64,000 nt of DNA from Catajapyx aquilonaris (taxonomy: Eukaryota): contig KZ538148.1 in the NCBI GenBank assembly GCA_000934665.2, positions 1 to 64,000 on the forward strand, given 5' to 3'. A program made the position numbers and the translations under genes. Below are positions 1 through 64,000 of this stretch, one piece after another; the stretch's first letter is position 1; each line of letters begins with the position of its first letter. The notes beneath the pieces are model-generated. The model was not told the DNA's origin. It did not search any database and worked only from the letters and a program-made list of their open reading frames with translations.

Positions 1-95
1 TTTCCACTCTTTTTGGAGAATAACCCACTCATAAGCACTATTTTTGAAAGTGCTCTTTTTTTGAGCGAAAATTTCACTCGAAAATTTTTAGAGTG
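1..95. mobile_element. Possible right end of a non-autonomous DNA transposon (CACTC-terminal, CACTA/CMC-like), truncated by the window edge
   Basis: AT-rich segment with repeated and inverted CACTC/GAGTG and AGCACT/AGTGCT motifs, ending ...aaaatttttagagtg|ta. The other end is not in the window. Confidence 0.35.
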
Positions 96-3000
96 TAGGG
101 GAGCGGATGGCGATTTTACCGAACGAAGGGATTAATGACGCGGAGCATGTGATGAATAGCGACTTGCGAAAAAGCCACATTTCTCGCCGTGTTTCGGAGA
201 ACGGTTGGTGCAAAGTAATTTATAGTCTTCTAAGTATTGTCGCCTTTCAGAATTTAATTTGGAGAGCCGTGTTGGGTGGAAAGTGGAGGAGAAATGGCGA
301 CCGTAAGAAAGGCCTGTTTGAGGTACGCGGAACTGAGTCCTCGTGACGACGGTAATAAAAATTATCCCCGTCACTGCATGGCAGAGAAATACGAAAGCTG
401 AGTTATAGTCGCAGGCGTCCGGTTCGAATTAATGCGAATTGGCGGGGGTACAGTTGGCAAGCGGCGTAAACGTTTCTCTTTACTAAAAGGCGGTCGGTCG
501 GGAAAGGGACGGCTGGGACTTATTCTGCTCCCTCTTTGACGTCTGTATTTGGTTGTCACAAGTGTTGGTGAAACTTTGCCGTCAATGCTTGGCAGAAGCG
601 ACAAACACCATTTGCTACTATTCGGCTTGTTACTCGTGCTATAGTTGTATGTGCGTCAAGTGAGCTGTGCCTTTGCTAAATGCCCCCTAATTTTTAAATC
701 GCCGCTACTTATACAACGGCGGTTCATCAGTTGAACTCACTTGCCCCCTACTTGACTATTCTAGCTGGCTGTTTTGGTGGAAACCACTTCCAAATATTTG
801 TTGGACTTAGATGAAGTGCAGTGAAGTGTACTTAGACTTGCAAGTGATTCATGAAGACATTTTGGAGGGAAGGCCGCTGACCTGAACCGTTCTGAACTGG
901 TAGAATAATGAGTATTTAGACAGATCTTTGATATTTGGATTGTGTCACAGATCGTTTAGGAAGTATAGTTTCAGACGTTCCTTCGTGACCAGCCGCCATC
1001 CTCGTACTCCACAATCATCCGATATTTCCACCTGTAGCACCTTCCCGTGACTAACTCCATATGATTCCTTATCATTCAGCCAAGGTACACGTATGCAAGT
1101 CAGCGGCCCATGTTCCATAGTGTTTATTACCCACCTGTAGGTTGAGGTGCCCAGTGTAAGTTGTACTCGAAATCTGCTCGAAGGCCCTACGATTATTCGG
1201 AAATAGATTTTACACGAATACCTTCCGCTGGTGCAGTTCATGTAGGATGATGTGAACTACATATGTTCAGATGCCCAGCGCCGAAAGCAATGCATCTGAC
1301 CGCCAATCCACAGTCTCCCATGACTATAGTTCCTCCACTTTGGCCTCATATTTTGACGTGGTGCAGCACACTCGTCTTCCGGAGCGGGAGTAATCTTCCA
1401 GGCTGTCATGGCCGTGCCAAATAGGGTACATCACGTGTAAGATGGTGCATCGACATACAATGTTGCGTACATGTCCTCGGTACCCATTCCCCAAGTACCA
1501 GGTACTGTACCTGACGCGGTATGTACTACACCTGATGACCGCGTGATACGCCATGTTAGCCATCTTTACAAAATGATGTGCACCTCTTAATGTTTGATGG
1601 CTATCTGAACACGAAGAATGTAACATACATTCAAATAGGTGGACATTGGTAGTTCAAGAATAGCCCGATTTGATGGCGTCGTTAGATTCCACCATTTGTC
1701 ATTCCTTCAATGAAAGGTTGCGAACTTGTATAACTCACCTAGCCTCGTCCATCAGCGAGTTGTCGTGATATGCCTCGTTACCTAATGCGTTGCCCCTTGT
1801 GCAGGGATACTTGGCATTGGCACGGAAATTCCTGAGGTGAACAAGCATGGGAACACGACCTCGGATGCTTGTCTTAATGAAATGGAAGTAATGTAGCAAT
1901 CAAAGGAAAAACATGCGCAATTGGGTTTATAGTTGGGGCATAGCTTAACAATGTTAAAATGGTACAAATACTATGATAGTCGGTTCCGATGTTGCCTTAT
2001 TGTCAGATAACAGTATGTTCAAAATATAGACCACGGCAAGATGGATGAACGTTATCAATGGCGAATGCTTGAAACGCTTCGGCGTCCCCAAGTGTGACAT
2101 GCGATGATACGTAAAAGGAGCAGATATCCACGACGGAAATTGCTCCTGCCGAATACTCTCCGGAACACGACCTCGCCAAAAAAATAACATATCGACTAGG
2201 GGAGGGAACTGCACTCACAAGTCAGACGAATTTTATGTAATGTACGGTGGCGAAAGTTTTTAAATTGGTGTTCCATCATCCGGGTAACTATAGAACCTTT
2301 CGAGTTAAAGGTACTGACTGCAAGTGTAATATTAAATAATAAAAATAATGGACGTACTACCCACAAGCGCAGTACAATGGATGGATGATTGATCCACCTT
2401 TGTAACAATTGTGTCTATGTAAAATGCAATACGGATCATTTCGAATCACCCCTTAATTGAATCCCAGAGTATCTTGTCGTCCATTATTTCAATTGGAGCA
2501 TTTAGTTTGATACAGTATCTCCACAAATTCTGGCTCACAAGGCTATAACAAACGTCGAGCAAGTCACAATAAATTAGAGCAAGTTGCCTTGCAATTTGTG
2601 GAAGCAATGCATCATACTTCAGAGGCATTGCCGCACTAATTTATCACTCATGGATAAACTTGCGTAGGTGGAGCCTAGGAAATTTCATTAATTCACGTGT
2701 CTGATGTATTGGTTTCGTGAACTAATCGAGGCAGTTTACTGTTGCTCTAGCTAAATTGCTGCACACGAATCCGTGTATAAGACTGGTTTCCATAGGCCGT
2801 AGATTTGGAAGATGGGGGCAGTGACGGATGTAAAACAATATCCTCGATGCAAATTGCTGGGTAATAGATGAGTGAGTGACCGGCAGATCCGTCAAGATTG
2901 GCCGGATTTGAAATGGACTGGGATGTTCACCTGTTCCGCAAGCGTCGCACGCATCCAGCAGGCCTTCCTCCGAGTCTGAAGTTCATAAGCGTCTCCACGC

Positions 3001-5932
3001 AGCAATAAATTTCCCAGGAATGGGGGTATGAAAATGCAAGGCGAAGGATGGGTTAATGTGACTAGGGTTGGGTTTAAAGCAGTAGTAATAATCTTTGCAG
3101 CTGCGACGATGATCCTGGCTGGGCCCTGCCAATAGAATAGTGTCGGAACACACCGTGAAAGGAGAGGATGGGGACCGAATCTGGGCACCGCAGCCGGAGT
3201 TCCAGAGCACGAAAGCAGGGTGACAGCACGCGGGGAATTTACGTTGGAAAATGACCAAATGAAGTGGTCCGGAACGAGCGCAAGACATCCCGGGGTTTGG
3301 CCATTGTAAAGTTTCCAGGCGACTCCGGCCCTCCATTTGTTTCTTCGCACTGTTGGCAAAGAGAGACGGGGCTGACCCGCGTCCTTTGCCAAGCTTTTTG
3401 AGTCGTAGTCTAAACTTGTCCCGACAGAAGCGCCGTTTGAGGAGCCGTGGATGGAGAATAGGCGAAACATGACAGAGGTTGAGCCAAACGAGGGTTAGCG
3501 CCTCTCCAGAGCAGACACACAGGCAAAATTCGGCCTGTGATGAATCCCTTCATGCAGATTAGGAGGTCGACAAAAGATTCCCGGTCCCGATTTGAAGCCG
3601 CGGAACTCCCATTTATTGAGAGTGGAGCTACTGAGTAATGAAAGGAGTTCAAATCTGAGGCGATCCCGAGATTGCTTCCCTCGCGCGCGTTTTGCTCCAA
3701 GGCTTTTCTGCTTTCATTGTGACGTTTTGACAAGCAGGCAGAAGGAATTGTCGTTTGGCCTTATTTTGCAGACGACAACTATCGGGAAATAAATTAGCCA
3801 ACTTGACAGCTCGGAATTGTTTTGCTTCGCTGCATTAATTTTGCGGAATTAGGGCCCGCGCGTGTATTTTAGGCCGGGAAGTAAACACGCGTGTGTACCG
3901 GCGCCCATGCCAAAGGTTTTGTTTGCACCGAATTATTCTGGCCGAATATTTCGCAGTTTGCCGAGGAAAAAGGGCAGCCATGCGAGAAGGTTATGTTGTG
4001 GAAACAGCAGCACTTGCAGGCACATAGCTAAACTGACTCAGGAGCGGAAGCGATTTTTCAGCGCGGTCTGGAGAACAGCGAGGTTTTGTTCAAAGTGGGT
4101 GTTTGTGGGGGGGGGGGGNNNACGCGAGGTCGGCGGCCTCTGAATCTTGGTCACGACACTCCTGTCTCTCTACCCATCATGCTGCGGCGCTTTATTCCTT
4201 TAGGAAGAGTGAAGGGGCTTCCAGGGGATAGATTGCCCGCCGTCAAATGCCTTTCCATCCGGGCAAGCAGTCCCTTCCGCGCTCCGCAGCCTCCTGTATA
4301 AACTTACACGCTGATCACCTTCCGAGTCATTTGGTTGAAAAGTGGGTAAAATGATGTGGAAAATGGGCTGCGTGATTGTGAAGGGTGGGTTGCAGGCAGA
4401 CGGGGCGGAAGCGGTTGCCAGCACGAGTGTCCCACTTTCCGGGTGTTCCAGCCTAAGTGTGAAGGAGGGTTGGATCCGACTTAAATCAAGGGGAATTGAG
4501 AATATTACCGGGGATCTCGAATAGGGTTCCATTATAAATAGATTAGTGCCATTGTCGGATCCGTTGAGCCTGGGATTAAGTGCAGTGGCTTGCGATTTCA
4601 TGGATTGTTATGAGGCAGCCAGTTCTGTCGGGCAAAAGATCAAGAAGTTGTGAATAAATCAGCTACAGCCACCATTCCGGATATCTATGCCTGCCGGGGG
4701 GCTTGCACAGTTCTATTGCTTGTAATAAAGCGGAGACAAAATGCCCAGAGGCGAGTCCGATCCTGACTGAAACTCAACCGCGCTATACACACAGTGTACT
4801 CGATTGATCCCTGCAAACAAGGTGAGAGGAATTTAGGGACTAGGCTCTAGTCATGTCGGTTTTCTGTTGACCGGCTTGGCTCTTCCTCTGCATATAAAGG
4901 GATTGATTATAAATCGGAGCTATTTATAGTCTCAGATTGCAGTACGTCCTTCGGAAGAACGGTGTATACTGCCGCTCTATATCCGATGTCTGTCGTTAGA
5001 AGTAGCACGGGTTTTGCTATAGAAACTGCACGCATTCACTCCTTTGACGCGACGCGACGCGACGGGGAGAGAAGCCTAACAGTTTTTTGAGAGGAATTAT
5101 GTTATTGCATGTCCGGCCAAGCATTGATGTGGGCTTGTTTCTACTGTGTTGAGGTCGCGGATATAATGCTGCCTTTAGATCAGTTTGAATACTGTAGGAG
5201 AGTGTCCGCAGATTTTTTCCGCGGAGTAAAAGAGCGAGTGTCTGAAGCACTCTGACACACAATAACTGCAGGCGGCTGTTAAATTTCCCCGTATTAAAAA
5301 CAACAACAAAAACAGGTAGGCAGAAACAAATCCGATTTGCTTCGTCGTGCCACGCAATTGGCATCAGCTGAAAATTGGCCTTTGGCTGTACAGTGCAACT
5401 GTGCGAATTATTGCTGATCGCTCTGAGGCACCAAGATATCCCTTATGTGAATGGGAAGCATTAGCGGCACTGTACACTGATGTCGGGGGAAAAAAGTTTG
5501 TTCCCTGCCATACGTTTTGATTAGTGTTACTTAGCACCTGTGGGCGAGTTACAGGTACCATTAAAAATGCAGTTGTGGTAATGATATTGCACAACATGCC
5601 CGACTGTGTAGCTCTATTTTGGCAGTGGTTGAGCATATGACGTGTGGTTGGCAAAAGTCCCCGTCCAGAGTGAAAATCCTAGCTTTATACCCCACTAAAA
5701 TACAAAAGAAGTAAAAGTGACCATTTTGTACCTTCCTGGTCTATAAATAGGTGTCTGGTGTACCGCTGAAATAGCAATACCTCCAAATACTGTAGAAAGG
5801 CAACAGGGTATAGCAAGCAACCATATTTTGTTCTGGTTAGATAGCTATGCTAGCGCTATATATGTAAGTTGCTTACTGATAGACCATGGTTAAATTGTCC
5901 ACTTCTTTGTTCTTTTCGTAAAATTCTGTTAA

Positions 5933-6846
5933 CCCTTTGCTGCCTACGGCCATCATATGATGTCCGGAGATTTGCCCTGCCAACTTGGGTCATTTTTCAA
6001 CGCAAAAAATTTCAACCTCGCCGATTTTCTTGAAATTCGGTGCATTGGTAGCCCACACCGAGGGATAAAAAACGCACCTATAGTTACCTGATCAAAATGA
6101 CCTCGTGACCCAATTTTGAGTGGGGCAGAGGTCAAATTTCGACCTCACCGGATTTTTTTCAAATTCGGTGCATTGGTAGCCCACACCAAGGGATGAAAAA
6201 CGCACCTATAGTTACCTGATCAAAATGACCAAGTGACCCAATTTTGAGGGGGCAGAGGTCAAATCATAAAATTTCGACCTCACCGATTTTCTTGAAATTC
6301 GGTGCATTGGTAGCCCACCCCAAGGGATGAAAAACGCACCTATAGTGACCTGATAAAAATGACCTCGTGACCCAATTTTGAGGGGGGCAGAGGTCAAATC
6401 ATAAAATTCCGACCTCGCCGATTATCTTCAAATTCGGTGCATTAGTAGCCCACACCAAGGGATGACAAACCCACCTATAGTTCCCTGCTCGACATGACCC
6501 TGTGACCCATATTGGAGGGGACCTATGTCAATGCGCCGAATTTCAAGAAAATTTGTGACTGGCACTTGCAAAGTCTCCCTTGTGATTCACTAAGGCGGGT
6601 AGTACGTATACGCAAAAAATGTAAGTGTGTATAACCTTGGTATAACCCCCGAATTTCAAGAAAATCGGTGAGGTTGGAATTTGACCTCTGCCCTCATCAG
6701 AATTGGGTCACAGGGTCACTTTCATCAGGTCACTATAGGTGCGTTTTTCATCCCTTGGGGTGGGCTACCAATGCACCGAATTTCAAGATAATCGGCGAGG
6801 TCATAAAATTTCCGGAAAAGGGGGAAAAAACTCCGTCATCAAAGGG
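5933..6846. mobile_element. Non-autonomous piggyBac-like DNA transposon (914 bp)
   Basis: TTAA on both sides (5929-5932, 6847-6850). Termini CCCTTTGCTGCC and GTCATCAAAGGG (reverse complement CCCTTTGATGAC, 10/12 identical). No transposase ORF. Confidence 0.85.
6007..6530 (+). repeat. Four tandem copies of a ~128-135 bp unit inside the piggyBac-like element, with an inverted copy at ~6656-6811
   Basis: Anchor AAATTCGGTGCATT recurs at 6033, 6161, 6295 and 6430; its reverse complement AATGCACCGAATTT is at 6770. Confidence 0.92.
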
Positions 6847-9800
6847 TTAATAGCGCGGTATTTTCAAATGGTCATATTCAGAAACATGTCTCTGTTCCGC
6901 AATGTTTATGAACACCCAGTATGTGTTACTAGACGACGACCAAAGTAGCCACCAAAACAGCGCAATGCGTGAGACAAGCGTTTGAAGTGGTTTAATAGCT
7001 GGAGAACTTATGGACTTACTCTGTTCGTCACTTGAAGGACGTAGATTTGGCATCAGTTGGTTATTCTTGAAAGATTTCTGTATATATTTTTTAAAGTGAA
7101 CAATGCGGTCTGTAGCATTTTGTTGCATAGTTACCGAACTAGATGAGAGTCCATAAAGAGCGGGAGCCACGGCTGCTGTATTTAATTTTTTTTGTTGTTT
7201 TGGGGCTATTACACGGATAATACTTTTTTTGTTGTCGTTCTCCACTCCAGTGCTTGGAATGATTGGATCTGCGTCGCAACTTGACCCGAAACCTCCTCTG
7301 GGAGCACTTGGGATTGGCTCATTATCTCAATACACAAGCGAGCGGAACCAAATTTCACACATATAGCTACAGCAGGGCCAATGCCCCAACTGATGTAAAT
7401 TAGGGTTTGTTTGTTTCGGCAGAGTGCTCAAACTCGCGTGCCATATACGCATAATGCAGTACAAATACTGATCCCATTCCACTAGCCCCTTATGAGGGGA
7501 GGATTGCCTGTATGTTAACATCACAATGCGTAGTAGGCCCTTGTGAACAAGGAGTGAGAGAGCGAGAGCGAGAGAGAGCGAGGTTACAGTACGTAATCTT
7601 GGTGAGTTACAGGCACCTGTCTTTCTCCAGCAGACCCTTTGAAATAGCGAGGAGAATAGTGTAATCCTGTCAAAGCAAGGGAGAAATGAAAAGGATGCGT
7701 AGTGTTCAATCGGGAAAGGAACCGGATGGTGGGCGGAGTACATGCGTCGTAACAAACCGAGAGAGCACTTGGGTGACCGGTTATTTCCCGCCCCTGATGG
7801 CGAGCAAATGAAAATGATGGCGCGCGTGTTTGCTGCTGTGTCGCGAGTCAAAACGAGAATAATTATCCGGGTGCTCCAAACGGGGCATGTATAACGCTTG
7901 CACATCAACGTACGCGGAAGGTGAATTCTCCAAAAATGACAAGTGAGGCGGGTTGGGATGATGGGAATGCTGCATAAATCCAGCTCGTCACACACCACAT
8001 GATGCACACGAGGACATTGGCTAGACATGTGCGGCAGGACTTGAATTGATGACAAATTGCGCGACGATTGTTTAGGATCAGTCGGCCTTGCTTTTGTGGG
8101 GACCTAAAAGGGAGTTTGTTCATCATTATGCCTTGTGCTATATGCGCCTGCCCGGAACCGATTCATTGTCGACTATTGCTGCCTGCGGACTATGCCTGCG
8201 AGCATAGCCGCATGACGTGAATGGACAAGATTCATGGACCGAGCCCGCTCCTGATGGTTGAGCCCATTTTTAGGGACGGGCTTGTTTTCTAAGAGGGCCT
8301 ATAGTCTTTTAGGGCAAACAAACCCCCGGCTGGGTCTAGAGTCGCAAACATGGCGGCTTTGAGGAAAGTCCGGGATGCGGGCCCGTATAATCAGGGAAGC
8401 GTGTCCTGGGGACAGGGGAAGGTCCGGCCGAGTTGTTTGTAGGTTGTTTGGGCGAGATGGTAGGTAGGGGTTGATCATGATGGAGAGAGAGAAAGAGAGA
8501 GAGAGGCGTTGGTGCATGTTTTTGCGCGCGGAAGGATTCATACTCGTCGGCGGGAGGTGCTGGCTAATGACGTCTGTGTGCTGCTGCATGCATGGCAACA
8601 CTGCCTATCGATCCGGCACAAAACGAGTTTGATCGGAACATATAGGAAGTTGACGATTATTGAGCCCGGATTCTGCCAGCTTGGGAATGGCGGCGGGGAT
8701 GTGGGCGCGAGTTGGGATTTGGGTGGCAATTCTGCGCTAAATACTTCAGGCAGAAAATGATTAATGGCATTCACGTGGCTAACTATCAGGGGGGTGGAAA
8801 AATGAGAAGCAGCTATCTGGTAACTAGGCAAAGCGCCTCCCAGCGGTTTGAATGGGCTGCAGGGGCCAAGGGTTAACTGTGGCAATTCTACTTGAAAACG
8901 AATGATAATCTAATCACGGACTGGAAATCTATGAACCGAAACGTTTAACGGACCTTGGGGACAATTGGGCCCTGTCAAAGGCAATTAGGTGCCTCACGGG
9001 CAGGGTGACGACTTGAAACTTGGGCACCGCGCATGAAATAGTAATGAGGGATGAGGAGCGCAGGAAGGGACGGCTTCAAAAATGAGACTATTCAGATGCG
9101 GACGTGCGCAGGGCTAGGCGGGATTTGCTGCCGGAATAATTTGGGAAGCCGCATTGTGTGATTTTGTTTCAACGTCCGGCAGTTTTGCTAAGCTGGGACT
9201 ATTCATGGTCTGCGGCTACTAGTGCATTTGAACTGCGTTGCGGATTGCATAAGCTCCAGGATGGATTTCAGAGCATTAACTTGGGTATACACGACTGATT
9301 TTTTTTCCTGCCCATCCCCTCCCCGCCCCCCTGCCTGCCTGGCAAAGTGCGGGGCGCCAGTTTCACACTGCAAAACTCGGCTAATCAATCCGATGCCTTT
9401 GTAATGCCGATGTTAGCCGCTGTCGGGTAGCTCAGATAACTTTGGCTGGGGAGCATATACTTGACATTCAGTTAGTGGCAGGGCGTATTTATAGAGGATT
9501 CGCCATGTGCTGGTTGGGCCAGCGGTCCTCTCCATGACGGCCACCAGCTTTCTGACCCAAAGTTGGGCGCAGGTGCGACAAATTTGAAAACGGGCAGGGG
9601 GTCCGCCAACATTTTCCCGGCACATTTGGGTTTACACCCAGAGTTAGCACGCATGCATTTGCACACTAATGTGACTCTCTGGTCTATTCGGAACTGCACA
9701 ACTGGACGTCGCTGAGGTTAGGCTCGTGTTGTCGTACATGGCTGCCGTCTGCAGGATACACAGTTTTAATTACACTGACGGCGGTGTGTGATGTGTCCTG

Positions 9801-12016
9801 CTGATCATATTTTCATGTGGCTTACATAACGAGGATGGCGCAGAAGGGAAACCGCCGGGTTTTATTCATTTTTTTTTTTTTTGTTGAGCCCCTGCGCAAC
9901 GTCCTCTCCACCTACCCACCAGGGAGGTTCCGGTATTTGCATAATGATGCAGAGCCGAGCTTCCATGTTTAGAAGTGGATTTATAGCTGGCGTTCCCCAT
10001 CATTGGACCACTGTCGATGTGTAAATCAGAGAACATGGCTTGTAGTGATTGATTTCTGATCAATTCGGGGTTTATAGTCCACCCCTTTTTCCAGGGCTGG
10101 AGTACAACATGTGCCCCAGCGACAGATTAATCATTAGGTGTTGTTGTGCCGTGACTAGGATATTGTCGGTCATCTGTCACGAAGGGGTTAAGCGATTTTC
10201 ATGTCTTCACCCACTCTAACGAGGTTTCTGCCGCATCAGTCCTTGTCAAACACGGTCTAGTTGCGAATAAAAATTGCAGGTGCATCAGGGAGTTCATTCA
10301 CCGCCTCCGCTGTTAAACTGGCAGAATCGGTAATTGCCTATGGGATTTTCATGTTGAAAGATGTTTTGAAATGCGTGTAATAAATCATGCCAAACCCTTG
10401 CTGGGACGACTGGAGGAAAGGAAATATGACATGATTAGTACAGGAGAGGAAAAGTTTGCCTTGCTTTCAAGCTTGAGGTTGTCAGTCATGCTTAGATGTC
10501 TCCCAGGAGTACAGGAGATTACTTTTGTCTCCATGCAGGATAAAAAAGCTCTCTGCGGAAAGTTGACTCGACTGGGTTAGTCGTAAAGTGAGTCGCCAAT
10601 ATTTGCATTATCTCCACACTGACTGTTCCAGCAGCACACCCTCACCTGATAAATATTTACATGGTAGAGGTCTCATCGGGTCTCATTAAGAGATAACGCA
10701 GGCTGAGTGAGAAAATATCCGGGAACACAGTCAATATTTTTTGGCGAGTGTTTCGGTGGAACTAGGGGTGGGCAGCATGTGCGCGTGACGCCGTTTTTTG
10801 GCTGAATTACCACTGAGCCTTATCGCGCTGCATGTATGCAAACGATCCGGCCTGTTTCGAAAGCCTTGCGGCCATTACTTGCCATGTGGATGTCACTCCT
10901 ACGAATAAATTGGAGGGGAACGTGTCAGTTTGTCCAGATAAGGACCGGTTTGGTGGAATGACAGGTACATCATGTACTGTACGAGTTGGCTCCTGCACAT
11001 GAGGAAGAGGCGCAAGAAATGAATGGACGGGATGGCGGCTCTGTGCCCATTAGTGCAAACAGCAGTCAAGTTTTGCTAGCTCGCTCTAATTTCTGTCGAA
11101 TGAAAAAATAGCATTTACAATGACTGCCGGGAACAAGAACAAACCAGCCAAAATAGAGTAGAAGTTGTGGAAATGAAAAATAGTTCAGAATAATAATGTT
11201 ACATTGTGGAAGTTGATATAACTAGTGAGTTTTGTGCAGGGGCGCAGTTGACATGGACAGTGCGCGGAGAAGTGACAGTGGGCTACTTGACGGACTATTA
11301 GTACTTTGCCCCTGCCAAGTATGTGATGTGGTGGGCAAGAGAGGTTCGTAGGTTACCTATCTTCCAGGATAAAGAGTATGGTTCAAGGTCGCTTCCTACT
11401 GGCTCGCAGTTGGATATACAAGTACAGTACTCGGAGCATTTATTTTTTTATTTTTTAAAGGAGGAAAGTAATTGCATCTCTGTTCGTGACTTTTTCCCGA
11501 CAAAAGAGTAACTGTAGCCGACCATGCTGAATAACACTAAAAGGAATTTCGGTTCTTTTTGTTGCGAGAGGAGCAGGCGTGAGAAATGTAATTTGCACCA
11601 CCAAGTACTCTAACATCTGCACATGAAAAAAGTGTGTGTGTGTGTGCTTTTTTTCCCCCCTTCTGACGAGTGGAGCCGTAACTCGTGGGTTAGAAGGGGG
11701 ATGTGCTTGTCCCAGAAGTTGTAACCAGTTGGGATCATTACATCCACGCGGCATTGATGGCGTGTTCATCGCTTCCAGTAAGGAAACGAGGGGATTTATG
11801 ATATGGAGTTAGCGAATGGGGCGCTAAGAAAACGGGAAATCGTAAAACTAGACTCGCGATGGTTGCTACCCAATAAAATCTCCGCCGTTTACGAATGTCC
11901 TGCAACTCTCTCTGCCACTGTCGCATTTCTGCTAACAGGGAAGGCCATTACGCGATATTCCCTGTACTATACCTTGTGGTTTTCATGGCTGCTAATTGAT
12001 TTCTCTTTTTTTACAG

Positions 12017-12102
12017 GATGTACTACACACAATCTGCTCTCCGAGCGGGCGTGTCCAGAGGATAGTGATATTCAAGAAGAATGGCGTCCAGGCAATGGTT
12101 GA
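12017..12102 (+). CDS. hnRNPL: hnRNP L (smooth-like) internal coding exon, first part of RRM2: DVLHTICSPSGRVQRIVIFKKNGVQAMV(E)
   Basis: Preceded by branch-like CTAAT (~11992) and pyrimidine tract ttctctttttttacAG (AG 12015-12016). The 86-nt exon translates to a peptide closely matching hnRNP L RRM2 as recalled (human DVLYTICNPCGPVQRIVIFRKNGVQAMVE). It ends in phase 2 at a U12 donor. Confidence 0.96.
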
Positions 12103-12111
12103 ATATCCTTT
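12103..12111 (+). promoter_or_regulatory. U12-type 5' splice site ATATCCTTT
   Basis: Exact match to the RTATCCTTT U11/U6atac donor consensus at the exon boundary. Confidence 0.95.
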
Positions 12112-15100
12112 ACAATGAATTATGTGAAAGAGATGCGGTAATTTCCCCGGGCTTTTCCATCCCCCCTAAAAAATCAGCTTTTCGTGGGTCTTTGCGTAAG
12201 GTCAAAGTTCACAGCTCTTTTGACTGGCAGCTCCAGCAGCCGGCTTCGGCGCAGTATAGGTATATGCTTCGCAAATGAGATTGAGTTAGCTCACTCCCAC
12301 TCTGCATTCCGCTTTCCCACGAGAATAGCTATGCAAATGAAATGCGTGAATCATCAAGTGGGACTGTGAGGTTCGCATCTACATGGGACAAAGGACTCTT
12401 TNCCCCCCCCCCCCCCCTTCTAAATTTGTAGCCAATAAGAGAGGTCGAGAGCAATACCCTTGACTGAATCAGGACTTTCTGCAGGGTAGCACTTGGCTGA
12501 AATGGGTAGTGGGCTTATTACTTGTGATGTCGTTTGCTCGATGTAGGTTTTAAAAATATATACAGTATACAGCCTTCTGGGAAGGAGCCGGATACATTAG
12601 TAGGAGTCGCTTTCTTTGTCAAAGCAAAGATAGAATATAACCTCCCACAGAGTTAGTTTTGCTTGCAAAGACCAAACGAATATCAGCCGGGAGGAGCGGG
12701 GCCCCTTTAGAGAGCCGGGAAGCCGACGTGTTTGTATACGTCCTTGCTCCCCCCCCTCCCCCCCCCTCCTAGAAATCTTTTGTGCAGTATTCATGCTACA
12801 CATAGGGAAGCTGTAAGTAGGACTCTTTATGTTGTTCCATGTAGTCCCATTCTTCCTCTTTATACCTTTGCCCGCGTGGACTTAATTACCCGCCATTGTA
12901 ATGCCCAATCATGACGAGCTCCCAAAGTTGGTACATGGCCCCCACACGTAATCTCAGTATACCGGCGGAATACAACCCACAGGGGAGCGATGTCCAGATG
13001 GTGCTCGCTGCAAAAACATGGAAATGACGCTGGAGTCATCTCCTTGGCCCACATTAGTTTTTATGCGCAGTTTGACATCCCGTTCACGTCGCACACACGA
13101 GTGCCACACCTGTTCGGGCGTGACATGTGAATAATCCAGCGAGGGCTAGTTGCCGTAGGTGGCCTGGGCACCAAACCGGCAGGCAGGGGGAGAAATCCCA
13201 GTGGTGATTTGCCAGTGACGGGCCTTCGAAATGGCCCAAAATCCCCCAGGTTGGAAGCCCCGAAGGATCTGTCGTCAGTTGGGGGAGCGGCCAGTATAGG
13301 GGACGGCGCACCGAAAATGCTTACGGTGGTGTGTTTGGCGAGCGGTTTGCTGCAGGCTTATTTTTGTGGTGGATGGGTAGAGCTCCGGCCAAGGCTGATT
13401 TATCGGCAGGGTTTATTTATTTGGTCGTTAAAGCTGTCCTACTCGCGTCCTGCCTTCCGGTGGCCTCACCCCCTCATTTGTCGCCTTTGTGCTCGTCGCC
13501 GAGACCTAAGAGAAAGGCCAGGACCGGCCAGCTAAACTTGAGACCTGACTCAGTACTTTCACAATTATGCATGACAGTGGGTGACACGTCAGGGGTGATG
13601 CTTGGAATTCCTTTGTCATGACCTGTGTTCAAGTGCCATTGTGTCGTTTGATATTTTGAGCGGCCCGCTTTGTAGAGCATTTCACGGGGCAACATGGAGC
13701 GATCATCACTCAGCTCTCCACTCTGACATAGTAGCGAAGCAATAGGAGACATCAGGTCGGGCAGATACGTAGGGCAATGAAATGATATTTTGTGATACTG
13801 GTAAGTTGGTGATAGTTTTCATATCGCCTTCCATGAATATTCATGTGGTTTTAGATTATTCACATTTCAGATAAAAATAACTTCACGAGTTGTCCATGGG
13901 CAGTTTTTATTTTGATTTCTTGGCTGCGAAAACAAAGCAGGAGGAAAATAAGTATCTTGTAGGATGAGGTGACGTGAATTCAATTTTTAATGCATTACAA
14001 TATTCTTCACTCTTGACACTTTATCGGCAAAATTGCATTTTATATTGAGAATGTAGTACATGTCTCATAGACACAATGTCATTTTTGTTATCCTACCTCT
14101 AGAAATATCAAATGTGCCAGCTCAGTGTGTATCCATGGTGACTTTAGGCCGCATATTGTTATCAGAGTATGTGCAAGACTTAAACAAAGGCATAGTCTTT
14201 GATCCCACCAACATAATAAGAATCGAGGGGAAAATCATGACATTCCAATAAGTCTTCAATAGGCCTATTATTCAAGAGATAAATTACCAAGTACGTAAAA
14301 ACAGTCAACAATGCGCTACTCTGATAATTGAATGTGGCGTAAACCTGCATAAGACAATACCAAATATGAAAGTATACATTGCCCTTAGGCCATCATTTAA
14401 ACATTGTAACGTTGACGCATTGGGATATGTCTTGTTCATTTATAGCTACAGATTGTTAAAACTGACAGTGTTATGCACCGAGATCCATTTAAAATGCTCA
14501 CGATGTAAGCATAAGAGGGTTCCTATACAGATATATTGTTAAAATTCTTGAGATAAAGTCCTTCGCAATTTGCCTCTGTATTCAGGTAGGATGTCGAGCT
14601 TAGCCAGCCACAATGCTGTACACGTATTAAATTGAGTACACAGGACACGCTAGGGAACGGCGCTGAGACAGGTTGGACAAGCGATGCAGTGTTCGGGCAC
14701 GACAGTTAAATAGTACAAATTGGAAATACTAATAGCGGAGCGTTTCCGCCATCTTCGCGGAAGACATTCCGGGTGGCGTTTAGGAGGATTCAGAACACCT
14801 TGCAGCTCGTTAGCAGGGTGGGAATGGTATCACTTGCTAATTCGACAGCGCCGTCATCTGATACAAAAGGGTGTAGATTGTGAGCGATTTTATGAGGAGA
14901 AAGTTGGGGACGCCGTAAACTCCGGAGGCTAATGATGATGACCTACCCCCCACCACACCCTTCCTTCCCCTTTTCTCCCCGCCGTCGCCTCTGATGAGGA
15001 ATGGCAAATGTCGGGATTGGTCCTCGTTATATGTGGGGAACGTCGACGACGCTTCCGGAGCTGAGCAAACACGCCCGGAACACCCAGATCGGTGTTGACG

Positions 15101-16936
15101 TTTGGGGCGAGGTCATTCGCTCCGCGACGGAATTTGGTGGCTTCCCACATTCCACGCTTTTCGGATTTTTCCTCCCACTCTCTCCACCTTGTCGTCTTCA
15201 GAAAGGACCACAATACAGGATGCCACAAAGAAGCGCAGTAATGTTTGAATTGACGCTCCACGGATCCAGATGAATCAATAAGATAACCCTCTCTGCAAAA
15301 CAGTCATCCGGGGTCACAGCTTTGAAGGGAAGGTGAAACTCAGTAGCGCAGGGGAAATTTTTTAATCATGCACCCATTGATTCGGTGTATTTTTGAATCG
15401 TTACGGACTCTGGCCAAATTACAGACTTGGGGATCAGATTATGGGGTGCGCAGCTTGATTGGCAACATGTCGTTGACTGCATTAGGAGTCACGAATACTG
15501 TATCGGCATTCGGCGGTTCAAACCATATTGCGTTTGATGCTGGACACCTATAAAAAGCTATAATACATGTCAAGGTGGTGCTTGTATCTTGGCAAGGGCG
15601 GCTGTCATTTGATGTTTAGCTAAGCCATGATGTTGAGGGAAAGGTGGGGAATAGATGCAGTTTGGGAGGGGAGGCAAAGCGTGTTATCTGAGAATTTGTT
15701 TCCCATTACATTAGTCCAAATCCGGAAACGTGCTACCTAGCAACTGGGCCCGATCGATCTTCTCTCTCTCTCTGCTTTTGCCAGGCTACGAAATAGGTTG
15801 TGGAGAGCAATCATTTCGCAGTACGTTGTTTGCTTTCCGCCTGCCAGCCTTATCATACTGAAACTCGAAACGTGCTGGTGAGCTATACGCAAGGGCAATA
15901 TGACGTGAAACATGAGCATTGTTGGGGCGTGCCCCCTTGGCGTCTGTCTGCGACGATTGGCCATAGACACGTGTGCCCCGGCCTTGCTGTCGGAAGAGAG
16001 CTTGGTCTGTAGGAGCAGCTGGCCATGTCCGTTCGTTCGTCCGTCCGGCAGAACTGGCCCAGTGGTCAAACGATTTTCCAGCCGCCTGCCTTCCCAATCA
16101 AATAGCAGGCGGGCAGTCGTGCGGCAGGCGGACCTTGCACGGTGCCCGCATTCAACACCGGATCTCTTCTGCTTCTGTCTCTGCACATGCTTCATGGCTA
16201 AAGTTTTTTTTTTCTCCCCCCTTTCCTTCCCTTGTTGAGACAAAATGTCTGGCCTCGGAACCACTTGCTAACCGAGATCTATTGCCTCGCATTACAGCAT
16301 GTACGGTAGCACAAAACGATTTGTTCAGGCGGATTACTATAGCTACGTTGTTCATTTCTTGTCTTCTGCTTGCTTCGTGGCAAGATTGTGTAATAGCTCT
16401 ATACTGTTACAAGCGAAATGTGCTTGCCTCTTCTAACAGTAAGTCAAGTACAGTCAGGTAATATTTAAAGAGATTGAAAATGGGATTTATATTATGTGGA
16501 GTATATGCGGTTTATTCTGTTCTATGTTGGCGACCAAAATACAGTTGCCATTTCTGCCACTACGTGGCAGGTTCTTGCGGAAGAATACCTCCCGCTCTTT
16601 GCGAATTGGCCTGCAGATATGCATGTGAAGGCGTATCCGCGGGGGAACATCCAACAGTCGTTGCTCCTCCAGCGAGTAGGTTAGTTATGAATGCTTCTCA
16701 CGACCAACATCCTGGGGGTTTTTAACACGGGGAAAATACATTGATTCACATGTACCACACATGCTAGTGTTCCAAAACCCACTAGTTTTTTCATGGGGCT
16801 TGCGACCTTTTCACCCATTCAGCCGCGGAACTAGAGGATAGTTCAGGCGGTTCACCAAACTACGGGCCCTGTACACAGGAGGCCCCATGACGAAAGTAAA
16901 TAGTATACATACATTGCAATGTAAAATAACAAAATG

Positions 16937-17512
16937 CAGTAAAACTCCTATTAGTCGATTCTCCATGGGACCGGGGGAAAAAACTTGAGTTATAGAAGAT
17001 TCTACTTAGAGAAGTTCGGAATTTTTTAGCACATAACTCGATAAGGAACCCTACCTTTTATATCCAGCAGCGACGAAAGATGTTCAAAACTTAAAAATAA
17101 CTCACTATCACACTACAATGTTGTAAAAAAAAAACTCCATTATGGACATTTGCCTACTCTTAGATCGGCTCTCACTAAAGGATTCAATTATTATCACTAT
17201 CGAGTCAAACACTTCTTTTGGTAGACGGAGATCAGGAAAGAGCCTTTCTGTACATGTGGCCTACTCGCTACCCTTCAGCTGGGAAATGAGAATTTTCCGT
17301 GCACTCGCCAACATGGGCTTCGACTTCTAAGGGAGACTGAAAATGCATAAATATCCCATCGTAAGGCCCTGCCTGCACTTATATAGTTATGGAGAACTTC
17401 GCGTTATAGAAATTCGAGTTAGTGAAGTTTATTTCATATTATTTTACATTGTGACCAACCAAGCTCATAAGTTTCTTCGACTTAAGAAGTTCGACTTGTA
17501 GAAGTTTTACTG
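16937..17512. mobile_element. Tc1/mariner-superfamily (pogo/Tigger-like) MITE, 576 bp
   Basis: Imperfect TIRs: CAGTAAAACTCCTATTAGTCGA versus the reverse complement of TCGACTTGTAGAAGTTTTACTG. Right flank TA, left flank TG. Subterminal TTCGAGTTA/TTCGACTTA-type repeats. Confidence 0.75.
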
Positions 17513-20500
17513 TAAATGAAGTGGGGAGAAATAATTGAACAAAAGGGAGATGAATGGAGGCTCATAGCATTTCGCACTAGGACCCATAATGGCATGTTCT
17601 GCCAGGACAATTTGCAAGAGTTGTACAATATATTGTGTGCCTCTCTTAGGGCTGGTTGTACTGTAGGAACATGAGTTTAGGTGTACTACGGAGTTAGTCT
17701 ATGTTCATACAACCGGCACTTAGTGGCATGAGTGTAACTAGATTTCGGCAGAGTAGTAGTAGTAGGCCATGGCTAATTTCTTCCCATTAGGTGTGCCCAT
17801 TGGGACAATATAGTAGCCGTCTCACCTGGAGTGCCCGCTTGCATTTCGAATCGGGAACAGCACTCATCTTAGACTGGTCATAGGAAATGCATAGTGACAG
17901 GCAGAAAATCATTGTCAAAGGTTGGCCCATTTTTTATCGGGCTCGTTCCACATACGTCATTTTTGGTTGGCGGGGCAGAGCGTGGAAGTTGGGGCGTCGA
18001 TAAATAGATTCAAGTGTGACAAGTAGAACTGATGGGAGGAAAGAGCGTGGGAGTAGCCGGGGAAGGTGATGGAAAAGGGCGTTTGCGAGTTGTCACTGGA
18101 ACATTTTTGCTAGCCTTCCGTTTTTTGTCCGTGTAGTGCTCACAGGCGAGGAAATTTTGTGTGTCGGAGGCGAAACGTGCTATGGTGGGCAGGAAGAGGA
18201 TTCCGGGCACGTCCGTGGGCCGCAGGGTGGAAGCCCGCCCAGCCTTTCTGTGTAGTGCACTAGGCCTCTTTTTCTTTAACACTCTACCGCCTCCCTGCCC
18301 CCTGCTACCCTTCAACCCCCCCGTTGGATGCATGGCGGAGGCTTCAGTTGCCGAACAGTAGATCTAATTTTGCAAACGTCTGCACAAAGACCACTTCAAA
18401 GGCGGGACTTATGGGGAAGATGGGAGGAGGGGTGGCGAGATGGAGCGCGCAAATGAATTCGAAGTGAATTATTCTTTTGAGGGGTTAGTAATGAGCGGGC
18501 TGGCTCGCTTTTTGTTGAGTCCATTTTTCAGGAGGGCTGGTATCTAGTCGTAATTTGGCAGCAACCGCCGAGTTTAAATATACCTTTACACGCTATGCAG
18601 GCTAGCAGGGGAACAATTAGTAATCCAGATTGCTTTATGTTCTACTGCCCAGAATGGGTACGTATATTTTTGCCAGGCACAAGAAACATTATCCGGGATG
18701 TAAATGTTTGTTTCCATTCAAGTGTAGTGGGGCTGGTAATGTTGCGTGATGCGTCTATATCAATATTAGTGTACAGTGTGTTAATCCCGGTAGGTCAACA
18801 GAATTTATTTGTGCAAACCGAAAGCCATTTTCCCAATGGTTTATGCGAGCGCTCAAGTTGGCGTAATATCACAGCCTCCCTGCATGAACTAACAGCTGCT
18901 ATGCATGACCTTGGCCGTGATTCTGTGTCGATTCATGTGGCGGTGGTGGTGCTGTGTGGTGGCGATGGATGCGTTGGTTTCTTTTGCCAAAAGTTCCGAA
19001 ATTAAATAATTTGTGTGCGAGATTTTTCGGATGGTACGGATTCCATAGTTACTCATGCGATACTTGGTCACTGATGGCATTAATTCAAATGCCGGTATTT
19101 CAAATGTGCGGCAATGCGGGTGTGCAGAGATCAGAAAGGAATGGCTGCATGCAAATTAGAGATCAACTCTCGAGTTAAAAAGATTACAGCGTATTTCTCC
19201 ACGTATCAGTTTTTTTTAAAAAGCCGCAGTGTTAAAACAGGGACAAAAATTTTAAATAGCCTCTGTGCGCCATTTCAGGGCTGATAATATAATGATCACC
19301 TGCTCACTCAACGGAGCAGCCGCCATGTTGACAAACGAAAGGTTGCCTCTAATGGGGAACACTAATTTCAAGCGATTTCTCTGGAAGTGTACCAGATTCT
19401 GCCATAATGTCGTACTCCTTGCATTTGCTTGACACTTGCGGCGCATCCTAAAGGATCTACATCTGGCCTTAGCCGTGATTCATAAGACGCCGCACCTGCT
19501 ACGAATCAGGCCCAGAATTTGGTAAGTTACATGTGGAAAGCAATGTGAAGCATCTGCCACCCCGTCTAATTGCATCGCAGCCCAAGATATATAGTAGTAG
19601 TTGGTAATATCAACGCATTAACAGCAAATCCTGAAGCGTGGGCGAAACTTCAGGGGAAAGGAATTAATTCGCGGTGATGTGTCATTCCGGTGAGTCAGGC
19701 CAAAAGTTACAAGTTCACGGCATCCATTTGGAGCAACCCCCACGTGCTGTGCGACGACGTGGGCGACGCTAGTTGTCATTCTGAGAAAGAAATGAAGAAA
19801 AAAACGCTTATCAACCTGGAGCGCGCACACACTGCCGAAGTTATTCCAACTTTCCAACTTTTCTCATCTAAGGGAGAACGAGAGAGAGAAAAGAGGAGGG
19901 GGGGGGGGGGAAATCAGAAGGAATACTCTAATCCGGATCGGCTAACAGTCTCCTGTATCGGAGGAAGCTCTGATAAAGCCCAATATCTATGGGGTTTGGG
20001 GAGGTGCAGCCGGCTTCATTATATATGCATAACCAATTTATTACCTCGCCGCCTGATATTCGCTGCGTAGGGAAAGGAGACTGAGCGAAGCAGTAGCAAT
20101 GTTGTTCTTGCGGGGAGGGGTTGGGGATATCCGCAATCAATGTAGGTGGAAGGGAGGGAGTGGGTGGGTTGGGAACTCGGAATGAAGAGCCGGCTTGCCT
20201 CATAATGAAGGCTGCGTGATTCCCGATGGTCGAGCTGCGATCCCATCTCCTCCCCCTCCCCGGCCCTGTGTCCCCTTCTACCCTACGGTTAATAAAGGCT
20301 GCGTCCACCGTCCTAATGAACTGTCCCCACTGCAGATAAGAGGGATAGGGCATGTTCATCTGTCGCACCGGAGGGCACTCCAAAGCCCATCTGAAAACAT
20401 CCCATGAGGATGGTGGGAGGGACAGGCGGGAAGGAAAAAAATAATATAAAACAAACGAGGCTGTATCTCGTGGTTAATCGGCCGTAATAGGAACGTGCGG

Positions 20501-20531
20501 TTTATCTGCGAAAAGGGATTCAGGTTTTAGT

Positions 20532-20532
<1 letters not shown>

Positions 20533-20580
<48 letters not shown>
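20533..20580 (+). repeat. (GA)24 microsatellite
   Basis: Direct reading. Confidence 0.97.
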
Positions 20581-20585
<5 letters not shown>

Positions 20586-22095
20586 CTGGGAGGAAAATAG
20601 GAAAAAATGGAAGCCGGGAAAAGATGGCCGCAGTTGGCGGTCAGCTGTTGGAGGTGGGGGGACTTCTGCAAACATGACTAATTAGTCAACCTGCACATTT
20701 GCTTGCGTCCCACAATTAGGGTGTGATTTGAATAGACAAAAAGAAGTGGCGGTTGACACGTGTTTTGATGGGCGACTGTCTAGGGGGTCTCGGTTTGTCC
20801 ACGGCGATGCATAATTTTAACTTTGCGTAGCGTTATTGCTTGTCGGCGCCTTCGAAGCACCGACAGTGCCGACAGGAGGTTTGACATATATGAAGGAAAC
20901 TGTTTCAGGTAGTTATAAGGTGCCTAGCTATATTGAGCAATCGCAAATGAAATTGAATTTCTATTTTGGTTTTTGAGAATCAGGTTGCAGGCTGTTGGTG
21001 GATGCGAATACAGTAGTGACTTTTAATTATAGGAGAATTGACATGCAAATCGGGGAATAATACGCATCATACTGTTCATATACAACTCTGTGGGTGTATG
21101 CTCTGAAAGTGACACGTATTCTGATTTTCTGCGGCAGCACTTGTTTCGGAACTTATTATATCGAATCGTGTGGTCTGTACAATGCGCATGTAGTTTCATT
21201 TATGGTCTGTCATTATCGTGTGACATAAGTTCTATAGCAGTTGAAATGTTCTAAAAACCGCGGTATAAAATTTGGTTATGTAGGCGGCGGCGACAAATGC
21301 AATTTCTAAACTCGATGATTTCGAATTTTTCGGCGAATAATAACGTTACTTGGTTGTCCATTGTGTCACGGTTAGTTCCGTGGCTCTTCTATGCTATAGG
21401 ATCCAGGCTGTCGGCTAGCTTGGATTTGAAAATTCCCGACTCATTTGATGGTGTGATGCTACCGAAGCTTTCTGCGGCTATACATGAGTGAACTGGGCCA
21501 TTTTGTGTGTACTACAGCCACAATTTTTATCACACTGGGCTTTTATGATGAGATAAGCGTCGAGTCCTCTCTCAGACAAGCTGTACGAACATGAGTAGGC
21601 GTCTGATAACTGTCGTGACCGGATCTTGACAGCCAGAATTTATCTTTAGGACGAGCCGAGACACGCCAGTGCAGGGCGAGAGCAGTTGGGTGCCACTCTA
21701 TGCTGCGGGAGTCAAGTGCTTCCCAGGTAATGCCAGCCATAACGAACTCCCTGGACCTAGTCCAAGAGAGAACGTGACTATTAGGGAACAGTTATAACGT
21801 GCAGAGTTATTGTCCGGATTAGGACGGAAAATAATTATCCCAGGCGTGCGAGTTACGAGGGGGTTGTACCAGCAGCTTTGTCTGCTCCTCCTATTGCCAA
21901 CGAAGGCCAAATAATGAGGGGAAACACATTTTCAACATCCATTGGAGCAAATGTGGACTTCTTCCCTCCTCCTAATGAGTGTTTCTATTCAACTTTCCTT
22001 CCAATTTCCCCCCTTTCAGCTTTAACTTGCTGAAGCGCAGTGCGCCAACTTGTAATATAATTCTGAAAGAGACGAAGATAGGCTGCAATTTTTTT

Positions 22096-22099
<4 letters not shown>

Positions 22100-22153
<54 letters not shown>
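22100..22153 (+). repeat. (CT)27 microsatellite
   Basis: Direct reading. Confidence 0.97.
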
Positions 22154-22155
<2 letters not shown>

Positions 22156-25100
22156 CGCAGTGCTCATTTTCTCAAAGGCTCTTTTATCCCTGTCATGATG
22201 GATTGATCAGGGAAATGACGTGGGAGGGGAAACTGGGAGTATGGAGCTGGAAGTCGACCCTGTCAAATGCTGTCAATGCCGAGGCGACCAAAGTGACTCT
22301 ATCGGAGGTATGATCAAAAGAAGTGTAGGGGGGGAAAGGGGGCTTATCAGGCAATCATGCTTCAGTGCGTATCCCGATAAATTTATTGGATACCGATTAG
22401 TAATCACGTTGCGATGCCACATTGTTCGTTGGCTTAAAATTTATTTACCTTTTTAAAACCCGTCTCATCCGACTACAAGGTCCCCCCCCCTCCCCCCTCT
22501 CCAATCCCCTCCCGGCTGGGCTGGTCTGGTCAGTGCAGTGGTTTGGAATTGATTGGAACAATGCAGAACGCGAAACACATTCATTGAGGGAAAAATCATA
22601 TGAAAGGGTATAAGATTGGTTGGTTTTGCCCGCCCGCGCGCGCTCTCTCTCCCCTGCAGCTGTGGCCACGATGTAGAAAATTACAATGAAATTAATTTCC
22701 GGGCTACTTTGTGGTGGGGACGAAACGCGGTTGAGTTTATTCTTCATATGCCGACTAATTGCATAGTTGATTCGCGCTCGGAATAGTTGTTGTGTAATTA
22801 ATTTAGGGCATGGAGGGGGAAATTCCCTTTTATTACAGTGTCTGATTAGATGGTATTGGATTGCAGATTAGATGCGGGATAACTCAAATTTCTGTGTGGG
22901 TCTGAGGGACCGTCGTTAATCAAATCGGGTGCCTGGGGGGGGGGGGGATGATTCGGTTTTTTTTGTGTCTGTATCGAGAAATGTAGGGCGGATTGGAATT
23001 GCAAAAACGATAAATTTGGGCGGTGTGAAGGGGGGAGCACCTGAGGACCGGAATTTTGGGGAGGAGGAGTATGAAAAGAGGCGGCCACATATTGATTCCT
23101 GGGAGGCGTGTGAAGAAGTATCCCGCCGTTAATTTCCGCGAAATTGTGTTGCCGAGGTTTACTTTGATCTCCTCTTGAAGAGCTTGGCACCTAGAGTGGA
23201 TCCGAGTAACGAGCTTTCCTACCAAGTTCTCTCCCTTCTCCACTAAGACCGGGCTAATTCTCCCCGGCTTAAACTGCGATAACAACGTTGCCACCGGTGG
23301 CTGGATTTTCTCTCCTCCATCCCGCTGGGATGAAGATTTTCGGCGGGGGTGCTGGGTGGCTGCTTGGGACGGGGGATTATAGTTTTCAATAATCGTGGGT
23401 TTTGCTAATCGATAGATACTCCTCTTGGGTGGGGGGGGTTTCCCCCTTAATTAAACTCGGTCAGAAGTAATTCAATTTGGTTTGGGAGACAGTGCAGGCA
23501 TGCTATAACCCAGCCTGGCTGCAATGATAGGTACCGGGGGCCCAGATTTTTGCCTTGGAATCCTTTAGAAAAGGTTCGTTTCCTTGGGATTGCTGGCCGC
23601 CATATTTGCTCATTGATCTGGGGGCAATGCATATGCTAATCTGTAGATTCCAGGAGGGTTTTTTTTGTGGGTGGGTTTCCGGAGGCCTGTCGCCCACAGC
23701 TGCTTCCTCCTCCCTTCCTTTTTACCTTCCATCGTAGGGAGTTGCGAAAGCTTTTATACTACTGCTCTTGCCCTAACTCCGGACGCCTCAAGTTTGGAGG
23801 GACCCAAGAGCACGGAGGAAATGCATCCCAGAAGGATGAAGCTCATTGTGGAGTATCAGGGGAGGCCCCAGGGTAGGCCACTGCCGTAATCTTGAGCTTT
23901 CCCCCACTTCTCCTGCGGTATTGTTTAGGACGGAGGTGGGCTTCCCCGCCAAAGTGCTCGGAGCAGTATAACAAATGACCAACTGTCTAGCAAAGAATGA
24001 CACCACATGATGTGGGTGCGAGTGCTGATGATGTGTTCATGTCCGCTGTTTATAACTGGTGGCGGATGGCGCCAGCATGTGGTTAAAGAGATGCTGTGAT
24101 TGTTCCAGTTCGATAACAGTGTTTATACAGGGTGTTCAGTAACTCCCGCATAATGGGCCGGTAGGGCAAATTACTGGCCTATTCCAAGGCCAAAATTCGT
24201 GGCTTTCTGTTTGGCCGGGAGGCGTCATTTGGCCATGCGGCGGAAATTAGGCTTCGATGACAGATCGCTTACCTACTGTACTACAGTACTTATGGAAACG
24301 GCATTGATATGCACATTAATATAAGGATGTCATCAAAACTTAGTTGCCGGCTCAAGCCACAGTGACGCTTCCGGCCAATAACTGATGTGGAGCATTTGGA
24401 TCTTAGAATAGGGCATTCTTCCTGCCTGGCCATTGTGTAGAAGTAAATGGCCACCTTGTGTGAGTCTATTTTGGAAACAACACGCGCTGGATGTTATATG
24501 TAGTCATGACCAGTGGGGAAAAAAGCCTGACACGAGCATCTTACATCCTGGAGTGTTAGTTAACTGGGTGGTCCTTTTTAAGCGGCGCATTGCCTGCTTT
24601 AAGGGGCACCGTAAACCCCTGGAGCTTGCCATTTGACCTCTTTTGCGCACGTGCATGGCGTTTGAGTTACCGCTTTGACGGCAGTACTTGACTGCGTTAT
24701 TTGGTGCCTCCGCAACATCCAAGTCAAGGCACAGTAAAGTCTGAGTGACAGTAGATGGGGCCGTTTTTCTTTTTATGAGTTGATACTCTTTTCTGTGAGT
24801 TGGGCGGCATTGCAAGTTGGTGGTAGTGGTTTTGCAGAGCAGGGGCAGTGCGGTATTTTATACTAAACTGTGCCGGAGGACTCTCGGGACGCATTGGAGG
24901 GAGACGAGCTGAGAAACATGGGGGCCGGGTTTCCTGACATTCAATGTGGGCCCTGCTGGGGAAATGCAGGCTCGTGTATCTTGGGACAAAATCGCTGGGA
25001 CCCCGCGTCTATATTGGAAGGGATCTGAAAGTATCAAATAGGAGTGTCGCCGTTAATCATGTCCAGGGAGAGGCATGGGCTCCCTCCTCTACCGGCTTAT

Positions 25101-28100
25101 GGAGATCTAATAAAAATGATGGTTTCCGCCTTCTTTGTGAATCTTGCGCAGACCTTTTTTTATCCGGGGAACCTGGACGGGTTCTAAATAAAATAGTCCG
25201 CGCTGGCGGGGAAGGAAAAAATAAATATTGGTTTTAGCGGAGGGAAGGTTTTGATATTAAGTTTGGGCGCTGTATGTGGAAAGTTCAGTGCAGTGGAGAG
25301 TGAAAATTTTATAGCTACTGTATATACTAGTCTAGTTGAGCGCCAGCAGCCGGACGCTGTTACCCAGCCGACCTGCGCTAAACCATCGAAACACAATAAT
25401 TAAAGGGATTGATGCATTTAATTACTACGGTGTATGACGGGACAAAGTTGCCTAATTACCCCTCCCGTGTCTTTAATTATGGAGTACAGTAGGGGTTGGG
25501 GGCGGGATGGAGGGTGGGGAAAACAGTCATGTGAGCCCAACGCTGAGCGGGCCCTGCTGTGCGCGTTCTTTGAGGTATAGTCGCTCTGGAAACTGCACCA
25601 GTACACTAGAACGAAGAATTGAGAGATTAATTTTGGAGGAATTTCTCCAGATGGACACCAAGCGTTGGCAGCTGGTGCCGAGTTTCCAGCTGGAATTCAA
25701 ATTAGAGGCGATCCCTCCCTCCCTCCCACGCTCCCACCACCCCCATACCCCCCCCCTCTCCCTCGGAAACTATCTCTCAGGGAGCGCAAGCGACTTCATC
25801 CCAACAAGGACGGCAACAAATCCAATGTCTGCATAATGGTAGCCCGCCTGTAATGGGAATGGGAGAGTGCGAGTGGAGCCGTATGTTTCATTATGCAAGG
25901 CGGACATGAAGTGGCATTTGCGCCCGATGCAGGGGGATCAGAAAGAACCATTCATTTACGTCACAAGGCCATCCTGCGTGCGGATTGTAGCTCTGACCCC
26001 CCTTTTAAAACCGCAATGAAATTCAAAACCGCATTGGCGAGCGACCAGAAAGCAGTAAACATGGGTTCCCCTCATGGATCTCGAGCCGGCCGGCCGTTAC
26101 TCCGTTTCGGGGCTTCTTTCGGTACTCGCATATGTGAAGGGTGGGCGGGTGGGGGAGGGGGGAAAAACTGCAGGGTTGCATATTTTTTTTGAACCATCGG
26201 AGGACCCCCCAGTCCCTCCATTGCGAGGTTGTTCCCGTAATTAAAAAGGGGGGAGTGGGCGGGGAATTTTCAACCACAAAGCTGCACACCCTGCCAAAAA
26301 TAATGCACACGCTTTTTTGGACACTGCCAATGGCTTGCTGGGAATTTTCAGAGCACACTTTAACAGTCGCTTGCGCGCCTTCCTTTTTAAATACAGTATT
26401 ATGCAGATGTGGGTGCGACAGAGCGCACAGTTCAGACATTTGGGGGGACCACACATGCTTGCGCTGCTTTGCTTGGCCGCAGAAACACGTGTAACGAACT
26501 TTTGAACGAGGCGAAAACAATTTTACGTGCCCTAAATGTGCCTTTAATTTCCTTCCTGAATGACGGGAAATGTCAAGGAACAAATTGGCAGTATATGAGT
26601 CTGGAAACGTGTGCCATGGAGGCCTGATGCCGGAAAGGATAACTTGTCAGATGCATCAGTCCAAGTTAAATAGTTTTTGTAAACTTGGTTTACGAGTGCT
26701 GCTAACAGTTCCTCTTGTAACTAGTGAAATCAGATTAGAGCAAATCAAATTGTTTCCCAAGCTCTCTCACTTCGCTACGGTTGACTTGAAGATAACCGTT
26801 TCACTTCAAAGGAGCTGCAGTGCCCGTTTCTTCATTTTCCCTCTTTGGCAAAGTTTCGTCGACTTGGGTCCCTCCATCAATTGCAGATGCTGTGTAAATG
26901 TTGCAGGACCTTTCCAGCAGCCCTTGCGATAACGCCTTCAGGTCAACTTGAGGAGCATCCCCAAAGTTTGGTATTCTTGGAAGATCTTGCTACTCACGTT
27001 CCAAGCAGCTCCCAAGCGCAAAAGTAAATTACCCGGACTCGTTTCCAGTGTGCTTCCTTCCCTGAAGCCCCAGGATGTTATACAGCAACTCCTTTTGTCT
27101 TGCAAGCCCAGGTCCTGTAATTCAATTTTAGCTTATTGACGTCTTTGGGAGCACGTGACCTTTCTTCCTGATCCAAATCATCATCAGCATACTTCCTCCC
27201 CTTTCTTTTGATCCGCTCCTGCCTAATGACGTATGCCAAGTCTGGAAACGTGGAGCGCATATTTAAGTACATAACTGGATGGGGGGGGGGGGGGGGGNGG
27301 GGAGAGACTTTTTGCGCCCTTTCACCTCCGCAGACGGTAGTTAGGGGCCGGCCTTGGAGGTGAGTTTTGTCCTCTCCCGGATCCCATCTGGAACGCTCTC
27401 TGGCGTTGGGAACACTCGGTGCCCTTCCAGCTGCATCATGGGGATAATTGTGTTACTGGGAATTGTAATTCTGGGGCTGGGCGAGGTCCCCTTTTAGGAG
27501 GACGTGCCTAGGAGGAAACCTCTTACTTCGATTGCCGGCGGGGGCTCTTACCTTTGCCAGTGTAATAATGGGGCCACTATTCTGCCGGAGAGGCTAGAGG
27601 AAATGGTCGCTTCATCGTTACATGGAGCTATGATCATCCAGTTAAATTATGCAAGCATTTTTCGATGCTTATGCATAGAACGCGGCGGAAATTACTAAAA
27701 AAGCGACGGACAGAGCGTAAGCTTTTAAGCGGCCCTTTGTTGGGTTTGTCAAGGGTGCTTGTTATGCCGGCCCAGTTGACTCATCACGGTTTTACGTGCC
27801 AGGAGACATCTGGCATATGCATTATAAGTGGAGAGCTGAAAGATACAGCATTTGGAGGAGGGGGACATTCGCAGATGAGCCTGCCATTACTATTTTAACA
27901 GGCTGCGTTTTTAGCTGTTGGGCATTCATTTACGCGCGCGTAATTTTGAAAGGTTCAGTACCTTGTTGGTGTAGCTTATTAGTGACAACATATCGTTCTA
28001 TAAAAAGCGTGCCTGGTGCACGTTTGGCTAAGGAAAAGTAGAACGTGGTAGACCTAGTCGCCTGGGAGCTTGGAAGCCGTTGGGGGGGGGGGGGGGNNNN

Positions 28101-31100
28101 NNNNGGGCCTTTCTGTCACAGCAGAGTAATAGTAGGAAAAGGCGAAAAGCCCATATCAGAGTGTGGGTGCGGTTGAAAGGCGGAAGTGCAGGGATGGTAT
28201 CGAACCTCTTTTTCCTTCAACTTCCAAAATCCATCCTCCTCCTCCTCCTTCCTTTTTTCTTCTCCTTCTCCCACCAGCCTTCTTGGGCCGCGCATCTCGT
28301 ATGAATGGCGGGACTCCGTCGACGTGGCAGCGGGTGATTGATCGGGACGGGCACATGATTGATGGCACGGTAATTGGCGAAATGGGGAGGGGGTTTTGCT
28401 GGCGTTTAGCCTACCAAGTGACGGAGAATGGAAATTTGTGGTGTGAACGTGAGGGGGAAAAAAGGTCCGGTGGCAATTTTTTTATGTAGTTTGAGGGCGG
28501 GTAGCGGGCTAGCCTGCCATTGTGCATTGTTTGCTTCTGCAGAGGCTTGAGGATGACACTGTTTTTGTGAAGGAGGAAAAAGGCGAGTGCCAGTGCAGCA
28601 CGTTTGCAAAATGAAGCGTGGCTTGGATGTCACTTAGAGTAAGGGACGAGTCCCAAATAAAAACATGGGTATAAGGCAAACCTTGACGTAAGTATGGGCT
28701 TTTACGATATGAAAATTCCATGCCAAGGGAAGCTTTGAACGTTTTATGTGCAGGCTGTTGTGGGCTGGTGGGAGAAGGGGGTGAGGGGAGGAGAGAAAGT
28801 TGGTCGCAATTTTGCTTGCGGTGAAATTGTGTGCCCACAACGTAAATATTGTTGCATGTCACATGCGCAGTTATCGCGGACGATTTTGCTCCCGTATTTA
28901 CTGGAATTGGAGCCACATTGTTGTTGCTGTGTAAAATCCGGTTATAAAATGAGGATATCGCTATGATTTTGCTGTTTATAAACAATCCGGCGGTGGGCCC
29001 GATGGGGATTATTCAAGCCAGATGACGAGAAATAAAGTGTGGGCGTAATTATGCCACGCGTGTCACAAACTCAAGCCCTGTTGCCAAATTCGGCGGCAAC
29101 AAAAACCGCCAAAAATGAGCCCGCGGCTCTCCCATCTCTGTCGAATCTCCCAAATCCATCAATCTACAAATTCCATGTATATGGACTGCGCCATACCGTT
29201 CGCTAATGAATCATGCAGGAGGGCAAGCGAGGGAACTCATTTTCCAGGAGAGAGTTTGGAGCTGCCATCCGCCGCACCGCACCGCCCGCCCGCCCCATAA
29301 CCCCGGTGGCCGCTGCAGGGCTGATATGTGCTTTTTTTGTGAGGTGGGAAGCCGTGTCCATATTTCAATTTTGCCCCCAGCATTGTTTGCTCACGCACTG
29401 TAGACCAACCGCACAAGGGAACTTCCTGAATGATTGTCGGCTGACCTAGAGGAAGCATTCATTATATTAGGGAGATTTGGCTTCCACTGCGCATCCAAGG
29501 TCATTACGGAGCCAATCATCGGTCGGAATTGCTTCCGCAGGCCAATCCAGCCACTCTTAAGAGGGGATGCGCAGGAACCACCTTGTGCTTGCCTTCTGGG
29601 AGGTGGTGTTGGGAAGGACGGGAGCAGAGATAACGTCGGGGTTGTGTGCATGGGCCGTCGTTGGAAACTCGCCAGAGAAATTGGGTGGGCGCTTTTAAAG
29701 GCTCGGCCAAGGGCTTGTTTGAGGGTTTATCCGGATGATGATCCGGAGAAACGAGGAAAGGAAAGGCTCCCATAGTGATTGGCTTCATGGACTTTCGAGT
29801 GGGGAGAAATGTGGGTCTCACAACCACTTTCGAGAGGAAATCGGCAGGTAGTTTTTACATGGATCTGCACACTTTTCAGTCAGAATTCAAATGCTGTGTG
29901 CAAGCCCAAGAGCAAAACCGGTAATAAGACTTAAGCCTCCTAGGAATTCAGAGGGAGTAGATATTTTCATCAGAAAGGTTCGGGGAAGGGCCGGTGGATT
30001 GCGAGTTCCTTGAGAGCGAAGCAGGAGCGAGAAAACGAGAGAAGTGAATCAAGCAACGGCCGGGGCCTCCAAAGTCGGTTTATTTTGGTCCACGGAGCCA
30101 ACGCCTTGATTGAACTGGTTTACTTTCGGGTGGAATTCGGCGTTGGGGTAACTTCCGCGCGGGCCAGAGCGGAAACTTGGCTTGTTTTTAATGCTGTCAG
30201 TGGCTGGAAAAACAAAAGTCTGTTGCCGGAAATTAATCAGCCGTTGCGAAAATATTGGCGTGAGGGCCTTTTTTCTTCGTGAGAGAAAGATGGAGCTGCT
30301 ATGCCTTCGGGCTCGAGACTACGTTTCACATGAGCGTAAGACAAAAGCGTCTTTGCTACTCTACAGTTTGCAAGACTAGTGCCTTATATGCGAATTCATG
30401 TGCCCGCGCGAGTGTTTGCTAGAAGCTCTGACCAGATGCCTGGGCCGGCTGATTCTTTGCCACCGATCCGGCTGTATCCGCAGAGCTGGACTTTTGAGTT
30501 TGCTTGAAGAGGCAACCAAAAAGTTGGTCCTATCACGGCAGTCTGGAGCGGCCGAATTGGGGTTAGAAGTTGACACAGGGATCAGCTTTCGGCGGCCAGT
30601 CGAGACAGACGAGGTGGAAGGCTCTTTGGCACGAACCCAGAAAAAGCCCAGATCCCTTCGCTGGTCGGAGATCAGTCGAAAGCGTCCGAGAAGGGCCTCA
30701 GAGCTTTTCCCATGGCCGTCTCATGGGAACCGCAGAAGCGATTTAAACCGGGCGAATATTCCCCAGGATGCCAGCTTTTCCGAGAGGGCCTCTGCTGCTT
30801 CCAATAATTAAGCTGACCCGGCCGGCATCTGCCCTGAAGCCTGTGCGCTGCGGGCTGTATATATACAGTAGGTGGGAGCATTCGGAAATCACTCGCAACA
30901 TGTGCAATGATGGCTGCCATAACGAGAAAGCCGGTTTTGTTTGGCTCGAATGGAACGACTGTGTATTGATGATTCCCTAACGTTATGCTACTAAAGGTGA
31001 ACTCTTTTTTTCCCGCGGTTTTGTGGGCACAACGTCCGTTTTGTTAGGAGAGAGGATGCGAGCGAGTTTTTTTTTTTTTTTCGCTCTGAAATGACATGAA

Positions 31101-33765
31101 ATATGCGTGGTTAGCCTACCCCGTTTGTGAGATGGGTTGAATGCGCAACAAAAGCGAGTTCTGTAACGAGAATGTCATCGAGCTCCACCACCATTCAGAA
31201 TGTTGGTGAATGAGTCTAGTTTGGGAAGCGTCATTGGGAGCGTCACGGGGCTTTGACTGTGCCCGAAAGGCAAATCCTGTGGAGGATGTACTGTTTGGCG
31301 GGAAGGTAGCCAGTCAGGCTGGCCATATGGGTGAAAATAGTGGCGGTGGTGCCTAGAAGCTAGCTAGTGTAGAGACGTCGGCGGCGTCAGGAGTGGAGAG
31401 TGTGCACCCCCTTTGATCAGCTGCGTAACCAAGAGGTCGACTGAAGCTTCCAGTTTCAAAGGAATTATCTCCGGCCCCTTTTGCGTGGCCGCTTTGGCGT
31501 TGCCATGCAATAACGCCTAGGATTATGTGTTGGCGAGGTGGCACTTCAGATGAGGATGAAGCTCGGAGAGACATTACATTTTCCCTCCCTTTGCCACCAG
31601 ACGGGCTGGGTCCGTCCACAAACAACGCACGAGAGTGTGTTGGCACCACGACATGGAGCCGGCACTAAATGTAGTCTATTTTTGATGGAAGCCGCCCCGC
31701 GTGCAAAGTATGTGCGTGGCCCGCGCATGGTTTTGTACTAATGGTCAGTAGAAGATTAAAGGAGGCCTTGATGGTAGGGTTGATGCACTGGGAAATGAGA
31801 TTCTAGTTGAGAGCTGCGGATTGACGTCAATGGGAGCTGGAAAATCACGCAACGTTCCTCTTGAATGAGTTATAGGCCTGGGCCTGCTGTGATCTGGTTA
31901 ATGTGAAAGCACAGATTGTCTACTTTGGCAGGGTGTGGGATTATGCACAAGATGAACCTAATACGATATTGATTTATCGAGATTGCGGGCCGCCCTATCA
32001 AGTGACCTGGTTCACGTGAGATTTTCAGATTAGCTGCATAATGCATGTTGATTATACGCTACTCCTTCCTGAGTGAAAGGTTTCAAATCACTTGGAAGAT
32101 TTGTGGCGCTGGCTGACAGTGACCCGCAGGGAAATTATTCTGTAAGAGCCTTCCGAGTGTAACTGTGCAAAGAGCTCATTGCATGCGAAAGGGGCGGTCT
32201 GAGGGCCTGGGTTTTGTTACATGTGAAAGAATCTGGTGACTTGAAACCTGACGTTCCGACGATAAGGTTCACTCTCATTTAATGCGGTTGGAGCAAGGTT
32301 AATGACCGGCCTGCCTTTACTAAGAGGCATTTTTACGTCTGCAAGATTTGAAAGAAGCACGCAAAGGTTATGGGCGTAATTAGGAGCAGATAGGGCTCTG
32401 CAAGTAATTTAGGGAAGAGGAAGGTCGCTTTCTCTTTTACCATTCGGAGCGTATGGTGCAGGGAACCGTCCAAATGTGTACTTTGTGGAATGTTCGTTTG
32501 CCCTTAAGCTTGTAACTTATCCGGAATAGCCGCTGGAATTTCAACGCTCGCGCGTCAAAATTAAAACCGCATTAATTGGAATAGTAGTACACGTGGCAAC
32601 TATGTTAACTACGGCGGAAGGTCCTGGACCAAAAGCATATACACGCAGCAACTAATGAATTCCTGGGCATTGACAAATTTATTGTATTGCCTTAATCCGG
32701 CGGTAGTGGAGGCCGAGATGGAATCATAGAGCGTAACTGGCGCAGGAATGGCCGGAATGCTTATGTTGACCGAGTTGCATCGATGAAGAAGATTGGGGNG
32801 GGGCATCTTTCCGACAACCACCGGGCTGTCGCTTCTCGTTTGTGCCAAACTTTTTATTAAGCAGAGCCCCGTTTGGAGATTAAAGGAGCAAGCAGGGCCC
32901 TCTGGAGCGGGATTAATCTGAGTCGACGGGCGTCATTCAGGGTCGGCAGCCTGGAACTGCACATGGAGGAAGAGCAGATGAGGCTGCTGATTAGCGAACG
33001 CTCCCCTAGCCTAGCTGAAGCTCTACCTCTCGGAAATGAACGTCGTCACCTGCCACTGCTCGCAACACAGCACTAGTATACGTCCAGCTCTCCTTTCGGA
33101 CACTGCCGCCTGGCCAGATCCGGTAGGGGTGGTTGGGGAAAGCTGGCTGGGCTGGCTGCCTGGCCGAGGGGGCCAGAAGATGAGGAAACGATTTGGGTCA
33201 TTCTCGCGGGATTTTGGCAGTAATCGAGTGACGATCAAGCACCGAAATGAGAAAAGGGCAATTCATCACAAAAGCGGAAAAGCGGATGAGCTGAGGGTAC
33301 CATCTGGACTTAACTCCCTTTCCGCCCAGAACTTCCCATCCAAATAGTGTGCAGCAGAAAAAAGCGCGTTAGGAGTCAGGCAAGCTCCCCATGGGCCGTG
33401 GCTGTTAATTCGGGCTTCTAAAGGCCCAATCTCATTTCCTGCTCCTCCAAGTCCAGGAAGGATAGCGTAATCGTCTAGCTCACGTGATCGATGGGCTATT
33501 GGGCGGCGGGAACGCGGGCCGTGTTTCTTCGTAAACTGGCTACGATCCCCCCATCCGTCTTGCCCTCTCACTTGGGGAATTAACAGGCCTTCTACTACTC
33601 GGGAAGAAGGAGCAGGGGCAACAGCCCCTTCTCTTTTTCTTATTTTATGACCTACCCTTGTGACCCACTTGAAGACGCCATCTTCTTCTGGAAGAAATCA
33701 GAGACCCCGAAACGCTGATGTTTTATCCCACCACCATGCCCAATCGTAAAACGCTTGTAAAGAGA

Positions 33766-33785
33766 TTCCTTAACTCCAATTTCAC
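33766..33785 (+). promoter_or_regulatory. U12-type branch point TTCCTTAAC (33766-33774) and AC acceptor (33784-33785)
   Basis: Exact match to the U12 branch consensus, with the branch A 12-13 nt upstream of the terminal AC. Confidence 0.95.
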
Positions 33786-33882
33786 GTTCGACAGTGTGGA
33801 ATCTGCCAGGCGAGCCAAGGAGTCGCTGAACGGAGCTGACATCTACTCCGGTTGCTGCACATTGAAGATCGAGTATGCCAAG
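33786..33882 (+). CDS. hnRNPL: hnRNP L internal coding exon: (E)FDSVESARRAKESLNGADIYSGCCTLKIEYAK
   Basis: 97-nt exon containing the hnRNP L signature LNGADIYSGCCTLKIEYAK. It starts after the U12 branch point plus AC, completes the split GA|G Glu codon, and ends at the consensus donor AAG|GTAAGT. Confidence 0.97.
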
Positions 33883-35467
33883 GTAAGTCGCACTTAACCT
33901 TGTATTTAGTAGTGCAGCACCTAGCTGTCACCGGCACTGTTGTGACGATTTGTAATCCTTGGTGGAACGAACGCTGCGAGTCTGCAGCTGCCATCAAATG
34001 GACTGCCAACCCTGCAAGTTAATTAAATGCATTGATGAGGTTAGCTACCGCTTCACTCCCCTCCTAATAAGCGATTATTTTGTTATGTTCAGTAGGGCCT
34101 TCCGTATTCTGGGCGGGGTTTATTTGTTCATTTACAAGTATGACGACCGGATATTAATTTTGGGAATGCAGGGGCTCGACAGCGCGACATTATAAAATTG
34201 CACAACCCGGATCGAACCCCAAAAAATCGCTTGCCGGTAGCCAGGGCAAAAGCAGTTGCATACCGCTGAACAGTACACAAGTTACCCGCTTTCCACAACG
34301 CTAATAAAAGAATATGATGGCCATAAAGGTTAATTAGTGGGGAGTCGACTGTACAAGTGGACACCGTCGTAATTCAGGGCGCCATTAATTGAGCGTCATG
34401 TTGCTTGTCAACTGGCATGCAAATGAATCGCATTCGGCGCACGGTGGGGAAAAATTCTGGCGTTCGTACCAGCGTTCTGCTTTGATGGGTTTGCATTTTC
34501 CCCATATACAGCCTCAGAAGTTGCGCATAAGGATAAATGGATTTTTCCCCATCCCTGATCGATAGAGTTTGCATCTAAATTGAAATTCTGCGTTATTTCT
34601 CCGGATATGGGATGCAGCGTTGTGTTTATCTGAAAGGGGACTGAGTACCTATTTTCCGAGACTCGACATTTACATGATAAACGATTCCAATGTATAATTT
34701 AAGGGGGGGAAATGTATAGGCCCACTGTGCGTCCGAATTTGGTATTGGCAGAAATGAGTTTATTCTGAGGTTTATTTTTTTCCTGGAATATATAGTCTAC
34801 TGTAGATTACCGGGCCTCGCAGGTTGAAGTCGACAGATTTTGGAAAGAGTCGGTGATTGTTTTTTTAAATGGAAATATAATAAAGCTTTATTTCTGTGTG
34901 GAAAAGTGTTATTTAAAATGAGCCCATATTTAAGTGCGCATATTTTACAACCTCTTGTATTGCGTAGAAGTTTTGATTGCATAGAAAATTGACAATTTTG
35001 GTATTTATACAGGTGTAGTCCGTGGAATGAAGCTCCTCGTGGTAGGTGTAGTGCAACTGGACTTGCGCCTTACGCTTTAAATAATTCGTTTTTCAGAAAA
35101 TACTGATGAGATTGAACTTCTGCAATTCTTGCGGAGGTATTTCGTGCTCGAAGCTGAGACACTTCCATGTTTGTAACATGTCATGGGTAATTTATTTATG
35201 CCCAAACAGTAATAATTGTAAACTTATTTCTGAAACCAGAAAAGTGGTTTTACCCTATTATCCGGATATGTATACAAGAGTAATCCGCAGCAGTCTCCAG
35301 CAACTCGTATAGTGTCCGATCATTTGACGGGCTCTCTCTCGTGGCAGTAGGCAAAATTAATGAGAGTTATTTCCGCATGCAGCTAAATTTGCACTTCTCT
35401 CGACTCGGGTATTCACAAAATTTTCAACCCTGGAGATGTTGCCACAGCACAGAGCTAACCCCCCCCC

Positions 35468-35498
<31 letters not shown>

Positions 35499-35782
35499 TA
35501 TAAAGTGCTATCCTTGTGAGGGTCTGGCAAAAATAAAAATTTAAAACTAACCTAACCTAACCTAACCTAACCTACAAAATACACACGAAATTTTGGTGAC
35601 CTATTTTTTCACAGTAAAAAGGAGGTCTTGGTTTGATTTTCCGCCATCCTTGTGAGGACTGTGTACGTTATGAGGGCCTGAAAAAAGTCCTCGTAAGGTT
35701 TTCGGTCCTCACAAGGATAGGAAACTTGCGAAAAATATCCTCACAAGGATAGCAATGTCTGACCACACACACACACACACAC
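35468..35782. mobile_element. ~268-bp inverted-repeat element (35496-35763) between two (CA)n tracts, carrying about five CCTAA repeats
   Basis: Perfect 16-bp inverted repeat TGCTATCCTTGTGAGG (35506-35521) / CCTCACAAGGATAGCA (35739-35754), extra internal copies at 35646 and 35705, CCTAA run 35547-35574, (CA)14 on the left and (CA)9 on the right in the same orientation. Confidence 0.75.
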
Positions 35783-38700
35783 GAGAGAGAAATTACTGGA
35801 CAGCTCTTGCCTGTATATTCGGTGCCCTCATTCTACATTTTACGCCTGGAGGTTATGCCATCCGTGAGACAAGGGTGCGGTTGCATGGAAGTCAGGATGA
35901 ACTTATCACCTCACTCTCGGTTGTTAACAATCGAAGAGAAAAACTGTTATCCTGATCTCAACCAAATCGATAACTGAGGGTCTGTAATCAGCAGGTAATC
36001 GGCTCTAACGACGTTGACGTTAAGGGAGCCGCGTCAGTGAAATTGTCGGCAATATTGGCTCGTAAAAAAGCTGAATTGGCAAGATATACAAGTAATGTCA
36101 CAGAACCGAAAAAAATATAGAAGGTCGAGGTGGAGGTAATTACACCTTATGTGTTTGAGTGCCTGCAACGGTTGGGGCCTTTAATTTTTAACGGAACTGC
36201 GGAACTTATAATTGGGAATTGTGACCCACAGCTTTATCGGGGCACGTGCAGTTGCCCCACATTACGATAACCTATCAGTACGCTCATGACGGGTTTTTAC
36301 GGATTTTGGTAGCAAAATACCACATAACAGTATAGCTAGGTGTGCCAGGGGAAATCATGTGGCCCTGTAATTAGCTTTTTTAACTTGAACTATTGGCAAT
36401 TATTGACTGGTCTGGGAAGCCGAGTGTGTGTGGCACCTGACGCAAGGGACGTGAGTAATAATTCACCGGGCGAGAGACTATAGATGACTCGAGTGGCGTG
36501 TCTTGTCCGCTGGGCACAAGCCCCTAAACAGAAAGTGGTTTGGTTACAAAGCTGTGCGTCACGAGTCGTAACGATGTGTAAATGAACCCTCAAGATGTAG
36601 TCTGGCCCCTAGCTGCAAAGGGTTGCAGCCGGTGCCTCCTCTCGTAGTTTGTTCCGACCGTAATCCAGCCGGCATTTTGTTAGCGTCACCGTCGCCAGCC
36701 CTCCCACACAAAGGGAGCTGGATTCGTAGAGCTAATGTTACCGCAAGAGACCAGCATGTTGCACTTGGGAGTGTAGCAATAGTCTCTCAAATTTTGTTCT
36801 TGTAACTGGAGTTGCGATTAAAAGTGTAAGGAAAGTATGCAGTGGGAACAGGATGGAAGCGCAAACTGTTCATTATATTTTGAGCAACCCATTTAGCTTA
36901 GCAGTTAGAACTTCCATTAGTAGCAGCCGTTCTAAGTGCAGCGACAGGGTCATATTTATATTTCGGTAGTGGATTGAAACCAACAGGCAGTAAATTATTG
37001 AAAAAGTTTGCTTTACACTGTAGCTGCTAGTACGGTCGCAATTAATCGCGTAAAGCAAACCGCTTCAAGTAAAAACATTTTTAAAAGTTTGATGACCTGC
37101 TGATGTGTTACTCGTGTGATGGGCAGTGGCCCGAAATTCACCGACCTCATCTGTTTGAGGCAGTACTTAATTACGGATATTTTGAGGTCATAATTTGCTG
37201 GAAGTTGTTCAAACAGTTGTGTTACCAGTAACGATAAATAGGAAGTTGTGTGTCCCAACTGTCCATATGTGACAACCATGCACACAGTTCACCTTGAGCC
37301 AGGGCAAAGGTCATAGTTCCACCTTTATTACGTGAGCAATATTACCATTTGCTAGTTTCCACTAGCCCTGCAACAGCTGTTAGGACTGAAGAAGCGATTT
37401 GAGGAATATGAGCGAAATGTGAACACTGATGGAATTTAGCTGGAAAAGAGCCTATCTGATTAGATGTCCATGATTTTGATGTTTGTGTTTCCAGGACCAC
37501 CTGTCTTTACAAACGAATTCAGTTCTCCACAGTATGTGCGGAATGCTTTTAACTGTGCAGGGGTTCAAAGCCAGCTGTCTGATGCAAGTATAACCAGTGG
37601 TGTAATATATATAGTAACGGCTTTTAATGTAAAAGCCGCAGAGTACTCGGAAAATTATTTCTTTTGCGAATTTTATGTTGCTGCATTTGAAGTAGGTAAT
37701 TATATTTGTTATGTCTGCCCTTTCTGCATACGAGAGTGGAGCGGCCCTCCATTAGCTATGCATATAAATTTTTAAAATACAGTAATTTATTTCCGAGTGA
37801 AATCACATTGTTTGGCATGAGCATTGACCGGTTGTGCTATAACGCTGCACCTGCTGCAAAGCCAATGCGTTTCTCAGGAAGGTGGAGCCGGGAAAAGATA
37901 ACTTATAGCGTTATAGGGTTCTTCTGAAGAGGGTGAACTTCGCTTGCCCCCTCCTGGCTATAGACAGCCTGTCATGTTCTCACTATAGAATGGTAACTTG
38001 TTTAGCTAACCTAACCGGTGGGAAACGTAAGCAAGCAACCTGCGAATAGTTGGCGACCAACTGCCTGGTTGGTCCACTCATGCGCTACGATGGTTCATGG
38101 GAGAATGCAGAGTCAGGAGGGGAGTGGGATGAGGAAAGTGGGGGAATGGGGTGAATGCACTTCCCTCCTCAGTGAATATGGCGACAGGCGAATATAACGA
38201 GGAACGGGTCGCCGCCAGGAAGAAGGAGAATGAACCATGAACCAACAGGCGCTGCAGAGTCGCACGATGAATCCTTTCTCTACTATATCATTGCCTTCTG
38301 CCGGAAAGTAAGGAAGTGAAATGCCTCGTATGAACAGATCGGCCCATGCCAAATTGCGTCCAACTCTGGCCATGGCCAGTTCCCATCTGAAGTACCGAAA
38401 GGACTTATAATATCGAATTGGATATTCTTATTTCGATGTGCATTAGAGATAGGAAAAGCGGTACCCCCGTACTACTGTCTGAGATTTACAGATTTGTTTT
38501 ACATACTGGGATATTACACCTCGAGGAGCTGAAGGAAGCATGTAATATGAAGGAGGAGATGGACGTTCATTTTGATCTCGTATGCAACCTGCAGGGTCCA
38601 CGCGGGAAGTATATCTCATCTGGTTCAAGTCGTAGCGTCTCTCTTTGAGCTGTGGGAGTTTGCATGTAGTTTCAGGTGGGAAAGTTGGTGGACACATCAC

Positions 38701-41700
38701 AGCTGTGAAATTGGATGCTCGGGGCTCCCAACCCACGCCCAAAGCAAGCCTGAGCCCACTGTATAATGAGGCTTTTCGTGGGGATGACGGCTGGCGGTTT
38801 GTTTTCTTCTGCTGGGTTCTCGGTTAATCAATCATACAGGGGGGGATTTTTTTTTCGGTGAGAAAACTTTGCACCATGTCTCGTCAGGGCTTCGCATGAT
38901 CCACCTGCTGGATTTTTATCTCTCATTCGGGACTGAAAATGTGGGGCGCGAGGGAATCCCAATGTTTGCGCAGATGGACTGTGCTTTTAGTCCATGGTGG
39001 GTGTGCCTGGGGTTACAAGTTGACATCTGTATGTAGTACCAAGAAAAGCAAGCTGTTGTCAACGGCGTTGCAGTAACGAATGAACGGCGCCTGTAATACG
39101 ACTCGTTTGGTTAACAAAATTATTCGACGATAATTTGACGGCGCCTCAAAGGGATTCCGACTGCTATGGTCTCGTTATATTCGGTTTGTGTCAAGAGAGG
39201 GTTCAGTACGCTCCAGTTTGCAGAGTTGGGACTTTTTGGATAGAGTATAATTGCAGTTTCTAGTCGGTCGGGCCTTTAAAAACAGCTGGCAAATCCCCAT
39301 GCGCGCAAGTACCGTAGTCCTCCCGTGATTGCTTCCTTTAGCGCGACATTTGCAGGCGATGAGAAGAAAATCCTAAAACAACCGAATCATGCGGGGATAG
39401 ACCGACTTGATTTGAAATCCAAACCAGCCCTTTCGTTCTGCAATCCTGGGTTTATCCAGCGCTAAGGCAACCTTTTATGTAAATGAACTGCCCCGTGTTC
39501 CTCAAAATAAACCTCGTTTTAGGCTTCCACATGGACTGGTTTGATTCTCATCGCCTCTGTTTACGCTTTCCTGAGACTCCTAGCCAGTTGCGAGGCTCCA
39601 CTGAGAGCGCTTTAAAATATTGCAGCCGGAAATTCGGGTCAAAAATCGGAAAAGCAGCTGCACGGAACGTTGTTCTCGTTGGTTTCATCCAGCAGCAGTT
39701 ATCCATGCCCTGACTCCAGCCAGCCTCCCCNCCCCCCCCCCCCCCCCCCTACTCGGTACAAGTGGGACTAAAAGATAGCCCATCTCTTTGGGCCGGAACT
39801 CATTTCGTCCAGATGCGCCGTGCATAGGAGCCTAGTTGGATCCCCCTACCCTGCACTCTCCGCTTATGAATTCAAATGAAAACTATCTCGGGGAGGAAGG
39901 AGTTCGAGGACGCGCGCAACCATTCGCTTTACACGGCGTGGGGCAAAAACGAATCGTTGTAGCTTTTGCCCCCTCTCCACTCGTTTTTTTTTTTTTTTCA
40001 TACTGAAAAACTCACTTCTACCCCCCTCGGCCTGCACCAAGAAACTTGCTGGCTTAATTGGAATTTCATGGATTATGGGGAGGATGCGCGCGACATTTTG
40101 CACCGCGCGGCTAAATTAATAAGGACTGCTTGCGGCGTGAATTAATTTTGCGGCAGCCTGCAATTGAAGTAAATTAGCGGGGGGGCTTCTCTTCCACTCT
40201 CCCCTACCCACACACTTTTTTCTTACAAAATGTGATGCCAACAACCGAAAGTTTTTTCGAGTTAGGTGGGATTTGCGCAGGATTTTTGTTTGTAAGTGTG
40301 ATGGAATTTACCATGTAAATTACCGGGGTACAGCTTACAGTGTAGCGGCAAAGTGCGCCGTAATGTACTAAGCAAGGTATTTGGGGATTAGTTTACAGAA
40401 CTGATGGTACAAATACTAAAATATTAATAGTGTGAGTGGAGCGAAGCCGGGTGGTTTTGATCATGTTGCAGCAGCGTCAACCAGTCAGAATGGCTTTTCC
40501 GGCGGCAGTTGCAGAGCTGCGGCGCTGGCTGAAAGTATCCAAAGGGATAAAAAGAGCAAACTATTACACTCCATGCCGTTGAATTTCATTTAGTTGGACT
40601 TTCTGCGTGGAAACTTGCAGCGGGGGGGGGGGNNNNNNNNNNNNNNGGAGTAGTTGAGCCTATTTAGTACCGCGATTCTGCGGAGTGAGAGAGTTTGGGG
40701 CAGCCGGGTTTTGAAAATTTGCAGGTGGTCCCACACAAGTGCGTGGTGCAACATTACCATAGTTGTTGAAGGCTGTTCACTGCCACTGGTTATTTGGCGG
40801 GCCAAGGGACCCCAGAAGCGGGGATCCAATATGTTGACCATTGGGAAGACGCGCCAGCAGCCAAACACCAGATGCAGTCTCTCGGAGAGAAAGGGTTAAA
40901 AAAAAGAGAGGGAGAGGAAAAAGGGACTGTTGTTGGCCAGTAGCGGCTTGCAGTCGTGATTGTGTGATTGCCAGGATTTTCTCAAATGGTTCTCCGAACT
41001 GACCGTTGGGCCTGTGCCAAGATTAGGGAAAGCGACAGACTATGGAGTGTGTGCAATTTTACTGATTCTCGCCTGGTAGCACATGGTAACAACCAGGCTT
41101 GATTCACTGCTTTGTATAGGAGTGCGCGCCTGTTTTCTTCGCGGATATGATTTTAAATTCAAATTGGAATTTGTATCCGCGCTAGAAAGGTTTTCTGAGC
41201 CCACTCGCTCCCAGGAAATGAGCCTCATAAATACATCTTGCGCCCAAAGACACCAATTACGTCAAATGACGATTTATCTAGTCCCCGCGGGGGGAAGGGG
41301 ATATTCTTTGCGGGATATCTCTATTAATGGGGGGGGGGGGGGNGGGGGATGTTTCTGCGTCTTGCTACTAGGGTAAAGTAATGCCCTTGTTTGGAGGCTG
41401 ATTTCGTATGTCCTGCCCCATACCCTGGTTAGTCTAGGCTCGTAAGTTCCGTTTCTCTTCCCCTGCCTCCTTTACCCCCCCTCCCGCTCTTACTCCCACT
41501 AGGAAGAAGCCAGAAACAAGGCCCGGGCAACATACATCAGGCATCAAGAAATCCCTGCCTGAAAAGGGCGGAATCCGGCAATTTATTGGGGCCGGAGAAT
41601 GAGACTGGGAGGCCGCATTATTACAGGGGGCTCCACTGCCGAATGATTTATACGGCCGCAAGTCTCGCCTCTTTCTCCTTTCGGCCGACAGCAGAACTTG

Positions 41701-42837
41701 AGACAAAGGCCGAGGTTAGTTCCCGGATCATCCCCGGGGGGCCTCGGGAAAGTAACATGTAGGCCAAGTCAATATAATCAAGCTCGGGTTTTTTTCCCCC
41801 CCATTTTCTATTCATGCAAGGCGAGGGGGGTTGATGAAATGATTAACAAATCGTGCAACATTATTTTATTTCCCCTCTGCTAGCAGCCCTCGTTATGGGA
41901 AAATAAGAGCTAGCTCAAAATCATATTATGAATAGATTGCAACAGGCAGTGCCCGGCCCTAATTCAGTTTCGATTGGTTATCGAAACACGCAATATTCAT
42001 GGGGACAGATTGATTTGAAACGTGACAAATGTGGATGTGACATGAAATTTCATCAGTAGATAAATAAGAACACTATTTCACATCAGTATATTATAATGAC
42101 CAAGCCGGCTGCAATTAATTATGATATGTCATTATTATGCAGATAACAATCATTAACTAAAGCCCCCACTTCTTTTTTTTTTGTCCGTGCAGTGCGCGCG
42201 TACCAAAAATAATCCAGATTGCGCTAGTCAGTTCCGGAATATAATTCCCCAAATTGTCCGGCGTTTTGCACACTAAATCCCGATAGTTGATAATGGTTTA
42301 GACCCAGTGACAATAATGCGTCGGTTTGTGTTTTTAATATGTAAATGAGCAGGGTGCAAAATGTACCGATCGGCATCGCCATAGCGACTATTATGTGAAA
42401 CATTGATCTTACGACCGCAACACATGAACCCCCCCCCCCCCNCAATGGAGTTTCCTCTCCTCTTTTTTTTATTTTTATTTTTTTGTTCCACCCACCACGC
42501 CAACACAGTGGATGCTGGTATGTCGGCAGTTGTGGCTGGCATGAGAGAGCTTATTGAACGGGAGGGCCCCCTCTCTAAAAACCCTTTGTGATCCGCATGT
42601 GAGTTCTCGGCGTGTGTTTCCAATTAAGATAAAAATCGGGCGGGGCCTGCCGAAGTGTCCGGCCTTGACGGCCGGGCTCTTTGCTTGCCATCCAGGAAAT
42701 TTTCCAGGATTGGCAACGACTTACAGTTTGGTCTGGGAGTCTGGAAAATGTACTAGGTGGGGGCCAACTGGTACCGCCGGTACCAAGGAATTAAACATGA
42801 AATATCATGGCAGGGGAAATGATAATTTTTTCTCGCC

Positions 42838-42839
<2 letters not shown>

Positions 42840-42880
<41 letters not shown>
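42840..42880 (+). repeat. (CT)20 microsatellite
   Basis: Direct reading. Confidence 0.96.
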
Positions 42881-42883
<3 letters not shown>

Positions 42884-44529
42884 TTTTTTTCCTACCCAGT
42901 CTTTCCCTCTCGGCAGAAAAAAGCGAGGGTTTTTGGGGGACACGGTCGTAAAATATGAGGAACTCGGTGTGTCCAGAGCTACGTGTCTGGCGGAAACAGT
43001 TTTTAATAAAGCGCCGTCGTCGCAAAGCGTGGGAGGGCTAATAAAATGAGCCGTATGGAGGGGAGGGGGGGGGGGGAAGCTAGAAGAACGACTGGTGAAT
43101 TTCCAGCCGCTCCTATGAGGTCATTCATATCCGGGCGGGAAGGAAGAAGCATGACTTTTGCTACCGGACTCGGTCAAATCCTTTTCCGGAATTCAAGTGG
43201 AAATAATCTGGTTCTTAGCGCTATGCTGTGGCGGTTGGGTTTGCACAGAAGGGAGTGGATGAACTATCTCATGGCAGTGTGTTCATTTGCATGTACCCAC
43301 CATCCAGCCTCCACACCCTTCCTGCTGCATGTATGGGGCTAGCTCGCTCCCCCAGCCAATTTCATCACGTCCGCACGCAACTAACTCGAGCAGATATGCC
43401 ATTATGTCCTTTATGGGACGTTGGCTCGCTTTATGCTGTTGGTGTACTGTATCTTACCATCGCTGGGCATAAATCCTCCTTGCTATTGAGACTTACCCTG
43501 TTGGCCTACAAGTGGGGGTGCACCGATGGGTTTGGTACGACCCGGCTGGATGTAGTCGCTTGTCAATTAGTGTGTAATTAAGTCAATTAGCAGCCCGATG
43601 TGTTGACCGTGTTGATTTATAGGTGATGTGTTAAAGAGTGCATGCCGAGACTATTGTTGGCTTCAAAGGTACCGTTGAGCAGCTTTTGTTCGTTCATTAA
43701 TTGACCTTTATCTGATAGATAAATAGATAACCGTGCCCCTCAGTTGGAGTTGTGTTATTTTTTGGGCAGAGACTTGCCGTGGAAAGGACCTGCTCTGGGT
43801 TTTACGGCCTTTTTGACTGAGAAATATTTTATGGGAAATTGTGATAATGCTGCTCGAAGTTATTAGAAACGTTAGTTTTACGTGAGGAACTTTCCCCCAG
43901 AATGTCATACACCGGAAATGTCGAGAACTGATGTGCTATCTGCACTTTTTAATATACACTGAAAAAACCTCATCAGAAAGCAAACAAATAATCTGTAATG
44001 GACAAGTTGTCGCTGAATCCAGGCATCATACAGACAGGTTTCACTGCTATGGATGATTTAATTAGATGGATTTTTATTGTCGTAAGCCTATTAATGGTAA
44101 GGGTGCCACATGCCGTGCCGTTACGCCTATCACATTTGAGGAGTGTGATAGAAAAAGGTGATAACCCACAAAAGTGTCATTTTTCAGGAGAGCGACTTGA
44201 AGTTTGCACTCTCTTCACAAATCATAGGGAATGCGGGTTTTGAGCTAGCCCGCGTGTTGCCGTCTCGTGCATGATACGTGAACTTGGAGTATACCACACT
44301 GTTTGTCATGTCTTTTACATAGTTCCTAGGAGTTTACGTCAGAAATGACCAAAATGGGGGTTAGCACCTTTTTCCACCACACTCCTCATTTGTTAAATTC
44401 AAAGTGTAATGGGAGAAAACTTTATTTGTTGCTTCCATCCTTGAATCATTTGTTTCAGGAAATACGATGATATTATCTCACTCGTGATCATTATGATTTA
44501 CCCTGTCATGCGAGTGAACCAACTTACGT

Positions 44530-44734
44530 GTTTTTTTGTTGTTGCCTTTTAGCAATAATTAAGGATGGGAGAAAGGCACGTAATAGTGGCTTATTTTATG
44601 ACATGTCCGTCACTTGAGAACCTCGAAACGACTGAGAAAATCTGCAGGCAACCTTAACCGGGTTAGCCGGCACCGGAAATCGAACCCGATACCACCCATG
44701 ACAACCTGGCGCATTTCCCGCTGCGCTAGACTGC
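44530..44734 (-). mobile_element. Probable degenerate tRNA-derived SINE
   Basis: On the minus strand 44734-44666 has an A box TAGCGCAGCGG, D-stem GCGC/GCGC and T-arm TCGGG-TTCGATT-TCCGG (B box). Acceptor and anticodon stems do not pair. It is followed by ~130 nt and an AACAACAAAAAAA-like tail. Confidence 0.45.
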
Positions 44735-45004
44735 TTCGGTAGTAAACACGAGAATTCCCTTTGCCAAGCTCGTTCCATGGGAAGTGGGACAAAGTGTCCC
44801 TTTGACTCGAAACTCTGGGGAAAAAATGCATGGATATCAGATTTGGAGGTGTCAATAAAGTTATATGATTTTATTTGCTGAAGTACCCACAATACAGTAT
44901 CTGGGAAAGATTTCATTCGTACAGTAGCATATTTTTATGTCAAAGTTAGGGCTCCAAGGCGAGGGAGTAAATATTGATATATTGTGGACTGCTGGAATGA
45001 TGAG

Positions 45005-45033
45005 ATGAATGCATAAATTATTTATGCATTCAT
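45005..45033. repeat. Perfect 14-bp inverted repeat with 1-nt spacer
   Basis: ATGAATGCATAAAT-T-ATTTATGCATTCAT. Confidence 0.9.
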
Positions 45034-48000
45034 GTTATAGAGGCATCCTAGTTACATCACAGACATTATTAAGGCACAAGCGGGCAAGCTAATAATCCCC
45101 CAGAGCATACAGGAAGTAAATGTGTATAATTATAATAGTGACGAATTTTGCTGACCATGCAAAATTATCATGGATTTATCATGCATGCATCACCACTAAC
45201 TTTCCATAGCGAAAATATTTATGGGAAATTATAGCGATAGTTAAAATTTTCCCCAATATGTTGCTACATTTATTAGTTTTGACGGCACTACACACACATG
45301 CTGGAAATAAATGATGGCAATACGTATGTATGGGATGTCGAAACATTGACGATATACACTGCTTTCTGTGTATATCGCATATTTTCAACAAGTAATATTA
45401 TGGTGCCCTAATCCCTAAAAATTTGTGGTACCGAGGCAATCTGCAGGTATGTTAAGACGAAGTGGCGCTGGCGCCGCTAATGTTTGAGCCGGTGGATATC
45501 CCCACAACTAAAATGCGAGATGGGGTGTGTAGGCATGGGCAGAAACCTAGTCAGTCATTTACGGTAACTGGCGTATTACAGGGAAACGAGAGAGTGGTTG
45601 TGTACAAGTGCTGATAAAAAATACTATCCAGTACTACTGAAGTATTTCCGTTTGATTCATTGTTGCTCATAATATGTATCGTGAGATTTATCATTTGATT
45701 TGCCTCGATATACAGTACATACATTATTTACGTTCATTTTGATTCTACATATATAGGTCTACCTATGTCGCATTCTCTGAAATGTCAGTCAAATAATAGT
45801 TGCAAACTGAAACCCGTAGATTTTGTAATTCATACGCAGGAGGCATGGCAGCACGAAAAAATCAGTCAAATTGCAGGTATAGCCATATCAGTTTGTAAGC
45901 TGGATTCTATTTAAGTGCATTATGATTGTTACAGAGGAGGGTTGGATAAGTATAAGCCGAGAGTGCTGTGAGTTCAGCCTGACCACATTGGCAGCCTATG
46001 TATTAACTTCTCTTGTTCATGGCCGAATAACTGGCGCAGGAGTAATTATGGATGCTATAAAGCCTTTCATGTGGCCCCTTTTGCCCCTGTGATGTATACT
46101 CCGTGGTGAATAAGAGAGGATCATAGGTTCGGGATGTTGTAAGGTTAACAAATTAGCACCGTTAAGCTCCTCGGTCGTTCACGCTCTTGCTATATTGAAG
46201 TTTTGGAAAATTGTGTCACTGAAAGTCGACCGAGGCATGTTTCTAGGCAAGTAGTAAAATTATGTTTCAAGTTTTGGTGTCCTTTTATATTTCACACATT
46301 TCGTCCGAAGTTGTTTTTTTTTTGTAGCATTTTGTCCCACGTGGAGGTGCTCAATTATATAGTAGCTCCTATATTTGACCATCCATGAGAATTATTTCGC
46401 ACCTCGGTTGGGACGCAAAAAGTTACAACAACAACAATAACAACTAAAAGAAACGTAAAACGCAATGTGTAGGATGAGTTTGTTAATACTAGTTCAGTAA
46501 AAATATAATAAAATAGGCAGCTCCTTTATATACCAGTTGGTCTTGTACGAGACACTTCAGTAAACATGATTAGTTGCTTAAGAAATGAAATGAATTTTTA
46601 CCGAAGATAACTGACGTAACCGACTGAATATTTGATCATCTTTGAATTAAAATGTTTTGAACTTTTTAGTGATTCATTACAGGCTTTGTAAAGATACCGT
46701 TACTGCATTGTGCTCAGATGTAATGAAACTGTCGCATGCTGTTCGATGTTATAGGGTAATTGAAGTAACCCTCGGAGTACCCTTTACCTTCAGGCGTGTC
46801 AGTGTCGACGTGGCACTTGTGCGTCGCTCTCTACCCGTATAACGCTGAAATGTTAGCCCTTTTCTTCAAAATTGTGGTAAATGTCATGTTACGTTAGAAG
46901 GCCGCTCTCTCTTTCTATTAGATGCACATGCCCACAGCTTGATTGGAAAAAAATGTCACGGTGTGTTATAAGTAGGTTTTAAATACTAATTAATCGTTTT
47001 TAACTTTTCGTGTACAGAAATACGTGTTGGGAGACCGATGGCAATTATTTCTACCCTTTTTCAATCTGTGAAGTTATTTTGCCAAAATTCTGCGTTGACT
47101 TGGGCCCAGCGTAAATTGTCAGAAAACCTGGCATTTTTCTTGGTCGGCAAAAAAACAACAATCACAATCGTTGCCTGAGCCTCACTTTCTCAAGTCTGCA
47201 ATAAATTCTCACATAAACACAAAAGTTTCGATTTTCGCCAATTTTCTGAGAAAATCTGAGCTCCCTGAACACCCCCTAATTGCATGTTATCATGTTTTAG
47301 GAGGTATTTTTTGCGTGAGTAGTCTAGGAATACTTCTCAAATCGTGGCCACAGGCTCTGCACCAAGTGGGCGGGCACGTTTGGAACGATTCGAGGGAGAA
47401 ATCTCCCCGAAGATTCGAGTTCGCCGGGAAGAGAGGGCATTGCCAAAGATGTGTTCGGACCGAAGTATGGACTGTGTCGAGGGCAAATACAGCGTATAGT
47501 GAACGCTGCTGGGGTGAGATCATGTTACTTTTTGAACCAATGGAGTTCCAGAGAAGAGACTGTTAGAAATGTGCCAGAGAAAAATATTCACATTTGTTTA
47601 TTTGAGTTTTGAAACAGGCTGATACAACGCCACTCCCCGATAATGCGAGATATTAACAAAGGGAATTATTTGGAGGGAGGGGGATATATATTTTCTTCTT
47701 CTTCCAAAAGTTGCGTTAATAAAACGTGCCCTTCGATTCGTTTCAAATTTCTGAGACGTTCTCGAGTTGTTTTTGGAACTCGAACCCCATTCCGGAGGGC
47801 GACTAATCCATCATTTACACCATTGCCATACTTCCGGACTGTCGACTTTGGCAGAATAGCATCCTGTATATACTGTATCTCATGTCAGATTAACCTCGGG
47901 AATGAGAGAGTCGCATATTGTACAGGTCAAACTGTTGTCACACTGTTAGCGAAATGACTTATCGGAAAACTTATGAAGTAACATCGATTTCGGTGTTATT

Positions 48001-51000
48001 ACCGTAGAAATTAGGAATTTGTCACAATCACTTAGCGTAGCCTACTCTTGGTAACAGCTGGCAAATGCGCAGATAATTTTTTCGTGTCATATACAGTATA
48101 TATACTATATAGCGGACAAAGAAGTTGAGACGGTTTTGAATTTCACTTTAATTCGAAATCTTCTCAATCTTTTTGGTTGCAGTAGTGCATTTTGTACGGA
48201 TATATCCGCCTGTTACATTACATTTGCCTCGAGTTACAATACTGCATATCTATGGAGCGATGAGTGCAAACTGTTAAGAGTGCTCTTCCCTACTGTGCTT
48301 AATGAATGTTTATTCTTCCAATCTGCCTGGAATAGACTCGGTGAAGCTAATAAGGTAGATATATGGACGTCATTTTTTTTTTTTAGCTACTGGCACTCCA
48401 CTATTGGATCATGTGTAAAAACCGGAATCTAATTATGAGATCAGGACAGTGATTGGTTAGAACATTTCTAAACACCACGAGCGTAGAGTGGTAATTTAGG
48501 TTGAGGGCTAAAACTACCAGATAATGAGTTGCTATTTTCTGTCATGTACAGTAATTGAAGCACTCACGAATGAGAAAATGGGAAGGATCACTCTGTCTTG
48601 TAAAAAGTGTCTTTTGTAAAGAATTAAGTGTATGGGGAAATAAGTTTTTAAGGCTTTTATATGATGGGTTTTAAGTAAAACCCTTCAAGGCCCTATTATT
48701 TGATGGAATGGATTAAGCTCCTTATGGTCGAAGGCATTGCCGTCATAAACTCGATTTTGCGGAAATGGGACTTCAACAACTTCTCATTTGGGGCCTAACG
48801 TTATTCCCAGTGCAAATCAACTTGATAATTGTATTCTCCCTGGAAAACTGGGCTGTTCCACAGTTTCCTATATGAGAATGAAATTCTGAAAACTTTTGGG
48901 AATGTAAATCTTGTGGAGATTGATTTTTTAAACACGAATTTTTACTCCATTACCACTAATGAAAATATGGAGATCACTTGTGTATTGGTGGAGGATGATG
49001 TGGCACTTTTGCTTTCCATGCATTATTGGTGATTTAGCCGTAATTTATTTGCAAAAAGGGAGAGGAAATAACAACCCAGTATTCGATTAATTCAGATTTG
49101 AAAAATGCTATAGATATGATTCGGGACAACCCCCAGTTTTGGCCCCATGTCCTGGCGGGCTTTCTACTCTTCGGTATCAAATTGGCTCCTCCTGTAATCC
49201 ATCATCATTTATACTTGTCTCTATTAATACACCTAAGAAAATGACTAAGAGGATTACTGAGAGCTGCTTGCTACCGCCTCTTCTGAGTCCTGGGCTCCTG
49301 ATTTACAGAGTTGAATAGCTGCTCTGTTTTAGTTACGACTATCCCGGTATTGTATTTAAAAATGAGCTTCGTTTTTCCCCCTGCTATTATTAAACGAACT
49401 TTCCGATGCGAAATGTGAGCCTTTGCAGATATCGACGGCTACGGTTTGGGTAATAGTTCCGCCTAAATTGATCCCGCTTCAATTAATTTGAGACGAGATT
49501 TTCCTGCATATTAAAACCGAGACACTTGATCCGGCTGGGCGATATGAAATTCTCATCTCTCCCTCCACCCCCTCCTTCCCTTCCTCCCTCCCTCTCATCC
49601 CCGCCCCCTCCAGCAGCCATGAGGTGAAACTGATAGGCTTTAGCATGAAAAACATTGGGTGAGGAAAATATCACTTACAATGGTACCTTCTCTTGTGAAG
49701 GCAGCTCTGCGGCAGTTGCCTAGGGTGAGCGTTGCCGTTCTTCTTTTGTCTTGGGCATAAAACTTGGGACCTGAGATGGAAGGCTATTGTAAAGAGCGCG
49801 AGCTAAATCAAAAGTGGAGTTTGTCAGTTTCTCAAGGAGGAGAAGTCAATCTGTCTTTCCGCCTGAAGGAATAATATGTCTCTGCTTTCCCCCCACCCCC
49901 GTAAGGAGAAAATGAATGCCTTGGAATTATCCAGCCGAATAACGAAAGGCTCCGGAGTATGCCTTTGAAGAAGAAGGGGAGAAAAAAATCATAAAAGATA
50001 TATTTTCTGGAACGAAGGAGGAATCGAAGCGTTCGGTTTTTTGGGGAAACTTTTCTCGTCAAGACACGGGATGAAGAATCAGGTGGACTGCAATCCTGTT
50101 ATTCGGGAGAAATGTGGAACTGCGAGTTTGGGGGAAGAAAAAAGATGCGTCCCAGGCAAGCAAGCTTTGTACATTTGCCGGCATATAGACATCATAGAGT
50201 ATCCTACTTCAAAGAATATTCGACTGAACACCGGTATTAATTTATGAATGCTGCTACTCCGGCTGAACTGGGTAATGCCACCAAAAACCGAGCTCTTACG
50301 CTGCGTTTGTGGAATTAGGCGGCAGGTTATTCTGGAAACGAGACGCAAGGGTACTTTGCCGGACTCTTTGATGATACCTGGAGCTTTTTGCGATCAAACA
50401 GCATTCGTCACTAAATTAGCCGAGTGTCTCGGTTTGTCGTCTTGGGACTTGTCTGGTTTTTTGCGAGCGAAGATGGGAAGTGCAATGGAGGTCATTAATG
50501 GGCCGAGTAAGGGAGTGGGGAAGTGAGGCAAGGCAATAAGTGGGATTTGGTCAGCTGGACTGGGTGACGATCCTTCTGCCATGGTCGTCTCCCGAGAGAA
50601 GCCAGTCAGCCCGCACTGCTTGTAAGCGGAAATTGCTGACAGGAGCTCGTTAACAGGAATTGCAAGGGGATTTCGGTCCCTAAGTCGAGCTGGACGACGT
50701 GGCTTCTTCTTCTGGCGAAACCTCTCCCTCCCCAGCCTCTTCCGACCCCTCCCAAACCGCTAATCGATGGCAGATCGATCCTTGGCGATTTACCGTCGTC
50801 ATACTTCTTTACAGCGTCACCGATACAGAACTGCTGGAGGATCAGCCCTCCTCCGGTAATGGAAGTTGGGACTCGCGTGCAGGAGAAGGCGTCCATTTGT
50901 GGGGGTGGTAGGAGATCAATGACGTTACCAGTTGGAACGCCCCATTCCACTCAAAGGGTGGCTGCTGCCGGATTCTGGGCCAGTTCGGAAACTTAGATTG

Positions 51001-54000
51001 CGGCCATCATTTGCGAATTTGTCAACTACGTGAAACCAGGCTGTACAGGGAGCCAGATAACGGGTTCTTCATGGCTCTGCAGTGTTGGGCCATAGCGCGC
51101 ATAGTTTCGGCAGGGTACGGATTTTGAATCGCGTCTAAGGAGCCTATTAACGCTTCACTGGGGAATGACCCAATGGAAAGTGTTTTCCAACAACGAGTCA
51201 GTTCCAGTGCTTTAATTAATTCCTCGTCTGGGAGAAAGAAAAAGGAGGAAGGAAAGGGAAAAGCGTTGAATCCAGGAGGAGGAGGAACTAGCAAACGGCA
51301 ATCATCCGGACTGGAAGCAAACTGATTCATTTCGATAGGAAAAAGAGCTCGTTCCTTCTCCGTGCCCCAGGGCTTGCCTGCACCAAGGAGGAAAATGAAG
51401 AGGTAAAGTGGGTCGCATCATCATTAGAAGCTTCAACCGATACATCTCCTCCATTCGTAAACATGAATTGCTCCGCATAGATCACGTACGACTGCACAAG
51501 CGCGTTTTATCGCCTCATAACAGTAGCAGCATGGAGCTACTGTGGCGCGGGAGATTGCCAAGCGGTTTAATATATGATAATAGCACCGTCAAATTTCATA
51601 CCCACTGCCGGTAACACAGTATTACAGCCCCTGAGTCCACGTCATGGTAAACGCCATTTACCTGACAGGGGTGGGGGGAGAATAGCAGCACGTACCTTAT
51701 TTGAACGGAATAAAATTCCAAGAGTGCGATGGGCGGGTGTGGGAGGGGGGGAAAAGAAAACCTAATGGAGATTATTCTAACCAATCTAGTCCGACAGCCT
51801 TTTAGAGCTGCCCAGTATTTCCTCTGGAGCCGAAATGGAGGCACTCAAACACTCACTGTTCTCTTTATTGATCAAATAATTGAAGTGCGGCTGACCGAAA
51901 TTCCTTCCTTCGTTCTCAAAGGACTTTATTGCTTTTACGACTTTCACTTAAATAGTTGGGACTCGTGTACAATTTTACGGTGCGGCGCGCACCTTCTCTC
52001 GGATGAATCCTGCTCCACAACTTGGCCGAATGCTTGCTGCACCATGCATGTAAGAGGGCAGAGTGCAGCCAATCAAACAATGTTGAAATATTCGCCACCC
52101 GGAAGCGATTCGCAAGTCGTCGCATGCATGGGTTACACATGTGCACTCTGGTAATGAGCGTGCAAAGTAAAATCCTCTTCAGGCTGGCCTTTCCCCCCTC
52201 CCTCACACACACACCCACACACACTCCCCACCCCTGGACCCGGCTTTCGCCAATTGGCGATTAATTCAGTCCCAACGTGCAAAATGGGAGCTGGCAAAGT
52301 GCAAATGGTGGAATCATGCTGGGGTTAATTGGATGGGAGCAAAATGGAAAGGCATAAATTGCAAGTGCAGGCCACGTCGCCAAGAAAACACTCCCGGTTG
52401 CAGCGACTGGGGTGTCAGGGGTCGGTTGGTTGGGGGGCCCGGGGGTGCATACTTGCGAGCGAATTGGTCGTTCAGTGGTGTCGTCCTTCAGGCTGCAAAT
52501 ACCACTGGAGGGGGATGTCGGTGGCAGAAAGTGCACCCAGTACTATTACTCGCTGCACTTGCTTGCACAAATTACTTTTGGGTTGGTTAAACCGAACGTG
52601 GACCTCGCTCGCCGGAATCCAAGATGGCTTCCGTTTGGGCAAGCAGCGGCCATTTTTGCACGCGCTCCGAATTAAAACGCCATGTTTTTTCTCACACCGC
52701 ACCCACTTTGCGTGATTGTCGCATTACGTTTTATGAGCGGGGCGTACACGGTGTAAACAGACTTCTCGTCATATGCGGTAATAACGTTTAGTCCCGCGAT
52801 TAGTTCCTCTCCGACTGCATTATGCTGACTTGAGAAAAGAATATTCTTTCTCGTCTGGAGCGGAGCTGGTGTAATGCGTAGGTCAGGTGTAATTTGCCAG
52901 AGAAAGGGGTCGTAGAGATTTCCTTCCCCGCCCTCCCGCCCGACGCCCCCACCATTTCTGGGATGGTTATAACTTTTTTAACTAGGCGCTTGTCAAAAAT
53001 TCCGCCGTCTGCTATCCAATTTCCACCTCCGCTTGTAATGAAGGAAACCGGGGAGAGGTGAAATCACCCTCTCACCCTCCTTACAGCCACCTGCACACTT
53101 TTTTCTGCTCTTTTTCTTTCTTTCCAGTCTTTGCCGACTTTATAATTTCTACCGGGGGAGATGGAGGGTGTGGGAGGACGAAAAAGTTGGTAGCATCTGT
53201 TGGGTTTCGCTCTCGTCTCGCCTCCTGCCAGATAAAGAATTAATTCCATCTAGGGAACTTGCAGGGTTTCATGCCGGGTTTTGCACTATTATTTTTCCAT
53301 CTTGCACTCTTCTGCCTCTTCTGAAGGAAAAAGTGGGAGAAAGGGAGGGGATCACCTCTCTCCGAGGGGAAAAAAAAGTAAGTTTAGTAGGCACCTGCAT
53401 TTCTCTGGGGAGAAAAAAGTCTGAAGAGCTGTTGTGGGGGTGGAGCAAAAAGGAAAGGGGGAGGAGGAGGGGGGATAAAAAGTTTGCTTTATGAAGACGA
53501 GGGATTTGCTGGTAGTGTATAAAGCAAAGTCCATGGGGGAAAAAAAAGTAGAGAGGCGAAGTCTGAGTGGTGTAGAGGAAACTGAGCACTATGAGAAACA
53601 AGCTAAATCTCTTTTTGCGAGAACTAGACGGGAACGGACTGATGAAAATCCGTTTTCCGCCTAGGTAAATACGGAGAGTATTTTTTTTCTCGGGTCAAAG
53701 GTTGGGGTGCTGGAGCCGAGTAAATTGGCTAATTAGCTTTGTGCTCCGGTAGGCCTCGCGGGAGATAATATATGCAATGAGTGGCGAGCTCGTTATGAAA
53801 CTTGGTTGGCGGTTGTATTAAGGTATTCAAGTCCTGTGCGTGATGCGGCCTGGAACATGAAACAGAATGCAAAAATTTTGCGCAAGGCTGCGGAATGGGG
53901 TTTGACTTGCCCTCGTGGAGTGTGGGGAATTTACTGCATTTGTGTGGGAGTAAAGGTCGCGGACAGAAATATTGTTGATTGCCAGCTCTGAGAGTAATCA

Positions 54001-57000
54001 TTCCTGGGATGCTACAATTCAAGGTTGACCCTAATGAAGCGTAGAAACTGTCAGCATCAAATATACCATATATTGTATTTCTCGAATACGTGGGCAGTTT
54101 TCTGAATGGACTCTATCTGGCAGTTATTGACTCTGTGTGATGGAGAAAGGAATGGCGTGTTATAGAAAGGCTGGTTTTGTGTCGCTTGTCAGTGTTGTTG
54201 ATTATATTCCACCATGTGGCAAGTTGCCTGGCAGAGTGATACCAAACCAAAACTGCGTGTTTTCACGCCCTCTATTGAAGCATTCTGGAGTAACCCGGAG
54301 CTAAATAAAGTTACGTAGTGGTCGGATGCAAAAGGCGCTTTAAAAAATATCAAACAGGTGGCCTCCGAAAGTGACCCCTACACAGTGGAGAGGTCCCGTC
54401 GAGAACGTTCGCATTGACCCTGGGATGGGCCCTTTCGGCCGGATAGAAAGAAAATTGCTTCCTGTAGTGCAGGCGGCGAGCCTTTGTGTATGGCCTTATC
54501 GTCGACTCCCACCTCACCATTGGTACACGACTGGCGACAAAAGGGCAAGGGGCCTGTGGAGGAGACAGGTAATGAAAGGGCAAGCCAGACCCCTTTGTTT
54601 GCCCTAGTATGAATGGGGTCACTTAGGAGGTGGGTAGAGCTGGGAGAATGGCACAAGTGTGGATTCAGACCTTAGAGAAGGAGAGACCATGCTTGCTGGG
54701 TTAGTGGGTGGGGGGTGGGGGGGTGGGGGAGAGGGGAGAGGGGGATGGAAGGGGTGCGGGGTCTGCAGGATTATTTTTTTCAGCAGGGGGGCCAAAGAGA
54801 GGACTGGCGGCAGTTTATTTTCTTTACGGCTTAACGCTGGAATAAAGCAGCGAAAAGGTCGCAATCCCCTTGAGAATTAGTAGGTACTGTGCTGTTACGA
54901 ACTGTGCCGTGCAGGTCTAATGAAATATTTTGCAGCGCTAGCAACGCAGCGCAGTGTTTAGCGCTGTAATCCTTCTTAACGGATTCCTAGCGTCGCAACT
55001 ATCCACATGGACTAGATCTGGTCGCAACTGATAAAAAAAGGGAGTGCTAATGGTAAGACGTCAGAGACCCACCAAAGACGATGATTAAAGGGTTATTTGC
55101 TCCCAATTTAAGAGCTCCCCGGCTGGAAATCAGTTTGATGAATGAGCGTAATTTGATCCCAAGTGGAGGGGCCGAGATTTTTAAATCTATTAGGGATGTC
55201 ACCAAAGATAAAATTGAGTTGAAGCGTCTCCCCTGGATGTGTCCCTGGGGTTATCGATTCAACAGGGAAGTAAGACAGGAACAGCTTGCACGTGTCCAGT
55301 CGTGTGGGTGGCAAAATTCACTTTTCATCCAGAGCCACCTCCGCCGGGGGATGGTGAAAGTGGACCAAATGTCAGATTAATTACACGTATGCATTGTAGA
55401 TGAACACCCGTTTGTTATTCACTCCATGCATTGGATACGCTGGGGAAAAAATGGCCGGAGGGTACCCAGCAGCTAACCATTGTGGAATGCTGCACTGCAT
55501 AGTGACAGGTTACAGTGTTAAAATATATCTAGGAGCGCGTTATTGTGCGAACAGCAGGGAAGTTTGGGCAGCTACACAGATGACCTGGAGGCTGTTTAGC
55601 AGAGAGGACAGACGCCTCCGAGCATGCTGTGATCAGGTCGGTTGTAAGCGGATGAGCAACGCGAGTGTATAGGACCGGCTCTGTGGCCCATCCATCAAAG
55701 GCCAGTGAGAGGAACAAGTGGATCCGTGGCAGCCGCCAAATCAAATGGGTGATTCTAGCATCGCCGAGAATCTAGTCTGCTTCAGTTGGGAGCTTCTGTC
55801 ATCTTTGTCAATCATTTTTTTGAAGGGTCTCGATCAGCGCAGCAGAACCAGTCTTATTACTCTTTTTGCTCCTAACTAAAGAGTTAACTTGGCACTTTAC
55901 CGAGCTTCATAAACCTTACTGTGTCATCAGCTTGTAATGTAGCCTCCGTCAACGGCGTAGCCAAGGAAAGGGGAAGGCATCCTGCCAATATGTTGACTAT
56001 TTATTACTCCAATCAGGGTCGTACCTTGCACGGGAGGTCGAGATCATTTCTCTCCACTAACTACTCAAAATGTAAGAAACGCGACATGTTGAAGGGTTTG
56101 GAGAGCTGACAGGGGAAAAGATTGGAAAATTAAGAGGGGGAATATGCGTTTTGGGACCACTTTCGGGACGTTTGCATATGTGCAAAAATCTTTTCATCCT
56201 GGATGTTTTGCGATGAGCAAACAGGACGAGAGGGAGCAGTTTTCTGGCCTTGCTAAACAGCCTGAACGGAACTCACATGCAAGATGGCGATGCAATACGG
56301 CAGCCTTTAAAAGCGTTTCCACTGCGAACTCGTTGAATTTGGGTTATATCTTGTCCTTTGTAACGTCCATTTTGGCAAGGATTACAGCGTCGGAGAGGGA
56401 GGTCTCCAATTCTCATTATTTATGTTCCGGAAAGGTGGGGAGGAAATATATTCAAGGGCTCAAGGGGTTTAATGTTGGCTTTCCGGGGGGGCTGCATGCA
56501 ATATTCCACTGGTAAGAATAAGAGAGAAGGTCCCTCCAAAATCCTTTCGGTAGAAGATTCCCCGGTGGCCCTAAATGCGTCCACTTTTGGAGGCCGCGAC
56601 CGAAAAGGATTGTCCTTTGGATTAGACCCGCACTTTGCATGGGTAATGCACGGGGAGCAAAGGCCTATTAATGAAGCAACTTAGCGCCGGATTCCAGCCT
56701 GGGAATTCCGGACCGATTTAAATTACAAAGATGGCAGGGGAAAGTGCAGGATGGAGACTGCGGGAGGAGGGGAGAGAATGGGGTGGGTGCTGGGAGAAAA
56801 GGGGTGGGAGGTGGGGGAGGGGGTCTGAAAACTTCGACGGGGCCTGCAAGCTCCATGCATATCTCAGCAACAGATGTGGCCAATTGGGAGGGCGAGAGGC
56901 AATTATTCAGTTCCGCAGCCCGCGCTCCGTTTCGACCAGGCGAAAAGTTATGTCCGGATTATGCGCATCGCATGCTTTTTATTATTGTTGCCAGCTCCCA

Positions 57001-58461
57001 AAAGTGTGCTACAGCCAGTCTATTACTTCCCCGCCCCCTCTCTCCCTTCAGAAGGAGAGAAAAAAATGGGAGAAAAATGGCTGCCTTCCCCTCTGGCCAG
57101 GACCGGCTGGGCGATTCGTTCGTGATGGCGAGCAGTATATACACATAAACACTTTCTCGTTGGCCAACTACCCTGTTGGTCACTAACTTGTTCTTGCAAA
57201 GCGACGGCCGCCCGCTTTAGTCACGGCCGAAAGAAGTTGCAGTCACGCGATTCCTCCCCCCACCCCCTGTTTTTTTTTTTTTTTGTTCGTAAGGTTGGGA
57301 GCGATTTAGAGGCGAGGAAGGGAGGAGATTTTACCCCAATTTGTAGATTGGGTACAGGAAGAGTAGGGTTCTTGGGCAGAGAGCCAAAACCAACGGCTGA
57401 TGGTCATTTGTCTTCCGGGTTAACTCCACTGCAAAGTTTTCTCCCGGCCGGCCTAATGCGTGGGCCTGACCTCCGAATGTACTCAGGTATTACATGAATG
57501 GATTGGCCACCGTATAGTTTGGTCCAGTGTAGAATTGGAAACCCATAACCCCCTCTCCGCAAGCAGATGTAGGGTCCGGTTTGCCCTCCGGAGCGGCAAA
57601 TTGCGACTGGGATCCTCCAACAATCCCAATTGACAGATACCCGTCCTTTGAAATCCCACTTTCCATCCCTCTCCCCCACTGCTATCGATCAGCCCCCCCC
57701 CTCCTCCTCCTCCTCCTCCTCCTCTCAGTTGCTTATGATAATCAATAACAACACTCATTAGTCCAGTCCTCCAGTCAGGATGGTGGGATTAGCATCAGGA
57801 ACAGAAAGCCACTCAACCACCACTACGTCACCCTACCCTCTCTTCTCTCTCTATTTTTTTCACTTTCAGTCCCATACTCAAAATGGATTTTCACTTTTTT
57901 TTTCTTCTTCTTCTGGTTCTCGTTTTTGTACAGAAGCGAAGGGGTGGGTGGGAGGGTACATCATTTGCCATGCGCTACCTGCGCTGCATATATACAAGGC
58001 AAGCAAGCATCAAACGCCTTCGCCTGGCGACACTGAGCGACTCCCCGAAAAGGGGAAAGGTGGGGGGAGCTCCGTGGTGGGTGGGTGGATGGGAGGAGGG
58101 AGGGAGGGAGGGAGGGAGAAAGGTGAAACTTTTTCCATTTCCAGGGGCGGCGTCACCAGTTACATTTTGTATGCCGGATGCCATGACGACGGCAGGGTAG
58201 AGCAGAGAAAGGCGGGCGGGTGAGAGCAATATGGCGGCCTGCGTGGCTAGCACCTCCTGGCGGGATCCCCGGGACTTCTCTCCTGCTTCTCTTGCTCCTC
58301 CCTCCCTCCCCATCCTCCCAACCCGCCATCCCAGCGACCAAGTTCTGCCCCCTCCAAATCTAATTGTCTGCTTTTTATGAATATCTGGCAGCGGGACCGC
58401 TGAACAGACGCGCTTTGCCAGCCCGAGGGGGGATCAATAGGGGAGGCTGGCATGCACAGAG

Positions 58462-58508
58462 CCTCTCTCTCTCCTCTCTCTCTCTCTCCCTCTCCCTCTC
58501 CCCTTCAG
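58462..58508 (+). repeat. CT-rich polypyrimidine tract ending in CAG
   Basis: About 45 consecutive pyrimidines followed by AG at 58507-58508. Confidence 0.85.
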
Positions 58509-61500
58509 GCACTGCTTTTCCCGCGGACTCATCGCTCATCACCGGATGAAAAGGAACGCGAATGCATGTGACAACCTAATTGGCCATCGGGAGTCTAACG
58601 CCCCTAAACTTAGCGATGCCTCCCCGCAACCCCCTCCCGTCCTCATCGACCAAAGATGGGAATAATCGCATCCTCACCCAGAGAGCGGTGGACTGGGTCA
58701 CCGTGTTTCTAAATTCGCCACCTTAACAGCGGTTATTAAATTCCTGAGCCAAGTGGTATATGGGGTGCAGTAAACATACACCGCAACCCGACTCGAAAAT
58801 GCGTGCGGGGACCTATTTCTCTGCAGAAGTGGCTTCAAGGGGACTGTTTGCACATGGATAAGGCCCTTGCTGCAAGTGGAAATGTGAAGGCATACGGAGC
58901 GCTGGAGATGTAGTGCTGAAAGAGTGTTTGCATATAATTTGCAGCGGCACTCTTTTGCGTAACAATGTACACCGTTAGGGAGGAAACTCGAGCTGAATGG
59001 AATGTGAAGCAGGGGCGTGAATATCATCACTGTTGGAAAGGTTTAAAGGGAAACACGAGTTGTTGCCCCTGCAACTTATGCCATCCGGTGGACAAGGGTG
59101 CGGTTGTCTACATTGCAGGATCAGGTCTGGCCGTATTGGTGAGATCCAGAGAGATCTTTTTCGGATTCATGTCAACTCCTCCTCGACATTTTTTTCTTCT
59201 TCATTATAATTGCAGAGTGATGTTTGATCACGGCACCTCGCCCGAACATTAAGTATGGGGATGCTATCAGGCGGTGGGTTTGCTCATAGCCACTTGGCGT
59301 TTAACTGGCGCAGTCACTTTTTCACCCTCAGTACACTAGTCAAGCCTGACATTGAGCGCTTTATCTGAAATGCGGGCTTAATTGGTACTTAGTATCACAA
59401 GTGAGGCTTCTTGAGTCATGTCGAGCCGCTTTTTCCGGGGAAAAAGACCCGCGATAATTGAACGTGTCACATGCCAGACGTCGTTATAAGTTGCGTCAGG
59501 TATTACTTGGTCAATTAGCAGGCGAACATTGTGTCAGAGCCTCAATTAGCACATTATGAGCATGATTTCTAAACTGCCGAGTAATTTCGTTTTAAATTAA
59601 ACTTTCCGTGCTGGCCATAAGTTAGAAGCCGTGGAACGTCACCGCAATATCCCGTAATTATGCCGCATGCAATCAAGGTGGAAGGCAGCAGTGCTTGACG
59701 TGCTGGCGTATACTCTGTCATATAGAATACAGAGCTTTGCCACTGCATGTCTGGGACGTTCACCTGTTTGCTGCTCACATCGAATTCAGCTTAATGCTGT
59801 CAGAGGTGGTAGGTGTGGCTGACGTGATCAATAGTTCGTTAAGGAAAATAATGACAGGTGCTTTTTGGAAGAAGTGGCTGTATGTGACGTGTTGTCCACT
59901 GCGTCGTTCCGCCCGGCTGCAATTTGGAAAATTGCTATCCTGTACGTAATGGGCCAGCCAGCCAGCCAGCCAGGTCCACTATAGGAAAAGCCTTGTAGTT
60001 TTCTTCTTTAGTCGTCTGGGCGCTTCAAGCCAAAGCAACCGTTTGGATTTGACGGTGCCTCTGAAACCCGTTAGGATCTGAAAAGCTCACCTTCTTTTTC
60101 TTTTTTAAAGCAGTGAGCCTCTTTTTTTCTGTCTCTCTCCCCTCGTTCTTAAGCCCATTAGGAAGCCTAGTGACAAAGTAGTCCCGAGCTAATCTTTGAG
60201 AGCTAGTGGGAACTCATGTTCCTTACGTCCGCGAACCATGGCAGGGTTTTTACTGCTATCTTGTGATGTTTGGTTGAAGCGGGAGGGGGGGGGGGGGGNG
60301 GGGGCGGTGAACGAGAGGTCCTGCTTGGAAAATGAGCAAGGTTCAAGCTGGCCCCCCCTCCGGTTGATGACCCGCGATTCCGTATATAGACATTAAAGGC
60401 ACTCTGTTTGCTCCTGCTTCCATCAGCGAATTCAGGGTAGACGAGAAAAGGAGGGGCACAGGCAAGAGAAAGAAAACATCAGAATAGGTTGGCCGAAATT
60501 GAGTTGCACTCTGATAAATTGAGGAATGATTGTGTCGTCACTGGACAAGTTTTCTTCGGGCGCTTTTCGTAGCGAAAACGAAACGGAAGTCGAGCAAATG
60601 AGATTAACTTGTGCAGAGGCGGAGAGCGAAAGCTTTATGTTCACCTGTCCCGTAATTTGGTCAGGTGGAATAATTCTCTTTGCAGAGCGGCAGCAGTGCG
60701 GGCCTGACAACAAGCAGCTCTTTCTCTGGGGAGACGCGTGTGAATAATGTAGTGTTGTGCTCCAGACGTGCCTGCTTATTCACTCTGCAATGGAATAATG
60801 TCTGCGAGTGTATTTTTCGCGGCAAGGCGAGCGTTGCAACAAGTGAAGGTTGTCCGTCCGTCTGCATTCCCCCAAGTCACTTTTGGCTGCCGTACACAAA
60901 ACTGATCCAAACTTAGCCCCAGCTCAAGTCTCTTTGGAGCTGCGTACTATTGTCACCAAGTGAATCCGAATAAGGATCAATTTAGATCAAGGGGGCGTAT
61001 TTTGGAGCTGGTTCCAACAGTGGGTTGAAAGGGTCATTGCACTTTCCTGGCCAAAGACTTTAAGGAATTAGTCCAAGCGAAGTATCTGTTGCAGTTCGGC
61101 ATTGCTGAATTATTTAGATCATGTCTACTTGAGCGTCTTGTTCCGATATGAAATCCCTTTTTTCCACGTCCTCCGGAAAGGGCCTGGTAGATGGACTCTG
61201 CTCTCCGAGTTTTCCCTTCGGAATGGTTTCCGGCTGATTTATAACCATAGATGTGCGCTTCAATGAAGCAAGAGGGAAATGCATTTTTCGTGAGGGGAAA
61301 AAATCTGCGCGCAGAGGGACTGGATAGAAAACAGTTTGAATGAAGATTTTTTTTTGTGAAAAATAGATAGAGAGAGGCGGAAAACGCCAGAGATTTTGCC
61401 CATATAAGGTATGCACGCAGTGCGTTGTTCTTGTAGTATTCTGTGTGTGGAAAATGCGTAGTTTTGTTAGTCGAAATAAAAAAGGTTTGTTTTTTTGCCG

Positions 61501-62082
61501 TTTGTTGAAAATCCTCTTTGTAGCAGTCTAAGGGCATATACGTGCTTTAGCTGGATTAGCCAGTTAGCAACAGCCTCTTGTTCACCAGCAGCCCGTGGTT
61601 TCCCTCAGACATCCACGGACCTGCACGGACCTTTTGCCTTGGTAATTAATAACCGGGTTAAAAGCTCCAGTGTTCTCGACTGTTGGGTTACAGCCCTTGG
61701 GTACACAACGACTTGGCTTTGAAAGCAGGAGTAACCTGTATACGTTAGTTGCTTGACCAGTGTTGGGCATACAGTATATTTTATGTATAGACTGTATGCA
61801 GTGTATGGGTCAATCTTGCTTCCAAGCGCAGGCTTTTGAAAGGCACGCTGGTATGGAAGCACCTTGATCCATCTGGTTTCCCCTCCGGCTCTCGAGCGTT
61901 GATGTATGAAGGCCGGAAGGATGCGATAGGGTGGTTAATAGCAACACTAACTCGCCTGTTTATGGGCCCGTTGCGTTGGGCTTGATTGCTTCATAAACAG
62001 ATGCGCTGGTTGTGTGGAGTTTGAGCTGCCTAGGCGAGCTCCCAAAAACAATGTTCTGACTGGGCCTTCTCTTCCTTTGCAG

Positions 62083-62146
62083 CCCCCCAAGCTGAACGTC
62101 TACAGAAATGACACGGAGAGCTGGGACTTTACAAACCCCAACCTAG
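62083..62146 (+). CDS. hnRNPL: hnRNP L internal coding exon: PPKLNVYRNDTESWDFTNPNL(G)
   Basis: Branch-like CTGAC (~62056), tract ccttctcttcctttgcAG, and a 64-nt exon in phase 0 matching the hnRNP L segment PTRLNVFKNDQDTWDYTNPNL. Donor is TAG|GTGAGT. Confidence 0.94.
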
Positions 62147-62500
62147 GTGAGTGCCCATTTACCAATTGGTTAATATTTTTTTTTTTGCTCATTTTTATCT
62201 CCCCAACCTGTACCTCTCCCAGTGAACGTAAAGGTCTCTTTGCACGAGGTGATTTATAAACACATTCGTCATTTGGTGGAAACCAAATGCGAATTGTTAC
62301 CCTAGCCAAATGAAGTGTACAGGCAAATCAGTCTGCCTGAGAAAACAAATCACCTCGTGTAAAGTGGGCTCGGTAAGGGATGACAGGATGACGTGGTTCT
62401 GAAATGACATGTCCGCCCTTGGGAGTCTGTCAAGTCCAGTTGGTGCTGCTAACCTTGTGATCGCCATTCCTTTGTGTGATGAGCACGGAACCCCGGCTCG

Positions 62501-62630
62501 AACCACCACCACCACCGCCACCAGCATCACCACCACCACCACCATCACATTGCCTCACAAGACACTTTTCGACACGACAAGTGGCCCTCCCTCTTCCACC
62601 ACCACTACCACTACCACCACCACCACTACC
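62501..62630 (+). repeat. Bipartite (ACC)n / C-A-rich low-complexity cluster
   Basis: Two imperfect ACC runs (62502-62549, 62597-62630) separated by a spacer containing CACA/ACAC motifs. Confidence 0.9.
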
Positions 62631-64000
62631 TGGTCCAACACTCAAAATTATTGCTCAGATAAATAGCCTACCCAACACTCCTTGATGACGTAGCAAGGTG
62701 CGTGCATTTCTTTCCCGTCCAAATTGATCAGGGGCCCATCAATCGCAGCCGAATTGCAGGCCCTGACCGGAAAAGAATCGTTTCATCACAATTACGGTAC
62801 ATTTGATGCAGAATTACTCCGGGGGTGGTTTTGTACAGCTTGTGATTGATCAATCACAGCGCGACAAACTATTAATTACGTGCGCTCCATTTCAGGCACT
62901 CATTGCAGCCCCCGTTTTAGGTGCCAAAGTATTGGGTGGCGAGACACACTCGCAACAATTGCAGACAAAAGGCCGGTATGACCGGATGGCAATAATTGCA
63001 AATTGCGGCTTTTAGATCGGGTTGATTGGATTGCAGAAATTGCACTGCTGCTCGCTGGTACGTTTCCAGCCCATTTGCAGGGCAGACCTTCGGACAACCA
63101 GCCGCGTAACTGTGCTTTCTGGCCACAGTTTTAGGAGAGATTGCAAACAACAACAAAAAGAGACAAAATAAAAATAAAAAAAACATCCAGGGATACTGCC
63201 TGTCAGAGAGATACCAGCGTAAATTTCAACGACAGGAGAGGCCTTTATGCGACCTGTTAGACGTTTCGCGCCGACTACAACAAGGGACATGGAGTGGCCG
63301 TAATAGTCCGCGAATGGCCTACACAAAGATCCAATTAACTCAATTATGGACATAAATGCCAGTTACATGGCCGCCGAGGCATCCAAGTTTTGTCCTGAAT
63401 GTCTTCGGCAGCGTCGAGAGGGGGGGAAAAAAAGAGGGGGTGCCGATATGCCGGGGGAACCGGAAGGAAGCGATGAAAATTTGCAATGTTCCGCTTTTCC
63501 CTTGTAGCATTTTCCGGGAGTGCTCAGCACTGGCCAGGGTAGATTAAGTCCAAACCCGAGTCGATTAGCCATGGAGGAGAGTCCTCCCGATGCAGGCGCC
63601 GCCGGAAAAAATCAATAGGGAAGCAGCATTACCCTCTACTCTCGCTGTGCGCTCCGAAAGGATAGGTATAATCCAAATACACGCGCCATTATGCGACCCA
63701 CGGGTGTATACATATAAGGGAGGCTTGTAAATCCAACATTTTTTTCCCTGTGTGACCCTCTGGCCGCTTTGTAGCATACCCCGTTCTGCCAACACAGGAC
63801 TGGCCCAGCGACTCGTCTATACGCGACTGTGACACCCGCACAAGAAACTTGAGTAGGACATGGGGAGGTTGCAGATACATCACATTGTCATCCAGAAGCG
63901 AAATTTTTCACGAAATAGGACACAAAACAGTGACACGTGGATCTCACTTTTCGGGGACAAATGTCGTCTCTTTTTCCTCCTCTCCCATCCACCCTTTTCG

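Follow-up and report, generated by a model that had tools for sequence, protein, structure and literature searches.

Minor introns of the vertebrate hnRNP L genes

In human and mouse, both HNRNPL and HNRNPLL are listed as minor-intron genes in the MIDB supplement (GGAATATCCTTT and TGAATATCCTTT, respectively), and the 12-mers spanning the 5′ splice sites of the vertebrate HNRNPL and HNRNPLL introns read GGA|ATATCCTTT and TGA|ATATCCTTT. According to Table S6 of Olthof et al. (2024), the introns of mouse Hnrnpl and Hnrnpll are responsive to the loss of U11, that of zebrafish hnrnpl is responsive in rnpc3 mutants, and that of human HNRNPLL is responsive to depletion of CENATAC. Janice et al. (2013) describe the minor intron of human and mouse HNRNPLL (HNRPLL) as a twintron; in vertebrates, a nested U2-type variant leads to a protein that is shorter by one residue. 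Neither smooth nor hnRNP L is mentioned in the main text of the paper on U12 introns of Insecta, and HNRNPL is absent from the supplements of PMC6865273.

The intron analyzed in this study occupies positions 12103..33785 of the window (the whole 64-kb stretch of DNA that was analyzed); this and all other features described below lie on the + strand, unless stated otherwise. Its codon and phase (GA|ATATCCTTT following ...QAMV), as well as its AT-AC class, are those of the HNRNPL minor intron in human and mouse. Window positions 33766-33775 are identical to the final 10 of the 12 letters that the MIDB supplement gives as the branch-point sequence of human HNRNPL. The 5′ splice site 12-mer of human and mouse HNRNPLL (TGAATATCCTTT) is identical to positions 12100-12111, and the position within RRM2 is likewise shared. 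A vertebrate minor intron in this region had been mentioned in the original prediction, and the MIDB and Olthof et al. (2024) data place it at the same codon in both paralogues. To judge from its sequence, position and phase, it is orthologous to the HNRNPL/HNRNPLL minor intron. The class of the intron, its host gene and its position have already been described, and the difference observed here is one of size: the HNRNPL intron measures 1,545, 811 and 170 nt in human, mouse and zebrafish, respectively, and the HNRNPLL intron is 1,672 nt long in human and 945 nt in mouse, versus 21,683 nt at this locus.

The host gene and its exons

The intron is flanked by two short exons encoding parts of the second RNA-binding domain. 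Exon A (12017..12102, 86 nt, in the middle of RRM2) encodes DVLHTICSPSGRVQRIVIFKKNGVQAMV plus the GA of a Glu codon, and was identified by tblastn with 14 hnRNP L/LL orthologues (70-87% identity). It is preceded by a U2-type 3′ splice site, read from the sequence as a pyrimidine run followed by CAG (tttctctttttttacag, 12000..12016). Exon B (33786..33882, 97 nt), found by tblastn with the orthologues, consists of a G followed by the codons for FDSVESARRAKESLNGADIYSGCCTLKIEYAK. The next intron (33883..62082, 28,200 nt) is of the U2-type, begins with GTAAGT and ends with a pyrimidine run and CAG; it separates exon B from exon C (62083..62146, 64 nt, PPKLNVYRNDTESWDFTNPNL), which was found by tblastn with the orthologues and is followed by GTGAGT.

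The best identity over the exons was recorded for a cricket protein (71 of 81 residues), followed by those of a damselfly, a horseshoe crab and a scorpion (69 of 81 each) and of an abalone (68 of 81). Among the matches listed, the named homologues were mostly hnRNP L or hnRNP L-like proteins, the others being generic or hypothetical. Exons A-C align to residues 144-226 of the abalone orthologue, and residues 112-227 of this protein are matched by PDB chains that comprise one hnRNP L/LL RRM, located after the stretch matched by RRM1 chains (23-127). Splicing signals, homology and the PDB-matched stretch thus agree with the earlier assignment of a U12-type AT-AC intron to RRM2 in a gene of the hnRNP L family. 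The host gene is invertebrate-like and is probably co-orthologous to both vertebrate HNRNPL and HNRNPLL.

The upstream exon (...NHVLLFTILNPxYPITV) was not found in positions 1-12016 by relaxed tblastn and a pattern search, and either lies beyond the window or is too diverged.

Splicing signals of the AT-AC intron

The 5′ splice site of the intron (ATATCCTTT, 12103..12111) starts with the dinucleotide AT at 12103-12104. Its first eight letters, ATATCCTT (12103-12110), correspond to the U12 consensus /RTATCCTT, placed at the intron's first base directly 3′ of ...CAG GCA ATG GTT GA. At the other end, the branch-point sequence TTCCTTAAC (33766..33774) fits the U12 consensus TTCCTTRAY exactly; the branch A is the second A (33773), at a distance of 12 nt from the final base of the intron (33785). 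U12 branch points usually lie about 10-15 nt from the 3′ end of the intron. Only TCCAATTTC, without a long polypyrimidine tract, separates the branch-point sequence from the terminal AC (33784..33785). The intron consequently displays five features of its class, i.e. the 5′ splice site, the branch-point sequence, the distance of the latter from the intron end, the AT-AC termini and the short stretch that follows the branch point.

Exon B opens with G TTC GAC AGT, and its junction with exon A yields ...VQAMVE|FDSVESA, which makes the intron a phase 2 intron. Only the join 12102/33786 restores the gap-free conserved peptide in comparison with the 14 orthologues. The donor, the branch site, the AC terminus and the in-frame AMVEFDS peptide are therefore all found where the original prediction had placed them.

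The motif counts qualify the weight of these signals. As had been noted by eye, neither of them has a second perfect copy on the + strand: ATATCCTT occurs once on both strands of the 64-kb window taken together, and TTCCTTAAC has one copy on each strand, the one on the − strand lying at 59838-59846. By chance, 2.3 copies of ATATCCTT and 0.64 copies of TTCCTTAAC were expected, and the observed counts were reached in 92 and 15 of 100 shuffles, respectively. The relaxed motifs RTATCCTY (four matches versus 6.8 expected) and TCCTTRAY (five versus 9.4 expected) gave a similar picture. Since each motif taken alone occurs at chance frequency, the significance of the pair lies in its position, which is informative because both motifs adjoin exon ends that were set independently by protein homology.

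Taken as a whole, these data confirm 12103-33785 as a real 21.7-kb AT-AC intron of the U12-type that lies within the second RNA-binding domain encoded by an hnRNP L gene. Termini alone do not settle the class of an intron, and rare U2-dependent AT-AC introns exist, as mentioned in PMC1557818, so removal of this intron by the major (U2-type) spliceosome had to be considered. However, the 5′ splice site and the branch site both match the U12 consensus exactly, and the orthologous vertebrate introns react to the loss of U11 or rnpc3, which makes such a mode of splicing extremely improbable. It is very probable instead that we are dealing with a U12-dependent, phase 2 AT-AC intron that splits a Glu codon in RRM2 of the hnRNP L/LL (Drosophila “smooth”) orthologue, and that it represents an expanded counterpart of the vertebrate minor intron.

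Reading past exon A into the intron leads to a stop after four codons (...MVEYPLQ*), so the full protein can be produced from the spliced form only. No frame-keeping GT-AG pair was seen near either end of the intron on reading by eye. In these two respects the locus appears to differ from the HNRNPLL twintron.

A contig with the spliced form

A contig with the predicted splice junctions was found in X5, a run labelled with the same species but coming from another sample and study than the likely source of the assembly; its kind is not on record. Record 9 of this run (282 nt, depth 4.3) is identical to exon B, with 0 differences over 33786-33882. The 14 letters preceding exon B have a single match in the window, at 12089-12102, and the first 30 of the 171 letters following it also have a single match, at 62083-62112. 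The contig thus lacks the AT-AC intron, whose 3′ border it places exactly between 33785 and 33786, and passes from 33882 to exon C. The exon A side of this evidence comprises 14 letters (compared with a bridging criterion of 31) of one low-depth contig from one run; within these limits the junction 12102/33786 is cut exactly at the predicted bases.

We also considered that the spliced contig may not derive from mRNA but from DNA, for example that of a processed pseudogene, in which case expression and splicing of the gene would not be shown. None of the runs listed is recorded as RNA, which is consistent with this reading, as is the unrecorded kind of X5. On the other hand, the cover provided by X5 on a 20-kb stretch on the exon B side is limited to exon B and two repeat patches (4 of 30 bins). 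DNA contigs of run X1 (record 2) continue through both borders of this exon. The perfect match to exon B and the joining of three exons precisely where the borders had been predicted argue further for an mRNA, and a DNA origin of the contig is accordingly very unlikely. Moreover, a retrocopy too would record the same splice junctions.

Length and content of the intron

The original prediction described the intron as very long for its class. This holds in comparison with its orthologues, since 21,683 nt corresponds to 13-27 times the length of the orthologous human and mouse introns (811-1,672 nt) and to 85-215 times that of four complete metagenome introns (see below). It holds less well for the class in general: five of the first 171 human minor introns in the MIDB length table (a sample for the human rank, from part 5 of 9 of the table) are of at least 21,683 nt, with a maximum of 68,221 nt, and such long introns (for example those of 68,221, 42,954 and 35,967 nt) belong to the same U12 class but to unrelated genes. 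The adjacent U2-type intron is 28.2 kb long, so long introns appear to be general for this hnRNP L gene.

The intron contains 11 N in four places (12402, 27298, 28097-28104 and 32799), and its exact length of 21,683 nt is thus the figure of the assembly. These N leave room for the view that the exons are real while the length is in part an assembly artefact (a misjoin or missized N gaps), the true size being much different. Consistent with this, the X1 contigs break near 32803, and the read comparison concerned the exon B side of the intron, from 28200 onwards. Against it, 28267-35452 is matched with 0 differences by two X1 pieces adjoining at 32803, and four DNA runs contain 0.99 of the words sampled from 28200-38199, although the assembly was probably built from these runs, which would then offer no independent evidence. 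The equally large neighbouring intron also speaks for the length as assembled, and we regard a substantial error in size as unlikely.

Rfam searches of the whole 64-kb window gave 0 matches at gathering scores, snRNA included, and searches of Pfam with the 114 ORFs of at least 95 aa from both strands of the window, among them those located in the intron, revealed neither a nested gene nor a recognizable transposon protein. Besides (GA)n and (CT)n, no long repeats were found inside the intron. The longest pairing run between its first and last 1,500 nt was 11 nt, which was equalled in 52 of 200 shuffles, and recursive-splice-like sites (YAGGTRAGT) were absent from both 12103-33785 and 33883-62082. 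Exon A and the intron tail showed no similarity at the DNA level (971 of 1,000 shuffles scored as high). The one Pfam match in the window, to SMIM43, is sub-threshold and is located outside the intron.

Proposed mode of splicing

By analogy with the vertebrate orthologues, removal of this intron would depend on the minor spliceosome. In line with what is established for minor splicing, the 5′ end of the intron would be paired with U11 at ATATCCTT, and TTCCTTAAC, situated 12 nt from the terminal AC, with U12, after which U4atac/U6atac-U5 would catalyse its removal. Because the donor and the 3′ site are separated by 21.7 kb, recognition is probably aided by exon definition, mediated by strong U2-type sites on the outer sides of exons A and B, both of which are short (86 and 97 nt). 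Relative to its vertebrate orthologues the intron is expanded, reaching 21.7 kb, and the adjacent intron of the gene measures 28.2 kb.

It is conceivable, though rather unlikely, that the giant intron acts as a dose gate. Since retention closes the reading frame four codons beyond exon A, hnRNP L supply would follow how active the minor spliceosome is, and the 13- to 200-fold expansion of the intron with its signals kept perfect would add a long delay in transcription and splicing; the situation would then resemble that reported for Srsf10, with the supply of a regulator of major-spliceosome splicing tied to the minor spliceosome. Nothing in the present results supports the suggestion of the original prediction that hnRNP L may be rate-limited by minor splicing owing to the length of the intron. 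Olthof et al. (2019) report greater retention for shorter, not longer, minor introns.

The locus opens no new question, but it illustrates that a particular minor intron has remained at exactly the same codon, in the same phase and with its U12 signals retained, from vertebrates to an arthropod-like invertebrate, with a length ranging from about 100 nt to 21.7 kb.

The same intron in other homologues

The junction of exons A and B is often damaged by gene prediction that allows GT-AG introns only. Among the 120 public homologues listed, 106 fit the motif for the start of exon B; this start was xVE|FDS in 52 of them and otherwise in 54. These counts have to be read in the light of the query, which contained 38 in-frame intronic codons and so biases the list towards models translated across these signals. 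In 52 of the 54 aberrant models a T (ACN) immediately precedes FDS. The branch site appears in translated form, as LNxxxT or [SP]LTxx(x)T, in 25 protein models, and eight contain VEYP (...MVEYP), the translation of GA|ATATCC.

Metagenomic sequences (39 loci) provided 15 loci with an intron directly before exon B and a U12-like branch motif, which ends 9-12 nt before the last intron base. Some of the loci are duplicates over the stretch shown (L002 = L003; L017 = L019 = L038). The termini of the 15 introns are AC (six), AG (seven), AA (one) and AT (one). An intron position shared by HNRNPL, HNRNPLL and 15 metagenome loci must be old, as had been proposed.

Four of the metagenome introns are complete: two of them are of the form GA|ATATCCTT..AC (255 and 126 nt) and two of the form GA|GTATCCT..AG (101 and 130 nt). 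All four (L006 and L018, AT-AC; L023 and L028, GT-AG) carry a U12-type donor and branch site after the same GA (...AMV/VLV-E). In contrast to the intron described here, they are only 101-255 nt long, and those of L023 and L028 have switched to the GT-AG subtype.

Structure of the intron

The exons on either side of the intron were delimited independently of splice motifs, by tblastn with 14 orthologues. Exon A (12017-12102, + strand), preceded by a pyrimidine run and CAG, encodes DVLHTICSPSGRVQRIVIFKKNGVQAMV and ends with GA, the first two bases of a Glu codon, while exon B (33786-33882, +) starts with G TTC GAC AGT, encodes FDSVESARRAKESLNGADIYSGCCTLKIEYAK and is followed by GTAAGT (AAG|GTAAGT); these outer, U2-type sites are both strong. 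A GT-AG intron of 28,200 nt then separates exon B from exon C (62083-62146, +; PPKLNVYRNDTESWDFTNPNL). The donor ATATCCTT (12103-12110, +) begins at the first base past the last homologous codon position of exon A, the branch site TTCCTTAAC (33766-33774, +) lies 12 nt ahead of the first base of exon B, and the intron terminates with AC (33784-33785, +). Joining of the exons in phase 2 yields ...QAMVE|FDSVESA. All parts of the original prediction (U12 donor and branch site, AC end, in-frame AMVEFDS peptide) could therefore be located, and 12103-33785 is a real U12-type AT-AC intron.

The donor and branch motifs are unremarkable by themselves. Within the window, ATATCCTT was observed once (2.3 expected) and TTCCTTAAC twice, one copy per strand (0.64 expected), which agrees with the claim that neither has a second perfect copy on the + strand; relaxed forms of both motifs were found at or under expectation. 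Their evidential weight lies in their position, since they adjoin exon borders fixed independently by homology. No GT-AG pair that keeps the frame was found near the intron ends, and read-through from exon A into the intron meets a stop after four codons (...MVEYPLQ*).

The intron spans 21,683 nt, a length whose exact value depends on the assembly, because 11 N are present at four places within it. The window contains 32 N in ten short runs (4119-4121, 12402, 27298, 28097-28104, 32799, 39731, 40633-40646, 41343, 42442 and 60299), and at least one of these, at 32799, is near a break between contigs of the DNA sequencing run X1 (the junction of records 1 and 2, at 32803). Pfam, Rfam and repeat searches of the intron revealed no recognisable ORF, RNA family or long internal repeat.

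Evidence for the spliced form

Of the sequencing runs that contain the stretch, none is recorded as RNA. The predicted 12102^33786 junction was seen in a contig of run X5, which carries the species label of the likely source runs, comes from a different sample and study, and has no library kind on record. In this contig (record 9; 282 nt, depth 4.3), 33786-33882 is matched with 0 differences and the match ends at the two borders of the exon. Ahead of exon B the contig carries 14 letters that are found at a single place in the window, the end of exon A (12089-12102); past exon B it has 171 letters, of which the first 30 are likewise found at a single place, the start of exon C (62083-62112). 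The X1 DNA contigs continue unbroken across both borders of exon B. A spliced form therefore exists whose AT-AC junction is exactly as predicted, documented by one low-depth contig of unrecorded library kind, whose upstream side comprises 14 letters against a bridging threshold of 31.

The host gene

A search with the exon B frame gave 629 proteins with E <= 0.001 among 687 candidates; in the best 120 of these 629, the named proteins were mostly hnRNP L or hnRNP L-like, the rest having generic or hypothetical names. Compared over the 81 residues that the three exons encode, the best-matching full-length protein was that of a cricket (71/81), followed by proteins of a damselfly, a horseshoe crab and a scorpion (69/81) and of an abalone (68/81), with vertebrate proteins below these invertebrates; the source is accordingly an invertebrate-like animal, perhaps an arthropod. 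The three exons align with residues 144-226 of the abalone orthologue, in which residues 112-227 match PDB chains of a single hnRNP L/LL RRM and are situated between stretches matching RRM1 chains (23-127) and RRM3-4 chains (349-556). The intron thus splits RRM2, as had been proposed.

Conservation of the intron

Vertebrate hnRNP L genes had been said to carry a minor intron in this region, and both HNRNPL and HNRNPLL are indeed listed as minor-intron genes in the supplementary tables (MIDB) of Olthof et al. 2019 (PMC6717393). The 5' splice site of HNRNPL is GGAATATCCTTT and the human branch-point sequence is CTTTCCTTAACT; the 5' splice site of HNRNPLL, TGAATATCCTTT, is letter-identical to 12100-12111 of the window (PMC6717393). 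Responses have been recorded upon U11 loss for the mouse Hnrnpl and Hnrnpll introns, in rnpc3 mutants for the zebrafish hnrnpl intron (170 nt by coordinates), and upon CENATAC depletion for the human HNRNPLL intron (Table S6 of Olthof et al. 2024, PMC11347168), so that dependence on the minor spliceosome is experimentally shown for orthologous introns. The intron of HNRPLL has been classed as a twintron, with a U2-type variant that is one residue shorter (review, PMC8329584; Janice et al. 2013, PMC3564746). The Catajapyx intron is thus an orthologue of a vertebrate minor intron that is known and experimentally validated, and is notable for its size only.

A metagenome scan gave 39 loci, including duplicates over the stretch shown (L002 = L003; L017 = L019 = L038). 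In 15 of the 39, an intron stands directly before exon B, with a U12-like branch motif ending 9-12 nt before its last base; together with the two vertebrate paralogues, this bears out the view that the position is ancient. These introns end with AC (6), AG (7), AA (1) or AT (1). Four are complete: two of the form GA|ATATCCTT...AC (L006, 255 nt; L018, 126 nt) and two of the form GA|GTATCCT...AG (L023, 101 nt; L028, 130 nt). Position and U12 class are thus conserved across many loci, with subtype and length variable. The AA (L004) and AT (L030) ends are rare U12 3' termini; TCCTTAAC, perfect or near-perfect, lies 10-11 nt upstream, and both donors fall beyond the fetched sequence.

In 17 of the 39 loci exons A and B are contiguous, i.e. 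cDNA or intronless, one (L032) fits neither group clearly, and six (L016, L034-L037 and L039) were left out of the sorting. Two of the 17 are on contigs that look genomic (L010, 14,313 nt; L014, 6,722 nt) and combine contiguous exons A and B with a non-coding, GT-starting stretch after exon B, read as the next intron, which suggests that some lineages have lost the U12 intron.

The intron has also left a footprint in protein databases. Among the best 120 homologues, obtained with a query whose 38 in-frame intronic codons favoured intron-reading models in the ranking, 106 fit the exon B start pattern and the other 14 were left out. The expected xVE|FDS was present in 52 of the 106 and a different reading in 54, of which 52 have T immediately before FDS, because the intronic AC and the first base of exon B form that codon. 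The translated branch site was present in 25 models and ...VEYP, the translation of GA|ATATCC, in eight. Such translated intron ends (VEYP..., ...LNxxxT) occur in many of the hnRNP L family proteins in public databases, from fish, birds, camel and others (P0004, P0035, P0056, P0058, P0073, P0076, P0101, P0116 and others), where the AT-AC intron has led to erroneous annotation.

Length and splicing of the intron

The intron had been called very long for its class. This stands in relation to its orthologues: it is 13-27 times longer than those of human (HNRNPL 1,545 nt, HNRNPLL 1,672 nt) and mouse (Hnrnpl 811 nt, Hnrnpll 945 nt; PMC6717393), and 85-215 times longer than the four complete metagenome introns. 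It does not stand for minor introns at large, since in part 5 of 9 of the MIDB length table 5 of the first 171 human entries are at least 21,683 nt, with a maximum of 68,221 nt (PMC6717393), which places the length inside the known range. Long introns seem to be a property of the gene or genome rather than of the AT-AC intron, because the adjacent U2-type intron measures 28.2 kb and no earlier exon was found within 12 kb upstream of exon A.

The signals and the orthologues support a scheme in which U11/U12 would recognise the intron and U4atac/U6atac-U5 would then catalyse its removal. As the donor and branch site are 21.7 kb apart, exon definition over the short exons A and B, with their strong outer U2-type sites, probably aids their recognition; neither pairing of the intron ends above chance nor recursive-splice-like sites were found in the intron. 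The suggestion that minor splicing is rate-limiting for hnRNP L is possible, given that retention of the intron yields an early stop, but its probability is low. Olthof et al. 2019 (PMC6717393) describe shorter minor introns as more retained and longer ones as more often alternatively spliced, so that length alone is no argument for a bottleneck.

Other features of the window

The in-frame translation of the intron's final ~107 nt (33679-33783, +; HLLLEEIRDPETLMFYPTTM...) weakly resembles the RRM2 start of orthologues (NH[IV]LL.TI.NP.YPITV), a segment that belongs to the exon preceding exon A. Its local score of 27-33 exceeded the shuffle mean (17-19) and was reached by 3, 14, 82 and 30 of 2,000 shuffles for four orthologues compared post hoc. 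The likeness was absent from the loci of other species and no DNA similarity to exon A was found; a decayed exon relic is possible, and chance is the probable explanation.

Two patches of the next intron (35537-36203 and 43541-44874) showed a summed X1 contig depth of ~2,000-4,400 (~29 elsewhere) and therefore represent repeat families of high copy number, which are matched in part by X5 contigs as well (at 35584-35754, without differences, and at 44253-44388). Just ahead of the first patch lie a (CA)14 and a (CTAAC)5.6 array; CA repeats are binding motifs of hnRNP L.

The upstream intron contains a satellite- or foldback-like element (5997-6802), in which a ~135-nt unit is repeated about four times in tandem (6006-6520, 87% matches) and then once more in inverted orientation (6658-6802, 88-93% complementary).

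When 1-62000 (+) was divided into 2-kb bins, G was more frequent than C in 31 of 32 and T more frequent than A in 26 of 32; the base counts of the AT-AC intron itself were G 5770 versus C 4713 and T 5806 versus A 5383. Transcription of a long gene is expected to leave such asymmetry on its sense strand, and the pattern is consistent with one + strand transcription unit across the whole window.
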